From positions 4,989 through 68,988 of the forward strand of contig CAIQJL010000086.1 in the NCBI GenBank assembly GCA_903872185.1: a stretch of DNA of 64,000 nucleotides, given 5' to 3'. This DNA comes from an uncultured Bacteroidota bacterium (GTDB lineage: Bacteria; Bacteroidota; Bacteroidia; Bacteroidales; GWA2-32-17). The translations under genes were made by a program, and so were the position numbers. Below, one piece after another: positions 1 through 64,000 of the stretch (positions are counted from its first letter, which is position 1; the number at the start of each line of letters is the position of its first letter). A model generated the notes under the pieces. The model was not told the origin of the DNA, ran no database searches, and saw only the letters and a list, made by a program, of their open reading frames with translations.

Positions 1-1169
1 ACCTGACCTGCACCAACAGTTCTACCACCTTCACGGATTGCAAAACGTAATCCTTGGTTAATAGCAACTGGGTAAATTAAGTCAACCTGAATTGTGATAT
101 TATCACCAGGCATAATCATTTCTACACCTTCTGGAAGAACTACTTCACCAGTAATATCTAATGTACGGATATAGAACTGAGGACGATAATGATTATGGAA
201 TGGGGTATGACGTCCACCTTCTTCTTTTTTAAGAATGTAAACTTCAGCCTTAAATTTAGTATGAGGTGTAATAGAACCAGGTTTTGCCATTACCATACCA
301 CGTTTAATGCTTTCTTTATCAACACCACGTAATAATAAACCAACGTTATCACCAGCTTCACCTCTATCAAGAATCTTGCGGAACATTTCAACACCGGTTA
401 CAACAGTTTTTCTTTTCTCAAGGCTGATACCAACGATTTCCATTTCGTCACCTGTATTTACAACGCCTAATTCAATTCTACCTGTAGCAACTGTTCCGCG
501 ACCTGTAATTGAAAATACGTCTTCAACTGGCATTAAAAATGGTTTTTCATTCTCACGTGGAGGAATTGGAATATATGTATCAACTGCATCCATTAATTCC
601 ATAATTTTTTCTACCCATTTTGGGTCACCGTTTAATCCACCTAAAGCAGATCCACGAATAACTGGAGCGTTATCACCATCAAACTTATAGAAAGTTAAAA
701 GTTCGCGAACTTCCATTTCAACAAGATCAAGCATTTCTTCGTCCTCAACACTATCAACTTTATTGATAAACACAACCATTCTTGGTACGTTTACCTGACG
801 AGCTAATAGAACGTGTTCTCTTGTTTGAGGCATTGGACCATCTGTAGCAGCAACTACAAGAATAGCACCATCCATTTGAGCAGCACCTGTAACCATATTT
901 TTAATATAATCGGCGTGACCAGGACAGTCGATATGAGCATAATGACGAGTTGCTGTTGAATACTCGATATGTGCGGTATTGATTGTAATACCTCTTTCTT
1001 TTTCTTCAGGAGCGTTATCAATAGAATCGAATGAACGGAACACTGAAAGTCCCTTTTCAGCTAAAACTTTAGTAATAGCAGCTGTTAAAGTAGTCTTTCC
1101 ATGATCGATATGACCAATTGTACCTACATTAACATGTGCCTTACTCCTATCAAATTTTTCTTTTGCCAT
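1..1169 (-). CDS. tuf: Elongation factor Tu, partial (C-terminal codons lie beyond the window start)
   Basis: Minus-strand ATG at 1169. Translation begins [40 protein letters not shown] (GHIDHGKT P-loop). The frame stays open to position 1, so it is absent from the ORF track (no stop in window). Confidence 0.95.
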
Positions 1170-1222
1170 AATAATTGAAGGTTTTTTTGAATATATAATT
1201 AAACAATTTATTAACAAATTTA

Positions 1223-1296
<74 letters not shown>

Positions 1297-1303
1297 AAAC
1301 CAG

Positions 1304-1376
1304 AGCGGGAAACGAGACTCGGACTCGCGACCCTCAGCGTGGAAGGCTGATGCTCTACCAACTGAGCTATTCCCGC
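1304..1376 (-). tRNA. tRNA-Gly (anticodon TCC)
   Basis: Reverse complement GCGGGAATAGCTCAGTTGGTAGAGCATCAGCCTTCCACGCTGAGGGTCGCGAGTCCGAGTCTCGTTTCCCGCT. Acceptor GCGGGAA/TTCCCGC, anticodon stem TCAGC/GCTGA with loop CTTCCAC. Confidence 0.9.
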
Positions 1377-1383
1377 TGGTTTG

Positions 1384-1466
1384 TGGAGAGAGGAGGATTC
1401 GAACCTCCGAAGTCGTACGACAGCAGATTTACAGTCTGCCCCAGTTGGCCACTTTGGTATCTCTCC
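1384..1466 (-). tRNA. tRNA-Tyr (anticodon GTA), long variable arm
   Basis: Reverse complement GGAGAGATACCAAAGTGGCCAACTGGGGCAGACTGTAAATCTGCTGTCGTACGACTTCGGAGGTTCGAATCCTCCTCTCTCCA. Acceptor GGAGAGA/TCTCTCC, anticodon stem GCAGA/TCTGC with loop CTGTAAA, class II variable arm. Confidence 0.9.
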
Positions 1467-1490
1467 AGGTAAAAAATTCTCAACATGTAG

Positions 1491-1564
1491 AGCCGGTGGA
1501 GGGATTCGAACCCCCGACCCGCTGATTACAAATCAGCTGCTCTGGCCAACTGAGCTACACTGGC
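1491..1564 (-). tRNA. tRNA-Thr (anticodon TGT)
   Basis: Reverse complement GCCAGTGTAGCTCAGTTGGCCAGAGCAGCTGATTTGTAATCAGCGGGTCGGGGGTTCGAATCCCTCCACCGGCT. Anticodon stem GCTGA/TCAGC with loop TTTGTAA. One A-C mismatch in the acceptor stem. Confidence 0.85.
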
Positions 1565-1604
1565 ATCTCAAAGAACGTAATTTTTGTTTCTAAAAATCAG
1601 ACCG

Positions 1605-1612
1605 CAAATGTA
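1605..1612 (-). promoter_or_regulatory. Bacteroidota-type -7 box (TACATTTG) upstream of the tRNA-tuf cluster
   Basis: The plus strand reads caaatgta, which is TAnnTTTG on the minus strand, about 41 nt upstream of the tRNA-Thr(TGT) 5' end. Confidence 0.4.
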
Positions 1613-1690
1613 CGATTACTTTTTATTATAGCCAAACATTATTTAAATTTTTTTGTATAGTTTTTGATAGGGCAAAAAATGACCATTTTT

Positions 1691-1727
1691 AAAACAAAAA
1701 GCTGGCATTTAAATAAAGTGCCAGCTT
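1691..1727 (-). terminator. Rho-independent terminator after hpf
   Basis: 9-bp stem aagctggca/tgccagctt (1699-1727) followed on the minus strand by TTTTTGTTTT, directly downstream of the hpf stop. Confidence 0.75.
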
Positions 1728-1750
1728 CTTGTTTATTAGATAATTACAGA

Positions 1751-2050
1751 TTATTTACCTGTCTTTTTTTCTTTATATTTTTTTAATTGACGTTGTAAAG
1801 CTTCGACAGCAGAATCGGCTGCTTCTTCAAAAGATTTAGATTGTTTTTTTGCAAAAAGATTATTTCCCGGCACTTCTAGCTTAATTTCTGCAATTTTATT
1901 ATCCATTGTTTGTGCTTTATCTAATCGAAGAGTAACATCAGCTAAAACAATATCCGAATGCCTTGAAATTAATTTATCCATTCTCTCGTGAATAAAAGCT
2001 TCAAGATTTTTGTCTGCATTAAAATGCAATGTTTGAATGTTTACTTTCAT
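1751..2050 (-). CDS. hpf: Ribosome hibernation promoting factor / ribosome-associated inhibitor (short HPF/RaiA type)
   Basis: 99-aa ORF MKVNIQTLHFNADKNLEAFIHERMDKL...; size and N-terminal pattern are typical of the sigma-54 modulation/HPF family. It sits in the usual Bacteroidota position next to a xerC-like gene and rpsU. Confidence 0.8.
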   Translation of the reverse strand: MKVNIQTLHFNADKNLEAFIHERMDKLISRHSDIVLADVTLRLDKAQTMDNKIAEIKLEVPGNNLFAKKQSKSFEEAADSAVEALQRQLKKYKEKKTGK

Positions 2051-2073
2051 ATTCAGTCCTCCTTATTTGTTGT

Positions 2074-2955
2074 TTATGCTCTTGGATGAGCTTTTTTATA
2101 AATATTCCGAAGTTTTTCAAATGAATTATGCGTATAAACCTGAGTAGCCGCCAGGTTAGCATGTCCTAATAATTCTTTAATTGCATTTAAATCTGCTCCA
2201 TTATTTAATAGGTGTGTTGCAAAAGTATGACGAAGAATATGTGGACTTTTTTTATCAAGAACAGCTACCAAGCCAATATAATGATTTACAATTCTATAAA
2301 CTAATTTAGCGTAAATTTTACTTCCTTTTTCTGAAATAAAAAGATTATTTTCTGTAGAATTTATTTTATTTCTAAAGGTTAGATATCTTTCCATGTCAGT
2401 TTTAAGAATTGTTCCAATTGGAATAATTCTTTCTTTATTTCTTTTACCTAATACTTTTATTGTATTGTTATGAAAATCTATATCATAAATTTTTAATGAT
2501 ATTAATTCAGATAATCTTATTCCAGTACAATAAAATAAAGTAATAATTAATTTATCACGTTCTCCGATAAAACCATCTCCAAAATCAACATCTTTCAACA
2601 AATCGATCATTTGTTTTTCTTCAACAAAAATCGGAAGTCTTTTTTTATTCTTAGGTGGAACAATTTTATCAGTTGGGTTAAAATTAACAATTTTTTCTCT
2701 AAGTAAGTATTTATAAAAACTGCTTAATGAAGAAAGTTTACGATTTACTGTACGAGCTTCGTTAGAATCTTCCATTAAACTAACTACCCAAGATCTTACA
2801 TGCCTAAAACTAGCATTAATGGCAGTAACATCAGAAAATGATGCACTTAAAAATAACACAAATTGAGAAATATCGCGAAAATATGCGTTAACTGTATGAT
2901 CAGAATAGCGTTTTTCGTTTTTAATATACCCTACAAAGGAACCAACCACATCCAT
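2074..2955 (-). CDS. Tyrosine site-specific recombinase (XerC/XerD-like)
   Basis: 293 aa. N-terminal SAM-like core-binding region, C-terminal catalytic signature HILRHTFATHLL ... LGHANLAATQVYTH (R-H-R-Y family). Confidence 0.85.
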   Translation of the reverse strand: MDVVGSFVGYIKNEKRYSDHTVNAYFRDISQFVLFLSASFSDVTAINASFRHVRSWVVSLMEDSNEARTVNRKLSSLSSFYKYLLREKIVNFNPTDKIVPPKNKKRLPIFVEEKQMIDLLKDVDFGDGFIGERDKLIITLFYCTGIRLSELISLKIYDIDFHNNTIKVLGKRNKERIIPIGTILKTDMERYLTFRNKINSTENNLFISEKGSKIYAKLVYRIVNHYIGLVAVLDKKSPHILRHTFATHLLNNGADLNAIKELLGHANLAATQVYTHNSFEKLRNIYKKAHPRA

Positions 2956-3040
2956 CTACACGGAGATAAAATTTATAATCTATTAAACGAACTACATTAA
3001 GAAATAGTTTCGAATTAACACATCAACTCCGAGAAGAATA

Positions 3041-3235
3041 TTATTTTTCTTCTTGACGGTGAAGTTTCTGAATATAAACTGCATTTAAAATTTCTTCTCT
3101 ACGACGAATAGAAGGTTTTTGGAAAGCTTTTCTTGCGCGAAGTTCTTTCATAATGCCAGTCTTTTCAAATTTACGTTTGAATTTTTTTAAAGCTCTGTCT
3201 ATGTGTTCGCCTTCTTTAATTGGAATAATAATCAT
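3041..3235 (-). CDS. rpsU: 30S ribosomal protein S21
   Basis: 64-aa basic ORF MIIIPIKEGEHIDRALKKFKRKFEKTGIMKELRARKAFQKPSIRRREE, the typical bS21 pattern. Confidence 0.9.
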   Translation of the reverse strand: MIIIPIKEGEHIDRALKKFKRKFEKTGIMKELRARKAFQKPSIRRREEILNAVYIQKLHRQEEK

Positions 3236-3258
3236 AAAAGGTTTTTTAAATTGAGATG

Positions 3259-3266
3259 CAAAAGTA
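3259..3266 (-). promoter_or_regulatory. -7 box TACTTTTG with TTTG -33 element 19 nt upstream (3286-3289), promoter of rpsU
   Basis: The minus strand reads TTTG-N19-TACTTTTG about 24 nt upstream of the rpsU ATG. This matches the Bacteroidota sigma-A consensus TTTG/TAnnTTTG. Confidence 0.5.
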
Positions 3267-3297
3267 CAAATAAATTCAATACATCCAAACAGAATTA

Positions 3298-4236
3298 TTA
3301 AAACTCTGAATAAGATTTAATTTTATCGCCTTGTTCTTGCGTAATCATTTTACTTTGAACAATTTCTTGAATGCTTAGAATTTTTCCTTGTATCTTTCTA
3401 TATTCTAAAATTTTATTTATTACATCTTTTGGGAAATAAGGGTGCTTGATTAGCTGCTTAAATTCTGCTTTATTCAAGTTAATTTTTTTTACAGTTGAAA
3501 CATCAATTAATACTAGGTTCTCAATTTTAGCATACATTTCTTGAGTAAACCCAAAAACTTCTAATAATTGCTCCTTTTTAATAAACCCGCCTAATAAATC
3601 ACGATACTTTACAATTCTTTTTGCAAAGCCTGTCCCTATTCCTGGCAAAGCACATAAAATAGTAGTATCGGCATTATTTATTTCAATTGCAGTTTTTGTT
3701 TTCTGTGGAAATTTATTTTCCTGATAATTAGTTTTTTGAGAAGTATAATTTGATTTATCTTTCCCTAAATTCTCTTTGAAGGAATTCTTTTTTTCTTGCT
3801 TTTGGGGAATTAATATAAAAGGTTCTATCTTGATAAATAAAGAATCTGATAAACCGTAAATCTTTTTAACATCATCTTTGTCATAAAACTTTCCACCTTT
3901 TGACCTGAAATTTATAAATGTATTAATAAGCTTTTTGGGAAACCCTAACTTTTGCAAATCGCTTTCAGTGGCATTATTTGGGTCAAAAGGAAAATATTCA
4001 ACTTTAGCTGTATCGAAATAAATTTCAGATTTTAAAGTATCAGTTGCTTGAGTATTTACTGAAGAAATAAATTCATTTATTTCATTTTCAAAAGAGGTAT
4101 AATCAACCTTTTCTCTTTTAAAAAAAACATCGGCATATTTAAGAAAAACAATAAGCATTACAATAATAAAAAGTAATATTAAAATACCATTCCTTTCAGA
4201 ACGGGTAAAAGTAAAATATTCACGAAACTTTGCCAT
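3298..4236 (-). CDS. ComEA-like helix-hairpin-helix DNA-binding protein with N-terminal membrane anchor
   Basis: 312 aa. TM segment GILILLFIIVMLIVFL and HhH motifs (LPGIGTGFAKRIVKYRDLLGGF; second copy near the C terminus). Confidence 0.65.
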   Translation of the reverse strand: MAKFREYFTFTRSERNGILILLFIIVMLIVFLKYADVFFKREKVDYTSFENEINEFISSVNTQATDTLKSEIYFDTAKVEYFPFDPNNATESDLQKLGFPKKLINTFINFRSKGGKFYDKDDVKKIYGLSDSLFIKIEPFILIPQKQEKKNSFKENLGKDKSNYTSQKTNYQENKFPQKTKTAIEINNADTTILCALPGIGTGFAKRIVKYRDLLGGFIKKEQLLEVFGFTQEMYAKIENLVLIDVSTVKKINLNKAEFKQLIKHPYFPKDVINKILEYRKIQGKILSIQEIVQSKMITQEQGDKIKSYSEF

Positions 4237-4284
4237 GTAATATGGAGATAGGGTTATTAAATTTAATTAATAACCCTACTTTAC

Positions 4285-5364
4285 TTAATTTCTATTATCT
4301 GCATTTAAATCTGTAAATGCAACTTTAAGTCTTTCGATAATCGCTTTTTCTCCTTCGCGAAGCCATGCACGTGGATCGTAATACTTTTTATTTGGTTTTT
4401 CCTCACCTTCGGGATTACCAATTTGTCCTTGCAAATATGCTGATTTCTTCTTGTAATATTCATGTACACCACTCCAAAATGCCCACTGGGTATCGGTATC
4501 AATATTCATTTTAACAACACCGTATGATATAGCTTCACGAATTTCCTCTCGAGCTGATCCAGATCCACCATGAAAAACAAAATTTACTGGAAGTTCTGTT
4601 GTGCTAAATTTTTCTTGAATATATTTTTGAGAATTTTTTAAAATAACAGGTTCCAATTTTACATTACCTGGTTTATATACTCCATGAACATTTCCAAACG
4701 AAGCTGCTATTGTAAAGTTTTCACTTATTTTACGTAGTTCTTCAAAAGCATATGCTACATCTTGTGGTTGAGTGTATAATTTTGAATTATCAACTTCAGT
4801 ATTATCTACACCATCTTCTTCGCCACCTGTAACACCAAGCTCAATTTCTAAAAACATTCCAATTTTTGACATACGAGTGAGATATTTTTTACAAATCTCA
4901 ACATTTTCTTGAAGTGTTTCTTCGCTTAAGTCTAACATATGCGAACTAAATAACGGTTTACCATGTTGTGCAAAATATTTTTCACCAGCATCAAGTAAGC
5001 CATCAATCCAAGGAAGCAACTTTTTTGCAGCATGATCGGTATGAACTATTACTGGCACTCCATATAAATCGGCAACATGGTGAATATGAATTGCACCTGA
5101 AATAGCACCAACAATTGAGGCCTCATATTTATCGTTTGGCAAACCTTTTCCTGCATAGAATTGCGCTCCACCATTGGAGAACTGCACAATTATTGGAGAA
5201 TTTACATCTTTTGCAGCTTCAATTACTGCGTTTACAGTATCGGTTCCAACTACGTTTACTGCAGGAATTGCAAAATTATTTGCTTTTGCAATACGAAATA
5301 TTTCTTTTAGACTATTTCCCCAAGCAACACCTGGTTTTACTTTATCGAATATTTTTTCTGACAT
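4285..5364 (-). CDS. fba: Class II fructose-1,6-bisphosphate aldolase
   Basis: 359 aa. Motifs FAIPAVNVVGTD, VIVHTDH, FHGGSGS are typical of the class IIa FBP aldolase. Confidence 0.9.
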   Translation of the reverse strand: MSEKIFDKVKPGVAWGNSLKEIFRIAKANNFAIPAVNVVGTDTVNAVIEAAKDVNSPIIVQFSNGGAQFYAGKGLPNDKYEASIVGAISGAIHIHHVADLYGVPVIVHTDHAAKKLLPWIDGLLDAGEKYFAQHGKPLFSSHMLDLSEETLQENVEICKKYLTRMSKIGMFLEIELGVTGGEEDGVDNTEVDNSKLYTQPQDVAYAFEELRKISENFTIAASFGNVHGVYKPGNVKLEPVILKNSQKYIQEKFSTTELPVNFVFHGGSGSAREEIREAISYGVVKMNIDTDTQWAFWSGVHEYYKKKSAYLQGQIGNPEGEEKPNKKYYDPRAWLREGEKAIIERLKVAFTDLNADNRN

Positions 5365-5386
5365 ATTAATTTTGGTTTTAATTCAC

Positions 5387-5394
5387 CAAAATTA
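5387..5394 (-). promoter_or_regulatory. -7 box TAATTTTG upstream of fba
   Basis: The plus strand reads caaaatta, which is TAnnTTTG on the minus strand, 22 nt upstream of the fba ATG. Confidence 0.4.
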
Positions 5395-5415
5395 AAAAAT
5401 TTAATCCATAAAATA

Positions 5416-7755
5416 TCAAAATGGATATCCTATTCCTAAATTAAATGCATTGAACGAATAATTTGAAGGCAAAGTATTTTTATGCCACTGCACCCATCGT
5501 TGACCAACTGATTGTGAAGGATCTCTACCTTTAATTCCCATATCAATTCTAAATACAAAAAAAGAAAAATCGAGACGTAATCCTAAACCATACCCAATTG
5601 CAATATCATTATAAAAGTTTTTTCCATTAAATACGGCTCCGTCGCGACCATCGGTTTTACGTAAATCCCAAATATTGCCAGCATCAACAAATAATGCTCC
5701 TTCAATAACCCAGAATAACTTAAAACGATATTCTAAATTAGCCTCAAGCTTTATATCTGAAGTTTGATTTGGTATTGAAAGTGTATCTTTAAATGAACCT
5801 GGCCCAAGGCTTCTAACAGTCCAAGCCCTAATACTACTTGCACCACCACTAAAATATCTTTTTTCGAATGGTAACACTTTCATATTTCCATATGGAATTC
5901 CAATACCAGTGAAAATGCGATAGGCCATTTTTGTTCCTTTTGTTACTTTATGGAAATATCTGAAATCAGTTTCGGCTTTAATAAATTGCGCATATCTGGT
6001 ATTTAACAACTGATAACTACCATCAACAATTTTTGATTTATTTAAATCATTAAAAGCGGATAAAATATTACCCGCAGATTCAATTTGGCCTCTCAAATAA
6101 ACATTATCATGATGTTTACCAAAATTAGCATCATTAAATAAAAGTCCATATGAGGTAACAGTAACCATGTGATTGGTATAACTATTTTCGAGGAAAGTTC
6201 CATTTATTGAATTTTTAAACCTCCAGGAAATATATGGGAGATTTACATAATTAATTTCAACAGGATTAAAAAAATGTTTTAAATTTTTGTTTCCTTGCCA
6301 TACATAACCAAATGAAATATTTGAAATTGTTCTTGTATAATCTGGTCTTTGTTGATAATTATAAGCTATTGAAATGCTTGTTTTAGGATTTCTTCTTTTA
6401 ATAAACTCTTCAAGATTAAGAGGCATTAAAAAAGTAGAAAAATACAATTTAGATTCTCCTCCAATTTCAATTGTGTTAAACGGAAGATATTCCTGAATTT
6501 GTTGATTATTTTCAAGTATAACTGAACTTTGTCTTTCAATTGCACCCCTAAGCTTAACATCCCATTGTTGAGCACCCCTAAAAATATTTCTATTCTGATA
6601 AAGAATATTTCCTGCAATACCAAGGTTTCCAGATGAATTTGTTCCTTCAGCTTCTAATTTATATGATTGAATACTTAGAGGAGTTAATTCTATATATGAG
6701 TTTAAATAATTTGGCCTTGAAGATTTTGCAAATTGAATATTTACCAACCTAAATGTTTTTAACGATGTTAAATTTCTATATGTTCTATCTACATCTTTAG
6801 TATCGTAGTAAATTCCATTTGTTAAATAGCACGCTCTTATTAATACTTTTGGTTTTATTTTTACTCCATTCTGAGAAATAAAATAATACCCTCCCTTTTC
6901 AATTGTGTCAAGAGTGCTATAATATTTATCGCGTTCTTGTAATGCAAGCTTAGGATTAAAATCTGTATAATAATAAACGGTATCTATTAAATACTGTCTA
7001 TGATTTTCTTTTACTATTAATCCATTGTCAAGTTGTTTATCAATATTTTGAATAACAACGTTCAAATTAACCTTATAATTCCCCAAAGAAGTATCAACAT
7101 CAAACACAATATACTCTTTATTAAAAAAATAATAGCCATTAGATTTTAGTTTTTCAGTAATTCTTATACGCTCATTCTGAACAATATCAGAATCAAAGAA
7201 AACTCCATTTTTAAGTAATGTGGAGTTAGTGTCTGGCAACACAAAGCTTTTTATTTTTTCATCATCAATTTGATAGCTAACATTATTAATCACATAAGGT
7301 TTGCCTGTTGAAATAATATAATTTACTTCAATTTTTTTTCGTCTGATTTTTAATGAATCTTTTAAAACTGAATAATAATAACCTTTATTTCTTAAAAAAG
7401 ATTTTATTTGGGCACTGGATTTATTGGTTTTTACCTGGTCGAATATTACCGGTTCTTCGCCTACAATATTTCCCATTTTTGTTTTCCATTTTCTTGTTTT
7501 ACCAATATGTGTTAAATTATATACGGCTAGATGAAAACGGAAAAAAACAAGTATATGCTTATTAGGTTTTTGTTTAATGTAAGTTTCTGCTTGCTCTAAG
7601 TCAATGTTTTTATTATCGCATTTAACTTTTACTTTATTTAACAAATACTCGTTTTCGGCTACAAATCTCGTAGGCCTACATGAAAAGACAACTATCCCAA
7701 CAAATAATAAAATTATATAAACTCTAGCTTTATGCAAACTTATTTGATTTGTCAC
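5416..7755 (-). CDS. Omp85-family outer-membrane protein (BamA/TamA family; lipobox suggests TamL-like)
   Basis: 779 aa. The N-terminal signal ends in VVFSC (lipobox-like). POTRA-like repeats precede a C-terminal bacterial surface antigen barrel ending ...LGIGYPF. Confidence 0.7.
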   Translation of the reverse strand: MTNQISLHKARVYIILLFVGIVVFSCRPTRFVAENEYLLNKVKVKCDNKNIDLEQAETYIKQKPNKHILVFFRFHLAVYNLTHIGKTRKWKTKMGNIVGEEPVIFDQVKTNKSSAQIKSFLRNKGYYYSVLKDSLKIRRKKIEVNYIISTGKPYVINNVSYQIDDEKIKSFVLPDTNSTLLKNGVFFDSDIVQNERIRITEKLKSNGYYFFNKEYIVFDVDTSLGNYKVNLNVVIQNIDKQLDNGLIVKENHRQYLIDTVYYYTDFNPKLALQERDKYYSTLDTIEKGGYYFISQNGVKIKPKVLIRACYLTNGIYYDTKDVDRTYRNLTSLKTFRLVNIQFAKSSRPNYLNSYIELTPLSIQSYKLEAEGTNSSGNLGIAGNILYQNRNIFRGAQQWDVKLRGAIERQSSVILENNQQIQEYLPFNTIEIGGESKLYFSTFLMPLNLEEFIKRRNPKTSISIAYNYQQRPDYTRTISNISFGYVWQGNKNLKHFFNPVEINYVNLPYISWRFKNSINGTFLENSYTNHMVTVTSYGLLFNDANFGKHHDNVYLRGQIESAGNILSAFNDLNKSKIVDGSYQLLNTRYAQFIKAETDFRYFHKVTKGTKMAYRIFTGIGIPYGNMKVLPFEKRYFSGGASSIRAWTVRSLGPGSFKDTLSIPNQTSDIKLEANLEYRFKLFWVIEGALFVDAGNIWDLRKTDGRDGAVFNGKNFYNDIAIGYGLGLRLDFSFFVFRIDMGIKGRDPSQSVGQRWVQWHKNTLPSNYSFNAFNLGIGYPF

Positions 7756-7814
7756 AAAGATAAACTGAAATAAATAAAATATAAGATGAATATAAGGGAC
7801 TAGAAAAATAAAAA

Positions 7815-9038
7815 TTATTTGGACTGATTATCCTTAACTTTCAAGTTATCAGGAATAATAATTTCATCAATTTTTACCTTTGTTTGATCTTCGTTTACAA
7901 GTTTTATTTGAACCCTTCTATTGTACTTTCTACCTTCTTCACAATCCTTTCCATTACTCATTTTATTTGATGCTACAGGATTAGACTCTCCTTTACCATA
8001 AGACAATAAACGATCAATTCCGATTCCTTTACCTTTAAGATAATCTACTGCGGATTTTGCCCTTAATTTAGATAATTTGGTGTTATATGTTTTTGAACCT
8101 TTAGAGTCAGTATAGCCAGTTAACTCAAGTTTCATTAAAATATTTTCCTGCATAACACTGTTCACTTTATCTAAAACTTTAATAGATTCTTCAGTAAGAT
8201 TATATCTATCAAAATCAAAAAATAAATTATTTACAATTAGTATTTCTTGTTTCTTAATGACTACAGGAATTAAAATAGTATTTAACTTAATTTCTGACAT
8301 TGAATCGGTTCCAGTAACAGTAAACGGTTCAGTAAATTGCCGGTAGTCATCAGAAGTCACTAAAATATTATATTTTCCTATATCTAACTGTTGTTTATAA
8401 ACAAAGGATAAATTTTGGGGAGTATAAATATTAATTGTATTAACCATAGCAGAATCTAAAATAGCAACTCTTAGATTTTTTGGAATTTGATTTTGATTAT
8501 CGCTTAAGGTTAAATTACCGTTAACTGCAATGAGATATGATAATTGTGTAACTTTTTTTAATGTATCAATAGGGTTATCCTGAATATTATCTTTAATCTT
8601 TCTGAATACTTTCTTTAACCTAAAATTCGGATTATTATAACCTCTTTCGTCTTTGTTTTCAGTAAAAAACACTTTTCCATCTATCACAAAACTATTGTCA
8701 TCATCTTTATATAACACTGTATCTTTAATGTTTTCCATTAAAAATATTGACAAGTTAGCAAAACCCCATTTTTTAAATTTCCAATTACAATCCCAATTGC
8801 GTGCCTCTTTTTTCTTTTTGGTTTTAAAAACAATAATGTCTGCATTTTCTTTTTTATCAACCTTTAATAACACAATATCAGCATCAATTGGGTGTGTCAT
8901 TTCAATTACAGTTTGTCCAATTGACTGATAGCTAAAAAAGAAAAACAAAACAAAAATTAGGATAAATTTCCTATTAATGATATTAAAAAAACATGCTAAA
9001 GTTTTCATATGAAAAAAGGCTACAATACTGGAATACAT
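7815..9038 (-). CDS. Secreted protein: novel N-terminal domain + middle region + C-terminal OmpA-like peptidoglycan-binding domain
   Basis: 407 aa (alternative start at Met11, position 9008). OmpA_C signature FDFDRYNLT...LTGYTDSKGS..YN.KLS.LRA.SAVDYL...YGKGESNP...NRRVQI. The N-terminal ~100 aa are paralogous to the next gene. Confidence 0.8.
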   Translation of the reverse strand: MYSSIVAFFHMKTLACFFNIINRKFILIFVLFFFFSYQSIGQTVIEMTHPIDADIVLLKVDKKENADIIVFKTKKKKEARNWDCNWKFKKWGFANLSIFLMENIKDTVLYKDDDNSFVIDGKVFFTENKDERGYNNPNFRLKKVFRKIKDNIQDNPIDTLKKVTQLSYLIAVNGNLTLSDNQNQIPKNLRVAILDSAMVNTINIYTPQNLSFVYKQQLDIGKYNILVTSDDYRQFTEPFTVTGTDSMSEIKLNTILIPVVIKKQEILIVNNLFFDFDRYNLTEESIKVLDKVNSVMQENILMKLELTGYTDSKGSKTYNTKLSKLRAKSAVDYLKGKGIGIDRLLSYGKGESNPVASNKMSNGKDCEEGRKYNRRVQIKLVNEDQTKVKIDEIIIPDNLKVKDNQSK

Positions 9039-9250
9039 AACGATATAATATTATTTACCTCTGCATTACTTAAACAAAGATAATAAACAATAAGTATTTA
9101 TACCTGTTTTTAATATGTTTTTTACTTGTTTGAATTTTCCTTAATGGAAAGCACAAAATCATTTCTCCGCTATTTACCTAAATAACAGCAGATTATTGCA
9201 TTTTCGTTTTTGCTTAAAAAGAGGATTAACTATCGGTGTTATTAAACAAC

Positions 9251-10117
9251 CTATGAAATCATAAGTATTAGAATTCTACAACCTGGAAAAAATGATAAAA
9301 AATTTACTATTTCCGAAATCTGTATACGTTTATCATTTTTATATGCTACAATCCATGCATCTGCAGTGCCCGAAGAAATTTTTTCTTGTTTTGCTTCAGA
9401 ATATTTGCTATAATTTCCTATCAAATACTTATACCATCCATCATGCATCTCTACAGAAGTCTCTTTGTTTCCTGGATATCTTTTGTGTAATTCTTTATCC
9501 GGAATTTGTCGATGACAAGCTCCAACCTGTACTTTAAAAATAATGTTTCCACTTTCAATGGAAACTACTGGATCAATAACTTTAACTTGAGAACTATCGT
9601 TTTTGGGTATAATAACTTGTGCCGAGTCATTATTTAATTTTGGAATACTATCATTTTGCCCATTAGTTATCAGATTTAATGAATCTTTTTCTCTTGATTT
9701 TTTTATTAGCCCTTCAATAATAGTATTAGGATTTGCATACCCTCTTTCTATTATATTTTGGGTAAAATAAACTTTCCCATTAATCTTATATTTTGAATCT
9801 CCATCAGCATATTTTGCTGTATCACTAATATCAGTATAGATGAATATAGACAAATTTGAAAAACCCCATTGTTTAAATAACCACATACAATCCCATTGCT
9901 TGCTTTCGCTTATTTTTTTTGTTTTATAAACTATAATATCTGCCTCTTCTTTTTTATTTACTGATAACAAAATAACATCAGCATCAAATGGATCCATAAG
10001 TTCAATAACAGATTGTCCAATAGAATCAAAACAAAGAAATACGGTAAATAAACATAAAATTAATAATCTTTTATTTAAGGTATTAAAAGTTAATTTACAC
10101 ATTAAATTAGACATCAA
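9251..10117 (-). CDS. Secreted protein: same novel N-terminal domain + C-terminal SPOR-like domain
   Basis: 288 aa with signal peptide. Residues ~32-132 align with residues ~38-138 of the 7815..9038 product. The C-terminal IIFKVQVGA...WYKYLIGNYSKYSEAKQEKISSGTADAWIVAY resembles a SPOR (septal peptidoglycan-binding) repeat. Confidence 0.65.
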   Translation of the reverse strand: MMSNLMCKLTFNTLNKRLLILCLFTVFLCFDSIGQSVIELMDPFDADVILLSVNKKEEADIIVYKTKKISESKQWDCMWLFKQWGFSNLSIFIYTDISDTAKYADGDSKYKINGKVYFTQNIIERGYANPNTIIEGLIKKSREKDSLNLITNGQNDSIPKLNNDSAQVIIPKNDSSQVKVIDPVVSIESGNIIFKVQVGACHRQIPDKELHKRYPGNKETSVEMHDGWYKYLIGNYSKYSEAKQEKISSGTADAWIVAYKNDKRIQISEIVNFLSFFPGCRILILMIS

Positions 10118-10380
10118 TAATTTTTTAAAAATCTATTAAATTAAACCTACTTTTAGTATAAAGTCACATAAAAATAAATAAAAAAGTTAACTAACAAAAC
10201 ACATCAAATTTATAACAACGTATAAGAAGTAGTAATTTAATAAGAATAATCCTTATTACTTATTAGTGATTTTTTACACTAAACAGCTATACGCCTGATA
10301 ACATGTTGATTGTGCAGGTATTTTTTTACAATATTCACACAAAAGTATTTAACATTCAGTTGTTCATATTTTTACGCAAG

Positions 10381-13300
10381 CTACTCAACCTTAACTCTTT
10401 CGCCTTGAGAATGAGAAGTAAATTCTGGAGCATACATACATTGAATTGTTGTTATTCCGTTAGAGAAATCACCCTTTTGAGAAACTCTTAAAGGGTATTC
10501 AAACACGTAAGTTCCCTTTGGTAAATTATCCATGAAGAAATTTGTACTTGCATCTTTAGTGCTTTCATAATAACCTAATCCATCCTGATATTTATATACC
10601 GAAAAAACATTTAAAGGTTCGAAACCCGATGCACGCATATCTTTCATGTGAACAAATTCCATATTTCTGTCAACCCTTAGCTCAATTCTAACAATTACTT
10701 TATCGCCAACCTTTAAAATTGCTGGAGCTTTAATTGGTTCAATAATTTTTCCTGCAGAGGTAAGCCTTTCAATAAAAAGTTCTTTTTTAAGTTTTAAAGG
10801 AGTTTCGTGGGGAGTAATTTTATCAAGCTGTTCAAAATATTGCCAATAAACAGAACCCCATGCAATACCTTCAGTATTCTTTGTTACAGTTACTTTTCCC
10901 ATTTCTGGTTTTACATCACTTCCTTGCCAGCTTGTCTTAAAATAACCTGTTCCTGCCTCAACTTGAACATTGTCCATTTTCTTTGGATCAATCTTTTGTG
11001 TTCCTATAACAATTTCCACTAACTGATCATTTGCTAGCAAATCGGTTCCTTTTAGTAACAACGAGTAAATAGCTTCAACAGTTGCTTTTGTTGTTTTCCA
11101 ATCCTGAGTTTGCTTTTGTTTAAGCAACCATATTTTCAATTCCTCAACTGATTTCTGGTCATTTGCTACCTCATCAAAAGCTTCAATTAAAAGCGCCTGA
11201 GTTTCAATTGGCGCATTATACCAGTAATAACCAGCTTCAACATCTTTCCAATACATACCAAGCTCTTCATTAATAATAGAATTTTCACGAAGTGACTTAA
11301 TAATATCTAAAGGAACCTTTTTGCTTTGATAACGATGTAAGCCAAGAGCCATCATACCTTGTAAATATTTATTTTCAGAAAGCCAATACTTTTCAGCCTG
11401 TCCTTTAAAATATTCGAATGCTATGTTACAATTATTTGGTATTGGAATTTCGGTAAAGAAACTTCGTGCATATAAGTATTGCACTTGCGTTGAACTAATA
11501 TGTTTTTTAAGAAGTTCTTCTTTTGTATAAAATCTTAACAAATCATAATAATCATCTTTAATGCGTTTATCAAGATAGTTTACGCCTGACTCAACCATCT
11601 TTTTTAAATCTTTATTATTAGCATAATCAATAACTTTTAATTTTTGAAGATGACCAAATCCTGTTATCATGTGCTGTGTTATATACTTGTTTTCAGGCAT
11701 TCCAGGAAACCATGGCCAGCCACCATTTGCAGATTGCGACTTTTCGAGCTTTGTTAATGCCACTTGCATTTCATTAGACATTCTATTTAAATCAAATAAC
11801 AAACCAATATTCCTTTTGCGTTGAGTTTCATCCTGTGCATCTAAAACCCAAGGTGTTTCCTGCAACAACACTGATTTAAGTTCTTGATTTTTTTCAAGAT
11901 TTGAAAGCAAAGCCTTTGAATCAGGAGTATTTTTCCATGAGTCAAATACAGCTTTAATTTTTGGTGAGGAATTAGCTATATGAGTGGCTAAACTATTTGC
12001 ATAATAACGACTAAAAACCTGTTCATTGCATTCATAAGGATATTCGATAAGATAAGGCAAAGCTTGAACAGCATACCATGCAGGATTTGAAGTAAATTCC
12101 AATGTGTATTTAAAACTCTTTAATGTTGATGAATTTCCAGATTCCATTAATTTTTTAAACTCAAAAACTTTTGAAGAATTTCCCCTTATTGGTAAAGGCA
12201 TTGATTCAGTAACCATCATTCTGTTACTCATTACAGGAATAACCGATTGTTCGCCATCAGAAAAGTTTTCTGCTGTTGCAACAACCTTTACAGAAACTGC
12301 ATTTATTCCTTCTGGTATGCTCAAATTCCAGACAACATTTGTATTACCTTTTTTATCTACTGAAAAGGATTTTATTTCATCATTTTTAGAAAGAATTCCA
12401 ACAATTGTCTTCATTGTTACAGGATCGGTTAGCTCAATTTTAGCCTGACCTTTTAATTCTTTTTCGGTTAGATTACTAATTTTTACAGACAATTCTATTT
12501 TATCATTTTCTCTGAAAAAACGTGGTAAATTTGGAACAACCATTAACTCTTTTTGAGTTACTAATTCATTATTAATAAAACCATATTCTAAATTTTGAGT
12601 ATGAGCAAAACCCATCATTTTCCATGAAGTGAGAGCTTCGGGGACAGTAAATTTAACTATAACTTCTCCATTTTCATTTGTCATTAAAGTTGGATAAAAG
12701 AATGCTGTTTCATTTAAATTTGTGCGTGCTTTTACATTTCCAAGTCGAGCATCTTCGGTATCTCCTTTACCTAAAATTCCTTTATCTTTTTCCTTACCAA
12801 GTAAGTTTATTTGATCATTAGCTTGTTCTTCTTTTGTGTTACCAAAACCATCCATACTCTTTTCAGATTCATACATTTCACCGGCCATTACAGTAGATGG
12901 GGCGGCATCAGGAGTTTGAGACATCATCATTGCAGAATATTTCTTACCTCTTGAGGCACCTTCTCTGCTATTTCCATAATAATTTCTATTTCCATAAAAA
13001 TAAAAACCAAACCAATTTAATGCATCATATTTCTGATAAGGAATTGCAGGATAATTCTTATAATTTTTTAAGATTTGATTTGACGTATAAGTGCTAAACA
13101 AATCCGAGCTTAAATACATATTCATATAATCATAAGGGAACACATTAAATCCCCAATAATTTGCTTTTAGTGCGTCAAGTGATTTATCATAAAGAGCGGC
13201 AACCATTTCGGCTGCGACTTTTTCGCCTTTAGGTCCGGTAATTTTTAATCGCCATTCCTCTTGCTGACCAGGTAAAAGCTTATCTCTAAAAGTTTCAAAA

Positions 13301-16300
13301 GAAATCTTTAGCTCTTTGTTAGAATAAGGAACAGAAACAGTTTCGTCAAATGAATATACCCTATTATTTGCTACCAACCTAAAATGCACTGAAAAATTAC
13401 CACGGTACTCTTCTTTTACAGGAATTTCAATTAATTTCTGATTATTTGAAACAGGAATCCATTTCCTAAAAACAATTTTATTTCTATGCTCAATTTCATA
13501 AAGTATATGCACATTTTCATAACTTGACCCAACCACAAATTTCGCAATTTCACCTGGCTCACAATAATTTTTAACAGCTGAATGCCAGAAAGGATTGGCA
13601 AATGGAAGCTTTATAGATTTTTCGCCAAAAACAGTAATATATTTTTTATTCATTACTTTTTTGCCAAATGAATCTATTGAATTCATTTCTATAACATATC
13701 TCCCAGGATCCCACTTTATTAAATCTTTAATTTCAAATTTTTCTTCTTTTCCTGTATCAAAGCCATAGCTAAAAACTTGTTTTATTGTTTTTAACTTTGA
13801 TAAATCGGCTTCAATATCATAAACATTACCTGGATATTTCTTTTCCCACTCTTCTTTTGTATAATTAAATTTCTCTGGTTTTTCCCATAATCTGTTTCGC
13901 AAAACTTCTTTTTCATCTTCTAATTTGGATATTGTTATTTTTCCAGAAGCAGCCACCTTTTCTCCATTAAGGTTTGTTGAATATATATAATACTTTTTTT
14001 CTTCTGAAGAATTTAGAGTTGCCGGAACATTTACATCTAAAAGCAATGTTGTATAGCCAACCGTGATTGATTTTGAATCGCTTTGAGTTTCGCCATTTAT
14101 ATCTGTAATATCAATTGAAACCTGATAATCAAAATCGGTATAATCATCAGCTTTTATTGACAAATCGGGAATTGCTTTGAATTTAAATTTAAATTCTCCT
14201 TTTTCATCAGTTTTAATTTTTCCATTTGTTATTTCAACAGAAGTTTGTATTGTTGGCCTCCACCACCATCCTCGCCATACTGGAGTTCTAACAACGCGAT
14301 AAGTTACAACTGCATCAGAAATATTTGCTCCAGAATATGCAGCACCTTTTCCCAAAACTTCAACAGTATCGTTTAATCTATAATTACCTTTAAAAGGATC
14401 AAGTTCTGCCTCAAACTTTGGTCTTTTATATTCCTCAACAGAAACTGAAATTGAACCACCTGATGTTGACAATTGAAAATTACCATTTAATAAACCCTGT
14501 GGAATTTGAAGTGTTCCACTAAATGTTCCAAAATCATTTGTAGATATTGGAGTCTGACTAATTGTCTGATAATTGGGATCAATAAAAGATAAAGTAGTTT
14601 CAAATTTCTTTGCAATTGAACGCTTTGTACTATCAACTTCAACAACAATTCCTTTATAATAAATTGTCTGCCCGGGTCTATATATTGCTCTGTCAGTAAA
14701 AATAATTGTGTTATATGATTTTTCTATTTCGTTGTTATATCTATAATTATAAAAATTCTGTTGTGTTTTTAAAATTTGTTTATTCCATTTAAACTCCAAT
14801 CCTGTATTATACACATCTTTTTCATACTCTGTTAACACTTTAACATACCCATTTTCATCGGTAATATGAGTTTTGCCTTTTACATTATTATACTTTCTGG
14901 TAACATAATTATATTTTGAATAAAATTCCTGAACCGAAACTTCACTTAACGGTTTTCCATTACTGCGATTTGTTACAAACACATCATAATCCCCATCTAT
15001 ACAGCGACGATACAAATAACTAATATCAGAAACCATAAAATCCTTATAAGCAAGTTGATCATCATCAAACTTAAACTCCTGATTCGGGGAAATAAATATA
15101 ACATAGTGCCCATATTGCAAACTATCTAAAATCAATTCTGTTGTATGATCATTATAATCTTGCTCATATGGAAGATTAACAACAAAATTCTTTACCATAA
15201 CAGCTGTTTTTAAAATCTTCTCAACGAAATCAGCTCCATAAAAATTCTGACTTAAGCGCTCATATTCATCAATGTCAATTTCTGAAACCCTAATCCATAC
15301 TTTTGAAATATTCTGATAACTAATCTTTGTTACAAAGGGTTTTCCTGGGATTTGAACTTGTTCTATATTAAAAGTTAATGTTTTATTTTCGATTTGAGAT
15401 TTTAAATTTTCGCATTTTGCAGCTCCGGTAGAATTAGGAAATTGCTCAATTGATTTATTGCAGATTGCTATAGCTTGAATTTTATAATCTTTATATTTTA
15501 TAGATAAAGAATCCTGTGCATTATAATTGCCTGAAAGATTATTTAAACAAATTGCTATCTGATAAGAAACTTCAGTAGAAAAAGCATTTGAATTATATTT
15601 ATTCTGAAGTTTTTTTAATGCATTTAAATACAACTCATCTTTTTCGGTATTTACAGAGTTAGAATAAATAAATTTTAATCTAGCTAAATCTGCATCAATA
15701 AATGCGTCTGGCTTTGCATCACTGGCATGAAATTGCAATAATTTCTGAATAACCTTAATGCCATAAAACTGAAGCGATAAAGTATCAACAGTATTAATTT
15801 TAAAATTCATGAATTCCAATGCATCCGAAAAATAAAAATCTTCTTTTAACTCAAAATAATCTGCTGGTTTTGAAAGTGCTATTTCTTTATTTGAAAAAAA
15901 GTTGATTGCTCTAAAAGCAAGAAAATCATATAAAGTTGGACGAAGTCCATCTGTTCCTTGTCCTAAATCAACAACTGCTTTAATTTCAGAAATCGGAGTG
16001 CGTTTTAAACTATCTTCGTTTTCTAACGACTGCATGTAATGCTTAATACAGGCATCTGCTAATTTATTTAAATCCCAGGTTTTAATATCATCGTTTTGAA
16101 AATTTGAAATTTCACTTCTTTGATTAAATTTCCAACGATTATTTTGATAATACATCCAATACATTTCAGATGCTAAAGAGTGATATACTGGACCATACGG
16201 AAACTTCATGATTTTAGCATCTTTTATAAGATCATTCAAAATATTTTCAAATGCATCTTCTTCAATCATGTTTCGATACTTTAACTGATAGATTCTAGCT

Positions 16301-16560
16301 TTAATAACTTGAGCAGCATTATTTTCGGCAAATGCTTTTTTATAAATTTTATCAACCAATTCCAAGGCAGATTTTGGCAATCCTTTATCATCAAGACTAT
16401 CAACTGAGGCCCATTCCTTTTTAAAATCTTTAGATGAGTTAAAATGCAATGGCTTGTCTTCTGGTTTTGTATTTGGCTTATTTACAACTACTCCTGCATA
16501 TATTATTGAAAAAAGAACTATGACAGAAGTAAAAACGAGTAATACTTTTTTATTAAACAT
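10381..16560 (-). CDS. Alpha-2-macroglobulin family protein (bacterial A2M, thioester-containing)
   Basis: 2059 aa with an N-terminal hydrophobic anchor. Long MG-domain body, thioester motif YPYECNEQ, and a downstream alpha-helical TED-like region (GGWPWFPG). Confidence 0.85.
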   Translation of the reverse strand: MFNKKVLLVFTSVIVLFSIIYAGVVVNKPNTKPEDKPLHFNSSKDFKKEWASVDSLDDKGLPKSALELVDKIYKKAFAENNAAQVIKARIYQLKYRNMIEEDAFENILNDLIKDAKIMKFPYGPVYHSLASEMYWMYYQNNRWKFNQRSEISNFQNDDIKTWDLNKLADACIKHYMQSLENEDSLKRTPISEIKAVVDLGQGTDGLRPTLYDFLAFRAINFFSNKEIALSKPADYFELKEDFYFSDALEFMNFKINTVDTLSLQFYGIKVIQKLLQFHASDAKPDAFIDADLARLKFIYSNSVNTEKDELYLNALKKLQNKYNSNAFSTEVSYQIAICLNNLSGNYNAQDSLSIKYKDYKIQAIAICNKSIEQFPNSTGAAKCENLKSQIENKTLTFNIEQVQIPGKPFVTKISYQNISKVWIRVSEIDIDEYERLSQNFYGADFVEKILKTAVMVKNFVVNLPYEQDYNDHTTELILDSLQYGHYVIFISPNQEFKFDDDQLAYKDFMVSDISYLYRRCIDGDYDVFVTNRSNGKPLSEVSVQEFYSKYNYVTRKYNNVKGKTHITDENGYVKVLTEYEKDVYNTGLEFKWNKQILKTQQNFYNYRYNNEIEKSYNTIIFTDRAIYRPGQTIYYKGIVVEVDSTKRSIAKKFETTLSFIDPNYQTISQTPISTNDFGTFSGTLQIPQGLLNGNFQLSTSGGSISVSVEEYKRPKFEAELDPFKGNYRLNDTVEVLGKGAAYSGANISDAVVTYRVVRTPVWRGWWWRPTIQTSVEITNGKIKTDEKGEFKFKFKAIPDLSIKADDYTDFDYQVSIDITDINGETQSDSKSITVGYTTLLLDVNVPATLNSSEEKKYYIYSTNLNGEKVAASGKITISKLEDEKEVLRNRLWEKPEKFNYTKEEWEKKYPGNVYDIEADLSKLKTIKQVFSYGFDTGKEEKFEIKDLIKWDPGRYVIEMNSIDSFGKKVMNKKYITVFGEKSIKLPFANPFWHSAVKNYCEPGEIAKFVVGSSYENVHILYEIEHRNKIVFRKWIPVSNNQKLIEIPVKEEYRGNFSVHFRLVANNRVYSFDETVSVPYSNKELKISFETFRDKLLPGQQEEWRLKITGPKGEKVAAEMVAALYDKSLDALKANYWGFNVFPYDYMNMYLSSDLFSTYTSNQILKNYKNYPAIPYQKYDALNWFGFYFYGNRNYYGNSREGASRGKKYSAMMMSQTPDAAPSTVMAGEMYESEKSMDGFGNTKEEQANDQINLLGKEKDKGILGKGDTEDARLGNVKARTNLNETAFFYPTLMTNENGEVIVKFTVPEALTSWKMMGFAHTQNLEYGFINNELVTQKELMVVPNLPRFFRENDKIELSVKISNLTEKELKGQAKIELTDPVTMKTIVGILSKNDEIKSFSVDKKGNTNVVWNLSIPEGINAVSVKVVATAENFSDGEQSVIPVMSNRMMVTESMPLPIRGNSSKVFEFKKLMESGNSSTLKSFKYTLEFTSNPAWYAVQALPYLIEYPYECNEQVFSRYYANSLATHIANSSPKIKAVFDSWKNTPDSKALLSNLEKNQELKSVLLQETPWVLDAQDETQRKRNIGLLFDLNRMSNEMQVALTKLEKSQSANGGWPWFPGMPENKYITQHMITGFGHLQKLKVIDYANNKDLKKMVESGVNYLDKRIKDDYYDLLRFYTKEELLKKHISSTQVQYLYARSFFTEIPIPNNCNIAFEYFKGQAEKYWLSENKYLQGMMALGLHRYQSKKVPLDIIKSLRENSIINEELGMYWKDVEAGYYWYNAPIETQALLIEAFDEVANDQKSVEELKIWLLKQKQTQDWKTTKATVEAIYSLLLKGTDLLANDQLVEIVIGTQKIDPKKMDNVQVEAGTGYFKTSWQGSDVKPEMGKVTVTKNTEGIAWGSVYWQYFEQLDKITPHETPLKLKKELFIERLTSAGKIIEPIKAPAILKVGDKVIVRIELRVDRNMEFVHMKDMRASGFEPLNVFSVYKYQDGLGYYESTKDASTNFFMDNLPKGTYVFEYPLRVSQKGDFSNGITTIQCMYAPEFTSHSQGERVKVE
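12019..12030 (-). other. Thioester site codons CNEQ (CxEQ) of the A2M protein
   Basis: The minus strand reads TGC AAT GAA CAG within ...GAATATCCTTATGAATGCAATGAACAGGTT... Confidence 0.8.
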
Positions 16561-16701
16561 ATTTTTAAATTTTTTTGTCAGTTTAAAAACGAATGAAAAT
16601 AGTTATAATTATTTAATTTTGGAAATCAGATTCCAAAATCTTATAATTCCATAATTTTTTGAAAAAAAATCTAAAGAAGAGAACAGTGAAAAAAATCTTA
16701 A

Positions 16702-18636
16702 TTATTTTACTGTTGTTATAATAAATTCTGTTCTTCTATTAAGCGCCCTTCCTTCTTCGGTATCATTTGTTGCAATTGGCTTAGAAAAACTATAACCCTT
16801 GAAGCTTAATCTAGTTGCGGTAATTCCATGTTCTACGAGATAATTCAATACTGATTTTGCTCTGTTCTGTGATAATTTTATATTGTGTTCCTGCGAACCA
16901 ACATTATCAGTATGACCTCCAATTTCTATTGAAACTCTTTGATTTTCTTTTAAAAATGAAATAAGCTTAGAAAGCTCAGCTTTTGATTCTGTTTTTAAAT
17001 TTGACAAGTCAGTGTCAAAGAAAATATTTTTTAGAACAACTGCAACTCCAGGTTTTATAGGGGTTAAAGGGATATCAAGTTTATATGGCTTAGTAAAATC
17101 TGTAATCCCTTCTAACGAGAAATTTCCACTATAAAACACATAACCTTTTTTAGAAACATTTAAAGCATAATTTTTTTCGGCAGGGATACAAGCTAAATAG
17201 GAACCAGTCACGGGATCAGATTTTAAACATGAAACAGTTTCTGATGTTTCCAGTTCTAACATTTCAACATCTGCTTCTAACTTTTGTTTTGTTATCACAT
17301 CATATACAACACCTTTTACCCATGTCACAACCTGTGGTCTGGCCTCTGGATATAGTTCAAACTGAAAAATATCCCAATCTCTTGAACCATTTCTATTTGA
17401 AGAATACATTGCCAAATTTCCATGTGCATTAACAATGAGCCCAAAATCATCCACAAAAGTATTAATTGGATAACCTAAATTTTTTGGTGTGCTCCAGGTT
17501 CCATCTTTTTTAAGTCTTGAATAAAAAATATCCTGACCACCCATTCCCGGCCACCCATCTGATGAAAAATATAATGTTTTACCATCTGGATGTATTGATG
17601 GAGCATACTCGTTTTTTGCAGTATTTATACTATCTCCCAAATTAACAGGCTCAGACCAGCTTCCATCATCGTTTCTTTTTGCCATATATATATCTCGTCC
17701 ACCTTTCGAGTCTGGTCTGCCGCCAGAAGCTAAAAACAGCACTCTCCCATCAGATGAAGGAGAAGGATTAGATTCCCAATATTTAGTGCTTATTGGAGGA
17801 CCAATATTTATTGGCGAGCTCCATTTATTTCCCATTCTTTTAGAATAATAAATATCGCATGAACCAAAATCCTCTTTTCGATTACAAGCAGTATAAAACA
17901 AGAAACGACCATCAGCAGAAATACCTTGCGCACCTTCATTATCTTCTGTATTCAAAGGCGAACCAACATTCATTGATGGGGACCATGTGCCATCTTCATT
18001 TTTATATGTTATAAAAAAATCTTCCTGCATTAATACTTTTCCATTAAGTGATTTGTACTTTGTTGGAAGCTGAACAGTAAACATCATTGTATTTTCGTCG
18101 GCAGTAAGCGATGGCCAATAATCTTTAAACTCGGTATTAACAAAATCCCCAATATTTACTGGATTAAAAGGAACTGGATGCTTAACCGCAGATGCACCAA
18201 ACTCGGCATTAACAAATAATTGTTTTGCCGAATTTAAAATACTTGTATCTGTTGCAGATGAAATACATTTCTGAAGGTGCGTTACTGCATCATCATAATT
18301 ACCAATTTTCATTTCTGATTTAGCAACAAAAAAATAAATTTTAGGATTAAAATCAGGGTTTATTTCAATTACCTTTTTAAAAGCGGTTATTTCATCATTA
18401 AAATGAAGTTGTTCATTTTCTAAATCGGCTAACAATAAATAAGGCTCTATAAAACTCGGATCTTTTTCTAATGCAAACTGAATAAATCTTTTAGCATTTT
18501 CAAGATCACCTTTATTATAATACCCAATTCCTATTTCAAAAAATTCGATTGCTTTTTTATTGTTCGAAGAGTAATCTGTTTGCGAATATGAAGTGAATGA
18601 AATAAATAAGAATAGTATTATAAAGATTATCTGCAT
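16702..18636 (-). CDS. TPR + TolB-like (PD40/WD40-like beta-propeller) + OmpA-like C-terminal domain envelope protein
   Basis: 644 aa with signal peptide. TPR-like N terminus, repeated W(S/T)xPxNLGxxINT PD40 motifs, C-terminal OmpA signature IFFDTDLSNL...GHTDNVGS...N.KLSQNRAKSV.NYL...NRRTEF. Confidence 0.8.
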   Translation of the reverse strand: MQIIFIILFLFISFTSYSQTDYSSNNKKAIEFFEIGIGYYNKGDLENAKRFIQFALEKDPSFIEPYLLLADLENEQLHFNDEITAFKKVIEINPDFNPKIYFFVAKSEMKIGNYDDAVTHLQKCISSATDTSILNSAKQLFVNAEFGASAVKHPVPFNPVNIGDFVNTEFKDYWPSLTADENTMMFTVQLPTKYKSLNGKVLMQEDFFITYKNEDGTWSPSMNVGSPLNTEDNEGAQGISADGRFLFYTACNRKEDFGSCDIYYSKRMGNKWSSPINIGPPISTKYWESNPSPSSDGRVLFLASGGRPDSKGGRDIYMAKRNDDGSWSEPVNLGDSINTAKNEYAPSIHPDGKTLYFSSDGWPGMGGQDIFYSRLKKDGTWSTPKNLGYPINTFVDDFGLIVNAHGNLAMYSSNRNGSRDWDIFQFELYPEARPQVVTWVKGVVYDVITKQKLEADVEMLELETSETVSCLKSDPVTGSYLACIPAEKNYALNVSKKGYVFYSGNFSLEGITDFTKPYKLDIPLTPIKPGVAVVLKNIFFDTDLSNLKTESKAELSKLISFLKENQRVSIEIGGHTDNVGSQEHNIKLSQNRAKSVLNYLVEHGITATRLSFKGYSFSKPIATNDTEEGRALNRRTEFIITTVK

Positions 18637-18646
18637 AAAATTATTT

Positions 18647-19273
18647 TTATGGTATATGCATAAATTTATGTGCCTGAATAGAAATATTCCATTTTGGATT
18701 TTCTTTTACATAATCAACTACCTCTTCAATAATTTCGCCAAACTGGCTCCATTCTGGTTGCAAAAATAATTTACAGTTTGAATTTACTTTTTTTGCATTT
18801 TCTTCGGCCCATATAAAATCAACTGAACTTTGAATAATAACTTTTAATTCATCGGCTTTATTGTATATTTCATCTAATGGTGGGTTTTGTTTTTTTGGTG
18901 AAAGACAAATCCAATTCCAAGTGCCAGACAATACATATGCTCCACAAGTTTCAAGAAATGTTTCTATTTCTTTCTTTTTAAAACTTTCACAAAGCAAATC
19001 AAGATTATAACTTAATGGCTCGCCACCAGTTACTACAACTGCTTTTGCGGAATTCTGAGAAGATACTTCTACAATGTCATCAACATTCATTAACCATTCA
19101 GGATGATTATTCCATGAAAACTTAGTATCGCACCAATCGCAAGCAATGTCACATCCTGCAATTCTTATAAAATATGCTGGCTTACCTGTATGAAAACCTT
19201 CACCTTGTATTGAATAAAACTTCTCAATTATAGGTAGTTTACTATCAATTATATCTTCTTTACTCATTATCAT
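18647..19273 (-). CDS. queE: 7-carboxy-7-deazaguanine synthase (radical SAM)
   Basis: 208 aa. FYSIQGEGFHTGKPAYFIRIAGCDIACDWCDTKF carries the CxxxCxxC radical-SAM cluster motif in the QueE context. The start could be Met3 (19267). Confidence 0.85.
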   Translation of the reverse strand: MIMSKEDIIDSKLPIIEKFYSIQGEGFHTGKPAYFIRIAGCDIACDWCDTKFSWNNHPEWLMNVDDIVEVSSQNSAKAVVVTGGEPLSYNLDLLCESFKKKEIETFLETCGAYVLSGTWNWICLSPKKQNPPLDEIYNKADELKVIIQSSVDFIWAEENAKKVNSNCKLFLQPEWSQFGEIIEEVVDYVKENPKWNISIQAHKFMHIP

Positions 19274-19290
19274 TTATTACAAAAACATTG

Positions 19291-19298
19291 CAAAAGTA
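19291..19298 (-). promoter_or_regulatory. -7 box TACTTTTG upstream of queE
   Basis: The plus strand reads caaaagta, 18 nt upstream of the ATG at 19273. Confidence 0.4.
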
Positions 19299-19315
19299 GC
19301 TTATTCTTTTAGTGA

Positions 19316-19347
19316 TAACAAAAAAGGACCTGAAACTTCCAGGTCCT
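19316..19347 (-). terminator. Rho-independent terminator after the 545-aa membrane protein gene
   Basis: Stem aggacctg/caggtcct (19325-19347) followed on the minus strand by TTTTTTGTT. Confidence 0.75.
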
Positions 19348-19381
19348 AAATTATTATTAATAAACATTTCGATTTTTTAGT

Positions 19382-21019
19382 TTATTCTTCTTCTATATTT
19401 TTCTTTTTGTGTTTTGTATAATAAACCGAAATCGCTATAGAGATTATAGCCAAAAACATAAAAGCAACAATTCTATAAATAATTCCTACAATAGCTAGAT
19501 CTACAATAAAAAGATAAATGGCTGCTGCTATCATTGTAAATATTGCCATCCATCTGTATTTAATATTATGTATTAAAAGGCTTAATAAAAAATAAACAAC
19601 TGCTGCAATAGACCATGATAATGTAACGTATTGCCCAGGAACAGCTTTATATAAAGCATAAAGCATAGTAAAGAATCCAAAAATTAAATAAATATTTCTT
19701 ATCAAATCTGTTTTAATATCAAGCCTTTTACTTTGCAAATTAATAACACGAGCAGTTATAATTGCAATTAATGCAAATGAAAAATTGATTGAATGAATTG
19801 ATTCAGCTGAAAAATAATAACCCGCCATTAAAAGTGCAAAAAGAAATAAATTCATAAACACAATAATCTTTGACCTGAACCAAATTGCCATTGAGACTAC
19901 AAGTAAACTCTGAATAGACAACAATAAATACGAAAGTGGCAAACCATAAACCCCATAAATAGCTGTGCTTATTGAGATAAAACCATATAACGCATAAAAA
20001 GCAGGAGTATATTTTAATTCGGAGTATTTCTTTAGAAAAACTGAAAAAAGCAAACAAATTGCAGAAATTGGCAAGAAAATCCAGACATAATTCATCATGT
20101 AGAAAGTAACAACATACATAGTAAGAATTGCGGTAAAAAATAAGCCATTAAGAATAATTGTAATAAATACAAATGCTTCAGGCATTGATTCTTTTTGTTT
20201 AAATAATGTAATCATTGAGAAGGCAGATACACAAACAAAAAGATAAGCAATACTATAATGATCAGATAGCCCGGCAACTAATTCCTTATCAACATTTACA
20301 TGAACAATGTACCAAACAATGAATGAAATATATGAAAAAAATTGAGCTACAACAATAAGTTTCCACCAACTATTCTTATGTAAAAGATAAACAGAAAAAA
20401 TAACTGCTAAAGTAACAACAGAAAGCATAAAATGAGTAGTATTACTAATATTTGCAGTTACTAAAAGCAAGATAAAACCAATAGATGCAAGAAATTCTGA
20501 ACTTTTTTTATTAGCAAAATAAAATTGAATAATACTTATAATCACTAATAAAATCAAAGGAACAGCCGGTTCTGAAATAAGAGGGAAGTCGGTAAAAAAA
20601 TGAAGTCGTAAAGTGACATAAAATAGAAGAATATAACTAATGATATTAAACTTAGAGGATAGCCCTGGTATAGATTTCTTAATATAATGTGCAATCACAA
20701 AAACTAATATTGATGCAACATATCCAAAAACAGTAGAAAATAGTGGCTGACCTGAACTCTGAATATATTGTGTTACAAAAGCAAGTCCGAACAAAAGAAC
20801 AATACTTCCAAGCCAACCTAAACCAAACTCACCAATTCTTGATTCCATTGCCGATTCTTTTTCTGAATCTGAAGGTTGCTGTTTTAACTCATCATTGGTA
20901 AGTTCTCTATCGTAGGCCTTATATTCTTCTTCAGTAACCTTTCTTACGCCTAACAATGACTCTAGCTGACCAACTCTTCGCTCTAAATAGTCTAGTTTTT
21001 CAATAATCTTTTCATCCAT
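19382..21019 (-). CDS. Polytopic membrane protein with N-terminal coiled-coil (DUF2339-like)
   Basis: 545 aa. Soluble N terminus MDEKIIEKLDYLERRVGQLESLLG, then about 14 hydrophobic helices. The family assignment is from memory only. Confidence 0.5.
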   Translation of the reverse strand: MDEKIIEKLDYLERRVGQLESLLGVRKVTEEEYKAYDRELTNDELKQQPSDSEKESAMESRIGEFGLGWLGSIVLLFGLAFVTQYIQSSGQPLFSTVFGYVASILVFVIAHYIKKSIPGLSSKFNIISYILLFYVTLRLHFFTDFPLISEPAVPLILLVIISIIQFYFANKKSSEFLASIGFILLLVTANISNTTHFMLSVVTLAVIFSVYLLHKNSWWKLIVVAQFFSYISFIVWYIVHVNVDKELVAGLSDHYSIAYLFVCVSAFSMITLFKQKESMPEAFVFITIILNGLFFTAILTMYVVTFYMMNYVWIFLPISAICLLFSVFLKKYSELKYTPAFYALYGFISISTAIYGVYGLPLSYLLLSIQSLLVVSMAIWFRSKIIVFMNLFLFALLMAGYYFSAESIHSINFSFALIAIITARVINLQSKRLDIKTDLIRNIYLIFGFFTMLYALYKAVPGQYVTLSWSIAAVVYFLLSLLIHNIKYRWMAIFTMIAAAIYLFIVDLAIVGIIYRIVAFMFLAIISIAISVYYTKHKKKNIEEE

Positions 21020-21079
21020 CTTATTTGCTTTTGGGTTACCAAAGATAATTATGTTTTAAAACATAACTGTATAGTTAGA

Positions 21080-21112
21080 AAATAAAAAAAGGTTTCATTT
21101 TACTGAAACCTT
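21080..21112 (-). terminator. Rho-independent terminator after the NrfD-like gene
   Basis: Stem aaaggtttca/tgaaaccttt (21087-21112) followed on the minus strand by a T7 run. Confidence 0.75.
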
Positions 21113-21149
21113 TTACATTACTACTTATATAATTTTGTAAATAATTAAA

Positions 21150-22346
21150 TTATTCATGCTCTATATGAGGAGCTTTCTTCCAAGGTGGTAATAACCATAA
21201 AAGAATAGTTAGAATAATTAGTGGAACAACTAACCAAATCATTCCCCCTAAAAACCCTTCTTTACCAATCATATCTAGCTTAAAGTCTGTAAATCCGTAA
21301 AAACTTTTTGAAAATAATTGACCGCCAATAACAACATTCCATCTCATAAAGAAAATCCCCACAAGAACACAAAGTGATAATATGAAATATACAAATTTAC
21401 GAATGTTCTCTTTTGGTTTTAAAAATTGGAATGTTCCTAGAGTTAATAATGGGATTAAGGTACCTATCAATCCTTGCATTATGAAGAAAGTAAAAAACAA
21501 TTTACCATGAACCAATAAATTCAATATATCAAATGATTCTTCAGCTACATAAATTCTATGAATCTGATCAAGCCCTTCTAAAACAAAATCAATAAGGAGA
21601 ATATAAAACAAATACTTACCAATAGCATCAAGACAAATCATGTCTAGTTTTTGTTTTCTAATTATACTTACTGCCATATAAATAAACATTACAAGAGCAA
21701 TACCAGAAACCATAGCAGAAAACAAGAAAATAACAGGCATCATTACAGTTGACCACCATGGGTTCGCTTTTACAGATCCGAAGATAAAGCCAACATATCC
21801 ATGTAAAATAAAAGCCGAAGGAATACCCACTACTGTGATAAAATAACCTAGTTTGTTGTCTGTAATTCTTGATTTATTAGAAACATCTTTAATTCCAAGT
21901 GTTAGGATTTTATATATTATTGATTTGAAACCTGGATTTTCTTTTGACCAGATTGTCATATCATATCTATAATCAAACCAAATTTCTAATAATAGTACAA
22001 CCATTAAGTACCACAAATACACAAAGCCAAAAATGGCCATTGCAGAAGTTAAATGTGGTGTTGTCATAATTTCGTAAAAACGAAATGGTTTTCCTAAGTG
22101 GAAAATAAGTGGCATTGTTGCCACAAGCATAAAAGAAAATGCAGTTAAAAGTGATAACTCATAAGTAGGTTTTAAAGCCTTAATATTAAATACCCTGTTA
22201 AGAGATGCTAAAATAAATGCTCCAGCAACTAATCCGGTAATATAAGGGTAAAGAACAATAAGTACAGACCAGTTTAATTCTATCTCGTTAGGATAGCAGT
22301 AGCCGTCCATCTTGGACATTGCTTCATATAATGATTGAAATTCCAT
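21150..22346 (-). CDS. NrfD/PsrC-family integral membrane quinone-interacting subunit
   Basis: 398 aa, 8-10 TM helices. Immediately downstream (1-nt gap) of the Tat-signal FeS subunit, the classical NrfC-NrfD / PsrB-PsrC / DsrO-DsrP arrangement. Confidence 0.75.
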   Translation of the reverse strand: MEFQSLYEAMSKMDGYCYPNEIELNWSVLIVLYPYITGLVAGAFILASLNRVFNIKALKPTYELSLLTAFSFMLVATMPLIFHLGKPFRFYEIMTTPHLTSAMAIFGFVYLWYLMVVLLLEIWFDYRYDMTIWSKENPGFKSIIYKILTLGIKDVSNKSRITDNKLGYFITVVGIPSAFILHGYVGFIFGSVKANPWWSTVMMPVIFLFSAMVSGIALVMFIYMAVSIIRKQKLDMICLDAIGKYLFYILLIDFVLEGLDQIHRIYVAEESFDILNLLVHGKLFFTFFIMQGLIGTLIPLLTLGTFQFLKPKENIRKFVYFILSLCVLVGIFFMRWNVVIGGQLFSKSFYGFTDFKLDMIGKEGFLGGMIWLVVPLIILTILLWLLPPWKKAPHIEHE

Positions 22347-22347
22347 A

Positions 22348-23112
22348 TTAATGTACCTCCTGACTTAATGCGTTATAATAAAGTTTTGAGCCGGTGTTTA
22401 AATTTGGTTTTAAAGCACCCACAGTATGATTTTTTATAAATTTAACCATTTCGCTTTTTGGATCACGAAGGTTCCCATATAGCCTTGCTCCAGTTGGACA
22501 AACCATCATACATGCTGGATCCATTCCTTTTTTTAATCTATGGTAGCAAAGTGTACATTTATCAACTGTACCTAAATCTGGTTTAATGTACCTGCATCCA
22601 TAAGGGCAAGCCTGAACGCAGTAACGACAGCCAACACAATAATTTGGATCAACAAGCACTACACCATCAGGAGAAACAAATGTTGCTCCTACCGGACAAA
22701 CCTGAGTACAAGGTGATTTAGAACAATGATTGCACATTTTAGGAACAAAAAAAGTTTTAAATATCTCTGATTCAGGAACTGGTTGTTTATAACCATCAAT
22801 GCCACCATTTGGTGATTGAACTTTTACTTCTCCGCTATTGGTAATGGTATATTGTTCAACCCAGCTTCTAAAGAAAAACGGTTCCTTTGGAACATCATTT
22901 TCAGCTTTACAAGCACGTGCACAACTAGCACAACCAATGCATTTTTCGATATCAAGACCTATACCATACCAAGTATCATCGCTCTTTGATTTTTCGGTTG
23001 ATTGAGCAGCTTTTAAAGGACTTAGCAATGATGCAAAGAGAACTCCTCCAGCTATTACTCCAGTTTTCTTAAAAAACTCTCTTCTTGAAAAGTCTTTATT
23101 TTCTTTTACCAT
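22348..23112 (-). CDS. Tat-exported 4Fe-4S ferredoxin-type subunit (NrfC/PsrB/DsrO-like)
   Basis: 254 aa. Twin-arginine signal SRREFFKKTGVIAGG. Four Cys clusters (CIGCASCARAC, CNHCSKSPCTQVCP, CVGCRYCVQACP, CTLC...CMMVCP). Confidence 0.85.
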   Translation of the reverse strand: MVKENKDFSRREFFKKTGVIAGGVLFASLLSPLKAAQSTEKSKSDDTWYGIGLDIEKCIGCASCARACKAENDVPKEPFFFRSWVEQYTITNSGEVKVQSPNGGIDGYKQPVPESEIFKTFFVPKMCNHCSKSPCTQVCPVGATFVSPDGVVLVDPNYCVGCRYCVQACPYGCRYIKPDLGTVDKCTLCYHRLKKGMDPACMMVCPTGARLYGNLRDPKSEMVKFIKNHTVGALKPNLNTGSKLYYNALSQEVH

Positions 23113-23552
23113 AAAACAGGATTATGAGAATTATGACAACTTATACATTCATCTTCTTTATTATGCTCATTCATATCAATTTGTTTGATAACTTTTGCAC
23201 GGGCAGGATTCTTACTATGACACCTTCCGCAGAATTCACGAGCATGTTCTTTTACAATATTTGTCTTTTGAGGATCGTCAACATGTTTGTAGCCTGGCCC
23301 ATGACAGGTCTGACAATTTATTGATTTATGCACACTACTATCTCTAACAGCTGCAATTGAATCATGACATGTTATACATGTTTCATTCATGTTAACATAC
23401 TTAATAGGTCTGTCTTCATTTTCTTTTAAAGCTGCACCCCTATAATGACCATATTCTCCAAAAGTGGCAGGTCTTAAAAAATGACGAGCAACCAAAAATA
23501 ATGCAATAAAGACCGCAAACGCAATCAGAAGTCTTTTTACTTGAACTGGCAT
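23106..23552 (-). CDS. Membrane-anchored tetraheme cytochrome c
   Basis: 148 aa. N-terminal TM helix and four CXXCH motifs (CITCH, CQTCH, CGRCH, CISCH). Overlaps the FeS gene by 7 nt. Confidence 0.85.
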   Translation of the reverse strand: MPVQVKRLLIAFAVFIALFLVARHFLRPATFGEYGHYRGAALKENEDRPIKYVNMNETCITCHDSIAAVRDSSVHKSINCQTCHGPGYKHVDDPQKTNIVKEHAREFCGRCHSKNPARAKVIKQIDMNEHNKEDECISCHNSHNPVLW

Positions 23553-23634
23553 ATATTTATTTATTTATATTTTTAATCAATCCCACTATTATAAATCTAT
23601 ACAAAAAACTCAATATGTTATTAAACACTTTTTG

Positions 23635-23642
23635 CAAACTTA
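23635..23642 (-). promoter_or_regulatory. Candidate -7 box TAAGTTTG for the tetraheme-FeS-NrfD operon
   Basis: The plus strand reads caaactta, 83 nt upstream of the ATG at 23552. Confidence 0.3.
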
Positions 23643-23728
23643 AATGTTTTTTTGCCTCAATTTAGTTAAAATCTAAAGTATTTTCATTAAATCATATTAT
23701 TTTAGAAGCATTATAAATAGACGTAAAT

Positions 23729-23759
23729 GGAAAAGATTGGATTTACTCCAATCTTTTCC
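23729..23759 (-). terminator. Hairpin terminator after the ImcH-like gene
   Basis: Perfect 12-bp stem ggaaaagattgg/ccaatcttttcc with a 7-nt loop, 38 nt downstream of the stop. The T tract is weak. Confidence 0.55.
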
Positions 23760-23797
23760 ATAAAAAATTTATAATTAATATTTTTTAAAAATACTAA

Positions 23798-25300
23798 CTA
23801 AAACATCTCGAAATGACAATTAGAACAGTTAGTTGTTTTCCAATCTTCTCCAATATCAACTGGATGAATAAATGGCATTGTTCCATTTATAGGAGAATAT
23901 TTAATAGAATCTCTCTGACCTTGACCAATTAATGTATGGCATAAATTACAATCCTTAGAAATAACTTTGCCATCAGATGATTTATGTTTATCGTCATGAC
24001 AACGGAAACAACCTTTATTTTCAAAATGTCCAATATTTCTTGGATATTTCTTATAGCTTACCCTCATGTAAGGAAATGTGTTATATGAAAATTCTTCTTG
24101 AATTGCAGTTACTGCCTTTTTAATTTCCTTCTCATATTTAGAAAATAAAGCGGGGTATCCTTCTTTATAATATTTAATCATCTGATCATTAATTCCTGCA
24201 AACGCAGAATCTTTTGTAGTATAAAGATCGTTTGTAGCTTCCATTGCAGCACTTTTAAGATAAGGAACTTTTGTGTCAATTCTATTTCCAGCAAACAATT
24301 CATTTACATAATGAGGAGGCGAAAAGTATTCATGTGATGGGCGATTATGACAATCCATACAATCCATCATTCGTTTTTCAGTAGTAGCAACTTCCTTAAC
24401 AGTAGGATGAATTGATGTGTCTTCTTCTACAAAAACAATCTCTTTTCCTGTTGACTTATTAAAATATCTTACCCAAGGAATTGTTTGGCGCTTTTCATCA
24501 GCTTGATATGTTATCTCAACATCGTTATTAATATGCCAATGTATTCCCTCGGTATTGCCTAATGCAGAATGATCGGCTCCAATTCTCATTTTCATAATAA
24601 CATCCCATTCGGTATTTGCAGAATCGGCTAAATAGTATTTTTGACTTCTAATTTTATTTGTATAGAATTTTTGAGGCCAATGGCATTTTTCACAAGTTTC
24701 ACGAGCTGGGCGTAAATTAGCTATAGGTGTTTCAATATTTCTTGGATAAGTTCCCAATATATATTTGTAAACCTGTCGTAAACCAGACATTTTAGATTTT
24801 ACATAAAAATCAGCTCCTTCACCAACATGACATTCTGCACATTTAACGCGAGCATGAGGTGAATGTTGATATGCAACATATTCAGGTTCCATCACTTTAT
24901 GACAAAGTTTTCCACAAAACTCTACCGATTCAGTATAATGAAATCCTTTATAACTACCTATTACAGTTGCAATAACAAAAAATATTGTAACAACAGTAAA
25001 AATAAGAATTGCATTTCGTGTTTGTGGATCTCTAAGATTAATGACTAATAATTTTTCGTCAGAAACAGGCAATCCTTTTTTAAGTTTTCTTTTTTTAAGA
25101 TACATCCCAGTAGGTATTAGGATTAATCCAAAAACAAGAAATCCTGGTGTAACTAAATACGCAAAAAGATCAAAGTAAACATTGTCTGTTTGAAAGAAAT
25201 TAATCTGTATAACAAAGAAAGTAATTGCAAAAGCTGCAATAATTGCAATAATAGATCCTAAATAGGAAATATAATTGTAATAAGTACGTGGTAGTTTCAT
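23798..25300 (-). CDS. Inner-membrane heptaheme cytochrome c with NapC/NirT-like region (ImcH-like)
   Basis: 500 aa with three N-terminal TM helices. NapC/NirT-like FCGKLCHKVMEPEYVAYQHSPHARVKCAECH. Seven heme motifs: CGKLCH (CX3CH), CAECH, CEKCH, CMDCH, CFRCH, CNLCH, CSNCH. Confidence 0.75.
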   Translation of the reverse strand: MKLPRTYYNYISYLGSIIAIIAAFAITFFVIQINFFQTDNVYFDLFAYLVTPGFLVFGLILIPTGMYLKKRKLKKGLPVSDEKLLVINLRDPQTRNAILIFTVVTIFFVIATVIGSYKGFHYTESVEFCGKLCHKVMEPEYVAYQHSPHARVKCAECHVGEGADFYVKSKMSGLRQVYKYILGTYPRNIETPIANLRPARETCEKCHWPQKFYTNKIRSQKYYLADSANTEWDVIMKMRIGADHSALGNTEGIHWHINNDVEITYQADEKRQTIPWVRYFNKSTGKEIVFVEEDTSIHPTVKEVATTEKRMMDCMDCHNRPSHEYFSPPHYVNELFAGNRIDTKVPYLKSAAMEATNDLYTTKDSAFAGINDQMIKYYKEGYPALFSKYEKEIKKAVTAIQEEFSYNTFPYMRVSYKKYPRNIGHFENKGCFRCHDDKHKSSDGKVISKDCNLCHTLIGQGQRDSIKYSPINGTMPFIHPVDIGEDWKTTNCSNCHFEMF

Positions 25301-25575
25301 TTTAAAACAATTAAATTATTTTTTTTATGTTGTAAAAATAACTAAAGACTTGCTTAAATCAAGCAATTTTTAAAAATGTTTAGTAATTTAGACGCTTTCT
25401 ATGTTTTAGAGCAGAGTTGTTAAACATCATTATTCATGTTTAATAATAGTTTACAGTACTTAAAAGACATCTAATTTTACAAGAAACAATATATAGTATG
25501 ATTATTAATAACCATATGTTAATTTAACTATATATAAATCAATTGTTATTTAACACATTACGTAAATATTTAATT

Positions 25576-27966
25576 ATGAAATTTATTAAATTTATTAAAG
25601 CAAATTCATTATTCTTTCTGATACTTTTTTGTATTGAAGCAAGCTCTCAAGAGATTGTTTGTTTAGATTGTCACGAGAATTTGGTTTCAAATTCGGTACA
25701 TAACAAGGTTATAAAATGTGGTGATTGTCATCGTGACATTACAACCACAGAACATGGTGCCGGCTCTGCAAAACCGGTTAATTGCGCTAATTGCCATGCA
25801 GCTTTAGATAAACTTATGAATAATGATGTTCATAGAAATATAATGAAGCTTGAAGAAAAAGATGCACCAAATTGCAAAAAATGCCATGGTACTCATAATA
25901 TAAAATCTCCTTCAAAAATTGAAAATAAGCAAAAAGAATATTGTAGTAAATGTCATAAAAATGAAGTTCTAAAATCTAATTATCATTATAGCAATGCCAA
26001 CAATGAAAATTGCAGCAAATGCCATAATGAAAAAATGCATAAAGAGAAATTAGCAAAATCTGTTCACAGCAAATTGAATTGCTCTAATTGTCACAGTTAT
26101 GTTGTAAATAATATTGGCAATCATAAAAAAGCTCCAAAAGACGGAGTTTTGGCAGATTGTTATTTATGTCATAGCGCTATTGCAGCTGAACATAAAGAAA
26201 GCATACACGGTTTGTCAATTTCAGAAGGGATTAATGAAGCAGCGCAATGCTGGGACTGTCATGGTTCACACGCAATTGATTCTATATCGAATAAAAACAG
26301 TTTAGTATTTCAAACAAATTTGGTAACAACATGTGGCAAATGTCATGATAATCCTGCATTTACAAAGAAACACTTATTTGCGATTAAAACTCCTGGTATA
26401 ATGTACTCGAAAAGCGTACATGGAAAAATAGTTGCTGATGGAAAAAATGCTGCAACATGTGTAACTTGTCATGGCAAACATGATATAAAAAACAGAATTC
26501 AACCAGGTTCTAAAATAGCAAGTATAAATATTCCTAATACATGTGAAGAATGCCATAAAGAAATTACTTTAGAATATAAACAATCTATACACTGGATTGC
26601 TGTTAAAAAAGGAATTAGAGAATCTCCATCTTGTAACGACTGCCATAGTGAACATAATATTCACGAAATTAATACTCCAGAAAAGAGAGAAGAAATTAAA
26701 AAAATTCAATCTCAGACATGTTTACAGTGTCATCAGAATTTAATGCTTTCTGAGAGATATGGAATGTCGGGTAATAGCGCAGGAAATTACGAAGACAGCT
26801 ATCATGGCTTGGCATCAGCTCATGGCGAAGATAAAGCAGCTTTATGTGTAGATTGTCATGGAGTACATAAAATATTACCAAAATCACACCCTGAATCTTC
26901 TATTAACAAAAACAATATTACTTCTACCTGTAAGAAATGTCACGCTAAAGCAACTGATGTTTTTTCAAACAGTTATTCGCATACAACGCAAGTTAACTCT
27001 GCAAAAAACATTGAGGACATTGTTACTTCGGTATATTTTTGGTTAATTGTAGTGGTTGTAGGATGGATGTTTGGGCATAATCTTTTAATATTAATTCACG
27101 AGCTAAGAAAACGTTATAAAAAATCTAAAAACGAAATTAGAATTCCTCGATTTACAACAAATGAATTAGTACAACATACTGTATTACTAGCTTCATTTAT
27201 AATATTAGCTATATCTGGTTTTCAATTAAAATATCCTGATAGTGCTTTTGGAAAGGCATTATATGCATTAGGTATGGATGAAAATATTCGTCAATGGGTT
27301 CATAGAATTTCTGCAATAGTAATGATTATACTTTCTGTTTACCATGCTATTTATTTAATTATTACAGCAAGAGGTAGAGATGTGCTAAAAGGATTATTCC
27401 CAAATTTCAGCGATGTATCGCAAGCTATGGGTAATATGTTATTTTATTTACATTTAAAAAAGAAACAACCAGAATTCGACAATTATAATTACATGGAAAA
27501 ACTCGAATACTGGGCATTAATATGGGGAACATTAGTAATGGGTGTTACTGGACTTGTACTTTGGTTCCCAACACTTGGTGGCGATTGGGCTCCTATTTGG
27601 TTTATTAAAGTAAGTGAGATTATACATTTTTACGAAGCAATACTTGCTACCTTGGCTATTGTTATTTGGCATTGGTTCTTTGTAATATTCCACCCAAAAG
27701 AATATCCTTTAAATTTCATTTGTATTGATGGTGAAATTACTATTCATCATTTTAAAGAAGAACATAAATTAAAATTCTACAAAGTAATTATTGAGTGGCT
27801 TGAAGTACAAAAAGGTATTCGTACCGCGAAAAAAATGAACCACTATACAAAGTTATTTATTAAAGCTGTTGAAAAAGGTGGTGTTACAATGGAAAGTCTA
27901 GTAAGTTCTGAGCTTAATAAAGACGAACATTTAATGGCATTAGCTGAACAACAAGGTTTAATATAA
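25576..27966 (+). CDS. 16-heme cytochrome c fused to a C-terminal FdnI/HydC-type cytochrome b membrane domain (CbcL-like)
   Basis: The ORF track starts at TTG 25543; ATG 25576 gives the signal peptide MKFIKFIKANSLFFLILFCIEASSQ. 16 CXXCH motifs by my count. The C-terminal ~300 aa have 4-5 TM helices with conserved His (LVQHTVLL, WVHRISAIV..YHAIYL, IIHFYEA...WHWFFVIFHP). Confidence 0.8.
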   Translation: MKFIKFIKANSLFFLILFCIEASSQEIVCLDCHENLVSNSVHNKVIKCGDCHRDITTTEHGAGSAKPVNCANCHAALDKLMNNDVHRNIMKLEEKDAPNCKKCHGTHNIKSPSKIENKQKEYCSKCHKNEVLKSNYHYSNANNENCSKCHNEKMHKEKLAKSVHSKLNCSNCHSYVVNNIGNHKKAPKDGVLADCYLCHSAIAAEHKESIHGLSISEGINEAAQCWDCHGSHAIDSISNKNSLVFQTNLVTTCGKCHDNPAFTKKHLFAIKTPGIMYSKSVHGKIVADGKNAATCVTCHGKHDIKNRIQPGSKIASINIPNTCEECHKEITLEYKQSIHWIAVKKGIRESPSCNDCHSEHNIHEINTPEKREEIKKIQSQTCLQCHQNLMLSERYGMSGNSAGNYEDSYHGLASAHGEDKAALCVDCHGVHKILPKSHPESSINKNNITSTCKKCHAKATDVFSNSYSHTTQVNSAKNIEDIVTSVYFWLIVVVVGWMFGHNLLILIHELRKRYKKSKNEIRIPRFTTNELVQHTVLLASFIILAISGFQLKYPDSAFGKALYALGMDENIRQWVHRISAIVMIILSVYHAIYLIITARGRDVLKGLFPNFSDVSQAMGNMLFYLHLKKKQPEFDNYNYMEKLEYWALIWGTLVMGVTGLVLWFPTLGGDWAPIWFIKVSEIIHFYEAILATLAIVIWHWFFVIFHPKEYPLNFICIDGEITIHHFKEEHKLKFYKVIIEWLEVQKGIRTAKKMNHYTKLFIKAVEKGGVTMESLVSSELNKDEHLMALAEQQGLI

Positions 27967-27989
27967 CATTTAGAATACAATCTCTTTTT

Positions 27990-28013
27990 ATGTCAGGTCT
28001 TTCGACCTGACAT
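27990..28013 (+). terminator. Terminator hairpin ATGTCAGGTC-TTTC-GACCTGACAT after the 16-heme gene (copy 1 of a repeated hairpin)
   Basis: 10-bp perfect stem 24 nt after the stop, followed by a T-rich tract. The identical 24-mer occurs at 57264-57287 on the other strand. Confidence 0.7.
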
Positions 28014-28072
28014 TTATTATTATTTTTAGTTAGATCTGTATTAAAAGAAGCTTATAAATTGAACGATACTAA

Positions 28073-28105
28073 ATAAAAAACGCATCAATTATTAAACTGA
28101 TGCGT
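28073..28105 (-). terminator. Rho-independent terminator after the 218-aa ORF
   Basis: Stem acgcatca/tgatgcgt (28080-28105) followed on the minus strand by TTTTTTAT. Confidence 0.7.
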
Positions 28106-28128
28106 TTTATATTTAAAAAAAGAATTAT

Positions 28129-28785
28129 TTATTCTTTTGAAGCATCATTTACTATATCATTATCAAATTCAATAATTTTATACATATAGGTTGGAAAGTC
28201 AATATCAAGCTTTCTTACATCTGCAAAATAGTCATCGCCTGCATATAATTCAATTTTCTTTTTCTCTTTGTTAACATTAAATGCTAATTGACCTGAAAAA
28301 AAATGCGAATAATTAAAATAATATAAATTGTATCCTTCAGGTTGCGCCTTTACTTCATTTTTCTTATCAAATAACTGAGTACCTGTTTTTATTAAAATAT
28401 TTTTTGCAGTACCACTATCATCATCTACATCTATTTTTGTAGTACAATCATATAATTTAAAAGTTTTAGGTTTTTGTGCAATATGTTTTGGATGATTTTT
28501 ATTTACCCACCTTAAACAGATATCTGAGAATTGTGAATAAAAAGAACTAATTTCAATGTCCATTTCAAAGCCTAATGGCTTCTCTACATATTTTTGCCAT
28601 CCTTTATCTCCTATATTGTATGGAAATCCAACTAATAAATGAGTTATTATAACGTCTTTGTGCGAATTAAGCTGATACACAAATGACTTGAAATCATTTG
28701 CGAAATTCTCCATTTTTGTACCTGGAATACCTTTAATATTTTGCTGTTCGGCAAATATTGTTTGTAAATTTTTTTCGGTTATCAT
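28129..28785 (-). CDS. Hypothetical cytoplasmic protein (no recognisable domain)
   Basis: 218-aa ORF with no signal peptide, TM helix or Cys motifs. It has its own terminator and lies between the two CbcL-like genes. Confidence 0.55.
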   Translation of the reverse strand: MITEKNLQTIFAEQQNIKGIPGTKMENFANDFKSFVYQLNSHKDVIITHLLVGFPYNIGDKGWQKYVEKPLGFEMDIEISSFYSQFSDICLRWVNKNHPKHIAQKPKTFKLYDCTTKIDVDDDSGTAKNILIKTGTQLFDKKNEVKAQPEGYNLYYFNYSHFFSGQLAFNVNKEKKKIELYAGDDYFADVRKLDIDFPTYMYKIIEFDNDIVNDASKE

Positions 28786-28880
28786 AATACATTTTTAAGT
28801 TAAATATTTAATTAAGCAATTTAAAATAATTTAATAATATTAAATGCATTTTACCTTTTACGTAAAAAAATGCTTAATAA

Positions 28881-28911
28881 GAAAAGCTGTATAAATTTTA
28901 TACAGCTTTTC
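28881..28911 (-). terminator. Hairpin terminator after the 19-heme gene
   Basis: 13-bp perfect stem gaaaagctgtata/tatacagcttttc with a 5-nt loop, 20 nt downstream of the stop at 28931. Confidence 0.6.
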
Positions 28912-28930
28912 TTTATTTCTAATTAAGTTT

Positions 28931-31714
28931 CTAGTATGTACCTGCTATTAAAGAATAAATAATAAGCCCAACTAATACTATTCCGGTAAATAAGAATATG
29001 TAACCAAATACTTTTACTGTTTTAATCCAATTTTGCGAGAATGCTTTTTTAACAATTACTGTATCTAGTTTTCCAGCTTTTTCTAATTCTTCATATTCTT
29101 TTGGTCTATCGGCTTTATACTCTTCTAATGGAACATGTCCGGTAAATATTACAGTATCCATTGGGAAAGCCTCAGGGCGTAAGTGAGTGTTAAAAAAGTG
29201 AATTGTAAAAATAAATCCAACAGCCAATAAAGCTTCATCGCTATGTATTATTTGAGCTACATTAATTAACCAGCCAGGGAAGAATTTTGTAAAATATTCG
29301 GGTAGCCATAACACTAGACCAGAGAAACCAATAACAGCAACTCCCCAGAATACCGCCATGTAATCAAATTTTTCCCAATATGTCCAACGACCATAATAAG
29401 GACGTGGTCCAGCTCCTAAGAACCATTTAACAGTACCAATAGCATCTTTTAAATCTTGTTTGTTAAACATTAAAGAATCTTTGCCAAAAATGAATGACAT
29501 AATTTTTGTCTTATTTCTGATTTTCATTCTTATTAATGAGAATACATGGAAAATAAAGTATCCAAAAGTAATAACTGCTGCAAAACGATGTATATTACCT
29601 GCCACATGAACGCCACCAATTAACTTTGCCATATTAAATGCCCAAGGCATATGAGCAAATTTAAGCATCATACCTGTAAGTGCTAACAATAAGAAACTAA
29701 CAATTACAAAAACATGGGTTATTCTCTGGCTCTTTTTAAATCTACGGAAATAAACAGCTTCACCTGTTGGCATTTTATGATGCTTCTTTTTTCTTGCTTC
29801 CATAATAGACCTTGGTATCCATAACAACGTGTGAATTCCAAAAATTCCAAATACACTTAGAAGAAGAGTAGTCATAATCCAAAATGTATAAAACAATACA
29901 TTATTATCGTTGTGGGTAGCATGAGTTAAATATCCGGTAAACTCAACATTTGCATTTGGATGGCATTGCTTACAAGTTTTAACAATATTTTTTTGCCCTA
30001 CCATCGACTCTGGATTCGAAATTTTTAAAATTTTATGAGCACCATGACAGTCAGAACATCTTGCAGCTTTTAAATAACCAAGGGTATAAGCTTTGCCATG
30101 ATAAGTTTCCATATAAGTCTCAGCAAGTTTCTTATGACAACTACCACACTGCATAGTGATCTCATTTAAGAATTTATCTTTATCTATTTCGGTAATTGTA
30201 TGAGCAGTATGGCAACTTGCACAAGTAGGGAATTTTTTACCACCATTGTCTGCTGTTATTGCATGATCACTTGTCATATAATCATCATAAATACTCTTAT
30301 GACATTTCGAGCATGTTTTAGGAACATTTAATGGATTTACTGTAGAATTTAAATCAGATTCTTTTAGTATGTTATGTGAGGTATGACAATCGGTACAAAC
30401 TGCACTTGCAAGCAATCCTTTTTCTTTTAATCCTTTTCCATGAACACTTGAAGAATAATCACTAAAAGCATCTATTTCTTTTAAATGTGTATTAATAACT
30501 GCTTTTCCATTTTTGTTGTGGCATTTTCCACAAAGCTCAGGTATAGAACCTCTATAAGTAGGTGACGTATCATCATATCTTGTTTTTACTTTATGTGTTC
30601 CATGACAATCTGTACAATATGGAGCATTTGGCTGTTTTTTAAAGTAAGCCTGACCATGTCCACTTGTTATATATATATTTGAAACCTGCTCGTGGCAACC
30701 AGAGCAATCAACTTTTTTATTAGTAATACAAGGGCGTTCTTTTTTATTATCTATTGTTACCTCAGAATGACACTTTGTACAAGGAATATTTTTATGTGCA
30801 GAATTTACTAAATCGTCTTTGTTAATTTTAAGTGATACTTTTTGGTTATTTACCATCTTATATGTATCAGCATTCTCATGACATTTTAAACAAAGCTGAT
30901 TTGAAACAGTTTCTTCAATTTTCTTAATTTTAACAATGTGCGATGGGTGACAGTCACTACATGCAGGAACAGACCCAGCTTGCTTTTCCCATAATTCTCT
31001 TTTAATAACCTTTGTATGTACTTCTTCAATTCTTGCATGGCATTTCATACATGTACTCGCAATCTTATTAGGCGAGATAGAAGAATTTGGACTTGTATGT
31101 GGCAATATTAAGTGATTACCATGACAGTCGTTACAAGTTGCTGAAACAATTAACCCGCTTTTAAATAAACCTTTACCATGGATACTTTCACTATAATGTT
31201 CTAAAATATTACTTTGAGGAATGTTATACAATCTTGCAACAGGAGATCCTTCTTTATGGCATTTACCACAAAGAATTGGAATATTCATTTTATAAGTTAA
31301 CGATTTTGGATTTGTGTGATTTAATATTCCATGTCCACCATGGCATTCTTTACAATCTGGAGCATAAGGAGCATTTAATTTTAAAGCTTGGCCATGTATA
31401 CCTGCAAAAAATTGCATTTGTGCATTTTTATGGCAACCACCACATTCAACTGGTTTTAAATTTTCGGGATGAGGAAATTCTGCTACTGCAGCATCTTTAT
31501 GACAAGAAGCGCAAAGAACACTTTTATGAACTGATTTATTCAGGATATTCTTATCGGCATATAGCGAAATAGTTTTTCCCTGTCTAACTTTTGATAATCC
31601 ATGATCTTCATGGCACATCAAACAATCATCATTTGTTTGGGAAAATAAACTACTAGTTATTAAAACTATACTAAAAACAACTAATAATAATTTTTGACTA
31701 ATTTGATTTAACAT
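28931..31714 (-). CDS. 19-heme cytochrome c fused to a C-terminal FdnI/HydC-type cytochrome b membrane domain (CbcL-like paralog)
   Basis: 927 aa with signal peptide and 19 CXXCH motifs by my count. The C-terminal membrane domain has conserved His ([31 protein letters not shown]...IHFFNTHL), the same architecture as 25576..27966. Confidence 0.8.
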
Positions 31715-31757
31715 TTTATATAATTTTTATCTTAATATTTACCTTTTTACAACTATA

Positions 31758-31765
31758 CAAATGTA
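31758..31765 (-). promoter_or_regulatory. -7 box TACATTTG upstream of the 19-heme gene, within a shared 15-mer
   Basis: The plus strand reads caaatgta, 43 nt upstream of the ATG at 31714. It is embedded in atacaaatgtataat (31755-31769), which recurs at 34159-34173. Confidence 0.4.
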
Positions 31766-32172
31766 TAATCGCTTTATTTATTAAAAAATGTTATACAACA
31801 TTGTTGATATTAAATAACAGTTTTTATTAAACATGTTTATTTATCCCCTAAAACATTTACACGATTTAAACTATTCACTATATCTGATCAAAACATTAGC
31901 ACAACTCATTTTTACCAATTTGAACAATTAAATAACATGTGAAATATAAAAGTATTATTAAACACAGTTTTTTTAAATTACATTTTTATTTCACAACTAT
32001 TGAGAGACAGTTGCAAAACTCCTTTTCGTCATTACTAACTCGTCCCTTGTCATAATTAACTAAGTGAAGAAATCTATAAATTATTGCAAATAAGATTGCT
32101 TCGCAATAGCTGTGACTTATGTTTCGGGGAATTTTGGAACGATCTTATTACTTTAAAAGATGTTATAAAATA

Positions 32173-32205
32173 AAAAATCCGATTTAATAATTAAATCGGA
32201 TTTTT
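32173..32205 (-). terminator. Bidirectional-looking hairpin terminator after the beta-barrel gene
   Basis: 15-bp perfect stem aaaaatccgatttaa/ttaaatcggattttt with a 3-nt loop, 20 nt downstream of the stop at 32226. Confidence 0.7.
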
Positions 32206-32225
32206 GAAGTAAGAACAAATAAGTA

Positions 32226-33116
32226 TTAGAACCTAACAGTAATATTAAAACCAATTAATAAACTATTAAAATCCCTATGATTATATAAATAATTTTTTTG
32301 TGCAATTATATTGTTATAAGTAGTTGCAAATAACTGAAATGCATGAGTACCACCATTTTTCTCAAAGCCAAAAGCAAAACCTGGCTTAGAAGCTCCCGGC
32401 ACATCTTCACCATCAGCATTTTTTGGATAATCAAATGATTCAAGTGGTGAAACATAATTAAATTCTGCCATAAATGATATCTCATTCCAGATTTTAAACC
32501 TACCACCTATGCTAGCACCAATAGCCTGATTAGAATATAAAGAATCAACTTTATTGAAATGTAAAAAATATGGTGCAATTTCCATTGATAATCTCTCACT
32601 AAATTTACGTGCAATAATAAGTTGGTGAAAATAAGATAGGCGACTTGCAAAATTATAGTTATCACCAAAATACGCTTTTTCTCTACCACAAATAACTACA
32701 TTTCCATAATAAGTAAGGAAGAAAGGCATTCCATTTTCTTTTTGTTGAAGTATAGAATATTTCAATAAAAATTCCTGCATTTTATTGAATTTTTCGGTAC
32801 CAAATCCAATCATTAATTTATCGGTAATTCCATAATTAATTCCAAGTCTTGTGTTAGCAGGTCCGTATACACCAAATAAATCGCTTAATTTTTTAATTGT
32901 ACCTATTCTGTGATGAATAATAAATTCTTTTGATTTTTTGGTTGGCTGGTTTATAGTTTGTGTTTCGATAAGCATAGAACAAGCAAATGCATCTGCAACA
33001 GGAGTTTTTGCTACTGAAGGTGTTTCTACTGCTGGTGTTTCTACTTCTTGTGAAACAGCAAAATTAATGCTGATTATCAGCACTAGAGATAAGACAAAAG
33101 CTATTTTTTTTAACAT
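32226..33116 (-). CDS. Small outer-membrane beta-barrel protein
   Basis: 296 aa. Signal peptide MLKKIAFVLSLVLIISINFAVSQ, alternating amphipathic strands, and a C-terminal aromatic ...LLIGFNITVRF. Lies 33 nt downstream of the lipoprotein cytochrome gene. Confidence 0.6.
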   Translation of the reverse strand: MLKKIAFVLSLVLIISINFAVSQEVETPAVETPSVAKTPVADAFACSMLIETQTINQPTKKSKEFIIHHRIGTIKKLSDLFGVYGPANTRLGINYGITDKLMIGFGTEKFNKMQEFLLKYSILQQKENGMPFFLTYYGNVVICGREKAYFGDNYNFASRLSYFHQLIIARKFSERLSMEIAPYFLHFNKVDSLYSNQAIGASIGGRFKIWNEISFMAEFNYVSPLESFDYPKNADGEDVPGASKPGFAFGFEKNGGTHAFQLFATTYNNIIAQKNYLYNHRDFNSLLIGFNITVRF

Positions 33117-33149
33117 AATAATGTATTTATTTATTGTTTGTTTTTTATT

Positions 33150-34079
33150 TTACCAGCACTTTTTACCAACTCCACAATGAGCTGCATTACCATTACCAGA
33201 ATATCTTGACCCATTTGCCATTGTTCCGCCAGCGCTAATGCTTAAAGGTTTAAAGAAAGTTTGGCCGTCAACATGATAATTAGTTCCGTAAGTTCCTTGT
33301 AAGTTGGAATTATTAATAATATTAACGCTATCATTAGCAGCAGCTACGGTACTTGTATTATGACACCAAAAACACTGAACTCCATCCCATTGAGGAGTAG
33401 TATAAGGTGATGCAGAAAAATCTTTATTATTTGTCATATGAAAAAGTAATTGATGCTGACCTGATTCTGGATAATTACTTTGTTTCATAGAGTTTGGTTT
33501 TGAAACAAGAAAAGGTGAAGTCATGTTTCCTAAACCATTGTGACAAGAAGTACATTCAGTTACCTTACCATTATCCCATCTTGGTGTGGTAGCATAAACA
33601 GCAATCTGCTTGCCAACAGTAGCGCTCCAATTCATTGATCCAACAGCATTTGGATATCCTGGATCTTGTCCGCGATATGCTGTACGACCATTACTATGAC
33701 AATATACATTTGAACAAGTTTTATTCTTAGAATCCCAAGTTGGAGAATTACTGTCATTTCCGTTTCTGGTAATCAAACTAGTTAAATTAAATGTAACATT
33801 TTTAACACCATTCATGTGTGTTGCAGTTTCATATCCATGTCCAAAATGGCAAGTGTTACAGCTATATGCATATAAACCTTTAGTGTGCTTAGCATGTGCA
33901 TTAGAAGAATGCTCTGCAAAAGTACCATTATGACAATTTTCACATAACTCAGGCAAAACAGTAGAACCTGGTGCGGGAGTATTTTTAAAAGTGATTTTCT
34001 GTTTTTCACACGAGGCTAAAAAAATTACACTACTTATTAGTAACGTAAACAAAATAGTCCTTAAATTTTTCACATTCAT
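33150..34079 (-). CDS. Lipoprotein multiheme cytochrome c (5 heme motifs including one CX4CH)
   Basis: The ORF track starts at 34127; ATG 34079 gives MNVKNLRTILFTLLISSVIFLASC, a lipobox signal peptide. Motifs: CENCH, CNTCH, CSNVYCH (CX4CH, codons 33696-33716), CTSCH, CFWCH. Confidence 0.75.
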   Translation of the reverse strand: MNVKNLRTILFTLLISSVIFLASCEKQKITFKNTPAPGSTVLPELCENCHNGTFAEHSSNAHAKHTKGLYAYSCNTCHFGHGYETATHMNGVKNVTFNLTSLITRNGNDSNSPTWDSKNKTCSNVYCHSNGRTAYRGQDPGYPNAVGSMNWSATVGKQIAVYATTPRWDNGKVTECTSCHNGLGNMTSPFLVSKPNSMKQSNYPESGQHQLLFHMTNNKDFSASPYTTPQWDGVQCFWCHNTSTVAAANDSVNIINNSNLQGTYGTNYHVDGQTFFKPLSISAGGTMANGSRYSGNGNAAHCGVGKKCW

Positions 34080-34161
34080 TACTTTATATTTAGTTAAATT
34101 AAAATTAAAGCTCTTAGAAATACTCAAATATGATTTAAAACATAAATCATGTTTAATAATA

Positions 34162-34169
34162 CAAATGTA
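34162..34169 (-). promoter_or_regulatory. -7 box TACATTTG upstream of the lipoprotein cytochrome / barrel operon, within a shared 15-mer
   Basis: The plus strand reads caaatgta inside atacaaatgtataat (34159-34173), 83 nt upstream of ATG 34079. Confidence 0.4.
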
Positions 34170-34269
34170 TAATTTGATTTTTTTAAAAAAAAATATATTA
34201 TCTCTTTTTATATTAAAGACATAGTAATTACATCGTTAACGTACGTAATTATAACTTTAATAATATAAC

Positions 34270-34584
34270 TTAATTGCCGATTAGTTTTACAACTAATAAT
34301 TCTAATAAATTTTCAGAATTATTTTTCCAACCTCTTAACGAATTTTGGTCGACAAAAACAGTAGAATTTGCTAAAACTTGAATACTCTCGCTTTCCACTG
34401 TCAAAACACCTTTACCAAAAACCACATAAAAAATTACATCAAAGGGATTTTTGTGTAATCCAATTTCTTCACCCGGTTTTAGAATAAGCTTTATTAACTC
34501 TACTTTATTATTTGAAAACATTTTTTTCGCCTCTATATCAAAACGAACTTGGCTTGCGTTTTCATAAGTAGTTATATTTATCAT
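34270..34584 (-). CDS. Cupin-domain protein
   Basis: 104 aa, small single-domain beta-barrel pattern (LKPGEEIGLHKNP...VVFGKG). The start overlaps the stop of the upstream small ORF (ATGA). Confidence 0.65.
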   Translation of the reverse strand: MINITTYENASQVRFDIEAKKMFSNNKVELIKLILKPGEEIGLHKNPFDVIFYVVFGKGVLTVESESIQVLANSTVFVDQNSLRGWKNNSENLLELLVVKLIGN

Positions 34585-34760
34585 TTAGTATATTTATTTA
34601 TTATTTCTTGAATTACTGGCCTACAACCGCCACAAATCATACCTGCTCCAGTTTTTTCACAGACCAAATCAATGTCTTTTGTTTTAAATTTTATAATTGC
34701 ATCAATTATCTGCTGCTTATTTATCTCAGCACAAGTACAAATAATTTCATTAGTAGGCAT
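34581..34760 (-). CDS. BFD-like [2Fe-2S]-binding domain protein (59 aa, missed by the ORF track)
   Basis: My minus-strand translation is MPTNEIICTCAEINKQQIIDAIIKFKTKDIDLVCEKTGAGMICGGCRPVIQEIINKYTK. The CxC...C..GxxCGxC pattern is typical of bacterioferritin-associated-ferredoxin-like domains. It is packed tightly between the two cupin genes. Confidence 0.7.
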   Translation of the reverse strand: MPTNEIICTCAEINKQQIIDAIIKFKTKDIDLVCEKTGAGMICGGCRPVIQEIINKYTK

Positions 34761-34761
34761 A

Positions 34762-35094
34762 TTACTCTCCTTTTATCATTATCAATAGCATTTTAAATCT
34801 TTCGTGGGCAAAAACAGAATGAGGAATATTTGCTGGCATAATTATAAACTGTCCCCTAATAAGATTATATGGCTTTTTATCTATTGATATTTCTGCATTA
34901 CCATCAATAATTTGAATTATAGCATCAAATGGTGCAGAATGTTCGCTTAAACCCTGACCTTTATCAAAAGCAAATAAAGATAAATTGCCCGTCGTTTTTT
35001 TTCTAATAGTTTTACTAACAACTGAGCCATTTGAATATTCAACACTTTCTGACAAATCAAAAATTATTGAATTTTGAAAACTGTTATTTTCCAT
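34762..35094 (-). CDS. Cupin-domain protein
   Basis: 110 aa (GLSEHSAPFDAIIQIIDGNAEISI...MPANIPHSV), a cupin barrel motif. Confidence 0.65.
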   Translation of the reverse strand: MENNSFQNSIIFDLSESVEYSNGSVVSKTIRKKTTGNLSLFAFDKGQGLSEHSAPFDAIIQIIDGNAEISIDKKPYNLIRGQFIIMPANIPHSVFAHERFKMLLIMIKGE

Positions 35095-35173
35095 ATTTTT
35101 AAAATTTTAAAAAAAGCTATATTATATTAGTATAGCTTTTTAAAATTACAACATTTAAACTCAAATAACAAAT

Positions 35174-36025
35174 TTACATCCAGCTTTCCTGAATTACCTC
35201 ACCCTGAAGGCTAATTACCACAGATTTAATTGGAACTTTCCTTGTTGCTTTTTCCTGAGCCATTTGAGCAGTTCTTAATAAACCACCACAACATGGAACT
35301 TCCATAATCATTACAGTAATTGTATTAATTTTAGCTTCATCAATCATTGCAACAAGTTTATTAATATAAACATCCTGATTAGCATCTAATTTAGGACAAG
35401 CAATAGCTAAACTTCTTCCTTTTAAATGAGTTGAGTGAAAATTTCCCATCGAAAAAGGAACACAGTCAGCTGCTAAAAGCAAATCTGATTCCTTAAAATA
35501 TGGAGCCATTGGATTTACAAGGTGCATTTGAACAGGCCATTGCCTTAACTCTGATTTTTGAGATCCCATTTGTGAATCGTCGTTGCTTTCCGGTTTTGTA
35601 TTAAATGATTTTTCTTCTGAACCAGGACAGTTGCAATGTGAATGATTTTCCATTTTACTTTCTTTGTTTAAATTAATATTTATATTGTTTTCTTTCAGAT
35701 ATTCAACGCCTTGAGCATAATATTCAGTTTCTCCGTGTTCTTTTAAATGCTTTAAATGAGCTATTATAGTATTTTCGCCTTGCTTTGAAATTATTTCCAT
35801 TACTTTTCTTTCATCATATGGCTCGGCTTCTCTTTCTTCAATAGAAATAGCGCCTTCTGGGCAATGCCCTAAACAAGCTCCAAGTCCATCACAAAACAAA
35901 TCGCTTATAAGCCTTACCTTGCCATCAATTATTTGAAGAGCTCCTTCCTGACAATTTGGAATGCATAACGAACAACCATTGCATAAATCTTCGTCTATCT
36001 TTACTATATTTCGCTTCATATTCAA
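35174..36025 (-). CDS. 2x[4Fe-4S] ferredoxin domain protein with Cys/His-rich linker and C-terminal CC-motif domain
   Basis: 283 aa. CNGCSLCIPNCQ and CDGLGACLGHCPEGA clusters, a HSHCNCPG linker, and a C-terminal ADCVPF...ACPKLD...MEVPCCGGL domain of unknown function. Confidence 0.7.
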   Translation of the reverse strand: MNMKRNIVKIDEDLCNGCSLCIPNCQEGALQIIDGKVRLISDLFCDGLGACLGHCPEGAISIEEREAEPYDERKVMEIISKQGENTIIAHLKHLKEHGETEYYAQGVEYLKENNININLNKESKMENHSHCNCPGSEEKSFNTKPESNDDSQMGSQKSELRQWPVQMHLVNPMAPYFKESDLLLAADCVPFSMGNFHSTHLKGRSLAIACPKLDANQDVYINKLVAMIDEAKINTITVMIMEVPCCGGLLRTAQMAQEKATRKVPIKSVVISLQGEVIQESWM

Positions 36026-36063
36026 GCAGTTATAATTTATAAGAATTTAAGTATTTTAATACT

Positions 36064-36071
36064 CAAATGTA
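36064..36071 (-). promoter_or_regulatory. -7 box TACATTTG upstream of the FeS-cupin operon
   Basis: The plus strand reads caaatgta, 39 nt upstream of the ATG at 36025. Confidence 0.4.
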
Positions 36072-36190
36072 AGGTCAATATTTTGAATCTCCAAATATTT
36101 TTAATGTTTTTTAACATTGCTAATAAAAATCTCATTTTACAATGAACTAAAAATAATGGTATAATTAAAAGTGAATATTTTAAATATTAA

Positions 36191-36874
36191 ACACTCTGGA
36201 CCGCAAAAATAAATAACATAATAATTATTACTGTTGCAGACTGTACAGGACATGGTGTACCTGGAGCATTTATGAGTATGCTTGGGATTTCGGGATTAAA
36301 AGAAATAATAATTAATAAGCACATTACACGACCTGATTTAATTTTAAATAATCTTAGAGATTACATTATTGATTCGCTTCAACAAAGTAAATTAATTGAA
36401 GAAAGTAACAACGTGAAAGTAAAAGACGGAATGGATATGGCAATTTGCACTATTGATCTTGAAAAGTCAGAACTTGAATTTGCTGGAGCCTATAATCCAC
36501 TTTACATAGTAAAAAATCAAAAGCAAAAAGTTGATAGCGCAAATTCCGACTTTCAACTTTCTGACATTGTACTTTATGAACTCAAAGGTGATAAAATGCC
36601 TATTGCTTATTATGACAAGATGAACTCATTTGAATTGCAAACAATTCAAATAACAAAAGGTGATAATATTTATTTATTATCAGATGGATTTGAAGATCAG
36701 TTTGGTGGGAGTCAAGGAAAAAAACTTAAAGCAAAAGCATTAAAACAATTGCTTTGCGATAACAGTAAATTTGAAATGGATATTCAAAAACAAAATATTA
36801 CTGAAGCTTTAATCAGCTGGAAAGGCGATAACGAACAAGTTGACGACATTACTTTAATTGGTATAAAAATATAA
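36191..36874 (+). pseudogene. 5'-truncated PP2C/SpoIIE-family phosphatase domain (gene remnant or N-terminally shortened protein)
   Basis: The reading frame is open from 36191 (after a TAA) and reads ...IIITVADCTGHGVPGAFMSMLG... through ...DDITLIGIKI. The first ATG (36272) lies after the conserved DCTGHGVPGA motif. The upstream metal-binding motif and any sensor region are missing. Confidence 0.55.
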
Positions 36875-36888
36875 GAAAGCTGAAAAGC

Positions 36889-37287
36889 TTAAATGTATTT
36901 ATCCAAAGTTTGTGTTTCCATATACTCTTTAAATTTTACAGTTAAATCAAGAGTAATGTTATTCATAAAACACATACTAAATGGGCATATTTGTTTGTCG
37001 AGAAAACAATTTGAAATTTCAATTTTACCTTCAATTGCCTCATAGATACTCAATAAATTGATCTTCTTTGCTTCTTTCTTTAATATAAAACCACCTGTTG
37101 GTCCACGTTGTGAAGTTAAAAAGCCTTCTTTTACTAACCGTTGTAAAACTTTTGCAACATGATGTTTTGAAGTTAAAGTTGCTTCAGCAATCTCTAATAC
37201 ATTAGTAACTTTATTTGCTCTAGCAATAATTATCATTCCGTGCATAGCAATGGATGCAGCCTCTGAAATTGTAACGACTTTTGACAT
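36889..37287 (-). CDS. Rrf2-family transcriptional regulator (Cys-containing, possibly FeS-sensing)
   Basis: 132 aa. wHTH HHVAKVLQRLVKEGFLTSQRGPTGGF and C-terminal cysteines CFLDKQICPFSMC. Confidence 0.8.
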   Translation of the reverse strand: MSKVVTISEAASIAMHGMIIIARANKVTNVLEIAEATLTSKHHVAKVLQRLVKEGFLTSQRGPTGGFILKKEAKKINLLSIYEAIEGKIEISNCFLDKQICPFSMCFMNNITLDLTVKFKEYMETQTLDKYI

Positions 37288-37312
37288 TGAATAATTTTGG
37301 TAATTGAATACA

Positions 37313-37320
37313 CAAATGTA
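37313..37320 (-). promoter_or_regulatory. -7 box TACATTTG upstream of the Rrf2 gene
   Basis: The plus strand reads caaatgta, 26 nt upstream of the ATG at 37287. Confidence 0.4.
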
Positions 37321-37458
37321 ATATATTATTTCTTGTTATAAAACATTAAATAAAAAATTAGACTTATAATTCTAAAATTTTCGTAAAACTTTTGATTCCT
37401 GAAATTATAATTTTTGTTCATTATTAATTTATCTCTCTTTTTATTTCAGGTGAATATA

Positions 37459-37466
37459 TACTTTTG
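37459..37466 (+). promoter_or_regulatory. -7 box TACTTTTG upstream of mntP
   Basis: The plus strand reads tacttttg, 15 nt upstream of the ATG at 37481. Confidence 0.4.
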
Positions 37467-37480
37467 CAAAAAAATAATTA

Positions 37481-38035
37481 ATGGATTACATCATAATTTT
37501 TCTTGTTGCTGTTGGTTTATGCTTCGACACTTTTGCTGTTTCAATTAGTAGTGGTATTGCAAAGCAGGAAATTATTTTTAAAGATGCTCTTAAAATTGCA
37601 TTAACTCTTGCCTTTTTTCAAAGTGCAATGCCGCTTGCTGGATGGAGCCTGGGCGAACAAGTTAAAATATACATTTCTGAATTTGACCATTGGATTGCCT
37701 TTACAATACTTTCAATTTTAGGTATTAAAATGATTTTAGAAAGCTTTAAAAACGAAAACGAAAAGGAATTTAATCCACTGAATCCATGGATTTTAATAAG
37801 CATGGCTATTGCAACCAGCCTTGATGCTTTAGCTGTTGGAATTAGTTTTTCTATGATTAGTATACCAATATTAATGTCTGTATTAATAATTGGCTTTGTA
37901 ACATTTTTAGCTTCTATGCTCGGTATTCTTTTCGGAAAAAAAACAGGGAAAAGCTTTGGGAAAAAGATTGAAATTGCTGGAGGAATAATTCTTTTAACAA
38001 TTGGCTTTAAAATTCTTATTGAACATATTGCTTAA
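37481..38035 (+). CDS. mntP: Manganese efflux pump MntP (DUF204 family)
   Basis: 184 aa, six TM helices. Duplicated motif CFDTFAVSISSG / SLDALAVGISFS is typical of MntP. Confidence 0.8.
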   Translation: MDYIIIFLVAVGLCFDTFAVSISSGIAKQEIIFKDALKIALTLAFFQSAMPLAGWSLGEQVKIYISEFDHWIAFTILSILGIKMILESFKNENEKEFNPLNPWILISMAIATSLDALAVGISFSMISIPILMSVLIIGFVTFLASMLGILFGKKTGKSFGKKIEIAGGIILLTIGFKILIEHIA

Positions 38036-38355
38036 TAATCGCTTATCTTTTTTTATATGTTTTACAACATGCTTTAATGTTATTTTTTCGCATTTTAAGC
38101 ATCAAAATCACTCTATTTTTTTAAGCTTTTTTAACTTATTCTCTTACACTTACAGCTTATTTCAAATTTGTTATTTTAAAATATTCTAAATACCAATTAC
38201 TCGTTTTGATAGCTCACATAAGCTTGTTATATAGCACAATACGGCCATTGATTAAATAACAGATATTTTGGCTTAATATTTTTTAAAAAATATCTATTTT
38301 CGCCAATTGAAATAAAGAATAATGAATTATTCCATTAACTTTTTACATTTCTACC

Positions 38356-38706
38356 ATGAATAGTGAATATTTAATACTGTTTTTCCTGCTGGGGGTCATA
38401 CTTGTAGGTGGAGCTATTTTGTTCTCCATGTTTACTGCCCCAACCTCAAAAAATTCGGCAAAAGCGGAACCATACGAATGCGGTATTCCGGTAAAATCTG
38501 ACGCCTGGATACAATTTAATGTTGGCTATTATTTATTTGCCATCATTTATTTAGTTTTTGATGTTGAAACTGTATTTATTTTCCCTTGGGGTGTAGTTAT
38601 GCGCGATATGGGAATAACAGCATTTATAGAGATATTAATATTCTTCTTTATACTTGTATTAGGACTTTTATATGCTTGGAAGAAAGGAGCTTTAAAATGG
38701 GTGTAA
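38356..38706 (+). CDS. nuoA: NADH-quinone oxidoreductase subunit A
   Basis: 116 aa, 3 TM, PYECG motif. First gene of the nuo operon. Confidence 0.9.
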
Positions 38707-39251
38707 AAATCAAATCAATGAAATATGAAGATTTCAAGGACAATGAAACCTTAGAGATCTTTAAAAAATCTGGTGGAAATATTTTAGTAACCAGTATCGA
38801 CAACATTATTAATTGGGGTAGAGCTAACTCTGTTTGGCCACTTACATTTGCTACAAGCTGTTGTGGTATTGAAATGATGGCTGCAGGTGCTGCCCGTCAT
38901 GATTTTTCACGATTTGGAATTGAAGTATACAGAGCCAGCCCACGTCAGGCTGATGTAATTGTGGTTGCCGGAACAATAGTTCACAAAATGGCACCTATTT
39001 TAAAAAGACTTTATGACCAGATGGGCGACCCAAAATATGTTATTGCAATGGGAGCATGCGCAGTTTCTGGCGGTCCATTTTTCTATAATTCATATTCGGT
39101 AGTTCGTGGTGTAGATCAAATAATACCTGTTGATGTTTATATTCCAGGTTGCCCACCTCGCCCCGAAGCGCTATTATACGGAGTAATGCAATTACAACGT
39201 AAAATTAAAACTGATAGCATTAAAAATAAACACATTGCTGAAGTTAAATAA
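38697..39251 (+). CDS. nuoB: NADH-quinone oxidoreductase subunit B
   Basis: I chose ATG 38697 (MGVKIKS...) rather than the track start 38586, which runs inside nuoA. Motifs [12 protein letters not shown] and GCPPRPE (N2 cluster ligands). Confidence 0.9.
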
Positions 39252-39263
39252 TCCGAATATTTT

Positions 39264-39722
39264 ATGACTAACGATCAATTAAAAGAAAAAATAAACGGAT
39301 GGATTTCAGGATTAGAATTTCCTGAAAACAAACAATATCTAGAAATAGTTGTTCCAGCTGAATCACTTCTTAAACTATCTCGACTTTTAAGAGAAACACC
39401 CGAAACATTATTCGATTATTTATTTTGCCTTTCAGGTGTGGATTATGGAAAACAATTAGGAGTTGTTTATCATCTAGAAAGTACTACTCACAACCACGCA
39501 TTGGTTCTAAAAGTTAAAACTGATGACCGAGTAAATCCAAATTTCGACACAGTTTGTGGACTTTGGAGAACAGCTGAATGGCATGAACGCGAAGTTTTTG
39601 ACTTATTAGGCATTAAATTTAACAACCATCCTGATATGCGTCGTTTATTCCTAGACGATGAATGGGTTGGTTATCCATTACGCAAAGATTATAAAGATGA
39701 CATTAACATCATCGAACGTTAA
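39264..39722 (+). CDS. nuoC: NADH-quinone oxidoreductase subunit C
   Basis: 152 aa. WRTAEWHEREVFDLLGIKFNNHPD is the NuoC signature. Confidence 0.9.
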   Translation: MTNDQLKEKINGWISGLEFPENKQYLEIVVPAESLLKLSRLLRETPETLFDYLFCLSGVDYGKQLGVVYHLESTTHNHALVLKVKTDDRVNPNFDTVCGLWRTAEWHEREVFDLLGIKFNNHPDMRRLFLDDEWVGYPLRKDYKDDINIIER

Positions 39723-39734
39723 TAGATTGAATAT

Positions 39735-40859
39735 ATGGAAGAAGTATTTCAAGATATAATAATAAAACATAGCGATGATTACATCATTAATATGGGTCCC
39801 CAGCATCCATCTACCCATGGTGTACTTCGTTTCGAACTTTGCCTTTTAGGTGAAACAGTAAAGTATATTATTCCACATTGCGGATACATTCACAGAGGTA
39901 TCGAAAAAATGTGTGAAAAAAACACTTATCAGCAAATAATTCATTTAACTGACAGATTTGATTATCTATCGGCACATATGAATAATGAAGCAGTTTGCTT
40001 AGCTGTAGAAAATGCTTTAGAAGTTGAAGTTCCTGAAAGAGTAAAATATATTAGAACTATACTTGCAGAATTAAACCGTATTGCATCGCACCAACTTTGG
40101 TGGTGTGCATTTGGAATGGATTTAGGCGCACTAACTACATTCTTTTATGGTTTAAGAGATCGTGAATATATTCTTGATATTTTCGAAGAATCATTTGGTT
40201 CACGTTTATTGCATAGCTTTAACTATCCTGGTGGATTAATGCATGATTTACATCCAAATTTTCAACAAAAAGTTAAAGATTTTATTAAATATTTCAGAAA
40301 AAAACTTCCAGAATACGATCAACTTTTAACAGGTAACATTATTTTCCAACAACGTTCAATCGGAATGGGTTATATGTCAAAAGAAGACGCTATTTCTTAT
40401 GGAGTAACAGGCCCTTCTGGACGTGGTTCTGGTTTTAAATGTGATGTAAGAAAACATCATCCTTATAGTGCATATTCAAAAGTTGACTTCAAAGAAATTC
40501 TTTATACAGAAGGTGATACTTTTGCACGTTACAAAGCAAGAATTGACGAAATGTGGGAATCAATGAATATTATTGAACAATTAATTGATAATATTCCTGC
40601 AGGTGATTATACTGCAAAAATGAAACCTATCATTAAACTTCCTGTTGGAGATTATTTCCAAAGAGTTGAAACTGCAAGAGGTGAATTAGGTTGTTACATT
40701 GTAAGTGATGGAAACAAAAATCCACTTAGAGTTAAATTCAGAACACCAAATTTCTCGAACCTTTTTATAATTAATAAAATTGCTTCCGGAAATAAAATAG
40801 CTGACTTGGTAGCAATCAGCGGATCATTAGACTTAGTAATTCCTGATATTGACAGATAA
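39735..40859 (+). CDS. nuoD: NADH-quinone oxidoreductase subunit D
   Basis: 374 aa. [14 protein letters not shown] and a C-terminal ...[10 protein letters not shown]. Confidence 0.9.
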
Positions 40860-40870
40860 TAATAATCAGT

Positions 40871-41962
40871 ATGGATTTAAATATATACGATTTTACATCA
40901 TTTACCAAATGGGTTGACACGGCGCTAAACAGTGTAATGTCACCAGGTTGGACAATGCTCGTTGAGCTTGTAATTGTAGGTATAGTTTTTATTGCCGCTT
41001 ATGCAGTAATAGGATTATATCTTGTATTAGCTGAAAGAAAAGTTTGTGCTATAATTCAAAACAGACAAGGACCAAATAGAGTTGGACCATTTGGACTATT
41101 TCAAACAATCGCCGATCTCTTTAAGCTTTTAGGTAAAGAACTTATTAGTATTAAAAATGCCGATCAGTTTCTGTTTAACCTTGCTCCATTTATTCTTATT
41201 ATTGCCTCTTTTATGGCAATAGCTGCATTACCTTTTGCAAAGGGATTACATGCAATTGATTTAAATATTGGTATCTTTTACATGTTTGCAGTGTCTTCGT
41301 TAGGAGTAATTGGAATTTTACTTGCAGGATGGTCAAGTAATAGTAAATACAGCTTAATTGGAGCTATCAGAAGTGGTGCACAGGTGGTCTCTTATGAATT
41401 ATCTGTTGGACTTGCTTTACTTTCGGTAGTTATTTTTTCAGGATCTATGCAATTAAGTACTATTGTTGAAAGCCAAGCTAATGGATGGTGGATTATTAAA
41501 GGACATATTCCCGCATTAATTGCATTTATTATATTCTTAATTGCCGGTACAGCAGAAACAAATCGTGGTCCTTTCGACTTAGCAGAAGCTGAATCAGAAT
41601 TAACAGCTGGTTTTCATACTGAGTATTCAGGTATTAAGTTCGCATTCTTTTTCTTAGCTGAATATATGAACATGTTTATTGTTGCAGCTATTGCATCAAC
41701 TGTTTTCCTTGGTGGTTGGATGCCTTTTCATTTGGGTGGTTTTGAAAGCTTAAATCATGTTATGGACTTCATTCCTCCAGTAATTTGGTTTTTTGGTAAA
41801 ACTGCTTTTGTTATTTTTATAATGATGTGGATTAAATGGACTTTCCCACGTTTAAGAATTGATCAACTACTTAAACTTGAATGGAAATATTTACTTCCAT
41901 TAAACTTAATGAATATTGTATTAATTGCCTTTATAGTCCTTATGGGATGGTATATAAAATAA
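40871..41962 (+). CDS. nuoH: NADH-quinone oxidoreductase subunit H
   Basis: 363 aa, polytopic. [24 protein letters not shown] and [17 protein letters not shown] motifs. It follows nuoD directly, so nuoE/F/G are absent. Confidence 0.9.
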
Positions 41963-41971
41963 TTAGAAGGT

Positions 41972-42472
41972 ATGAATATATTTAAATATTTTGGGGAAGT
42001 TTTCGGCGCAATTAGATCGTTATGGGCTGGTATGCGTGTTACCGGATACTATTCCATACGTCCGGGTAAAGTAGTTACTCAACAATATCCCGAAAACAGA
42101 AAAAAACTAGTAATAGCTGATCGCTTTAAAGGCGAGGTTATTATGAAACATGACAGTAACAATCAACATACTTGTAATGGTTGCGGAATTTGTGAATTAA
42201 ATTGCCCTAACGGTTCAATAGAAATTATTTCTAATAAAATTACAAACGCTGAGGGTAAATCAGAAAGAATAATTGATAAACATATTTATCACTTGTCGAT
42301 GTGTACTTTTTGTAGTTTATGTATTAAAACCTGTCCTTCTAATTCTATTACTTGGGGACAAGATTTCGAACATGCAATGTTTGATAGAAATAAGCTAACC
42401 AAGGTACTAAATCAACCTGGTTCATCAATTAGAAAAGAAATTAAAGAAGTAAAAGAAACTAAAGAAGCTTAA
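41972..42472 (+). CDS. nuoI: NADH-quinone oxidoreductase subunit I (2x[4Fe-4S])
   Basis: 166 aa. CNGCGICELNCP and CTFCSLCIKTCP. Confidence 0.85.
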   Translation: MNIFKYFGEVFGAIRSLWAGMRVTGYYSIRPGKVVTQQYPENRKKLVIADRFKGEVIMKHDSNNQHTCNGCGICELNCPNGSIEIISNKITNAEGKSERIIDKHIYHLSMCTFCSLCIKTCPSNSITWGQDFEHAMFDRNKLTKVLNQPGSSIRKEIKEVKETKEA

Positions 42473-42474
42473 GC

Positions 42475-42981
42475 ATGGAACTCAATCAATTTATTTTTTT
42501 CCTACTCTCAGGCTTAATCCTGATTTTTTCTGTACTTGCAATTACTAGCAGAAAAATTTTGAGAGCAGCGGTATATCTACTTACAGTATTAGTAGCTACT
42601 TCCGGTTTATATTTTATGCTAAATTATGAATTTATGGCAGCAGTTCAATTAACACTTTATGCAGGTGGTATAGTTGTTCTAATTATTTTCTCGATTTTAT
42701 TAACCAGTCATATTAGTCATAAATTTGAACAACCTGCACTTGCAAATGTTTTTGCAGGAGCGTTAACCGGAATTTTAGGTTGTGGCGTTGCAATATGGTC
42801 GATTATTAAATTCCCATTTGTAGCTACTACTCAACCCGCTCTTGTAGTTGACATGAAAGTTGTTGGTACCCAACTTATGAATACCGGTAATTACGGTTAT
42901 GCTTTGCCATTTGAAGTTATAAGTGTTTTACTTTTAGCTGCAATGATAGCTGCTATTATAATTGCTAAAAAAGGAAATTAA
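42475..42981 (+). CDS. nuoJ: NADH-quinone oxidoreductase subunit J
   Basis: 168 aa, 5 TM, by operon position. Confidence 0.85.
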   Translation: MELNQFIFFLLSGLILIFSVLAITSRKILRAAVYLLTVLVATSGLYFMLNYEFMAAVQLTLYAGGIVVLIIFSILLTSHISHKFEQPALANVFAGALTGILGCGVAIWSIIKFPFVATTQPALVVDMKVVGTQLMNTGNYGYALPFEVISVLLLAAMIAAIIIAKKGN

Positions 42982-42993
42982 AAAAATATAACC

Positions 42994-43311
42994 ATGATAC
43001 AGGACATCCCTATTCAATATTTTTTAATTGTAAGCACCACAATGTTTTTTATTGGTGTTTGCGGTTTTATTATTAGACGTAATTTAATTACGATGCTTAT
43101 GGCTATTGAGTTAATTTTAAACTCAGTAAATATTAATTTTCTTGTATTTAATAAATTTTTGTTTCCGCATCAGCTTCAAGGGCATTTCTTTGCTTTAATA
43201 GTTGTAGCTATTGCTGCTGCCGAAGCTTCTGTTGCGATTGCATTATTTATTAATATATACAGAAGATTTACCAATATCGAAGTTGAAAATATTAGCGAAA
43301 TGAAGTACTAA
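42994..43311 (+). CDS. nuoK: NADH-quinone oxidoreductase subunit K
   Basis: 105 aa, 3 TM. LMAIELILNSVNINF and AAAEASVAIAL. Confidence 0.9.
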   Translation: MIQDIPIQYFLIVSTTMFFIGVCGFIIRRNLITMLMAIELILNSVNINFLVFNKFLFPHQLQGHFFALIVVAIAAAEASVAIALFINIYRRFTNIEVENISEMKY

Positions 43312-43330
43312 TAAATTGAAAATTTAAGAT

Positions 43331-45250
43331 ATGACTAATTACGCATATACTATTTGGATACCGTTAATTCCGGTTTTCATGTTCCTGTTTTTAGGACTTT
43401 TCGGAATGAAAATGAAAGGTTCATTAGCAGGTATACTTGGTACATTAGGCCTTTTAACAATAACTGTATTATCATACTTTACAGCTTATTTATATTTCTT
43501 TAAAACCGGCGAACCAGAAGGAGGTTTTCAAGCAATTACTGCTTTTAATACTGAATGGCTAGCATTTACAGATACTCTTAGAATTCATTTGGGAGTTTTA
43601 CTTGATCCAATTTCTGTAATGATGCTTGTAGTAATTACTACTGTTTCATTAATGGTTCATATATATAGTATTGGTTACATGAAAGGCGAACAAGGATTTC
43701 AACGCTTTTTTGCATTCCTTTCTTTATTTACATTTTCGATGTTAGGATTGGTTGTTGCAACCAATATTTTTCAGATGTATATATTCTGGGAATTAGTTGG
43801 AGTTTCTTCATTCCTTTTAATTGGATTTTATTATCAAAAACCATCGGCGGTTTCAGCTTCAAAAAAGGCTTTTATTGTAACTCGTTTTGCTGACTTTGGT
43901 TTCTTAGTTGGTATTTTAATAGTTTCTTACTTTACAGGAACATTTGATTTTGATAAGCTTACAAGTGGCGACGGGAATATTTTCCAAAGCATTAGCGCAG
44001 CTTCATTTATGGGAGTTAGTGCAATTACTTGGGCTTTACTTCTTATTTTTATGGGTGGAGCTGGTAAATCTGCTTTATTCCCATTCCACATTTGGTTACC
44101 TGATGCGATGGAAGGTCCAACTCCTGTTTCGGCATTGATTCATGCTGCTACTATGGTTGTTGCCGGTGTATACTTAGTTGCAAGAATGTTTGTAGTCTTC
44201 CATTTTCAAGCCCCAGGAGCGTTGGAAGTTGTTGGCTATGTCGGTGCATTTACTTCACTATTTGCAGCAGTTATTGCCTGTACGCAGTTTGATATAAAAC
44301 GAATATTGGCATTTTCTACACTTTCGCAAATTGGTTATATGATTCTGGCACTTGGAGTTTCAGAATATGGTGATGAAGCTGGTGTTGGTTACATGGCTGC
44401 AATGTTCCATTTGTTTACACATGCTATGTTTAAAGCTCTTCTATTCTTAGGCGCAGGATCAATAATTCATGCTGTTCATAATAACGATTTAAGAAACATG
44501 GGTAATTTAAGAAAGTATATGCCCATCACATTTATAACATTTGCTATTGCTTGGTTAGCAATTTGCGGAATTCCTCCTTTTGCAGGATTCTGGAGTAAAG
44601 ACGAAATTTTAGTTGCTGCTTTTGAAAAGAATAAACTTATTTTCTTCTCATCAGTTTTTGTAGCTGGACTGACTGCTTTCTATATGTCAAGATTATTTTT
44701 TAGTGTTTTCTTCGGAAAAAAACAACACTATCATCACGAACCGCACGAAAGCCCATTAGTAATGACTTTTCCGTTAATGTTTTTAGCATTAGCTTCAATA
44801 GTTGCTGGTTTTGTTCCATTCCACGATTTAATTACTTCTGATGGCAAATCTTTCGAGACACATTTAAATTATAGTATTGCAATTCCTTCAGTTGCGATAG
44901 CTTTGATAGGTATGTTTATTGCATTTTTACTATACTATAAAGAAAGTAAGGTGCCTGATAAAATTTCAAAATCACTCGGTATATTTTATACAGCAACTTT
45001 GAACAAATTTTATTTTGATGAAATTTATTTATTCGTAACTAAAAAAATCTTATTCAATTTGGTTTCTCAACCTGTTGCTTGGTTCGACAGACATGTAATT
45101 GATGGATTTATGAATAGTATTGCTTGGGCAATTCAAAAAACATCATTTAAAATGAGAGATTTACAATCCGGACAAGTTCAACAGTATGCATTTGTATTTG
45201 TTTCGGGTGCTATTATTCTAGTATTATGTTTTGCTTATTGGTTAAATTAA
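43331..45250 (+). CDS. nuoL: NADH-quinone oxidoreductase subunit L
   Basis: 639 aa antiporter-like subunit with a long C-terminal lateral-helix region. Confidence 0.9.
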   Translation: MTNYAYTIWIPLIPVFMFLFLGLFGMKMKGSLAGILGTLGLLTITVLSYFTAYLYFFKTGEPEGGFQAITAFNTEWLAFTDTLRIHLGVLLDPISVMMLVVITTVSLMVHIYSIGYMKGEQGFQRFFAFLSLFTFSMLGLVVATNIFQMYIFWELVGVSSFLLIGFYYQKPSAVSASKKAFIVTRFADFGFLVGILIVSYFTGTFDFDKLTSGDGNIFQSISAASFMGVSAITWALLLIFMGGAGKSALFPFHIWLPDAMEGPTPVSALIHAATMVVAGVYLVARMFVVFHFQAPGALEVVGYVGAFTSLFAAVIACTQFDIKRILAFSTLSQIGYMILALGVSEYGDEAGVGYMAAMFHLFTHAMFKALLFLGAGSIIHAVHNNDLRNMGNLRKYMPITFITFAIAWLAICGIPPFAGFWSKDEILVAAFEKNKLIFFSSVFVAGLTAFYMSRLFFSVFFGKKQHYHHEPHESPLVMTFPLMFLALASIVAGFVPFHDLITSDGKSFETHLNYSIAIPSVAIALIGMFIAFLLYYKESKVPDKISKSLGIFYTATLNKFYFDEIYLFVTKKILFNLVSQPVAWFDRHVIDGFMNSIAWAIQKTSFKMRDLQSGQVQQYAFVFVSGAIILVLCFAYWLN

Positions 45251-45268
45251 ACTGAAAATTAAAGAAAC

Positions 45269-46765
45269 ATGAATATTTTATCGCTATTCGTTTTAATTCC
45301 TGTTCTTACCATAATTGGTATTATTTTAAGCCGTTCGCATAATATGGTGCGTTGGGTTGCTTTAGCAGGAATGTTTGCACAATTAGTAACTGCAGTAGTT
45401 CTACTGTTTGCTTATTTTGCAGTTAGAAATGCTGGAAATACAGACGCTATGGTATTTTATCAGGATGTTGAGTGGTTTAAAACTCTTAATATTCATTATT
45501 GCATTGGCGTTGATGGTATTTCTGTAGCTATGATTATGCTTACTGGAATTGTTGTTATTACTGGAATACTTGCTTCATGGGAAGTTACATACCTACAAAA
45601 AGAATTCTTTATTTCTCTGATTTTGCTTGCTACTGGTGTATTTGGATTCTTTATTTCTATCGATTTATTTACAATGTTCTTATTCTACGAAGTAGCTGTA
45701 ATTCCAATGTACTTGTTAATTGGTATCTGGGGAACTGGTCCTAAAGAATACTCTGCAATGAAACTTACCCTTATGTTAATGGGAGGTTCTGCACTTTTAA
45801 TGGTAGGTTTATTAGGTTTATATTTTAACTCTTCATTAGATGGACATTATACCTTTAACCTTTTAGAAATTGCTAAAGTTCATATCCCAACTAATTTGCA
45901 AATGTTCTTCTTCCCATTCCTGTTCTTAGGATTTGGTGTATTAGGAGCGTTGTTCCCATTCCATACATGGTCACCAGACGGTCATGCTTCTGCGCCTACT
46001 GCTGTTTCAATGCTTCATGCTGGTGTACTTATGAAACTTGGAGGCTATGGTTGTTTTAGAGTTGCTATGTATTTATTACCAGAAGCTGCTCATGAGCTAG
46101 GCTGGATATTTATTATTTTAACAACAATATCTGTTGTATATGGTGCATTTGGTGCTATCTGGCAAAAAGATTTAAAATATATCAATGCTTATTCATCGGT
46201 TAGTCACTGCGGATTAGTAATCTGGGGATTATTAATGATGAACAAAACAGCAATGGACGGAGCAATTCTTCAAATGATCTCACACGGTTTAATGACAGCC
46301 CTCTTCTTTGCTTTAATTGGAATGATATACGGAAGAACACATACCAGAATGGTTGATAAAATGGGTGGTTTAATGAAAGTTATTCCATTCTTATCCGTAG
46401 TTTATGTTATTGCAGGTCTTGCATCTTTAGGTCTTCCTGGATTAAGCGGATTTGTTGCCGAAATGACAGTTTTTGTTGGAGCATTTCAAAATCCAGATTT
46501 ATTCCACCGAGTTGCAACAATAATAGTTGTATCGTCAATAGTAGTTACTGCTGTATATATTTTAAGAGTAGTGGGAATGTTGTTATTTGGTCCAATAAAA
46601 AATGACGAATACTTATCTCTTAAAGATGCCAAATGGTTCGAAAAACTTTCAGTTGGAACATTAGTAGTTGCAGTTGCAGGAGTTGGTATTGCACCACTTT
46701 GGTTATCTAATACTATTATGGATAGTTTAACTCCTATTGTAGAACGATTAAGCCAAGTTTGGTAA
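45269..46765 (+). CDS. nuoM: NADH-quinone oxidoreductase subunit M
   Basis: 498 aa antiporter-like subunit, by operon position. Confidence 0.9.
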   Translation: MNILSLFVLIPVLTIIGIILSRSHNMVRWVALAGMFAQLVTAVVLLFAYFAVRNAGNTDAMVFYQDVEWFKTLNIHYCIGVDGISVAMIMLTGIVVITGILASWEVTYLQKEFFISLILLATGVFGFFISIDLFTMFLFYEVAVIPMYLLIGIWGTGPKEYSAMKLTLMLMGGSALLMVGLLGLYFNSSLDGHYTFNLLEIAKVHIPTNLQMFFFPFLFLGFGVLGALFPFHTWSPDGHASAPTAVSMLHAGVLMKLGGYGCFRVAMYLLPEAAHELGWIFIILTTISVVYGAFGAIWQKDLKYINAYSSVSHCGLVIWGLLMMNKTAMDGAILQMISHGLMTALFFALIGMIYGRTHTRMVDKMGGLMKVIPFLSVVYVIAGLASLGLPGLSGFVAEMTVFVGAFQNPDLFHRVATIIVVSSIVVTAVYILRVVGMLLFGPIKNDEYLSLKDAKWFEKLSVGTLVVAVAGVGIAPLWLSNTIMDSLTPIVERLSQVW

Positions 46766-46792
46766 TTTATATAATTATATTTTCTGAACATT

Positions 46793-48226
46793 ATGATGAA
46801 TTTACAAGATTTCCTAACAATGCGACACGAATTACTGCTAATATTAGTTGCAGTAATAGTGCTTATAGGTGAGATTTTTATTTCTGATAAGTCTAAACAT
46901 GTCATTATTAATCTTACTATAATACTATTCTTATTACATACTATAGTTGGTTTTTTACCAATTCAAGAAGGAAAACTATTTGGTGGTATGTACCAAAACG
47001 ATTTATTCAGAGCTACTCTTAAAAACATTTTAAATATTGGAGTATTTATTATTTTACTTCAATCATCTGCATGGATTAGAAAAGAAGAAAATCACGGAAA
47101 AATCAGCGAATATTTTATTTTGTTATTAAGCACTTTAGTAGGTATGTACTTTATGATTTCGTCAGGCGATTTCTTAATGTTATACTTAGGATTAGAGTTA
47201 GCAACAATTCCAATTGCTGCATTAGCTGCATTTGACAGACATAAAAACAATTCAGCAGAAGCTGGTATTAAATTAATTCTTTCTTCAGCTTTATCATCTG
47301 GAATTTTATTATTCGGTATTTCTATGATTTACGGAACAACAGGTTCAGTTTATTTTACTGAAGTTGCTGCAAATTTCGGAAAAGAAAGTCTACAGATTTT
47401 AGGATTCATCTTCTTCGTTGCAGGTATGGGATTCAAAATTTCTTTGGTTCCCTTCCACTTATGGACAGCTGACGTTTACGAAGGTGCTCCAATAAATGTA
47501 ACTTCATATTTGTCTGTTATATCTAAAGGTGCTGCAGTATTTATTTTTACAATTGTTTTATACAAAGTATTTGGACAGATTGCTGAGATGTGGAATATAT
47601 TACTTTATGTTTTAGCTGTTTTAACAATGACAATAGGTAACCTTTTTGCCATTCGACAGAATAACATGAAAAGATTCCTTGCTTTCTCATCTATTGCACA
47701 GGCTGGTTTTATTCTTTTAGGAATTATGGGTTCAAATCAAGCTGGAGTTACTTCAGTTGTATATTTTATGTTAATATATATTCTAACCAATCTTGGAGCA
47801 TTTGGAGTTGTTTCAGCAATTTCTAACGCATCTGGCAAAGAAGATATGAGAGATTATAATGGTCTTTATAAAACCAATCCAAAATTAAGTTTATTAATGA
47901 CTCTTGCACTATTCTCATTAGCTGGTATTCCACCAGTAGCAGGTTTCTTTGGCAAATTCTTCTTGTTTACAAGCGTTGCAAGTTTAAATGATTACAAGTA
48001 TTATATCTTAGTTTTAATAGCTGTTTTAAATGCAACAATATCATTATTCTATTACTTAAGAGTAGTAAAAGCAATGTTTATTGACCCAAGCGATAATCCT
48101 ATTCCATACTTTAAAACTGATACTCATGCTAGAATTGGTTTATTAATTTGTGTATTTGGTGTTTTTCTAGTTGGATTTGTTGCCGCAATTTATGAAGCTA
48201 TATATAAATTTAGCTCATTAATTTAA
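46793..48226 (+). CDS. nuoN: NADH-quinone oxidoreductase subunit N
   Basis: 477 aa antiporter-like subunit, by operon position. Confidence 0.9.
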   Translation: MMNLQDFLTMRHELLLILVAVIVLIGEIFISDKSKHVIINLTIILFLLHTIVGFLPIQEGKLFGGMYQNDLFRATLKNILNIGVFIILLQSSAWIRKEENHGKISEYFILLLSTLVGMYFMISSGDFLMLYLGLELATIPIAALAAFDRHKNNSAEAGIKLILSSALSSGILLFGISMIYGTTGSVYFTEVAANFGKESLQILGFIFFVAGMGFKISLVPFHLWTADVYEGAPINVTSYLSVISKGAAVFIFTIVLYKVFGQIAEMWNILLYVLAVLTMTIGNLFAIRQNNMKRFLAFSSIAQAGFILLGIMGSNQAGVTSVVYFMLIYILTNLGAFGVVSAISNASGKEDMRDYNGLYKTNPKLSLLMTLALFSLAGIPPVAGFFGKFFLFTSVASLNDYKYYILVLIAVLNATISLFYYLRVVKAMFIDPSDNPIPYFKTDTHARIGLLICVFGVFLVGFVAAIYEAIYKFSSLI

Positions 48227-48258
48227 TCCTAATTCCTAAATCGAAAATCCTAAATCAA

Positions 48259-48549
48259 ATGCCAGCATTTAAAGCAAAACACGTAGTTGAAGATATCAAT
48301 GGCACAAGATGTAGTGTTGTTGAAACAGGTATAGATGAAAATCGTCTTCAATTTTTAACTAAGGTTTTAGAATACAATAAATATACAGTAGTAAGCGAGA
48401 AAACTGATGAAACCTATAAAATTGGTGTAACTGATATGCTTTTTAATAGCGTTATTGATGTTTATAAAAGAAAACTAAGAACATTAGACGGAAGAGTTCT
48501 ATTACACGAATACTGGTTTCAATTACCAGAAAAAGTAATTTTAGATTAA
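48259..48549 (+). CDS. Hypothetical 96-aa soluble protein co-oriented with and trailing nuoN
   Basis: The ORF starts 32 nt after the nuoN stop. The only strong terminator of the operon lies after it (48571-48607). No recognisable domain. Confidence 0.5.
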   Translation: MPAFKAKHVVEDINGTRCSVVETGIDENRLQFLTKVLEYNKYTVVSEKTDETYKIGVTDMLFNSVIDVYKRKLRTLDGRVLLHEYWFQLPEKVILD

Positions 48550-48570
48550 AACATTTTTGAAAATATATAA

Positions 48571-48607
48571 AGCCCAAAAACAATTGTTTTTGGGCTTTTG
48601 TTTTTTA
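48571..48607 (+). terminator. Rho-independent terminator ending the nuo transcription unit
   Basis: Perfect 13-bp palindrome agcccaaaaacaa/ttgtttttgggct followed by TTTGTTTTTT. Confidence 0.85.
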
Positions 48608-48833
48608 TCTCCCTTCTATTACAAAAAGCCATTTTTATAATATTCTCATTTCAGGAAACAATCTAATGCTATCAATAGATTATTTTTCCTTAAAATTATC
48701 AGTTTACCATAATTTTTGAATGTAAGCCAAGATTTAAAAGCGAAAAAACATGATTTCTGTCAGTGAAAAGTTTTATTTTTATTACTTTTATCATGTTTTT
48801 AAACACTATTTTTCAATTCAACAAATAGGTATT

Positions 48834-49325
48834 ATGTCAAAAGTTAAAGTGACTCTAAAAGTAAACGGAGATTTATATGAAGCTGCTGTGAATCAATCTA
48901 AAACACTGGTCGAAGTTCTTCGCGAAGATCTTCAACTTGTGGGAACAAAAATTGGTTGTCAAACAGGTGACTGTGGAGCATGTACAATTCTTTTGAACGG
49001 TAAATCTGTCTGCTCTTGTCTAACTCTGGCTATTGAAGCTCAAAACAAAGAAATTACAACCATCGAAGGAATTGCAAAAAGTGGTGAAGAATTGCATATA
49101 ATTCAGGAAGCCTTTGTAAACGAAGGTGCCATTCAATGCGGGTATTGCACACCAGGAATGGTAATGTCTGCTAAACATTTACTTGACAAAAATACAACTC
49201 CCACTGAATTAGAAATTCGGCAGGCACTTTCAGGTAATTTATGCAGATGCACCGGTTATGCCCGTATTGTAAAAGCAGTTCAAGTAGCAAGTGAAAAAAT
49301 AAACCAATCAGTAACAGAAAAATAA
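48834..49325 (+). CDS. Xanthine-dehydrogenase-family molybdoenzyme, [2Fe-2S] small subunit
   Basis: I chose ATG 48834 (MSKVKVTLKVNGD...). Plant-type and second 2Fe-2S motifs GCQTGDCGACTILLNG and QCGYCTPGMVM...LCRCTGY. Confidence 0.85.
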   Translation: MSKVKVTLKVNGDLYEAAVNQSKTLVEVLREDLQLVGTKIGCQTGDCGACTILLNGKSVCSCLTLAIEAQNKEITTIEGIAKSGEELHIIQEAFVNEGAIQCGYCTPGMVMSAKHLLDKNTTPTELEIRQALSGNLCRCTGYARIVKAVQVASEKINQSVTEK

Positions 49326-49326
49326 A

Positions 49327-50202
49327 ATGTCAATACGTAATTTTACATATTTAGAGCCCAAAACACTGAAAGAAGCCTTGAGTATGCATGCCGAGCATGG
49401 AACTAAATCTAATATCTTGGCTGGTGGCACCGATTTACTGATAAAATTGAGACATCATAGCATTCAGCCTGATTTTATTATTGGACTAAACAGTATTCCA
49501 AAAATCGATTATATAAAACTACAAGATGGTGAACTAGCCATTGGCACCATGGCCAAACTTTCAGCTATTGTTGAGAATACTGAAATTATCAACCATTTCC
49601 CAGCTTTGGCTCATGCTGCAAGTGTCACTGCAACTGTACAAATCAGAAATATGGGAACACTAATCGGAAATATCTGCAATGCCAGCCCTTCCGCTGACAA
49701 TGCCACACCTTTATTAGTTTATGATGCAAAAGTTGTAATCCTAAATAATGTAGAAAATAGAGAAATAAATCTCGACAAATTCTTTACCGGTCCAGGAAAA
49801 ACTGTTTTAGAACAAGGAGAAATCGTAAAAGAATTTCTTATTCCAATACCTTCCAAACTAACTGGCTCAAGCTACCAAAAAGTTTCAACTCGAAGCAAGG
49901 TCGATATTGCAGGTGTATGTGTTTCTGCATTAATTTCACTTGACAAAGATGGTAAAATAACAAAGGCCAGAATAGCTCTTGGAGCTGTTGCTCCAACACC
50001 AATAAGAGTTTATAAAGCAGAAGAAATATTAATTGGAAAAATTCCGGGAATAGAAATATTTTCTGAAGCCGCTAAAATAGCAAAGGAAGAATCCTCTCCT
50101 ATTTCTGATATGCGATCTTCTGCCGATTATCGCAAAGCAATGGTAGAAGTTTTAACTCTTCGCGCGCTAAATGAAAGTTTAGAATCTGCTAAAAAAAAGT
50201 AG
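49327..50202 (+). CDS. Xanthine-dehydrogenase-family molybdoenzyme, FAD-binding medium subunit
   Basis: 291 aa. AGGTDLLIKL FAD-binding motif and a CO dehydrogenase flavoprotein-like C-terminal region. Confidence 0.85.
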   Translation: MSIRNFTYLEPKTLKEALSMHAEHGTKSNILAGGTDLLIKLRHHSIQPDFIIGLNSIPKIDYIKLQDGELAIGTMAKLSAIVENTEIINHFPALAHAASVTATVQIRNMGTLIGNICNASPSADNATPLLVYDAKVVILNNVENREINLDKFFTGPGKTVLEQGEIVKEFLIPIPSKLTGSSYQKVSTRSKVDIAGVCVSALISLDKDGKITKARIALGAVAPTPIRVYKAEEILIGKIPGIEIFSEAAKIAKEESSPISDMRSSADYRKAMVEVLTLRALNESLESAKKK

Positions 50203-50208
50203 TACTTT

Positions 50209-52500
50209 ATGGATCCGAAAAAAAATAAAAATAATCTGATCGGGAAAAGTATTCCCCGTATAGATGCTCCTGCAAAAGTAACTGGAAAAGCCTTGTACAC
50301 TGGCGATATTGTTTTACCAGGAATGCTTCATGGAAAAATTTTAAGAAGTACAGTCGCTCATGCAAAAATTTTAAATATTGACATTTCTGCTGCCCTTGCT
50401 CTACCTGGCGTTAAAGATGTTATCACTGCCAAAGACACACCATGTGTAAAATTCGGAAATTGGAGATTATTTCCTCAAACGCAAGATGAGCTACCACTTG
50501 CTTTAGATAAAGTCCGCTTTATAGGTGATGAAATTGCAGCAGTTGCAGCCATCAGTGCCGAGATTGCCGAAGAAGCATTAACTCTGATAAAAGTAGATTA
50601 CGAAATAATACCTGCCGTTTTCAATGTAGATGATTCTCTGGCTAGCAGTGCTCCAATGATTCATGATGGTAATCCAGATAATACTTCAAATATCAGCCTT
50701 GATAGAAAAATTGATGTAGGAGATATTGAAGCCGCTTTTAAAGATGCTTACTACGTACGCGAAGACAGTTTTACTGTACATTCACATTCACATGCATACA
50801 TGGAACCATGTGCCTCACTTGCCGAAGTTGACTCAGAAGGCAGAGTAACATTATACACCTCAACACAAACTCCATATATTGTTCAATGCTTATTGGCTTC
50901 TACTATGGAAATACCTGAAAATTATGTCAGGGTAATAAAACCATCAGTTGGTGGAGGATTTGGTGGAAAGATGGAGTTACGTGCCTGGGATTTTTGTTCT
51001 GCATTTATGGCTAAACGAACAGGTCGTCCTGTGCGTATTGTTCTAACTCGCGAAGACGAATTAGCTGTTGGACGCCGCCGCCACGGAATGAAAATAAAAT
51101 CAAAAGTGGCTTTTAATAAAGATGGGACTATTATTGCTAAAGATTTTGAAGCATACTTAGATGGCGGAGCTTATAATTCAATGGGACCAACCGCTACATT
51201 TTTATGTGGAAATTTTGGTGCAATGATATATAGATATCCAGTATATCGCTATCGAGGATATCATGTATATACAAATCTACCTCCTTCGGGTGCCATGAGA
51301 GGATTTGGAGCACCACAAGCCCTATATGTTTCAGAAACGCAAATGAACATGGCAGCCGTCGATTTAAATATCGACCCAATTGAGTTACGTTTAAAAAATG
51401 CAATGGTCACCGGTGATAAGATTGAGGGTGTTACTACAATTTCTTCTGCAGGTTTGGTGGAGTCTATCACCAAAGTAGCAGAGATGACAAATTTTTTAGA
51501 AAAGAAAAAGAATCTTCCTAAAAACAAGGGAATAGGTATAGGTTGTTACAGTTTTATTTCGGGTGGCGTTTTTAACTGGTTTAATACACAATACAATTTT
51601 TCTTCATGCGAGGTAAGAGTATACGATGACGGGACAGCCCATTTATTAACTATGTCTGCTGATATTGGTCAAGGATCTGACACTGTACTTAGACAAATTT
51701 TAGCTGCTGACCTAGGACTTCCTGTTGAAAAAATAAGATTAACAGCCGGAGACACTGCAATGACTCCAAAATGCGATCTTGGAACTTGGGGTAGCCGCGT
51801 CACTTTAATGAATGGGAATGCGATTTTAGATGCTTCTAAAAAAATTAAAGAACAACTTTCTAAAATGGCATCACTTAAATTTGATTTAAATGTGATTCAT
51901 GAAGTTTCATTCAGCGATGAAAGAGTTTACGCAAAGGCAAACCCTAAACGTGGAATCACATTTGGCGAAGCCGTAAAAATGTGGGTAAAAGCTAATCGTG
52001 GAGAAGAACTCACAGCTCGTGGATATTACACTCCACGCGACAAGGGACTTACCACCCCTGCATATTCTTTTGGTGCACAAGTAGCCGAAGTTGATGTTGA
52101 TCCAGAGACTGGCGTTATTACTGTAGAAAGAATTACAACAGCACACGATTGCGGAACTGTAATTAATCCTTTGGGTGTTGAAGGACAACTAGAAGGTGCA
52201 ATACAGATGGGCATTGGTTACACACTTTGCGAACAATTTGCAATGCGTGACGGAAAAACATTAAACACAACATTCCTCGATTATAAAATTCCAGCAGCCG
52301 AAGACATGCCAGAAATTGTATCTGCGGCAATAGACACATACGAACCAGAAGGACCATTTGGGGCTAAAGAAGCTGGTGAAGGCCTTGTAATTCCTACTGC
52401 ACCTGCTATTTCAGATGCAGTTTTTCAAGCTACGGGTTATCGTTGCAAAGAACTACCTATTACTCCGGAAAAAATACTTAGAGCTACTGGAAAAATATAA
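50209..52500 (+). CDS. Xanthine-dehydrogenase-family molybdoenzyme, molybdopterin-binding large subunit
   Basis: 763 aa. GGGFGGK, GAMRGFGAPQ and C-terminal FGAKEAGEG (catalytic Glu region) motifs. Substrate unknown. Confidence 0.85.
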   Translation: MDPKKNKNNLIGKSIPRIDAPAKVTGKALYTGDIVLPGMLHGKILRSTVAHAKILNIDISAALALPGVKDVITAKDTPCVKFGNWRLFPQTQDELPLALDKVRFIGDEIAAVAAISAEIAEEALTLIKVDYEIIPAVFNVDDSLASSAPMIHDGNPDNTSNISLDRKIDVGDIEAAFKDAYYVREDSFTVHSHSHAYMEPCASLAEVDSEGRVTLYTSTQTPYIVQCLLASTMEIPENYVRVIKPSVGGGFGGKMELRAWDFCSAFMAKRTGRPVRIVLTREDELAVGRRRHGMKIKSKVAFNKDGTIIAKDFEAYLDGGAYNSMGPTATFLCGNFGAMIYRYPVYRYRGYHVYTNLPPSGAMRGFGAPQALYVSETQMNMAAVDLNIDPIELRLKNAMVTGDKIEGVTTISSAGLVESITKVAEMTNFLEKKKNLPKNKGIGIGCYSFISGGVFNWFNTQYNFSSCEVRVYDDGTAHLLTMSADIGQGSDTVLRQILAADLGLPVEKIRLTAGDTAMTPKCDLGTWGSRVTLMNGNAILDASKKIKEQLSKMASLKFDLNVIHEVSFSDERVYAKANPKRGITFGEAVKMWVKANRGEELTARGYYTPRDKGLTTPAYSFGAQVAEVDVDPETGVITVERITTAHDCGTVINPLGVEGQLEGAIQMGIGYTLCEQFAMRDGKTLNTTFLDYKIPAAEDMPEIVSAAIDTYEPEGPFGAKEAGEGLVIPTAPAISDAVFQATGYRCKELPITPEKILRATGKI

Positions 52501-52547
52501 CTTCTTTTTTTTACTTTTCTTTAACAAAATTCCAATTAAATAATTTC

Positions 52548-52585
52548 AACCCCAAAAAGCAATAAATTTTTGGGGTTTTGTTTTT
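52548..52585 (+). terminator. Rho-independent terminator after the molybdoenzyme operon
   Basis: Stem aaccccaaaaa/tttttggggtt followed by TTGTTTTT. Confidence 0.8.
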
Positions 52586-52613
52586 ACTACATATATTTAC
52601 AATAAAAATAATC

Positions 52614-53690
52614 TTGTATTCAAAAGTTTTACTATACTATTTTTCCGGAACAGGTAATGCAAAACGTGTTACAGAATGGATAAGCGAAAATGTGAAAACA
52701 TCTGGAATTCCAATTGAAATAACCAATATTGAAAATTGTAAAAAAGTTGAAATCGAAAAAACAGAAGGCAAAAAATTAATTGGAATCATCTCTCCTACTC
52801 ACGGTTTTAATATACCACCATTAGTTTTATATTTTATTTTCAAATTTCCCAGAGTAAAGAATGCTGATTTTTTTATGGTTAATACAAGAGCCGGAATGAA
52901 ATTATCAAAACTATTTCTTCCAGGTTTAAGTGGCCTAGCACAAATATTACCTGCAATAGTTTTCTTTTTTAAAGGATTTTCTGTAAAAGGACTTCAACCT
53001 ATTGATTTACCTTCAAACTGGATTAGTATACATCCAGGATTAAAACAAAAAGTTGTTACATCAATGTTCGAAAGAATAAAAATGAAAATTGATAAATTTT
53101 CGGGTAAAATGTTACAAGGAAAAAGATCTTATGTTGCATTATATAGTTTACCATTTGATTTAGCATTAATTCCTATAAGTATAGGCTATTTCTTTATGGG
53201 ACGATTTATGCTCTCAAAAACTTTTATTGCAACATCAAAATGCACAACATGCGGTTTATGTGTAAAACAATGTCCAGTACAAGCATTGGAGATGAAAAGT
53301 AACAGACCATATTGGAGCTTTGATTGTGAAAGCTGCATGCGTTGCATGAATAACTGCCCTTCACGAGCAATAGAAACACCACATTTATTTATAACACTTA
53401 TTTGGATAGTTTTATTAAATCTTCCATGGATAATTTTAACTTGGGTTTTTGAGAAATTTGGCCGTTGTAATTGCTCTATTTTATGGTACGAAGAACTTAT
53501 TTATAATGCACTTCAGGTTACATTTACCTTTTTATTCGCTTGGCTAACTTATTATTTGCTTTATAAATTTATGCGATTTAAATTTGTAGACATTATAATC
53601 AGATATTCTTCGTTTACAAATTATAAATTCTGGAGAAGATATAAAGCACCTAAAAATAAATTAAAATCGGACAACCAATTACAACAGTAA
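52614..53690 (+). CDS. EFR1-like flavodoxin-fold / 2x[4Fe-4S] ferredoxin protein with membrane segments
   Basis: The track start TTG 52578 lies inside the terminator T tract, so TTG 52614 (YSKVLLYYFSGTGNAKRV...) is more plausible but remains uncertain. YFSGTGN flavodoxin-like motif, CTTCGLCVKQCP and CESCMRCMNNCP clusters, hydrophobic helices in the middle and at the C terminus. Confidence 0.6.
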   Translation: MYSKVLLYYFSGTGNAKRVTEWISENVKTSGIPIEITNIENCKKVEIEKTEGKKLIGIISPTHGFNIPPLVLYFIFKFPRVKNADFFMVNTRAGMKLSKLFLPGLSGLAQILPAIVFFFKGFSVKGLQPIDLPSNWISIHPGLKQKVVTSMFERIKMKIDKFSGKMLQGKRSYVALYSLPFDLALIPISIGYFFMGRFMLSKTFIATSKCTTCGLCVKQCPVQALEMKSNRPYWSFDCESCMRCMNNCPSRAIETPHLFITLIWIVLLNLPWIILTWVFEKFGRCNCSILWYEELIYNALQVTFTFLFAWLTYYLLYKFMRFKFVDIIIRYSSFTNYKFWRRYKAPKNKLKSDNQLQQ

Positions 53691-53747
53691 TTTGTCTTAT
53701 TATATATAAATACATTCTTACTAAGTTTATAAACTTAAAATAATACT

Positions 53748-54578
53748 ATGAAGCAAATTTACATTTTACTATTAGTGATATGTAGCAATAATTACGCAAG
53801 TTTTTCGCAGAATAACTACTGCAACACAGCTCTACCTTTCACTACAGGATTAACATATACATTTCCAGCAGGTGTTAATGCTGGTCTTGCTGAAACTGGT
53901 CCAAACTATGGTTGTCTATTATCACAACCAAACCCAGCATGGTATTATATGCAAGTTGCTGAATCAGGTCCAATAAATATTCACCTTTCAACAAGCCCAT
54001 CTCAGGATGTTGATTTTGTATGTTGGGGACCATTTACATCGCCCACAGCTCCTTGCACAAGTCTATTAACTGCAAATTGCACATCATGTCCAAACAATAC
54101 TGTTGATCCATCTTTTTATCCTTCAGGAAATTTAGCAGATTGTAGTTATAGTACTTCATGGCAAGAGGATTGTAATATTGCAAATGCTGTAACTGGAGAA
54201 TGGTATATTTTCATGATTACTAATTATTCAAACCAAGCATGCAATATTATTTTCGAACAGACAAATATTTTAGCAACTAGCCATGGTTCAACAAATCCAG
54301 CTATTATGAACCAAACAAATATTAAAAACGTTATTGTCAAATCTGAATTATCTGTTTTCCCAAATCCATTTTCTAAGTCAACAACAATTAAATTTAGTAA
54401 TCCAGATAAAAATTCTTGCACAATAACAATATCAGACATAACAGGTAAAACTGTTAGATCATATAAAAATATAACAACAGACATTATTACAATTGAAAAA
54501 GGTGATTTAAAAAATGGTATTTATTCCATTGAAATTAATGGCAAACAAATTCAAAGAGAAAAATTAGTAGTAGAATAG
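53748..54578 (+). CDS. Secreted Cys-rich protein with T9SS C-terminal sorting domain
   Basis: 276 aa with signal peptide. About 10 Cys in the N-terminal domain. The C-terminal ~80 aa VFPNPFSKSTTIKFS...GIYSIEINGKQIQREKLVVE match the Por/T9SS CTD pattern. Confidence 0.75.
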   Translation: MKQIYILLLVICSNNYASFSQNNYCNTALPFTTGLTYTFPAGVNAGLAETGPNYGCLLSQPNPAWYYMQVAESGPINIHLSTSPSQDVDFVCWGPFTSPTAPCTSLLTANCTSCPNNTVDPSFYPSGNLADCSYSTSWQEDCNIANAVTGEWYIFMITNYSNQACNIIFEQTNILATSHGSTNPAIMNQTNIKNVIVKSELSVFPNPFSKSTTIKFSNPDKNSCTITISDITGKTVRSYKNITTDIITIEKGDLKNGIYSIEINGKQIQREKLVVE

Positions 54579-54600
54579 TTTCATTTTAATAGTTTGCAAG

Positions 54601-54639
54601 CGCTAAGTTAGTTGATTCCTAACTTAGCGTTTGTTTTTT
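54601..54639 (+). terminator. Rho-independent terminator
   Basis: Stem cgctaagttag/ctaacttagcg with a 7-nt loop, followed by TTTGTTTTTT. Confidence 0.8.
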
Positions 54640-54705
54640 AAACTATTATGAATAATATTATTTTCCAGTAATTAAAACTAGATTTGTATACTTTAAACAA
54701 ATTAT

Positions 54706-55593
54706 ATGAAATCTCTATTTTTTATAGCTCTGTTTTTATTAAGTGTTTTGCAAATTAGAAGTCAAAATTATCACAAAATAATTGACACTACAAATAAATG
54801 GAACGTATTAGAAATAATACAATTACTATGTGGTTGTGATCCATTTACCGTAACACATTCCTTTACCATTAGTAATAATACTGTTTTTAATAATCAATCA
54901 TATAAAATTATTATTGATAGTCTGTATCAGAATGTTCCAGGAACAAGTGATTACTATTATTCTGTAAATAACTATGGTTTTTTAAGAGAAGATACATTAA
55001 ATAAAAAAGTGTTTTTTAAAAGAGATAATATTTTAAATGAAGAAATTCTACTTTATGATTTTAATATTGTAGTAGCTGATACTTTTAAGGGTAATAATCA
55101 AAGTTTAGTTGTATTATCTGCTGACAGTATATCTATAAATAATCATTTTAATAAAAGAATTAAACTTAAAAACTCTTACTCTTTTAATTCAGATACTATA
55201 ATTTGGATAGAAGGAATAGGATCACTTAACGGTTTATTTTATTTGAATGATGGACTTTTTGACCAAAACCAATTACTATGTTATTGGAAGAATAACAATT
55301 TACTTTATTCATTAAATAATCCACTTTATCAATGTTTATTTGCATTAATGACTGATTTAAGTGAGACCAAAACTATAAAAGATATATCTATTTTCCCAAA
55401 CCCTACAATGGATATTATAAACTTTAACAATATTGAAAATATAGCTGAAATTGCAATTTATGATATACAGGGAAAAAATATTATGACAAATAAAATAATA
55501 AAAGAGAAATCATTTATTGATTTAAAATCTTTATCTAATGGAATATACATTTTACAAATTGGTGTCAATAGATTTAGGGTCATTAAAAATTAA
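54706..55593 (+). CDS. Secreted protein with T9SS C-terminal sorting domain
   Basis: 295 aa with signal peptide. C-terminal IFPNPTMDIINF...GIYILQIGVNRFRVIKN matches the T9SS CTD pattern. Confidence 0.7.
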   Translation: MKSLFFIALFLLSVLQIRSQNYHKIIDTTNKWNVLEIIQLLCGCDPFTVTHSFTISNNTVFNNQSYKIIIDSLYQNVPGTSDYYYSVNNYGFLREDTLNKKVFFKRDNILNEEILLYDFNIVVADTFKGNNQSLVVLSADSISINNHFNKRIKLKNSYSFNSDTIIWIEGIGSLNGLFYLNDGLFDQNQLLCYWKNNNLLYSLNNPLYQCLFALMTDLSETKTIKDISIFPNPTMDIINFNNIENIAEIAIYDIQGKNIMTNKIIKEKSFIDLKSLSNGIYILQIGVNRFRVIKN

Positions 55594-55596
55594 AAA

Positions 55597-56508
55597 ATGA
55601 TTTCATCCCATCTCGGCGAATTTGCCGCATTACTTACTGCTTTTTTCTGGACAATTACTGCTTTAGCGTTTACCGGAGCTGGTAAAAGAATTGGTTCATT
55701 ATCAGTTAATCTTTGGCGTTTAATTATAGGGATAATATTTTTATGTTGCTTTTCATATATTCGTTTCAATTCATTTTTTCCACAGGATATTGATTTAAAA
55801 GGTTGGTTATGGCTTGCACTTTCTGGTTTTATCGGTGTATTCTTAGGTGATTTGTTTTTATTTAAAGCCTTTACAATTGTTGGACCGCGTATTGCTTTAT
55901 TATTAATGTCTTTGGCGCCTGCTTTAGCAGCTTTTATCAGTTGGTTTGCTTTAGGTGAAAAGTTAGAATTACTAGATTTTACTGGCATGGGAATTACTAC
56001 CGTAGGTATTGCAATTGTAATTTTAACAAAGCCTCAAAATACTAATGGCGAAAAAAATAATTTCAAATTACGGCATAATGTTAAAGGAATAATTTTCGCA
56101 TTTTTAGGGGCAATGGGACAGGCCACTGGATTAGTGATAAGTAAAATCGGATTACAAAGTACTTCTAATCCATTTTTCGCTACTCAAATTCGATTATTTG
56201 CAGGAGTACTTGGATTTATATTATTAATAACATTTCTTAAAAGATGGCATAATGTTATTACATCTTTAAAAGATTTTAAGGCAGTGGGCATTTTAACAAT
56301 AGGTGCTTTTTTTGGACCATTTTTAGGAATTTCATTTTCTTTGCTTGCTATTCAATATGCCAATCCGGGAATTGTACAAACCATAACATCAATCACACCA
56401 GTTTTAATAATTCCATTTTCAATATGGTTTTTTAAAGAAAAAATTACTTTTAGAGAAGTTATTGGTGCTGTAATTGCTGTTTGTGGAATTACTTTGTTTT
56501 TCTTATAA
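55597..56508 (+). CDS. EamA/DMT-family transporter
   Basis: 303 aa, about 10 TM helices in two EamA-like halves. Confidence 0.8.
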   Translation: MISSHLGEFAALLTAFFWTITALAFTGAGKRIGSLSVNLWRLIIGIIFLCCFSYIRFNSFFPQDIDLKGWLWLALSGFIGVFLGDLFLFKAFTIVGPRIALLLMSLAPALAAFISWFALGEKLELLDFTGMGITTVGIAIVILTKPQNTNGEKNNFKLRHNVKGIIFAFLGAMGQATGLVISKIGLQSTSNPFFATQIRLFAGVLGFILLITFLKRWHNVITSLKDFKAVGILTIGAFFGPFLGISFSLLAIQYANPGIVQTITSITPVLIIPFSIWFFKEKITFREVIGAVIAVCGITLFFL

Positions 56509-56521
56509 TGATATATTATCA

Positions 56522-56540
56522 GTGTAGTTACAAACTACGC
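56522..56540 (+). repeat. REP hairpin copy 1 (GTGTAGTTACAAACTACGC)
   Basis: Inverted repeat GTAGTT-aca-AACTAC. Shares the 21-mer gtagttacaaactacgctgag with copy 4. Confidence 0.8.
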
Positions 56541-56566
56541 TGAGCTATTATATACAACATATTCTT

Positions 56567-56587
56567 GGCGTAGTTTGTAACTACGCC
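56567..56587 (-). repeat. REP hairpin copy 2 (inverted orientation, GGCGTAGTTTGTAACTACGCC)
   Basis: Same GTAGTT/AACTAC stem with the loop complemented, and extended GGC/GCC stem. Confidence 0.8.
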
Positions 56588-56632
56588 AAGATATTATATA
56601 TTTAACTCAGATATTTTTTGTTTATTTATATT

Positions 56633-56649
56633 TGTAGTTTGTAACTACA
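56633..56649 (-). repeat. REP hairpin copy 3 (TGTAGTTTGTAACTACA)
   Basis: Same core in inverted orientation, 33 nt upstream of the RAYT N-terminal ATG. Confidence 0.75.
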
Positions 56650-56681
56650 CTTTTAAATTAATTATTTTATAAATTTGATAT

Positions 56682-57213
56682 ATGCCAACTGGTTATCAAA
56701 TAAAAAATCAAAATGCATTATACTTTTCAAGTTGTTGGATGGGCAGATATTTTTACCAGAAAAGTTTATCGGGATATTATTATCGATAGTTTTAAATATT
56801 GCAAAGAACAAAAACAATTAAAATTATACGCATATGTAATAATGAGTAATCATGTTCATTGCATTATAAATACAGAAAATAATTTATCCGATATAATTCG
56901 TGACTTTAAAAAACATACTTCAAAAAAGATTTTGAAAGAAATTGAGAATCCTCAAGAAAGTAGACAAGAATGGTTGATGATGATCTTTAAATATCATGCT
57001 AAATTTAATAAAAGAAATAAAGATTTTCAATTCTGGACACAAGAAAACCATGCAGTTGAATTAAGCAATAATGACATGATTGATAGTCGGGTTAATTATA
57101 TTCACCAAAACCCTGTAAAAGCAGAAATTGTTCAAAACGAATACGACTATTTATATTCAAGTGCAAGAAATTTTGCTGGTTTGGATAATATGATTGAAAT
57201 AGATGAATTATAG
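56682..57213 (+). mobile_element. REP-associated tyrosine transposase (RAYT, IS200/IS605 Y1 HUH family), apparently frameshifted near codon 14
   Basis: The main ORF 56713..57213 has the HUH motif (MSNHVHCII) and a C-terminal YIHQNPVKA...YLYSSARN region. The family-typical N terminus MPTGYQIKNQNALYF is encoded from ATG 56682 in a different frame. Confidence 0.75.
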
Positions 57214-57226
57214 ATTTAATATTATT

Positions 57227-57249
57227 GCGTAGTTACAAACTACGCTGAG
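57227..57249 (+). repeat. REP hairpin copy 4 (GCGTAGTTACAAACTACGCTGAG)
   Basis: Lies 14 nt downstream of the RAYT stop, in the same orientation and with the same 21-mer as copy 1. Confidence 0.8.
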
Positions 57250-57263
57250 ATTAGGCACAAAAA

Positions 57264-57287
57264 ATGTCAGGTCGAAAGACCTGACAT
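57264..57287 (-). terminator. Terminator hairpin ATGTCAGGTC-TTTC-GACCTGACAT after dxs (copy 2 of the repeated hairpin)
   Basis: On the minus strand it reads identically to 27990-28013 and is followed by TTTTTTGTG. It lies 32 nt downstream of the dxs stop. Confidence 0.75.
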
Positions 57288-57319
57288 CATGAGAAGCATT
57301 AAACTATGTAAATATATTA

Positions 57320-59248
57320 TTATTTCGCCTTATGATATTTTTTTTCGGCTAATTTACACAATTCTAAAACAGCTTGTTCAATACTATCCGTATCGTATCC
57401 ACACATTTTATATTGTTGCATTTGAGTGGCATGTTCAATAAACTTATCTGGTATTCCTAGTCTTTTAACTTTTGCAGAATAATTATTCTCAGCCATAAAT
57501 TCAAGAACTGCACTTCCAAAACCACCGGAAACAGAACCATCTTCAACTGTAACAATATATTTATATTTCTTGAAAACAGAATGCAATAATTCTTCATCAA
57601 GAGGTTTAACAAATCGCATATTATATACAGCAATTTTATAACCTTCTTCCTCTAATTTATCTGTTGCTGCTAAAGCAAAATTTACCGGATGCCCAAGGGC
57701 TAGTATTGCTACCTCATCACCTTCTCTTAATATTTCTCCTTTACCAATCTCTATTTCCTTAAATGGTTGTTTCCATTTTGTAATTACGCCATGGCCACGT
57801 GGATATCTTATTACAAATGGGCCCTTTCCTAATTGGGCAGTATACATTAAATTACGCAATTCAATTTCATTCATGGGCGCTGAAATAACAACATTTGGAA
57901 TACAGCGCATAAATGCAATATCATATGATCCCTGATGTGTAGCACCATCCGAACCAACCATTCCAGCACGATCCAAACAAAATACAACATTAAGATTTTG
58001 CAATGCAACATCATGTATTGCCTGATCGTAACTACGCTGCATAAATGATGAATAAATATTACAAAAAGGAATCATTCCTTGTTTTGCCAAACCTGCCGAG
58101 AAAGTAACTGCATGTTGTTCAGCAATGCCAACATCAAAAACACGATCTGGCATAGCTTCCATCATAATATTTAAAGAGCAACCTGAAGGCATAGCTGGTG
58201 TAATTCCAACAATTTTTTTATTTTCTAATGCAAGTTCTGTAATTGTATTTCCAAAAACATCCTGATATAAAGGAGGTGTGGCAATAGTATTAACTTCTTT
58301 AATAATCTCACCTGTGCTTTTATCAAATAACCCAGGTGCATGAAAAGCAGTTTGATGTTCTTCAGCTTGCTTAAATCCCTTACCTTTTACTGTTAAAACA
58401 TGAAGTAATTTTGGACCAGGAATTTTCTTCATATCTTCAAGTATCCTTGCCAAATAAATAACATCGTGCCCATCAACTGGACCAAAATATCTAAAATTAA
58501 GAGCTTCGAATAAATTACTATGACGTAAAACTATAGATTTAATGCTATTATCAATTTTTTGTATTGCCTGTTGTGCATTTGGCCCCCACTTCCCCACTCT
58601 ACCTAAAAAATTCCAAACATCATCTTTTATTCTGTTATATGTTCTGGAAGTTGCAATATCAAGTAAATATTCGCTAAAAGCGCCAACACTCCTATCAATT
58701 GCCATATGATTGTCATTTAATACAACAAGCATATTTGTTTTTAAATCACCTGCATTATTTAATCCTTCAAAGGCCATTCCTGCAGTCATTGAACCATCAC
58801 CTATCACAGCCACAATTTGTCGGTCAGTTCTATTATTAAGTTTATCTGCAACTGCCATTCCTAAAGCAGCGGATATTGAAGTTGAAGAATGCCCTACAGC
58901 AAAAGCATCATATTCACTTTCGTTTGGGTTTGGATATCCACTTATTCCATCTTTCTTTCTGTTTGTATGAAAAACATCTTTACGTCCGGTTAAAATTTTA
59001 TGCCCATATGCTTGATGGCCAACATCCCATATTATTTGATCGGTTGGTAAATTTAACACATAATGCAAAGCAACAGTAAGTTCTACAACTCCTAAACTTG
59101 CCCCAAAATGCCCTGGATTACAAGAAAGTTCATCAATAATAAACTGACGCAACTCATTTGAAAGTTGTATTAATTGAAGAGGAACAAGTTTCTTTAAGTC
59201 AGCCGGACTTTGAATATCAGGTAATATAGGATTAGTACTTTCCGGCAT
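57320..59248 (-). CDS. dxs: 1-deoxy-D-xylulose-5-phosphate synthase
   Basis: 642 aa. GHFGASLGVVELTVALHY, GDGSMTAGMAFEGLNNAG (TPP-binding) and transketolase-like C-terminal domains. Confidence 0.95.
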   Translation of the reverse strand: MPESTNPILPDIQSPADLKKLVPLQLIQLSNELRQFIIDELSCNPGHFGASLGVVELTVALHYVLNLPTDQIIWDVGHQAYGHKILTGRKDVFHTNRKKDGISGYPNPNESEYDAFAVGHSSTSISAALGMAVADKLNNRTDRQIVAVIGDGSMTAGMAFEGLNNAGDLKTNMLVVLNDNHMAIDRSVGAFSEYLLDIATSRTYNRIKDDVWNFLGRVGKWGPNAQQAIQKIDNSIKSIVLRHSNLFEALNFRYFGPVDGHDVIYLARILEDMKKIPGPKLLHVLTVKGKGFKQAEEHQTAFHAPGLFDKSTGEIIKEVNTIATPPLYQDVFGNTITELALENKKIVGITPAMPSGCSLNIMMEAMPDRVFDVGIAEQHAVTFSAGLAKQGMIPFCNIYSSFMQRSYDQAIHDVALQNLNVVFCLDRAGMVGSDGATHQGSYDIAFMRCIPNVVISAPMNEIELRNLMYTAQLGKGPFVIRYPRGHGVITKWKQPFKEIEIGKGEILREGDEVAILALGHPVNFALAATDKLEEEGYKIAVYNMRFVKPLDEELLHSVFKKYKYIVTVEDGSVSGGFGSAVLEFMAENNYSAKVKRLGIPDKFIEHATQMQQYKMCGYDTDSIEQAVLELCKLAEKKYHKAK

Positions 59249-59266
59249 TTAAATTTATTTAATCTG

Positions 59267-59274
59267 CAAAGTTA
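59267..59274 (-). promoter_or_regulatory. -7 box TAACTTTG upstream of dxs
   Basis: The plus strand reads caaagtta, 19 nt upstream of the ATG at 59248. Confidence 0.4.
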
Positions 59275-59473
59275 AGCTAAATTGTTTATTGTAAGATTTA
59301 AAAATACACGATTTTAAGCATTAATTAGATAAAACAATTGAAATTAACGATTAAAAAGTTGGCTTATTTTAAATAAGATCTTTAAAAAATCATAAAAATG
59401 TAATCTCCTATGGGTTTTGCGAAATTCCAATTCTTTCTTTATGTGCATTGCGTCTTTACTAATAAATGCTCTA

Positions 59474-60697
59474 TTAAATAACTTCCATAATCTTATGGGT
59501 TGCACCTAACCTGTTCTCAACGAATTTCTTAGAAACATTTGAAGTCTTTTGGAAGTAAATATCATTTTCAAATAATACAGTAAACTGTTTTTCCAATTCA
59601 TTATATGAATTTACACTAAATGCTCCTTTTTCAGAAATTAGATCAACTGCTTCTGAGAATTTAAAATAATTAGTACCAAAAAAAACTGGCAAACCAAAAA
59701 CTGCAGCTTCTAAAATATTGTGAATTCCTTTTCCAAAGCCACCACCGATATATGCAATTTTACCATATTTGTATAACGAGGATAACATTCCAACATTATC
59801 AATTAACAATACTCTTGCATTCTTTAAATCAGCTTCCAATGCTTTAGAAAATCTAACAACAGGAACTAAAATACTTTTTTCGGTTTGAGTTAAAGCAGAT
59901 TCAGAAATTTCATGTGGAGCAATAATAAATTTTATATCTGTTGGTGATTTATTAATATACGGAATTAAAATTTCTTCATCCTGAGGCCAGGCTGAACCAA
60001 CAACGATAACCCTATTTCCTTCTGAAAATGCTACCGCCTCAGGAATTGTTTTAGAATTTGTTGCAATATCAGAAACTCTATCAAAACGAGTATCGCCAAC
60101 AACTGAAATATGTTTAACTTTAATAGAATTTAACAAAGAAAAAGATTCCTCATTCTGTACAAAAATGTGAGTAAAATAATTAAGTAATTTACGATACCAG
60201 CTTCCATACCACTTAAAAAATAATTGATCTTTTCGAAAAATTGCAGAAATAAGATAAACAGGAACTTTATTTTTGTGGAGTGCCTTTAAAAAATTCTGCC
60301 AGAACTCATATTTAACAAATATTACCTTAATTGGGTTAACAATAGCTAAAAACTCTCTGGCATTTGCCTTTGTATCCAATGGAAGATAAAAAATCCAATT
60401 GGCACCATCATAATTTTTTCTTATTTCGTAACCAGAAGGTGAAAAAAAAGTAAGTAAAATTTTATGTTCAGGATTTTGTTTTCTATAAGCTTCAATTACT
60501 GGCCTACCTTGCTCAAATTCGCCTAATGAAGCACAATGAAACCAAACAACATTTGTTTGTCCGTTTACAGCTATTTTTAATTTTTCAAATAAGTTTTTTC
60601 TGCCCTTTAACCATGCCTTTGCTTTAATGTTAAAAGGTGAAACAATCAAAATTGTTAAGTAATATAACCTTATTAAAATGCAATAAATAAATTGCAT
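59474..60697 (-). CDS. waaA: 3-deoxy-D-manno-octulosonic acid (Kdo) transferase
   Basis: 407 aa. N-terminal WFHCASLGEFEQGRPVIE motif and a GT-B C-terminal half are typical of KdtA/WaaA. Confidence 0.85.
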   Translation of the reverse strand: MQFIYCILIRLYYLTILIVSPFNIKAKAWLKGRKNLFEKLKIAVNGQTNVVWFHCASLGEFEQGRPVIEAYRKQNPEHKILLTFFSPSGYEIRKNYDGANWIFYLPLDTKANAREFLAIVNPIKVIFVKYEFWQNFLKALHKNKVPVYLISAIFRKDQLFFKWYGSWYRKLLNYFTHIFVQNEESFSLLNSIKVKHISVVGDTRFDRVSDIATNSKTIPEAVAFSEGNRVIVVGSAWPQDEEILIPYINKSPTDIKFIIAPHEISESALTQTEKSILVPVVRFSKALEADLKNARVLLIDNVGMLSSLYKYGKIAYIGGGFGKGIHNILEAAVFGLPVFFGTNYFKFSEAVDLISEKGAFSVNSYNELEKQFTVLFENDIYFQKTSNVSKKFVENRLGATHKIMEVI

Positions 60698-60701
60698 AGT
60701 A

Positions 60702-61469
60702 TCAATTATAATAATAAGTATCTGGAACTCGCTTGTAAATTGGGATTACCCACCCTATTTTAATTGAATTAAGTAAATCTAATCTTTTACTAGTATCTTT
60801 TTTCATAAGTGAATAATCATAACTCCTACCACTTTTTGTAAAACCTTGATAAAGTTCAACACCAAAATAAAAATTCAGTAATTGTTTTTTACTAAAATAC
60901 ACATATCCAACAAATTCTGTTGCACTAAATCCAATAGTCATTTTATCGTAGCCTTTTTTATAATCACCTAAAATTTGAGGAGTGTTATTACCATCATTTT
61001 CAATTCTTACTTTATGTTGTAAAATTCCACCACCAGCCATAATTAACAAACCACTATTAAGATTTTTTTTATTTAATGGAAATATTTTTCCAATTCTGCC
61101 TCCAATAAAATATCCCCGTTCAGAAACAATGACTTTTGCATATTCACCATTTTCATTTATCAAAAAACCATTAGAAGTTTTAATACTATCAAAAATTGAG
61201 CTGGCATCTCCTTTTAAGTTATTTCCAAATATATAATTTGCATTTACATCTAAAATAAAATTAGATTTTAACTTTAGCATGAAAGAGCCTCCGATATTTG
61301 AATTTACTCCATATCGTTTTGCCATATCATTACCTGGAATTTGAACCATATAAGAACCTGAAAACATTGGAAATGTAATAGCCGAATCAATAGTCTTTTG
61401 TGCTTTAACCGTATCAACAAAATAGCTTAAAATAAGGGCCGTAAGGCATATAATCAGCATTGTTTTCAT
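60702..61469 (-). CDS. Hypothetical outer-membrane/periplasmic protein with signal peptide (beta-rich)
   Basis: 255 aa. Signal peptide ...VDTVKAQ and alternating beta-strand pattern. Only a 4-nt gap to waaA. Confidence 0.5.
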   Translation of the reverse strand: MKTMLIICLTALILSYFVDTVKAQKTIDSAITFPMFSGSYMVQIPGNDMAKRYGVNSNIGGSFMLKLKSNFILDVNANYIFGNNLKGDASSIFDSIKTSNGFLINENGEYAKVIVSERGYFIGGRIGKIFPLNKKNLNSGLLIMAGGGILQHKVRIENDGNNTPQILGDYKKGYDKMTIGFSATEFVGYVYFSKKQLLNFYFGVELYQGFTKSGRSYDYSLMKKDTSKRLDLLNSIKIGWVIPIYKRVPDTYYYN

Positions 61470-61551
61470 GTTTCAAAGTTAATTATTTCTTTGGTTTAAA
61501 AATTTTTAGATTAATTCTTTGATTCGAGTATTTCAATTCATATATTTGATT

Positions 61552-62133
61552 ATGCATTCAAAATTTGCTTTTTTCTGTGTTTTAACTATTTCCTTTGCTG
61601 TTGGATGTAACCAGCAAAACGAAAATAACGATGAAAGCTACAATAATATTTCTTCGCAAAATATTAATTTAACACTCCCCGACATAATAAAAGATCTTCC
61701 TGTCGGAATTTCAGTTAATAATGAACCTGATACTATTTATGCTGAAATTAATACTAAAGGAAATAAAAAGTATATCTGGAAGCATACCACCACTATTACA
61801 GCCCTATATAATGACTTAAAAATATTAGAATTCGGAACCTATAACTATAAAAATGAGACTTGGGTTTTAGGCGATTCTTCAAAAAAACCATATAATTCTA
61901 ATGATTTCGACAAATGGTATTGCCGAAAAAAAAATGGTATAATTACATTTGATTACTGTAAAGAGGGTTACATTTCTAAGAACTTGGAATTTATTGACCC
62001 ATCTAATTTTTGCATAAGAAAAGATAGTCTTGTTTCCCGAAATGGCTTATGGTATTACATTGGCGTTGATTCTTCTGGTAAAAAAGTAATGGGATATGGT
62101 CGTTATACTACAGTTGGTAAACTGAAAGATTAA
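61552..62133 (+). CDS. Hypothetical lipoprotein
   Basis: The track start is TTG 61519; ATG 61552 gives MHSKFAFFCVLTISFAVGC, a lipobox signal. Confidence 0.55.
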   Translation: MHSKFAFFCVLTISFAVGCNQQNENNDESYNNISSQNINLTLPDIIKDLPVGISVNNEPDTIYAEINTKGNKKYIWKHTTTITALYNDLKILEFGTYNYKNETWVLGDSSKKPYNSNDFDKWYCRKKNGIITFDYCKEGYISKNLEFIDPSNFCIRKDSLVSRNGLWYYIGVDSSGKKVMGYGRYTTVGKLKD

Positions 62134-62218
62134 TCTCTTTTCAAACTTTACCAAAATTTCTACCTTTCTTTTTCGTTTACTCTGCTATTCCTTTTCTATC
62201 TTTGAAAAAACCTTAAAA

Positions 62219-64000
62219 TTGAGATTTTTCACAACCATACTTATTACTTTTCTGTTTGCTTTGCATTGCTCTGGGCAGATTCTCTCTACCTTTCACACAA
62301 AAAACGTCAAAATTGTTTCTGATACAATTAATATTGACAGCCTTGCTCTTGTACCCTCATCTATAAAAATATATAACGAAAACGGAAAAGAAATACCTGA
62401 CAGTTTATTTAAAGTTGATTTTGCAAACTCTAAAATTATTTTTTTAAAAAAAGATTTTAATAACATTAGTATAAATTATAGAACATTTCCAATAGATTTT
62501 AAACAAACTTTTTATCATAAAAACCCGGAAATAAAACTTAACTCGAATGGGAACTCTATTAATTCATACACATATAGATTAAACGAAACTAACAAATACG
62601 ATAATTACGGAACAGATGAATTAATTAAAAGAGGAAGTATTTCAAGGGGTATTTCATTTGGGAATAATCAAGATGTTGTTGTAAATTCAAATTTAAACCT
62701 TCAGTTATCCGGAAAAATAAGCAAGGACTTAAATATTATAGCAGCTATAACCGATAACAATATTCCCATTCAACCTGAGGGTAACACTCAACAAATACAA
62801 GATTTTGATAAAGTTTTTATTACAGTTTATAATGAAACTTTCAAATTAACTCTTGGCGATTTTGAATTAACAAAGCCCACAGGAAACTATTTAGTAATGA
62901 ATCGCAAAGCTCAAGGATTAATTACAACAAATATTTTTAAATTCGGAAAAAGCAAAACCAACTTATTTAAAACAACAATAAGCGGATCGGTATCAAAAGG
63001 CAAATATTTTAGAATGACATTCAATGGTATTGAAGGAACTCAAGGTCCATATAGACTTAAAGGCGCATTTAACGAACCATATATAATAATAATTGCAGGT
63101 AGCGAAAGAGTATTTATTGATGGAAAACAACTTGAACGAGGACAGGATAATGATTACGTTATAGATTATAATACTGCAGAACTAAGTTTTACCGCAAAAC
63201 AAGCAATAACAAAGGACAAACGAATTGTTGTTGAATATGAATACAGTGATAAAAATTATGCACGATTCATGATTTTTTCGGGCAACGAATGGCAATTTAA
63301 AAAAGGAAAATTATGGCTTAATGTTATTTCTGAACAGGACAGTAAAAATCAAACTTTACAACAAAGTTTAACAGAACCCGAAAAATCAATTCTATCTTTT
63401 GCTGGCGATGACCAAAGCCTTGCAATTGTTCCATACATTATTATGGACACAGTTAACTTGAGCAACATTGTGCTTTATAAAATGATGGATACGCTTGTTA
63501 ATGCTACCATTTACGACAGTATTTTTGTTTATAGCAATAATATTGATAGTGCTATTTACAGATTAGGATTTAGTTATTTGGGACCAGGAAATGGAAATTA
63601 TATTCAAATTAACACATCTGCAAATGGAAGAGTGTTTAAATGGATTGCTCCAATTAACGGTATAAAACAAGGCGATTATGAACCAGTTCGGCAATTAATT
63701 GCACCGCGCAGTAAAACTGTATTAACAACAGGTGCAGATATTGCAGTTTCAAGAAAACTTAACATTAAATACGAATTCGGGTTAAGCCAAAATGATCTCA
63801 ATACTTTCTCAAATAAAAACGATAACAATAATACTGGTTATGCTTTTAAAATTGCTGCTGATAAAAAGTTTTCCATTGGCGATACAACGAAAAATAAATT
63901 TAGTATAAACACATACGTTCAGCAAATAGATAAGAAATTTGACCCCATGGAACGTTACCGATCTTCAGAATTTGAAAGAGACTGGAATTTAACAAACTCT
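62219..64000 (+). CDS. Large secreted / outer-membrane protein, partial (continues past the window end)
   Basis: Absent from the ORF track (no stop in window). The frame is open for 594 codons from TTG 62219 (RFFTTILITFLFALHCSGQ signal-like N terminus; ...RGISFGNNQDVVVNSNLNLQLSGK...IPIQPEGNTQQIQDFDKVFI...). There is no in-frame ATG between the upstream stop at 62123 and 62219. Confidence 0.6.
   Translation, partial: MRFFTTILITFLFALHCSGQILSTFHTKNVKIVSDTINIDSLALVPSSIKIYNENGKEIPDSLFKVDFANSKIIFLKKDFNNISINYRTFPIDFKQTFYHKNPEIKLNSNGNSINSYTYRLNETNKYDNYGTDELIKRGSISRGISFGNNQDVVVNSNLNLQLSGKISKDLNIIAAITDNNIPIQPEGNTQQIQDFDKVFITVYNETFKLTLGDFELTKPTGNYLVMNRKAQGLITTNIFKFGKSKTNLFKTTISGSVSKGKYFRMTFNGIEGTQGPYRLKGAFNEPYIIIIAGSERVFIDGKQLERGQDNDYVIDYNTAELSFTAKQAITKDKRIVVEYEYSDKNYARFMIFSGNEWQFKKGKLWLNVISEQDSKNQTLQQSLTEPEKSILSFAGDDQSLAIVPYIIMDTVNLSNIVLYKMMDTLVNATIYDSIFVYSNNIDSAIYRLGFSYLGPGNGNYIQINTSANGRVFKWIAPINGIKQGDYEPVRQLIAPRSKTVLTTGADIAVSRKLNIKYEFGLSQNDLNTFSNKNDNNNTGYAFKIAADKKFSIGDTTKNKFSINTYVQQIDKKFDPMERYRSSEFERDWNLTNS

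Follow-up and report, generated by a model that had tools for sequence, protein, structure and literature searches.

A cytochrome cluster of Geobacter-type membrane modules with a candidate outer-membrane lipoprotein–DUF5777 barrel pair in an uncultured Bacteroidota genome

In Geobacter, the quinone-linked proteins ImcH, CbcL and Cbc4 are encoded in separate gene clusters, and the organism further uses PpcA-type soluble carriers, an OmbB/OmaB/OmcB-type conduit and nanowire cytochromes. ImcH homologues and 19-heme CbcL homologues in Bacteroidetes and Ignavibacteria were catalogued in 2018 (PMC6295460, passages and tables searched), and a 2021 source noted cbcBA clusters in Bacteroidetes as well. 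The view, taken in a sequence-only reading of the present DNA, that such pathways are essentially uncharacterised in Bacteroidota is therefore half right. The 2018 source found no mtrAB/mtoAB genes beside imcH, and in its passages and supplementary tables searched neither a barrel nor a lipoprotein cytochrome is named as a neighbour. Here, in a window of 64 kb (the whole stretch of DNA analysed) from an uncultured Bacteroidota genome, counterparts of ImcH, CbcL and Cbc4 all lie on one island, near which no gene for the Geobacter soluble carriers, conduit or nanowire cytochromes is encoded. The likeness of these counterparts (D, E/G and C-B-A below) was judged by length, positions of TM helices and hemes, spacing, and gene composition and order. 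The new element is the consistent pairing of a DUF5777 barrel with cytochrome genes.

Five ORFs at 23106-34127 carry 4 + 7 + 16 + 19 + 5 = 51 heme c motifs, counted in the translations. They are distributed as four CXXCH in C, six CXXCH and one CX3CH (CGKLCH) in D, 16 CXXCH in E, 19 CXXCH in G, and four CXXCH and one CX4CH (CSNVYCH) in I; this recount returns the total reported earlier. The 49 CXXCH in these five cytochromes (2,707 aa) compare with 0.006 expected from background composition, and there are none in the window's remaining 47 ORFs (16,673 aa), so that every CXXCH of the window is confined to one 11-kb stretch. No CXXCK was found in the five cytochrome ORFs. The NrfD subunit, the Tat-exported FeS subunit, the two FdnI/HydC-type domains and the small beta-barrel described previously were each recovered by profile, motif or model. 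A cytochrome cluster built of Geobacter-type membrane modules is thus confirmed as real in this genome.

D (23798..25300, minus strand) is an ImcH-type inner-membrane heptaheme cytochrome with three TM helices and a NapC/NirT-like region, matching Pfam Cytochrom_NNT (E 1e-10) and, in the structural database, NrfH (2j7a_C). Its proposed resemblance to ImcH stands up well when positions are compared with Geobacter sulfurreducens GSU3259: length and NapC/NirT-like segment are shared, the TM helices lie at 13-31, 45-63 and 97-115 in D and at 13-35, 45-67 and 100-122 in GSU3259, and the seven hemes at 129, 154, 203, 314, 431, 451 and 492 against 132, 156, 205, 311, 428, 448 and 486. D also matches the Ignavibacteria ImcH homologues of ~496-500 aa given in the tables searched (Zhong & Shi 2018, PMC6295460).

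E (25543..27966, plus strand, opposite to its neighbours, with a likely start at ATG 25576) and the monocistronic G (28931..31714, minus strand, with a signal peptide) are CbcL-type fusions, each ending in a four-His cytochrome b domain of the HydC/FdnI type. E is followed by a terminator (27990-28013) and G by a hairpin (28879-28913). The b domain of E matches Pfam Ni_hydr_CYTB with 63.8 bits; that of G scores 27.9 bits, slightly below the cut-off of 30.1, with all four His aligned. The conserved His of both domains align with stand-alone CbcB-like proteins. Geobacter CbcL (GSU0274) has the same plan, in which a periplasmic multiheme domain ends ~25-30 residues before the four-His membrane domain, and the final four inter-heme gaps (30-28-4x-28) are the same in E, G and CbcL. 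As had been claimed, both proteins are much larger in heme content, with 16 and 19 c-hemes vs 9 in CbcL, as a six-heme module has been duplicated in tandem. The heme region of G consists of tandem copies of this ~180-aa module (35% identity, z = 54). Its heme spacing matches the 19-heme homologues in Table S2 of PMC6295460, among them PKP08298.1 (HGW-Bacteroidetes-4, 913 aa) and OGU58019.1 (Ignavibacteria, 952 aa), which also share the C-terminal TM block.

The third kind of module is the C-B-A operon. It is led by C (23106..23552, minus strand), a membrane-anchored, CbcS-like tetraheme cytochrome c, followed by B (22348..23112, minus strand; Fer4_11), a four-cluster [4Fe-4S] protein of the NrfC/PsrB/DsrO/CbcT type with the twin-arginine motif SRREFFK, and A (21150..22346, minus strand), a CbcU-like NrfD-family integral membrane subunit with ~9-10 hydrophobic segments (PF03916, E 5e-34) and a terminator 3' of it (21087-21114). 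The top PDB match of B is PsrB (2vpw_B, E 1.6e-43). NCBIfam equivalog scores fall far under their cut-offs (TtrB 195 vs 416, DsrO 178 vs 200, NrfC 147 vs 378, NrfD 57 vs 348). The NrfCD-type assignment made earlier is right, and Geobacter Cbc4/CbcSTU (GSU0068-0070) is closer still in both subunit composition (bioRxiv 10.1101/2025.04.14.648717) and gene order. C-B-A shares its NrfD and four-cluster subunits with the NrfBCD, PsrBC, DsrJOP, Qrc and ACIII modules, but differs from that family in having no catalytic or MopB-like subunit. Profile searches found no molybdopterin enzyme, NrfA, HAO or other catalytic reductase in the island, and the sole Mo enzyme of the window belongs to the xanthine-dehydrogenase family (50209-52500).

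The outer-membrane pair comprises I and H, both on the minus strand. I (33150..34079) is a pentaheme c-type lipoprotein whose mature N-terminus is the Cys of FLASC; the longest ORF begins at TTG 34127, the deposited protein at ATG 34079. It is identical to the 309-aa protein P0121, belongs to a small family of 49 proteins, and matches Pfam GSu_C4xC__C2xCH and TIGR01904. As seven His are invariant besides the five motif His, all five hemes are probably bis-His, which fits hemes for electron transfer and not an open catalytic one. Structure prediction gave no usable model of I (pLDDT 38). I carries neither the Bacteroidota lipoprotein export signal C-X-K-(D/E)2 nor a T9SS domain, and nothing in the window is therefore predicted at the cell surface. 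H (32226..33116) starts 33 nt 3' of I and is a DUF5777 outer-membrane beta-barrel (PF19089, E 4e-61) with a signal peptide and a C-terminal Phe; a terminator-like hairpin with a 15-bp stem and T tract (32173..32205, minus strand) ends the operon. The AlphaFold2 model of H (mean pLDDT 81) has 12 strands, and as modelled the barrel is too narrow for an Mtr-type conduit. Its ~20 invariant residues are polar for the most part, and Foldseek matched generic small barrels only (NanC TMt 0.67, Tsx, OmpG). With a 12-strand barrel and a lipoprotein lacking the surface-export signal, the outer-membrane pair I-H cannot be a classical porin-cytochrome. This barrel resembles no proven electron conduit, which counts against electron transfer at the outer membrane. 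I-H, previously undescribed, may nevertheless be a means of moving electrons there.

The island comprises at least six transcription units, and the notion that it is conserved as a unit did not hold: close relatives miss either G-F-E (6.9 kb) or C-B-A-Z (4.5 kb), and homology with two related loci (L009 and L010) stops at 32225. Among the closest relatives I-H alone is constant and the other modules vary; I adjoins the DUF5777 gene in L008-L013 and L092. The conserved core is I and H, around which inner-membrane modules are swapped. Being separately transcribed and not co-conserved, the modules need not serve one pathway. F (28129..28785, minus strand), a 218-aa ORF with no signal peptide, TM helix, or Pfam or NCBIfam match, is probably a passenger outside the system; its position in the closest relative, L008, holds a different ORF of 276 aa. 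Z (19382..21019, minus strand), a 545-aa polytopic membrane protein with no family match, travels with C-B-A (both are present in L010 and absent from L008), and its membership is uncertain. The complex I operon (nuoA-N without E/F/G) begins at 38356, 4.2 kb from the island, in agreement with the ~4 kb given before. TAnnTTTG, previously read as a promoter signal, shows no enrichment across the window, with 89 matches vs 122 expected; single matches occur upstream of I, G (31758-31765), C and Z.

Of 80 species-level loci from Bacteroidota/Chlorobiota, 78 have a gene for a c-type cytochrome as the immediate neighbour of DUF5777, against a background of ~5% taken at offsets -4 to -9, and 70 have a multiheme gene within three genes of it. 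The usual cassette starts with Crp, CcsBA, a 6-heme lipoprotein, a monoheme lipoprotein and DUF5777, and continues with a CbcA-like 7-heme gene and cytochrome b, or with NrfC-NrfD; such quinone-coupled CbcBA-like or NrfCD modules stand 3' of DUF5777 in most of the 80 loci. The claim that no catalytic terminal reductase is encoded agrees with this wider sample: none recurs near DUF5777 in 73 related loci. Every relative found is from Bacteroidota or Chlorobiota, as expected of the Bacteroidota-type host proposed earlier, and all DUF5777 carriers found are uncultured. No mention of DUF5777 was found in the searchable papers.

We consider the chances about even that this is a modular respiratory island linking the menaquinone pool to the outer membrane via c-type hemes. 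It encodes four quinone-interacting modules of three Geobacter-type kinds (D; E and G; C-B-A), transcribed separately from I-H. Menaquinol would be oxidised by whichever module fits the acceptor potential. Along the heme chains of E and G, electrons could cross the periplasm with no need of soluble carriers; scaled from 10-heme MtrA, with its span of ~8 nm, these chains would measure ~15 nm if linear. I, anchored to the periplasmic side of the outer membrane and adjoining H, would be the last heme station. Iron, as an ion or a chelate, or some other small, diffusible, redox-active acceptor or shuttle could pass through the conserved polar lumen to a heme at the barrel mouth. A cytochrome would not fit inside so narrow a barrel as H, so a final step as proposed for Cyc2 seems most likely, and a heme wire through the membrane less so. 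We infer both this outer-membrane step and the direction of flow. Net flow is probably outward, to an extracellular or poorly permeant acceptor used for anaerobic respiration, given the presence of an ImcH-type quinol oxidase and the lack of any gene for a terminal reductase; the direction is not fixed, since Fe(II) oxidisers too have proteins of the CbcL family (PMC6295460, passages searched). The sink would be extracellular, and an EET-like system, though unproven, is plausible.

Respiration of a soluble substrate in the periplasm, with nothing leaving the cell, is an unlikely alternative. H would then be a specific channel, e.g. for anions, to judge from the many Arg, Lys, His and Asn among its invariant residues. 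In favour of this reading, its fold is that of 12-strand specific channels (NanC, Tsx), invariant polar and basic residues line the lumen, I has no surface-export signal, and B is nearest the PsrB, TtrB and ArrB types. Octaheme and pentaheme cytochromes can themselves be reductases (Otr, MccA, NrfA), and here the role would fall to I or to one of the hemes in E or G. Such a reductase is hard to reconcile with the absence of CXXCK, CX15CH, HAO-type or other catalytic signatures, with invariant His in I sufficient for five bis-His hemes, and with the lack of a linked catalytic partner in the window or the 73 related loci; moreover, ImcH, CbcL and Cbc4 (plus CbcBA in relatives) are the set that Geobacter uses for extracellular acceptors.

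Electron uptake, with I-H as a split Cyc2 oxidising extracellular Fe(II) or another reduced donor, is rather improbable. Periplasmic cytochromes would receive the electrons, which would then go either to an oxidase or an N-oxide reductase or, uphill, via CbcL-type proteins into the quinone pool. The DUF5777 protein P0284 is laid out like Cyc2, its barrel preceded at the N-terminus by a class-I monoheme cytochrome c, and a class-I cytochrome c, of the type feeding cbb3 oxidases, ends most cassettes; yet class-I cytochromes c are absent from the window, and the island has no oxidase beside it. Fe2+ entry into the Cyc2 pore has been proposed, and CbcL/MtoC/MtrH homologues are present in Fe(II) oxidisers, whereas the ImcH family is, in the passages searched, reported from Fe(III) reducers only. 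The relatives' settings, anoxic groundwater and lake as judged from MAG names only, also speak against uptake, as do the strand number and the lack of sequence relation to Cyc2. Least expected is a recombination hot spot that gathered independent cytochrome genes, with no single pathway and with I-H serving assimilatory iron or heme acquisition or redox sensing, which we rate very unlikely. Close relatives are mosaic, with breaks at terminators, an Rrf2 regulator and MntP are conserved upstream, and DUF5777 adjoins TonB-dependent receptors in 8 loci, HmuY-like proteins in 6, and also Reeler and EB_dh-type proteins. However, no TonB or HmuY genes lie near the island in the window, all 49 CXXCH cluster within 11 kb, quinone-coupled modules recur after DUF5777, and the order I-H-ImcH-tetraheme-NrfC-NrfD is repeated at 46-58% identity in L010 and L092.

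Compared with described outer-membrane systems, I-H recalls MtrCAB, PioAB/MtoAB and Geobacter Pcc/Ext in having a barrel gene adjoining multiheme genes and a lipoprotein cytochrome partner. The barrels of those systems have ~20-26 strands round a deca- or octaheme wire, whereas DUF5777 has 12 and structural matches of the NanC, Tsx and OmpG type only. Cyc2 of iron oxidisers (PMC8406198) likewise combines a c-type cytochrome with a small outer-membrane barrel unable to enclose it, with chemistry proposed at or in the pore, and P0284, a natural cytochrome c::DUF5777 fusion and the only one among the 150 family representatives listed, brings the likeness closer. Cyc2 is, however, one fused protein with a 16-strand barrel, whereas I-H is encoded by two genes, its predicted 12-strand barrel has no detected sequence relation to Cyc2, its partner is a pentaheme lipoprotein (monoheme in most relatives), and the pair is coupled to quinol oxidase-type modules.

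Translating the ORFs and counting motifs reproduced exactly the 51 heme c motifs that the sequence-only reading had assigned to the island: four CXXCH in the tetraheme protein C (23106-23552, minus strand), six CXXCH plus one CX3CH (CGKLCH) in the heptaheme protein D (23798-25300, minus), 16 motifs in E (25543-27966, plus), 19 in G (28931-31714, minus), and four CXXCH plus CSNVYCH in the pentaheme lipoprotein I (33150-34127, minus). These five cytochromes (2,707 aa) contain 49 CXXCH, against 0.006 expected from the Cys and His content of the 47 remaining ORFs in the window, which themselves (16,673 aa) contain none. CXXCK is absent from the translations of the island ORFs. Comparison with known families shows four predicted quinone-interacting modules, of three Geobacter-type kinds. 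By homology, D, E/G and the trio C-B-A extend known families, and a 2018 catalogue (PMC6295460) already lists close relatives of D and G.

The ImcH-like protein of the sequence-only reading is D, which has three TM helices, a NapC/NirT-like region and seven heme motifs. Its residues 94-185 match Pfam Cytochrom_NNT (E = 1e-10), and it also matches NrfH (2j7a_C, E = 5e-6). ImcH is required to respire acceptors above about -0.1 V. The helices of D (13-31, 45-63 and 97-115) and its heme motifs (residues 129, 154, 203, 314, 431, 451 and 492) lie much like those given for GSU3259 by Zhong & Shi (helices 13-35, 45-67 and 100-122; motifs 132, 156, 205, 311, 428, 448 and 486; PMC6295460). The first motif of D is CX3CH.

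E and G agree with the description of larger CbcL-like proteins, each joining an N-terminal periplasmic multiheme c domain to a C-terminal diheme b membrane domain of the HydC/FdnI type. Both have a signal peptide, a long multiheme domain and a membrane domain 25-30 residues past the last heme. Ni_hydr_CYTB (Pfam) scores 63.8 bits in E and 27.9 bits in G (cut-off 30.1), the FdnI-like model TIGR01583 gives E-values of 2e-13 and 2e-10, respectively, and four His in the membrane domains align with stand-alone CbcB-like cytochromes b. In G, a six-heme module of ~180 aa is repeated in tandem (35% identity, z = 54); E has two copies of it. The last heme spacings, 30-28-45-28 in G and 30-29-42-28 in E, are similar to the final 29-28-43-28 of CbcL; CbcL (GSU0274) has nine hemes, and with 16 and 19 instead, E and G are family members rather than strict CbcL orthologues. 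In PMC6295460, the CbcL/MtoC/MtrH family has a heme range of 3-23 that includes 19-heme members, and the spacing of the 19 motifs of G is that of the HGW-Bacteroidetes-4 and Ignavibacteria MAG homologues listed there.

The expected NrfCD-like module was also recovered, with the tetraheme C added to it. A (21150-22346) belongs to the NrfD family of membrane proteins, B (22348-23112) is a 4x[4Fe-4S] protein with Fer4_11 and the Tat motif SRREFFK, and C has one N-terminal TM helix in addition to its four CXXCH; the three genes overlap or abut. The best solved relative of B is PsrB (2vpw_B, E = 1.6e-43), while A gave no meaningful match in a sequence search of PDB chains. Because A and B score below cut-off for all NCBIfam equivalogs (NrfC/D, DsrO/P, TtrB, HmcB/C and QrcC), C-B-A is not one of the Nrf, Dsr, Ttr, Hmc or Qrc systems. 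Its subunit composition and gene order are, by description, those of Geobacter Cbc4, made up of CbcS (anchored tetraheme), CbcT (4x[4Fe-4S]) and CbcU (membrane subunit) (bioRxiv 10.1101/2025.04.14.648717).

Each of H, G, F, E and A is followed by a strong terminator-like hairpin, and the transcription units are I-H, G, F, E, D and C-B-A. A single conserved operon was rejected on the basis of these terminators and of indels among relatives. Judged by gene-set conservation, the criterion set in the sequence-only reading, the island does not hold as a fixed set, with relatives lacking G-F-E or C-B-A-Z, although its theme is conserved. The stretch from I to D is collinear in the closest genome (L008, 81-86% nucleotide identity) except for a replaced F region; that genome lacks C-B-A-Z (4.5 kb), as its sequence goes from D straight to QueE. 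L010 lacks G-F-E (6.9 kb), as its I-H is followed directly by D-C-B-A-Z. L011 has I-H-G only and L009 I-H only; the more distant L092 (46-58% identity) carries I-I'-H-ImcH-multiheme-NrfC-NrfD. Only I-H and the upstream ferredoxin and cupin genes are constant among the relatives. F (28129-28785) has no family, signal peptide or TM helix, and we treat it as a passenger since a different ORF occupies the same place in the closest relative. Z (19382-21019) is a 545-aa polytopic membrane protein whose N-terminus has a coiled-coil-like segment; it matches no Pfam or NCBIfam family and is gained or lost along with C-B-A among the relatives.

Genes on either side of the island code for an alpha-2-macroglobulin, an OmpA/TPR protein, QueE, two cupins, a ferredoxin-like protein, Rrf2, MntP and the nuo operon. 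We scanned every ORF between 10 and 48 kb, plus other large ORFs, with Pfam and NCBIfam. The scanned ORFs include no periplasmic catalytic subunit, in line with the claim that a catalytic terminal reductase is missing, and no MopB-family or NrfA (CXXCK) subunit accompanies the NrfCD pair within 16.7-38 kb. The window has a single Mo enzyme, a xanthine-dehydrogenase-family protein (50209-52500). It lies among genes for a predicted three-subunit xanthine-dehydrogenase/aldehyde-oxidase-family molybdenum hydroxylase (48750-52500) unrelated to the island. The 763-aa large subunit of this enzyme has MoCoBD_1/2 domains, and the other two subunits would be those of the two ORFs before it (48750-50202).

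Upstream of I-H (34270-37287) lie two small cupins, a 283-aa ferredoxin-like protein and an Rrf2-family regulator, with MntP farther out. The cupin and ferredoxin-like genes are kept upstream in L009, L010 and L011, and Rrf2 was seen only in L010; this stretch could form an iron- or redox-responsive regulatory context for I-H. The complex I operon (38356-48226) is of the 11-subunit type (nuoA, B, C, D, H, I, J, K, L, M and N), with no NuoE/F/G genes found with it. The alpha-2-macroglobulin (10381-16560) is a 2,059-aa bacterial type with MG2, A2M and bMG10 domains, and the first 1,564 nt (1-1564) hold tuf (EF-Tu, cut by the window end) preceded by four tRNA genes (1225-1564). These four tRNAs are the only Rfam matches in the window, with nothing in the 511-bp H-G gap. 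TAnnTTTG promoters, taken earlier as a host signal, are not enriched in the window.

The gene arrangement shows a predicted outer-membrane barrel, H, to be co-transcribed with the lipoprotein cytochrome I. I carries an FLASC lipobox and a Geobacter-type CxxxxCH/CxxCH domain and belongs to a small family, with only 49 members among 5.8 billion clusters. Seven further His, beyond the five of the heme motifs, are invariant, which suffices for all five hemes to be bis-His. In 15/15 aligned members the C-terminus (33150-33185 in the window) has an invariant H-C-G-x(3-4)-C-W, a pattern distinct from heme c motifs. After the lipidated Cys, the export signal of Bacteroidota lipoproteins reads C-X-K-(D/E)2-X or S-D-D-D-D (PMC5080379). 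I begins C-E-K-Q-K-I at this place, its relatives C-E-K-E-K, C-A-K-E-K or C-G-K-D-K, and the residues of I fit neither form of the signal. As I also lacks a T9SS domain, it is predicted to face the periplasm; since the signal was defined in other Bacteroidota families, its absence argues against surface exposure of I without excluding it. A structure model of I from a 15-sequence alignment was unusable (mean pLDDT 38).

H belongs to DUF5777 (PF19089; E = 4e-61, 206.7 bits against a cut-off of 23.1), with the whole model length covered. Its AlphaFold2 model (pLDDT 81) is a 12-strand barrel, in which about 20 invariant residues, including H69, R70, R90, K119, K171, E252, H258 and R295, are predicted to line the lumen. 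A Foldseek search with this model returned generic small barrels (NanC, Tsx and OmpG) and no specific relative, and sequence searches of PDB chains gave no meaningful match for H or I.

A DUF5777 alignment scanned against 185,579 species, each represented by one genome, gave 249 relatives, and the 80 best of them all come from Bacteroidota/Chlorobiota MAGs. With ORFs called and motifs counted in these best 80 of the 249 loci, a c-type cytochrome gene stands directly beside DUF5777 in 78/80, a figure valid for the subfamily (≥38% identity) and not for all 1,865 DUF5777 clusters that a profile search of 1.84 billion representatives returned, because the 80 loci are the closest relatives of the query. 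A gene with at least three hemes lies within three genes of DUF5777 in 70 of the same best 80, and the background frequency at offsets -4 to -9 is about 5%. The evidence is genomic throughout, and all carriers seen are uncultured: the 120 best homologues of a DUF5777 protein labelled Prolixibacteraceae and two multi-Mb contigs were all metagenomic, with no cultured carrier among them.

The usual cassette consists of CcsBA, a Crp/Fnr regulator, a ~360-aa hexaheme lipoprotein, a ~120-aa monoheme lipoprotein and DUF5777, followed by one of three continuations: a 7-heme protein with a 205-aa Ni_hydr_CYTB protein and a class-I cytochrome c; NrfC-NrfD with a ~290-aa protein of no assigned family; or a 19-heme CbcL-type gene. 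The first is the CbcBA layout noted in Bacteroidetes by Joshi et al. In the clade of the window, the pentaheme I replaces the monoheme lipoprotein, and both kinds begin C-E-(Y/K)-x-x-I after the lipidated Cys. Among the matches listed, one protein (P0284, 407 aa; L088:6257-7480) joins a class-I cytochrome c and a DUF5777 barrel in a natural fusion. Before it lies the gene of a Reeler-domain protein that carries a T9SS sorting domain, and another protein (P0202, 615 aa) has two DUF5777 barrels in tandem.

Large non-cytochrome neighbours that recur across 73 loci are NrfD, CcsBA, TonB-dependent receptors with HmuY-like proteins, cytoplasmic hydrogenase/NuoF-like genes and regulators. A minority of the loci have HmuY-like (heme-binding) T9SS proteins and a TonB-dependent receptor after DUF5777 (e.g. 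L006:11104-15634), with the receptor in eight further loci and HmuY-like proteins in six, a possible sign that the family is connected with heme or iron uptake. The hexaheme lipoproteins encoded two genes upstream of the barrel gene (L030:8433-9536, L029:8528-9541, L027:7724-8845 and L044:6505-7650) have a collagen-like Gly-X-Y run straight after the lipidated Cys (e.g. CEGPAGSAGTDGIDGIDGIDGSDGT; weak Pfam Collagen match), suggesting a stalked, possibly trimeric, multiheme protein. A 1,968-aa protein with 26 CXXCH, MtrC/MtrF-like domains and a C-terminal right-handed beta-helix adjoins the cassette in assemblies labelled Bacteroidetes (L016:3751-9657) and Chlorobiota (L017:12061-17967). Most cassettes with NrfC-NrfD have a ~280-300-aa signal-peptide protein of no Pfam family after the pair (L029:12940-13782, L089:10200-11057 and L090:10775-11683), and this trio is at times duplicated in tandem.

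In the proposed mechanism, menaquinol would be oxidised by D, E, G or C-B-A, and the 16- and 19-heme chains would carry the electrons across the periplasm for delivery to I at the outer membrane. For the final step, a Cyc2-like model seems by analogy the most economical: a small redox-active species would cross the conserved polar lumen of the barrel and exchange electrons with a heme at its mouth. Outward flow is the predicted direction, favoured though not proven by the presence of an ImcH-type protein and the missing terminal reductase. I and H could instead work inward as a split Cyc2, for which the cytochrome c::DUF5777 fusion and the class-I cytochromes c of other cassettes speak. H might also admit a soluble substrate that is reduced in the periplasm; no periplasmic reductase recurs among the large non-cytochrome neighbours of the 73 DUF5777 loci. 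A further explanation is an accidental mosaic, in which I-H has an assimilatory role in iron or heme.

Anoxic sediments, aquifers, lakes and bioelectrochemical reactors harbour abundant Bacteroidota, for which we know of no route of electron exchange across the outer membrane. Literature searches on their extracellular electron transfer systems found only catalogue-level mentions, and DUF5777 (PF19089) is mentioned in no paper of the searchable literature. We found no earlier description there of the DUF5777 barrel and lipoprotein cytochrome pair as a constant cluster core, or of the near-universal DUF5777-cytochrome linkage across Bacteroidota. It is a tentative proposal, to which we give well under an even chance, that the barrel and its adjacent lipoprotein cytochrome form an unrecognised class of Bacteroidota/Chlorobiota-specific outer-membrane redox module. 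Such a module would occur in at least 249 species-level genomes and couple CbcL-, CbcBA-, ImcH- and NrfCD-type quinone modules to extracellular iron or other acceptors or donors. The island would be a variant, with a pentaheme partner for the monoheme and periplasm-spanning 16-/19-heme CbcL fusions for CbcBA. If true, this would be a third architectural solution for outer-membrane electron exchange, and estimates of the taxa in iron and humic redox cycling would be revised; if not, the island is still a case of Geobacter-type inner-membrane modules shuffled as cassettes in another phylum. Surveys for MtrB/OmbB/Cyc2-type porins alone would miss Bacteroidota, and DUF5777, which pairs almost obligately with c-type cytochromes and quinone-coupled modules, offers a concrete, cheap marker. 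I-H or monoheme-DUF5777 is a two-gene unit open to expression and test.

The proposed class would be unrelated to the Mtr/Pcc conduits and to Cyc2. H does not fit a porin-cytochrome conduit: it has 12 predicted strands, and DUF5777 is its sole Pfam match. In Mtr/Pcc conduits, a barrel of about 20-26 strands sheathes a multiheme cytochrome; with 12 modelled strands in H, against 26 in MtrB and 16 in Cyc2 (PMC8406198), the last step cannot be Mtr-like. Cyc2 is a monoheme cytochrome c fused to a 16-strand porin, whereas the window has separate genes, a pentaheme partner and the smaller barrel.

Follow-up and report, generated by a model that had tools for sequence, protein, structure and literature searches.

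Two multihaem cytochromes encoded in a 64,000-nucleotide window from an uncultured Bacteroidota bacterium (contig CAIQJL010000086.1) are probably quinol:cytochrome c oxidoreductases of the inner membrane that belong to the CbcL/MtrH/MtoC superfamily and serve extracellular electron transfer; this reading draws on sequence comparison and on predicted structures. ORF A (25576..27966, + strand) encodes a 796-aa protein (A type) in which a c-type domain with 16 haems is joined to a cytochrome b of the FdnI type, and ORF B (28931..31714, − strand) encodes a 927-aa protein of the same plan with 19 c-type haems (B type, of the CbcL/MtrH/MtoC clade). Overall, both are well-supported yet mostly ordinary members of a surveyed family of respiratory cytochromes linked to quinol; the B type with its 19 haems was known before, and the A type with its 16 haems has no entry in the census table of that family (Zhong and Shi, 2018; PMC6295460).

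The start of A is ATG 25576 and not the upstream TTG 25543, as backed by an identical 796-aa database protein. A motif scan counted 16 CXXCH motifs in A and 19 in B, with no CX3-4CH or CXXCK variants in either; at typical Cys and His frequencies, a CXXCH motif is roughly estimated to arise by chance well under 0.01 times per protein. Both proteins match Paired_CXXCH_1 (Pfam), in keeping with the paired-CXXCH style described in the earlier note, and the two are homologous, aligning across some 750 residues at 29% identity (E 3e-98). The shared architecture proposed there, consisting of a signal peptide, 16 or 19 CXXCH motifs, and a cytochrome b domain, is likewise found in both. The C-terminal domain had been given four to five helices; hydropathy finds five helices after the signal peptide in A, which agrees, and six in B, for which the earlier figure is too low. 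The K+R content of successive loops follows a positive-inside pattern (8/2/7/1 in A, 10/1/11/1 in B), and the CXXCH domains of both proteins are predicted to be periplasmic.

That A, B, or both are artefacts, either assembly chimeras or accidental fusions of a c and a b gene, has a negligible chance of being true. For each type, over 100 independent relatives have the fused form at the same length and with the same number of haems, with 16 motifs in 117 of the 120 closest A relatives and 19 motifs in 110 of the 120 closest B relatives, from many independent assemblies; an identical copy of A is also present on a separate ENA contig. What speaks for separate genes is that the B type of Ignavibacteriota truly consists of two, encoding a 655-aa protein (19 haems plus the anchor helix TM0) and a 288-aa cytochrome b. 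The stop and start codons of these genes overlap (ATGAATGA), which shows the split form to be a real variant made of two genes, not an error.

Protein A begins with a signal peptide of about residues 1-24 (25576..25647, +), which has three Lys in its N-region, a hydrophobic core in the hydropathy profile, and a likely cleavage site between EAS and SQ. The periplasmic 16-haem domain, defined by the CXXCH motifs and their spacing, comprises residues 25-470 (25648..26985, +); its last eight haems form two tandem 4-haem units with a spacing of about 30,28-29,42,28, and an internal repeat relates residues 185-345 to residues 315-475 (35% identical, E 6e-25). The anchor helix TM0 (residues 486-508; 27031..27099, +), located by hydropathy, carries a near-invariant His501 that is kept in 475 of 489 family members. 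It is followed by a four-helix FdnI-type cytochrome b core (residues 528-707; 27157..27696, +) recognized by Pfam, structural match to FdnI, and alignment, in which H534, H576, H684, and H699 are the predicted haem-b ligands and E641 K642 form the EK motif. A conserved helical cytoplasmic tail of ~90 aa (27697..27963, +), with no family match and no PDB match, takes the place of the sixth helix that CbcL and B have. A hairpin search found a terminator-like hairpin 3' of A (27990..28013, +).

The c-type domain of B consists of two 8-haem modules and a membrane-proximal unit. The first module (residues 25-272; 30899..31642, −) has a motif spacing of 37,23,30,28,45,28,30,23; the second (residues 273-520; 30155..30898, −), delimited by motif spacing and the internal repeat, is 35% identical to the first (E 5e-49). 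Haems 17-19 (residues 521-600; 29915..30154, −; spacing 30,28) correspond to a unit that makes up the entire c domain in 3-haem relatives. Hydropathy locates both the anchor helix TM0, with its invariant His628 (residues 605-634; 29813..29902, −), and a sixth, C-terminal transmembrane helix (residues 894-924; 28943..29035, −). Between them lies the four-helix FdnI-type cytochrome b core (residues 657-845; 29180..29746, −; FdnI TM-score on target 0.73, E 5e-5), with H667, H709, H824, and H839 as predicted haem-b ligands. Directly past the stop codon of B, the hairpin search found a 16-bp palindromic hairpin (28879..28913).

From these repeats, the haem domains appear to have grown by tandem duplication, of 4-haem units in A and of 8-haem units in B. 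The number of conserved non-motif His residues equals the number of haems in both families, with 14 invariant and two near-invariant His in the A family; this suggests bis-His ligation of the c haems.

The b domains of A and B are of the FdnI/HydC type and are predicted to bind two haems b. Pfam PF01292 (Ni_hydr_CYTB) scores 63.9 bits for A and 27.9 bits for B, the latter slightly under the cut-off of 30.1, and NCBIfam formate-dehydrogenase gamma models also match in the cytochrome b domain. A profile of 18 b domains matches FdnI (E 5e-9) with H18, H57, H155, and H169 of the latter all aligned; the corresponding four His are all present in A and B, and the His motifs quoted in the earlier note as equivalent do align with each other. 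These four residues are found in 485, 489, 489, and 488 of the 489 family members, and an EK pair (476 and 488 members) lines up with Q113-K114 of FdnI, next to the menaquinone site. Foldseek returned FdnI (1kqf_C) as the best match of both AlphaFold2 models (TM-score on target 0.73, probability 1.0), and HyaC (4gd3_A) scored 0.55–0.56; the models have a pLDDT of 70–74 as a whole and of 80–90 for the B cytochrome b domain. Weak Foldseek matches of both models to hydroxylamine oxidoreductase could hint at compact, not linear, haem packing. Further conserved, near-invariant His residues in TM0 and TM2 fall outside the dihaem model.

By sequence, A and B belong to the CbcL/MtrH/MtoC superfamily, in line with the CbcL architecture claimed for them, that of fusions of multihaem c and FdnI-type dihaem b domains. 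In these comparisons CbcL was represented by 9-haem proxies picked for motif spacing and not by the GSU0274 sequence itself. In its b domain, B shares 40–45% identity with the CbcL-like proxies, 46–54% with 11-haem relatives, and only ~26% with A, and the motif spacing of B is that of 19-haem entries in the census, for example PLX00698.1 (PMC6295460 Table S2). For the b domain of A, identity to any CbcL/MtrH/MtoC clade member reaches only 25–30%, so that A is placed at the superfamily level only; at that level, comparison of an A-family profile with a CbcL-like 9-haem profile (hhalign) gives a probability of 100% (E 1e-79, 539 columns). The A type is a deep sister subfamily, with five helices and a cytoplasmic tail, and occurs in at least 575 species genomes. 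A-type carriers in culture include Melioribacter and Rosettibacter. The census covers CbcL/MtrH/MtoC homologues with 3–23 motifs and 416–1034 aa, among them members with 4–5 helices (PMC6295460) and many 19-haem proteins of ~930 aa (PMC6295460 Table S2). The haem number of A and B is about twice the nine of CbcL, as the earlier note had stated, but the large size is not new.

The convergence of A and B on an unrelated ORF, described in the same note, is present: the two genes converge around a 218-aa ORF (28129..28785, −) that lies outside the conserved pair and has no Pfam, NCBIfam, or PHROG match. Its interpretation as duplication and divergence is not supported. The b domain of B is nearer to CbcL-like 9-haem proteins than to A, which argues against a local duplication, and B-type and A-type neighbours lie on one strand in 38 of 55 related loci, across phyla (with a gap of just 110 bp in L004); the other 17 are A-type loci with no B partner. 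The convergent layout in the present contig is a rearrangement, and A and B are ancient paralogues that normally stand in tandem.

The neighbouring genes include additional quinol-linked and cytochrome modules. Divergent from A is an ImcH homologue (23798..25300, −) with a NapC/NirT N-terminal domain, one CX3CH, and six CXXCH motifs, which are positioned as in the ImcH homologues of PMC6295460 Table S3. Family matches identify a third quinol module, comprising an anchored tetrahaem c, an NrfC-type FeS protein, and an NrfD-type membrane subunit (21150..23552, −), and, upstream of B, a DUF5777 β-barrel with a lipoprotein cytochrome (four CXXCH and one CX4CH; 32226..34127, −). The barrel and lipoprotein cytochrome are a candidate outer-membrane partner; DUF5777 is found directly upstream of B-type genes in the related loci L004, L013, L016-18, L027, and L078, and the context of ImcH, NrfCD-tetrahaem module, DUF5777, and lipoprotein cytochrome recurs in relatives. 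A complex I operon lies alongside the cluster, which contains no terminal reductase gene.

The likely role of A and B is to oxidise menaquinol and pass the electrons to a haem wire in the periplasm that supplies extracellular electron transfer. A Sec signal peptide would direct the multihaem c domain to the periplasm, TM0 would return the chain to the cytoplasm, and the FdnI-type four-helix bundle would hold two haems b stacked across the membrane. Menaquinol would be oxidised at a site like that of FdnI, facing the cytoplasm, and electrons would cross through haem bC and haem bP to the 16- or 19-haem chain and on to partners in the periplasm or outer membrane, of which the DUF5777 barrel and the lipoprotein cytochrome encoded nearby are the probable ones; this pathway would operate beside the adjacent ImcH and NrfCD-type modules. 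Conceivably, as proposed in the earlier note, the haem chains could span much of the periplasm and the two proteins could serve different redox-potential windows. Because the membrane potential would favour this movement of charge, low-potential acceptors would be a good match and little energy would be conserved, in agreement with what has been proposed for CbcL. CbcL has nine bis-His hemes, reduces PpcA, and is needed for acceptors below −100 mV (PMC9129911); for both CbcL and CbcBA, quinol is proposed to be oxidised at the cytoplasmic face of the membrane (bioRxiv 10.1101/2023.05.03.539133).

The direction of electron flow is not readable from sequence, since the family includes MtoC of Fe(II) oxidisers; homologues occur in Fe(III) reducers and Fe(II) oxidisers with no sequence feature separating them (PMC6295460), and MtoC-like 9-haem representatives share 37% identity with B in the b domain. 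A and B could then work in reverse as quinone reductases, passing electrons from Fe(II), a cathode, or a syntrophic partner to the menaquinone pool. Such reversal is quite unlikely, however, given that the ImcH family, represented next to A, has so far been found in reducers only (PMC6295460), that a low-GC Bacteroidales host with a complex I operon fits an organotroph shedding electrons, and that uphill menaquinone reduction needs an energy input, of which the locus suggests none.

All haems of A and B appear to be bis-His ligated, which would make the proteins carriers and not catalysts, and this would also suit general periplasmic quinol dehydrogenases that, in the manner of CymA/NrfH, feed soluble reductases (for nitrite, sulfur species, arsenate, or selenate) or store electrons with no extracellular pathway. 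Caldithrix abyssi, which carries a 19-haem B-type homologue (Cabys_319), is presented in its genome paper as a fermenter and nitrate reducer, with extracellular electron transfer undiscussed; the A-type loci that lack a B partner point the same way. The composition of the cluster nevertheless makes this an unlikely explanation: in place of a terminal reductase gene, it has genes for a β-barrel and a lipoprotein cytochrome together with ImcH, and Ignavibacteriota loci are rich in further multihaem cytochromes and in CxxxxCH-domain proteins typical of extracellular electron transfer.

The adjacency and co-orientation of the pair across several phyla raise a more speculative idea, with a small chance of being correct, that a B-type and an A-type protein form one heteromeric inner-membrane machine. 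With 35 c-type and at least four b-type haems, it would reach across the periplasm to dock directly on a DUF5777 barrel and lipoprotein cytochrome; if so, soluble shuttles such as PpcA would be unnecessary in Bacteroidota and Ignavibacteriota. Under this idea, the extra near-invariant His residues in TM0 and TM2 might hold one more haem or help to form a new kind of quinol site.

Several known systems resemble A and B in part. HmcA of Desulfovibrio has sixteen c-type haems, as does A, but is soluble and has no b domain; A is not an HmcA hexadecahaem cytochrome, as NCBIfam NF045713 has a cut-off of 400 bits and A scores 19.7. E. coli FdnI (PDB 1KQF), which is the cytochrome b556 γ subunit of formate dehydrogenase-N, shares the four-helix bundle with four His on helices 1, 2, and 4 (one, one, and two), an N-terminus in the cytoplasm, and conserved residues where the menaquinone site lies on the cytoplasmic side; TM0 of A and B would take the role of the single anchor helix of FdnH. 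FdnI differs in having FeS and molybdopterin subunits as its periplasmic partner instead of a fused multihaem c domain and in reducing quinone, whereas quinol oxidation is expected for A and B, and the sequences are only 17–19% identical.

CbcBA of G. sulfurreducens, reportedly the subject of Joshi et al. in 2021, resembles the split B type of Ignavibacteriota (L033) in combining a multihaem c subunit that has one C-terminal helix with a separate dihaem b subunit; CbcA has seven haems, and the likeness noted is one of arrangement. CbcL (GSU0274), which Zacharoff et al. reportedly described in Geobacter sulfurreducens in 2016, differs from A and B in having 9 haems instead of 16 and 19, and its low-potential function is shown only for Geobacter. 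Neither protein is a CbcL orthologue (nine haems, spacing 23,25,23,24,29,28,43,28, ~615–620 aa), given their 16 and 19 haems and 796 and 927 aa. In all three, a multihaem c domain at the N-terminal, periplasmic end is joined through an anchor helix to a dihaem b domain of the FdnI/HydC type. The last four haems share their spacing, 29,28,43,28 in CbcL and 30,28-29,42,28 in A, which has five helices and a soluble tail; CbcL and B both have six helices, the WTYWEKFD motif, and a second motif of ten residues.

ORF A (25576..27966, + strand; 796 aa counted from its ATG) and ORF B (28931..31714, − strand; 927 aa) each encode a signal-like hydrophobic segment at the N-terminus, a long series of CXXCH motifs, and a membrane domain at the C-terminus. 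There are 16 CXXCH motifs in A and 19 in B, with no variant motifs in either; by our own estimate, the number expected by chance is far below 0.01 per protein. An identical database protein of 796 aa fixes the ATG start of A, and the gene order of the window is also found on a separate ENA contig. The two multihaem c–b fusions described in an earlier note on this DNA are thus present at these coordinates, and they are not artefacts of assembly. A and B share 29% identity across ~750 residues (E 3e-98), and the histidine motifs that had been quoted as equivalent in the two proteins fall in the same alignment columns.

The architecture, topology, and ligand set of both proteins are those of an FdnI-type dihaem cytochrome b joined to a chain of bis-His haems, as the earlier note had correctly interpreted them. 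Pfam Ni_hydr_CYTB matches A with 63.9 bits (cut-off 30.1) and B with 27.9 bits, slightly under the cut-off; the NCBIfam formate dehydrogenase γ family matches both weakly. A profile built from 18 b domains of the family matches E. coli FdnI (1KQF chain C) with E 5e-9. The four haem-b ligands of FdnI (H18, H57, H155, and H169) align to H534, H576, H684, and H699 of A and to H667, H709, H824, and H839 of B; these histidines are present in 485, 489, 489, and 488 of 489 aligned family members. The AlphaFold2 models reach a mean pLDDT of 74 (A) and 70 (B), with values of 80–90 within the b domain of B; both have FdnI as their best match, with a TM-score on the target of 0.73 and a probability of 1.0, followed by the hydrogenase cytochrome b HyaC at 0.55–0.56. 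A glutamate-lysine pair (E641 and K642 of A), present in 476 and 488 of the 489 family members, respectively, aligns to Q113-K114 of FdnI, a position reported for the Fdn-N structure to lie next to the menaquinone site, close to the haem on the cytoplasmic side. Lys plus Arg counts in successive loops (8/2/7/1 in A and 10/1/11/1 in B) place the TM1-side loop of the anchor helix (TM0, between the c and b domains) and the TM2–TM3 loop in the cytoplasm, and hence predict a periplasmic haem c domain. The earlier count of four to five helices holds for A, which has five after the signal peptide, but not for B, which has six.

Apart from the four ligands of FdnI type, two further histidines are conserved (residues 501 and 590 of A; 628 and 723 of B), both at a depth towards the cytoplasmic side of the membrane. 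The histidine in TM0 is found in 475/489 relatives and the second histidine of TM2 in 324/489; the CbcL-like clade has retained the former and lost the latter, and 155 sequences carry only the TM0 histidine of the two. A third haem b held by the TM0 and TM2 histidines is considered unlikely, given this clade without the TM2 histidine.

Beyond the CXXCH motifs, the A family has 14 invariant and two near-invariant histidines and the B family has 19 to 20 invariant ones, totals that match the respective haem counts. In CbcL all haems of the c domain are bis-His coordinated (PMC9129911), and by the same correspondence the haems of A and B are electron carriers, not catalytic sites. Motif spacing indicates how such long chains may have arisen. 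In B the spacing is 37,23,30,28,45,28,30,23, then 37,25,30,28,45,28,30,25, then 30,28; the 8-haem modules share 35% identity (E 5e-49), 11-haem relatives have one such module, and 3-haem relatives have none. The haem number of the B type thus grows by 8-haem steps, from 3 to 11 to 19. Another route of growth in the family is seen in P0242, a 1005-aa protein of the representative library, in which the spacing of 22 CXXCH motifs is that of two complete 11-haem units in tandem. The C-terminal haems of A form two copies of a 4-haem unit (spacing 30,28,42,28; 35% identity, E 6e-25), of which CbcL has a single copy (29,28,43,28). Separately, residue 329 of B (window ~30728..30730) is an invariant unpaired cysteine within an RPC motif, eight residues before the eleventh CXXCH, and is conserved in 55/55 aligned B-family sequences.

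Unusually large c–b fusions, the main point of the earlier note, are not new, and most of their supposed novelty is anticipated in the literature. A census of CbcL/MtrH/MtoC homologues lists 138 proteins from 15 phyla, of 416–1034 aa and with 3–23 CX2CH motifs; among the entries of its Table S2 are numerous 19-haem proteins with lengths of about 913–952 aa, whose sources include Marinilabiliales, Marinifilaceae, Salinivirgaceae, Ignavibacteria, and Caldithrix abyssi (PMC6295460). B is a further member of this catalogued group, since its motif positions (31,68,91,...,553,581) match those of 19-haem entries such as PLX00698.1 (33,70,93,...,553,581). The b domain of B is 46–54% identical to 11-haem representatives, 37% to MtoC-like ones, and 40–45% to CbcL-like ones, the last being 9-haem proxies chosen for the length class and motif spacing of Geobacter sulfurreducens CbcL (GSU0274) and not GSU0274 itself. 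Some motif fragments of these proxies match the readable parts of a published alignment, which include ERW(T)YWEKFDF(L)AVFWGM (PMC9129911 supplement). The superfamily to which the C-terminal half of B belongs is very large; a search with this half retrieved 4830 representatives (50% clustering, E ≤ 0.001), and in the best 150 of these the haem counts span 0 to 22, the commonest being 11.

Table S2 of the census holds no 16-haem protein of ~800 aa (PMC6295460). The absence of A is explained by its b domain, which is only 25–30% identical to CbcL-like, 11-haem, and MtoC-like representatives and to B. Profile comparison of A with the CbcL-like group (9-haem proxies) nevertheless gives a probability of 100% (E 1e-79, 539 columns), so the A type is best placed, from these alignments, as a deep sister subfamily. 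It has five helices, and its loop between TM2 and TM3 is shorter; its cytoplasmic tail of ~90 aa is conserved, with no match found in Pfam, NCBIfam, PHROG, or PDB.

This widespread 16-haem subfamily has apparently not been described before. Among the 120 nearest relatives of A, 117 have 16 motifs. Their lengths are 754–847 aa, except in two entries that are shorter and probably truncated; the source assemblies are of Bacteroidota, Ignavibacteriota, and 'Chlorobi', and the protein names are generic only. Of the 120 nearest relatives of B, 110 have 19 motifs. A scan of one genome per species found the A-type gene in at least 575 genomes, including the isolates Rosettibacter primus 4148-Me and Melioribacter spp. 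Ez-97 and OK-6-Me. No publication on CbcL or cytochromes in Melioribacter or Rosettibacter came up in the literature searched, and neither the M. roseus multi-omics paper nor the Caldithrix genome paper discusses A- or B-type genes.

Pairing of the two types is conserved across phyla. In 38 of 55 loci with at least 3.5 kb on either side of the A-type gene, a B-type gene adjoins it, always on the same strand and upstream in 32. The earlier note had taken the convergence of A and B in the window as a sign of duplication; on synteny and the identity values a recent local duplication is rejected, and the convergent layout is a local rearrangement of an old tandem pair. As that note had observed, an unrelated ORF sits between them: it encodes 218 aa on the strand of B (28129..28785, −) and has no Pfam, NCBIfam, PHROG, or PDB match. 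This ORF is absent from the B–A junction of a related locus (L004), so its arrival probably dates to the rearrangement by which A was inverted. Terminator-like hairpins lie 3' of the genes for A, B, and DUF5777 and of the 218-aa ORF, so separate transcription of A and B is probable here. A sigma-70 promoter scan gave fewer matches than shuffled sequence, and that model is not applicable to Bacteroidota promoters.

The B type exists in both fused and split forms. In two Ignavibacteriota loci (L033, 7990..10816; L002, 7055..9976) it consists of two genes; in L033 these encode a 655-aa c subunit, with 19 haems at the spacing of B plus TM0, and a 288-aa cytochrome b whose start codon shares bases with the stop codon before it (ATGAATGA), an arrangement suggestive of translational coupling. 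The split point locates the fusion point of the B type in the cytoplasmic TM0–TM1 loop. The split form resembles CbcBA of Geobacter.

Divergent from A is a gene for a 500-aa ImcH homologue (23798..25300, −) with three helices at its N-terminus and, besides six CXXCH motifs, one CX3CH (residue 129), at positions that match the ImcH homologues of census Table S3 (PMC6295460). Beyond it, an anchored tetrahaem cytochrome c, an NrfC-type FeS protein with a Tat signal, and an NrfD-type membrane subunit (21150..23552, −) are predicted to form a third quinol-interacting module; this trio also adjoins ImcH–A–B in two related loci (L023 and L043). Upstream of B are genes for a DUF5777 β-barrel and a lipoprotein cytochrome (32226..34127, −), the latter with a LASC lipobox, four CXXCH, one CX4CH, and a TIGR01904 domain; the DUF5777 protein is a candidate outer-membrane conduit. 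In several Bacteroidota loci a DUF5777 gene is the immediate upstream neighbour of the B-type gene, and in some Bacteroidota the order is DUF5777–B–A, at times with a small monohaem cytochrome c gene between barrel and B; no mention of DUF5777 was found in the literature searched. The cytochrome cluster is directly adjoined by genes for a regulator of the Rrf2 family and the manganese exporter MntP and by a complex I operon of 11 subunits (36889..48226), in which Pfam confirmed nuoA, B, C, D, H, I, and L and no NuoEFG was seen. Elsewhere in the window is a 2059-aa bacterial α2-macroglobulin (10381..16560, −) with MG2, A2M, and bMG10 domains.

For CbcL and CbcBA, a proposal in the literature has quinol oxidised on the cytoplasmic side (bioRxiv 10.1101/2023.05.03.539133). 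Likewise, menaquinol would be oxidised at a cytoplasmic-side site of the b domain of A and B, and electrons would pass from haem bC to haem bP to the c chain, and from there to outer-membrane partners for extracellular electron transfer. With oxidation on that side, the membrane potential would aid export to low-potential acceptors, with no gain of proton-motive force. It is also possible that A and B operate in reverse, as in MtoC, or that they serve as general periplasmic quinol dehydrogenases.

Sediments and anode biofilms commonly harbour Bacteroidota and Ignavibacteriota. Outside Geobacter and Shewanella, little is known of how bacteria pass electrons on from quinones to the cell surface. 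This one locus, in which genes for an ImcH homologue, a module of NrfCD type, and two long proteins of CbcL type adjoin one another, provides concrete candidates for the inner-membrane electron step in these two phyla. What goes beyond the census is the A subfamily, the pairing of B with A across phyla, the occurrence of the B type as a fused and as a split form, and the growth of the haem domains by modules.

Geobacter uses ImcH for acceptors above, and CbcL for acceptors below, about −100 mV (PMC6295460; PMC9129911). A and B may plausibly work in different potential windows; the ImcH homologue and two CbcL-type proteins of the window mirror the ImcH and CbcL of Geobacter.

Follow-up and report, generated by a model that had tools for sequence, protein, structure and literature searches.

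A pentahaem lipoprotein cytochrome and a small DUF5777 beta-barrel as a candidate outer-membrane end of a haem island in an uncultured Bacteroidota bacterium

Introduction

Sediments, soils, bioreactors and guts all harbour abundant Bacteroidota, yet to our knowledge no outer-membrane electron-transfer component has been described from these bacteria, and a literature search on porin-cytochrome systems in this phylum returned nothing relevant. The locus described here raises the question of whether a multihaem lipoprotein and the small barrel encoded beside it form such a component and, if so, whether they operate like the known conduits. The two genes were found in a 64,000-nucleotide stretch of an uncultured Bacteroidota genome (hereafter the window), within an island of cytochrome genes with a total of 51 haems. 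We conclude that the pair is probably the outer-membrane terminus of a respiratory electron chain, operating in a different way from the large porin-cytochrome conduits.

Organization of the locus

The features of the locus are as follows, all on the minus strand.

28931..31714, minus strand: 19-haem c-b fusion, a CbcL-like quinol-linked cytochrome downstream of the pair (Paired_CXXCH, Cytochrome_C7 and Ni_hydr_CYTB domains)
32173..32205, minus strand: hairpin resembling an intrinsic terminator and closing the two-gene unit (15-bp stem, 3-nt loop, T-rich tail)
32226..33116, minus strand: DUF5777 outer-membrane beta-barrel, 296 aa, ending ...ITVRF (PF19089, E 4.3e-61)
33150..34079, minus strand: pentahaem lipoprotein c-type cytochrome of the CxxxxCH/CXXCH (GSu_C4xC__C2xCH) family, 309 aa from ATG (MNVKN...)
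33696..33716, minus strand: codons of the CX4CH haem motif CSNVYCH (C122-H128), reading TGT TCA AAT GTA TAT TGT CAT
34159..34170, minus strand: inverted repeat ATACA-TT-TGTAT, about 80 nt upstream of the cytochrome ATG

The two genes of the pair are separated by 33 nt, from the cytochrome stop codon (33152-33150) to the barrel ATG (33116), and the hairpin begins about 20 nt past the barrel stop codon; the gap, the 296-residue signal-peptide protein ending in ITVRF and the terminator are all as the preliminary description had them. The barrel lies directly beside CbcL- and ImcH-type quinol-linked cytochromes. The surrounding chain genes encode two CbcL-like c-b fusions, an ImcH/NapC-like cytochrome, NrfCD and a small c7-type cytochrome, and the 19-haem CbcL-like fusion is likely the inner-membrane end of the chain to which the pair belongs. 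A YceI gene adjoining the pair is absent from the window, and a 218-aa open reading frame (28129-28785) was dropped as a component, not being conserved in syntenic relatives.

The inverted repeat ahead of the cytochrome gene also precedes the CbcL-like gene, a search of the window giving exact copies at 34159-34170 and 31755-31766. At up to one mismatch there are three matches in the window and 29 of 100 shuffles do as well, which is not beyond chance, and L002, the closest relative, is the only one to retain both copies at these distances. The ATACATTTGTAT repeat was therefore rejected as a conserved operator, and it is weak evidence that the pair and the CbcL-like gene are co-regulated.

The pentahaem lipoprotein

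The methionine that begins MNVKN has an equivalent that serves as the start in 31 homologues; an alternative start at an upstream TTG (34127) would give a protein of 325 aa. The lipobox is FLAS-C24, and the haem motifs are CENCH (C46), CNTCH (C74), CSNVYCH (C122-H128), CTSCH (C176) and CFWCH (C236), so that the FLASC lipobox and the four CXXCH sites plus one CX4CH site recognised earlier are borne out, and the DNA at 33696-33716 agrees exactly with the placement of the latter. These motifs cannot be put down to chance, because all five are invariant in an alignment of 32 homologues; in the CX4CH motif this applies to C122, Y126, C127 and H128. CSNVYCH followed by CTSCH, both invariant, gives the CX4CH...CXXCH arrangement, and the protein scores above the cut-offs of both Pfam GSu_C4xC__C2xCH (PF09698; 27.2 bits, cut-off 21.7) and NCBIfam TIGR01904 (43.1 bits, cut-off 27). 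Candidate distal haem ligands are the invariant H88, H209, H214, H269 and H301 and the nearly invariant H62 and H65, and the C-terminus carries an invariant HC...C-W. An AF2 model built from the 32-sequence alignment reached a pLDDT of only 43 and was not used for fold searching, and sequence and profile searches of the PDB gave a single marginal match, to a reaction-centre cytochrome (E 0.0013).

Surface lipoproteins of Bacteroidota carry an export signal (LES), K-(D/E)2 or Q-A-(D/E)2, immediately following the lipid cysteine (PMC5080379). Here the tether at the lipid cysteine reads CEKQKITFK and is net positive, with CEK[QE]K or CGKDK in homologues, and neither form of the signal was found in it or in the homologues. 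The glutamate at +2 is invariant and is compatible with an anchor in either membrane.

The DUF5777 barrel

The downstream protein matches DUF5777 over the full length of the model (PF19089; 206.7 bits, cut-off 23.1, model positions 1-247 of 247), an assignment confirmed by a search of the genome, in which a profile search finds one copy of the family. A full-text literature search found no paper that mentions DUF5777. The signal peptide ends in ...AVS, with Q23 the predicted mature N-terminus, leaving 274 residues with a C-terminal phenylalanine. Two checks suggested in the preliminary description were a strand count and a structure-based search: the AF2 model (pLDDT 87, pTM 0.81) has 12 strands, and it matches only generic outer-membrane barrels of 12-14 strands at TM ≤0.53, with OmpG, NanC, Tsx and LpxR among these weak matches. 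Sequence and profile searches of the PDB with the barrel gave no match.

A conserved N-terminal segment (residues 41-62) is modelled at pLDDT 93-96. H69, H258, Q125, G82, F260 and G289 are invariant across 129 DUF5777 barrels. As judged by hydrophobic alternation, which is ambiguous here, the two histidines have the hydrophobic parity in strands 1 and 11, which is no obvious fit to a lumenal site.

Conservation of the pair and exchange of its cytochrome

DUF5777 is present in 167 of 401 sampled Bacteroidota genomes (42%). Far from occurring mostly apart from cytochrome genes, the barrel has a haem lipoprotein encoded no more than three genes away in 112 of the 129 loci sampled across the phylum, in two deep clades, and the pentahaem-barrel pair itself is syntenic in seven related MAGs in which the other neighbours vary. 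The proposal that the pair is the outer-membrane or surface end of the island is thus upheld as regards a functional pair tied to cytochrome genes, but not as regards surface exposure, since the CEK[QE]KI tether has no K-(D/E)2.

The usual partner of DUF5777 is a one-haem lipoprotein of about 125 aa. Among the 80 genome loci with the closest barrels, the pentahaem is immediately upstream in six and a homologous one-haem lipoprotein of this size in about 70; a seventh locus of the pentahaem subclade (L008) is cut at a contig end and is not counted among the six. The eight penta-type barrels form a subclade with 100% support and a long stem branch (0.55), nested in the one-haem clade B, and the pentahaem is found in six of eight genomes of the genus and in none of 53 others sampled from the family and order. 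In this subclade, the one-haem partner is replaced by the pentahaem while the barrel keeps its place. Profiles of the two lipoprotein families can be aligned from the signal peptide through the lipobox and tether to the first CXXCH (hhalign 95%, E 3.5e-8); the aligned part of the pentahaem is limited to residues ~10-53, and it has no WIxxGA motif. Only about eight residues are fixed in the penta-subclade barrels and different in the one-haem clade, most of them in an insertion in predicted loop 5, and they do not point to a docking side. A natural fusion, P0276, joins a class-I cytochrome c to a DUF5777 barrel, with the cytochrome N-terminal to strand 1.

Other neighbours differ between lineages. 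Behind the barrel in the one-haem clade come a heptahaem cytochrome with a C-terminal transmembrane helix and then cytochrome b561 (42 and 38 of the 80 loci, respectively), a position that is occupied in L002, L005 and L008, as in the window, by the fused 19-haem CbcL-like protein; L004 has ImcH-like, c7-like, NrfC and NrfD genes instead. YceI-like proteins flank the barrel in 43 loci of clade A (49 sampled barrels); the barrels of clade B, which includes that of the window, are without YceI and are set among multihaem, NrfCD and CbcL-type respiratory genes. DUF5777 is common, too, in lineages where the flanking genes encode YceI-like lipid binders or Rieske proteins, so that its ancestral role may not have been respiration of an external acceptor, and metal respiration is only one possible role of a family so common beside a YceI-like lipid binder.

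Comparison with known systems

The MtrCAB system of Shewanella and PioAB/MtoAB resemble the pair in having an outer-membrane barrel gene beside c-type cytochromes, of which MtrC is a lipoprotein, and in their ties to inner-membrane quinol dehydrogenases. MtrB/PioB are barrels of about 650-700 aa with 26 strands that sheathe a decahaem, whereas the mature barrel here has 274 residues and 12 predicted strands. Because of that strand number, threading of the MtrB/OmbB type is excluded, in keeping with the earlier remark that the barrel is too small for it, and no MtrB_PioB gene (PF11854, E ≤0.01) was found in the genome. Nor was a periplasmic decahaem of the MtrA/PioA type found paired with the barrel, which has the pentahaem lipoprotein as its sole partner; the DmsE-family model scores 78.8 against the 19-haem protein, far under its cut-off of 192.2.

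The Geobacter Pcc clusters (OmbB-OmaB-OmcB) share the logic of a multihaem lipoprotein cytochrome combined with an outer-membrane barrel; the pentahaem belongs to the CxxxxCH/CXXCH family that is named after Geobacter, and CbcL- and ImcH-like genes lie near the pair. OmbB, which holds OmaB and OmcB, is a porin-like protein of larger size; by HMM there is no relation between it and the much smaller DUF5777, and there is one cytochrome here as against two in Pcc. Cyc2 likewise combines one small cytochrome with one modest barrel, and P0276, which we liken to it by domain order, has the same arrangement. In Cyc2 both parts are on one polypeptide and the barrel is larger, with about 16 predicted strands; in the window the genes are two, 33 nt apart, the cytochrome partner is a lipoprotein with five haems, and the barrel has 12 predicted strands.

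The one-haem family profile matches FoxE (5mab, 2.6e-7; both haem domains), a one-haem cytochrome c chain that we take to be PccH (4rlr, 4.4e-5) and the haem domain of hydrazine synthase alpha, and 16 of its 26 members weakly match Pfam PccH (PF22297). FoxE and PccH, whose haem domains are homologous to the ancestral one-haem partner of DUF5777, act in Fe(II) oxidation and electron uptake as soluble periplasmic proteins without a barrel partner. The one-haem partners have both the similarity to this FoxE/PccH/PSCyt1-like haem domain and the C-terminal W-I-x-x-G-A, whereas the pentahaem shares only the N-terminal region of lipobox, tether and first haem. The YceI-like flanks of DUF5777 in the sister clade and the b561 behind the module in clade B bring to mind a different kind of system, in which BcnA, a lipocalin of the YceI family, and the cytochrome b561 LcoA detoxify lipid peroxyl radicals (PMC9113575). 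That system has neither a barrel nor a c-type cytochrome, and the pair in the window has no adjacent YceI gene.

Proposed function of the pair

On balance we favour, at somewhat better than even confidence, the reading that cytochrome and barrel are one functional unit, a genus-specific variant of an undescribed conserved Bacteroidota module that combines a haem lipoprotein with a 12-stranded DUF5777 barrel in the outer membrane, and that in this genome the CbcL/ImcH/NrfCD haem island ends at the outer membrane in this unit, whose haem lipoprotein faces the periplasm and docks on the small barrel. This reading builds directly on the gene pairing and its conservation, the HMM family memberships, the predicted 12-strand fold and the replacement of a one-haem by a pentahaem partner. 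The pentahaem would be lipid-anchored through C24, face the periplasm, take electrons from periplasmic or inner-membrane cytochromes and use its conserved N-terminal tether (CEK.KI...) to dock on the barrel. Rather than sheathing the cytochrome, the barrel would be a membrane-embedded partner and the place of the redox reaction with the final substrate, either by admitting a small substrate or by offering a site around its two invariant histidines.

The constancy of the barrel under exchange of its partner, together with its adjacency to CbcL and ImcH, makes this unit the best candidate for respiratory electrons reaching the outer membrane in Bacteroidota. If confirmed, its mechanism cannot be the known cytochrome-in-a-sheath design, and the barrel, present in 42% of the sampled genomes, would be a marker for gene-based surveys of extracellular electron transfer and iron cycling.

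Among the alternatives, the one that survives best, though we still consider it unlikely, is that DUF5777 is an outer-membrane enzyme or binding site for a lipid, a quinone or a lipid radical, to which the haem lipoprotein only feeds electrons from the haem island for protection of the membrane, with no respiration of an external acceptor. The YceI-like flanks in clade A (43 loci; 49 sampled barrels) and the b561 after the module in clade B both point this way, and occurrence in 167 of 401 genomes suggests a general rather than a specialist function. The outer-membrane lipid enzymes PagL and LpxR have catalytic residues on hydrophobic strand faces, where H69 and H258 also appear to lie, and LpxR is among the weak fold matches; but no catalytic Ser/Asp pattern was found in the barrel, the barrels of clade B stand without YceI amid respiratory genes, and a 51-haem island would be a heavy electron supply for repair.

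Bolder than the favoured reading, and in our judgement rather improbable, is the idea that the barrel is itself redox-active, H69 and H258 with adjacent conserved aromatics holding a haem or other cofactor, so that it and a one-electron partner that can be exchanged (one-haem, pentahaem, Rieske or fused cytochrome c) make a minimal electron relay across the outer membrane. Such a relay would add a third architecture to MtrCAB-type sheaths and Cyc2, in a large share of Bacteroidota.

Surface display ranks lower, as a distinctly improbable account: the barrel would export the cytochrome or anchor it outside, its tether threaded as in RcsF-OmpA or Slam-type systems, and the pentahaem would be an extracellular terminal reductase. 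The CEK.KI tether is indeed conserved and common to the pentahaem and some one-haem partners, a 12-strand lumen is roomy enough for an extended peptide, and the barrel subclade is partner-specific with its stem branch of 0.55. Against this, the tether is net positive and has neither K-(D/E)2 nor Q-A-(D/E)2 (PMC5080379), residues 41-62 of the barrel (pLDDT 93-96) may themselves plug the lumen, and the cytochrome of P0276 precedes strand 1, the usual periplasmic side.

More doubtful still is a role in Fe(II) oxidation or the handling of ferrous iron, in which the barrel would let Fe2+ in for oxidation by the haem lipoprotein at the periplasmic face, in the manner of FoxE or of a split Cyc2, with electrons passing inward to the c-b cytochromes. 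The match of the ancestral one-haem family to both FoxE haem domains and to PccH, the Cyc2-like domain order of P0276 and the invariant His, Gln and Asn of the barrel, which could line a metal path, are consistent with it. The pentahaem, though, resembles FoxE over its N-terminal ~45 residues only, the neighbouring CbcL- and ImcH-like proteins are known from reduction of Fe(III) and electrodes in Geobacter, and the module is very widespread among ordinary heterotrophs.

Finally, that the barrel is an unrelated porin beside a cytochrome gene by chance, as its generic fold matches to the porins OmpG, NanC and Tsx might suggest, is very hard to credit in view of the 33-nt gap and common terminator, the pairing kept by 112 of 129 loci from two deep clades, and the natural cytochrome-barrel fusion P0276.

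The pentahaem cytochrome and the adjoining barrel

The genes for the pentahaem, a five-haem lipoprotein cytochrome, and for the barrel, a small outer-membrane DUF5777 (PF19089) protein, are separated by 33 nt in a reading of the sequence.

33150–34079, minus strand: pentahaem lipoprotein cytochrome, 309 aa from an ATG also used by homologues
33716–33696, minus strand: codons of the pentahaem CX4CH motif (CSNVYCH), read from the DNA
32226–33116, minus strand: barrel, DUF5777, 296 aa
32205–32173, minus strand: hairpin with a 15-bp stem and T-rich tail, directly 3′ of the barrel gene

The pentahaem has a FLAS-C24 lipobox, an invariant Glu at +2 after the lipid Cys, and the haem motifs CENCH, CNTCH, CSNVYCH, CTSCH and CFWCH. 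All five motifs are conserved among 32 homologues, as are the C-terminal HC...CW and seven further histidines, five of them invariant and two nearly so. Matches above cut-off to Pfam GSu_C4xC__C2xCH (27.2 bits; cut-off 21.7) and NCBIfam TIGR01904 (43.1; cut-off 27) mark it as a member of the Geobacter-named CxxxxCH/CXXCH family. Every element of the preliminary description – genes, motifs, gap and hairpin – is borne out by the coordinates, DNA reading and profile scores.

The barrel is a full-length Pfam DUF5777 match (E 4.3e-61) and the only DUF5777 copy in the 4.3-Mb genome. Its AlphaFold2 model (55 sequences) is confident (pLDDT 87, pTM 0.81); ahead of its 12 strands lies a conserved N-terminal segment that is itself well modelled. 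No solved relative was found by profile search, and Foldseek returned only generic 12–14-strand outer-membrane barrels (OmpG, NanC, Tsx, FapF and COG4313; TM ≤0.53). As modelled, 12 strands cannot enclose a cytochrome; because of this, and because no MtrB/PioB gene is present in the genome, an MtrCAB or Pcc mechanism is ruled out for this pair, and earlier doubt about a sheath or threading mechanism proves justified. The unit is like porin-cytochrome modules in outline, but lacks the defining features of MtrCAB/PioAB, of Pcc and of Cyc2. A literature search found no paper mentioning DUF5777 and no porin-cytochrome system described in Bacteroidota.

Across 129 barrels, with identities to the window's barrel down to 27%, residues H69, H258, Q125, G82, F260 and G289 are invariant, and several Arg/Lys nearly so. 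Hydrophobic alternation places H69 and H258 on the hydrophobic faces of strands 1 and 11, adjoined by the conserved I67/F71 and F260.

Gene neighborhoods and phylogeny of DUF5777

DUF5777 is present in 167 of 401 Bacteroidota genomes and 90 of 180 genera by family search, and a whole-library profile search yielded 1,914 clusters at 50% identity. Among 80 genome loci, those whose barrels are nearest to the window's out of 330 relatives found, the six closest have the pentahaem upstream of the barrel, and about 70 others have a homologous ~125-aa lipoprotein gene immediately upstream. This one-haem partner has exactly one haem motif in 94 of 95 members of the whole sample (75 CXXCH, 19 CX4CH). 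A heptahaem with a C-terminal TM helix lies 3′ of the barrel in 42 of the 80 loci, with cytochrome b561 next after the heptahaem position in 38; a Crp/Fnr regulator, NrfC, NrfD, six-haem lipoproteins and CcsBA are also frequent. Loci of more distant barrels run one-haem lipoprotein, then YceI-like protein, then barrel, and some also have a further YceI or a Tat-Rieske protein alongside.

A maximum likelihood tree splits the 129 barrels deeply into two clades, on either side of a branch of 1.26 (support 100%). In Clade A the loci are arranged with YceI; in Clade B the one-haem gene sits immediately 5′ of the barrel, with respiratory genes on the 3′ side. Both the YceI clade and the family's broad distribution speak for a role in protecting the envelope through lipid or quinone redox chemistry, as in the comparison system BcnA-LcoA (PMC9113575); we regard this role as unlikely, though the likeliest of the alternatives. 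The window's barrel belongs to a subclade of eight (support 100%, stem 0.55) nested within Clade B, in which the partner is the pentahaem.

The pentahaem occurs in six of eight genomes of the same genus versus no genome among 53 others from the family and order, and has only 49 relatives library-wide. The one-haem and pentahaem profiles align (95%, E 3.5e-8, a score inflated by the signal peptide) only over the signal peptide, lipobox, tether beginning CEK.KI and first CXXCH; having this tether in common suggests that the incoming partner retained, or copied, the stretch required for sorting or docking. Neighbors vary among relatives (a 19-haem CbcL-like gene; or ImcH-like, c7 and NrfCD genes; or six-haem lipoproteins and Crp), and the pair itself is constant. 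The window adds the swap from one-haem to pentahaem partner, its restriction to one genus, and fused CbcL-type cytochromes directly adjoining.

Two other arrangements were observed. Seven Saprospiraceae loci (L024, L032, L035, L036, L039, L049 and L079) have a CX4CH one-haem partner (CNISGCH) and a Tat-signal NrfC-like FeS protein directly 3′ of the barrel, replacing the heptahaem. At three Clade A loci (L089, L099 and L110) a Tat-signal Rieske-type protein (C-x-H ... C-x-x-H) lies 5′ of the barrel and YceI 3′, indicating that FeS proteins, and not only haem proteins, can partner the barrel.

Proposed role of the pair

Around the pair is a haem island with components of a quinol-linked haem chain.

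21150–23112: NrfCD
23106–23552: c7-like gene
23798–25300: ImcH/NapC-like gene
25543–27966: second CbcL-like gene
28931–31714: CbcL-like gene

We lean modestly towards the pentahaem and barrel forming one outer-membrane unit that ends this chain. The CbcL-like, ImcH/NapC-like, NrfCD and c7-like components would make up the rest of the chain, with the pentahaem lipid-anchored and probably facing the periplasm; the barrel, we infer, would serve for docking and reaction instead of sheathing the cytochrome. The pentahaem tether is net positive and without K-(D/E)2, the surface-export signal of Bacteroidota lipoproteins (PMC5080379), and in a natural fusion (library protein P0276) the cytochrome domain lies ahead of strand 1; display of the pentahaem at the cell surface by way of the barrel seems rather improbable.

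The one-haem lipoproteins reach the threshold of no Pfam family. Their family profile matches hydrazine synthase alpha at its haem domain (9e-8), the iron oxidase FoxE at both of its domains (5mab; 2.6e-7) and the one-haem cytochrome c chain 4rlr (4.4e-5), which we take to be PccH; weak PSCyt1 and PccH Pfam matches are in line with these. FoxE is described as an Fe(II)-oxidizing dihaem of phototrophs (PMC10654088). A FoxE- or Cyc2-like oxidation of Fe(II) by the pair is slightly less probable again than surface display. The window's own genome also has an orphan one-haem FoxE/PccH-like lipoprotein (E 2.6e-13; locus L133, contig C38, 5988–6353, minus strand), with no barrel adjoining; its neighbors are a 510-aa membrane protein and two large secreted repeat proteins.

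Chance adjacency is very improbable: the pairing is more than chance, since a haem lipoprotein lies within three genes of the barrel in 112 of 129 loci (short flanks cut the neighborhood in many of the other 17) and P0276 (407 aa) fuses a signal peptide, a class-I one-haem cytochrome c (LCTACHG) and a DUF5777 barrel (residues 136–404). The earlier concern that the family might occur mostly without cytochrome neighbors was checked and is dispelled by these counts.

Some further features were noted. A 12-mer, ATACA-TT-TGTAT, lies 5′ of the pentahaem-barrel unit (34159–34170) and 5′ of the CbcL-like gene (31755–31766); of the relatives, only the closest, L002, keeps the copies at these distances. 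Two ORFs have no Pfam match: one of 218 aa (28129–28785) between the CbcL-like genes, whose place in syntenic relatives holds no homologue, and one of 545 aa (19382–21019) inside the island, just 3′ of NrfD. P0276 has its domains in the order of Cyc2 but with a barrel from a 12-strand family, and another library protein, P0190 (615 aa), consists of two DUF5777 barrels in tandem.
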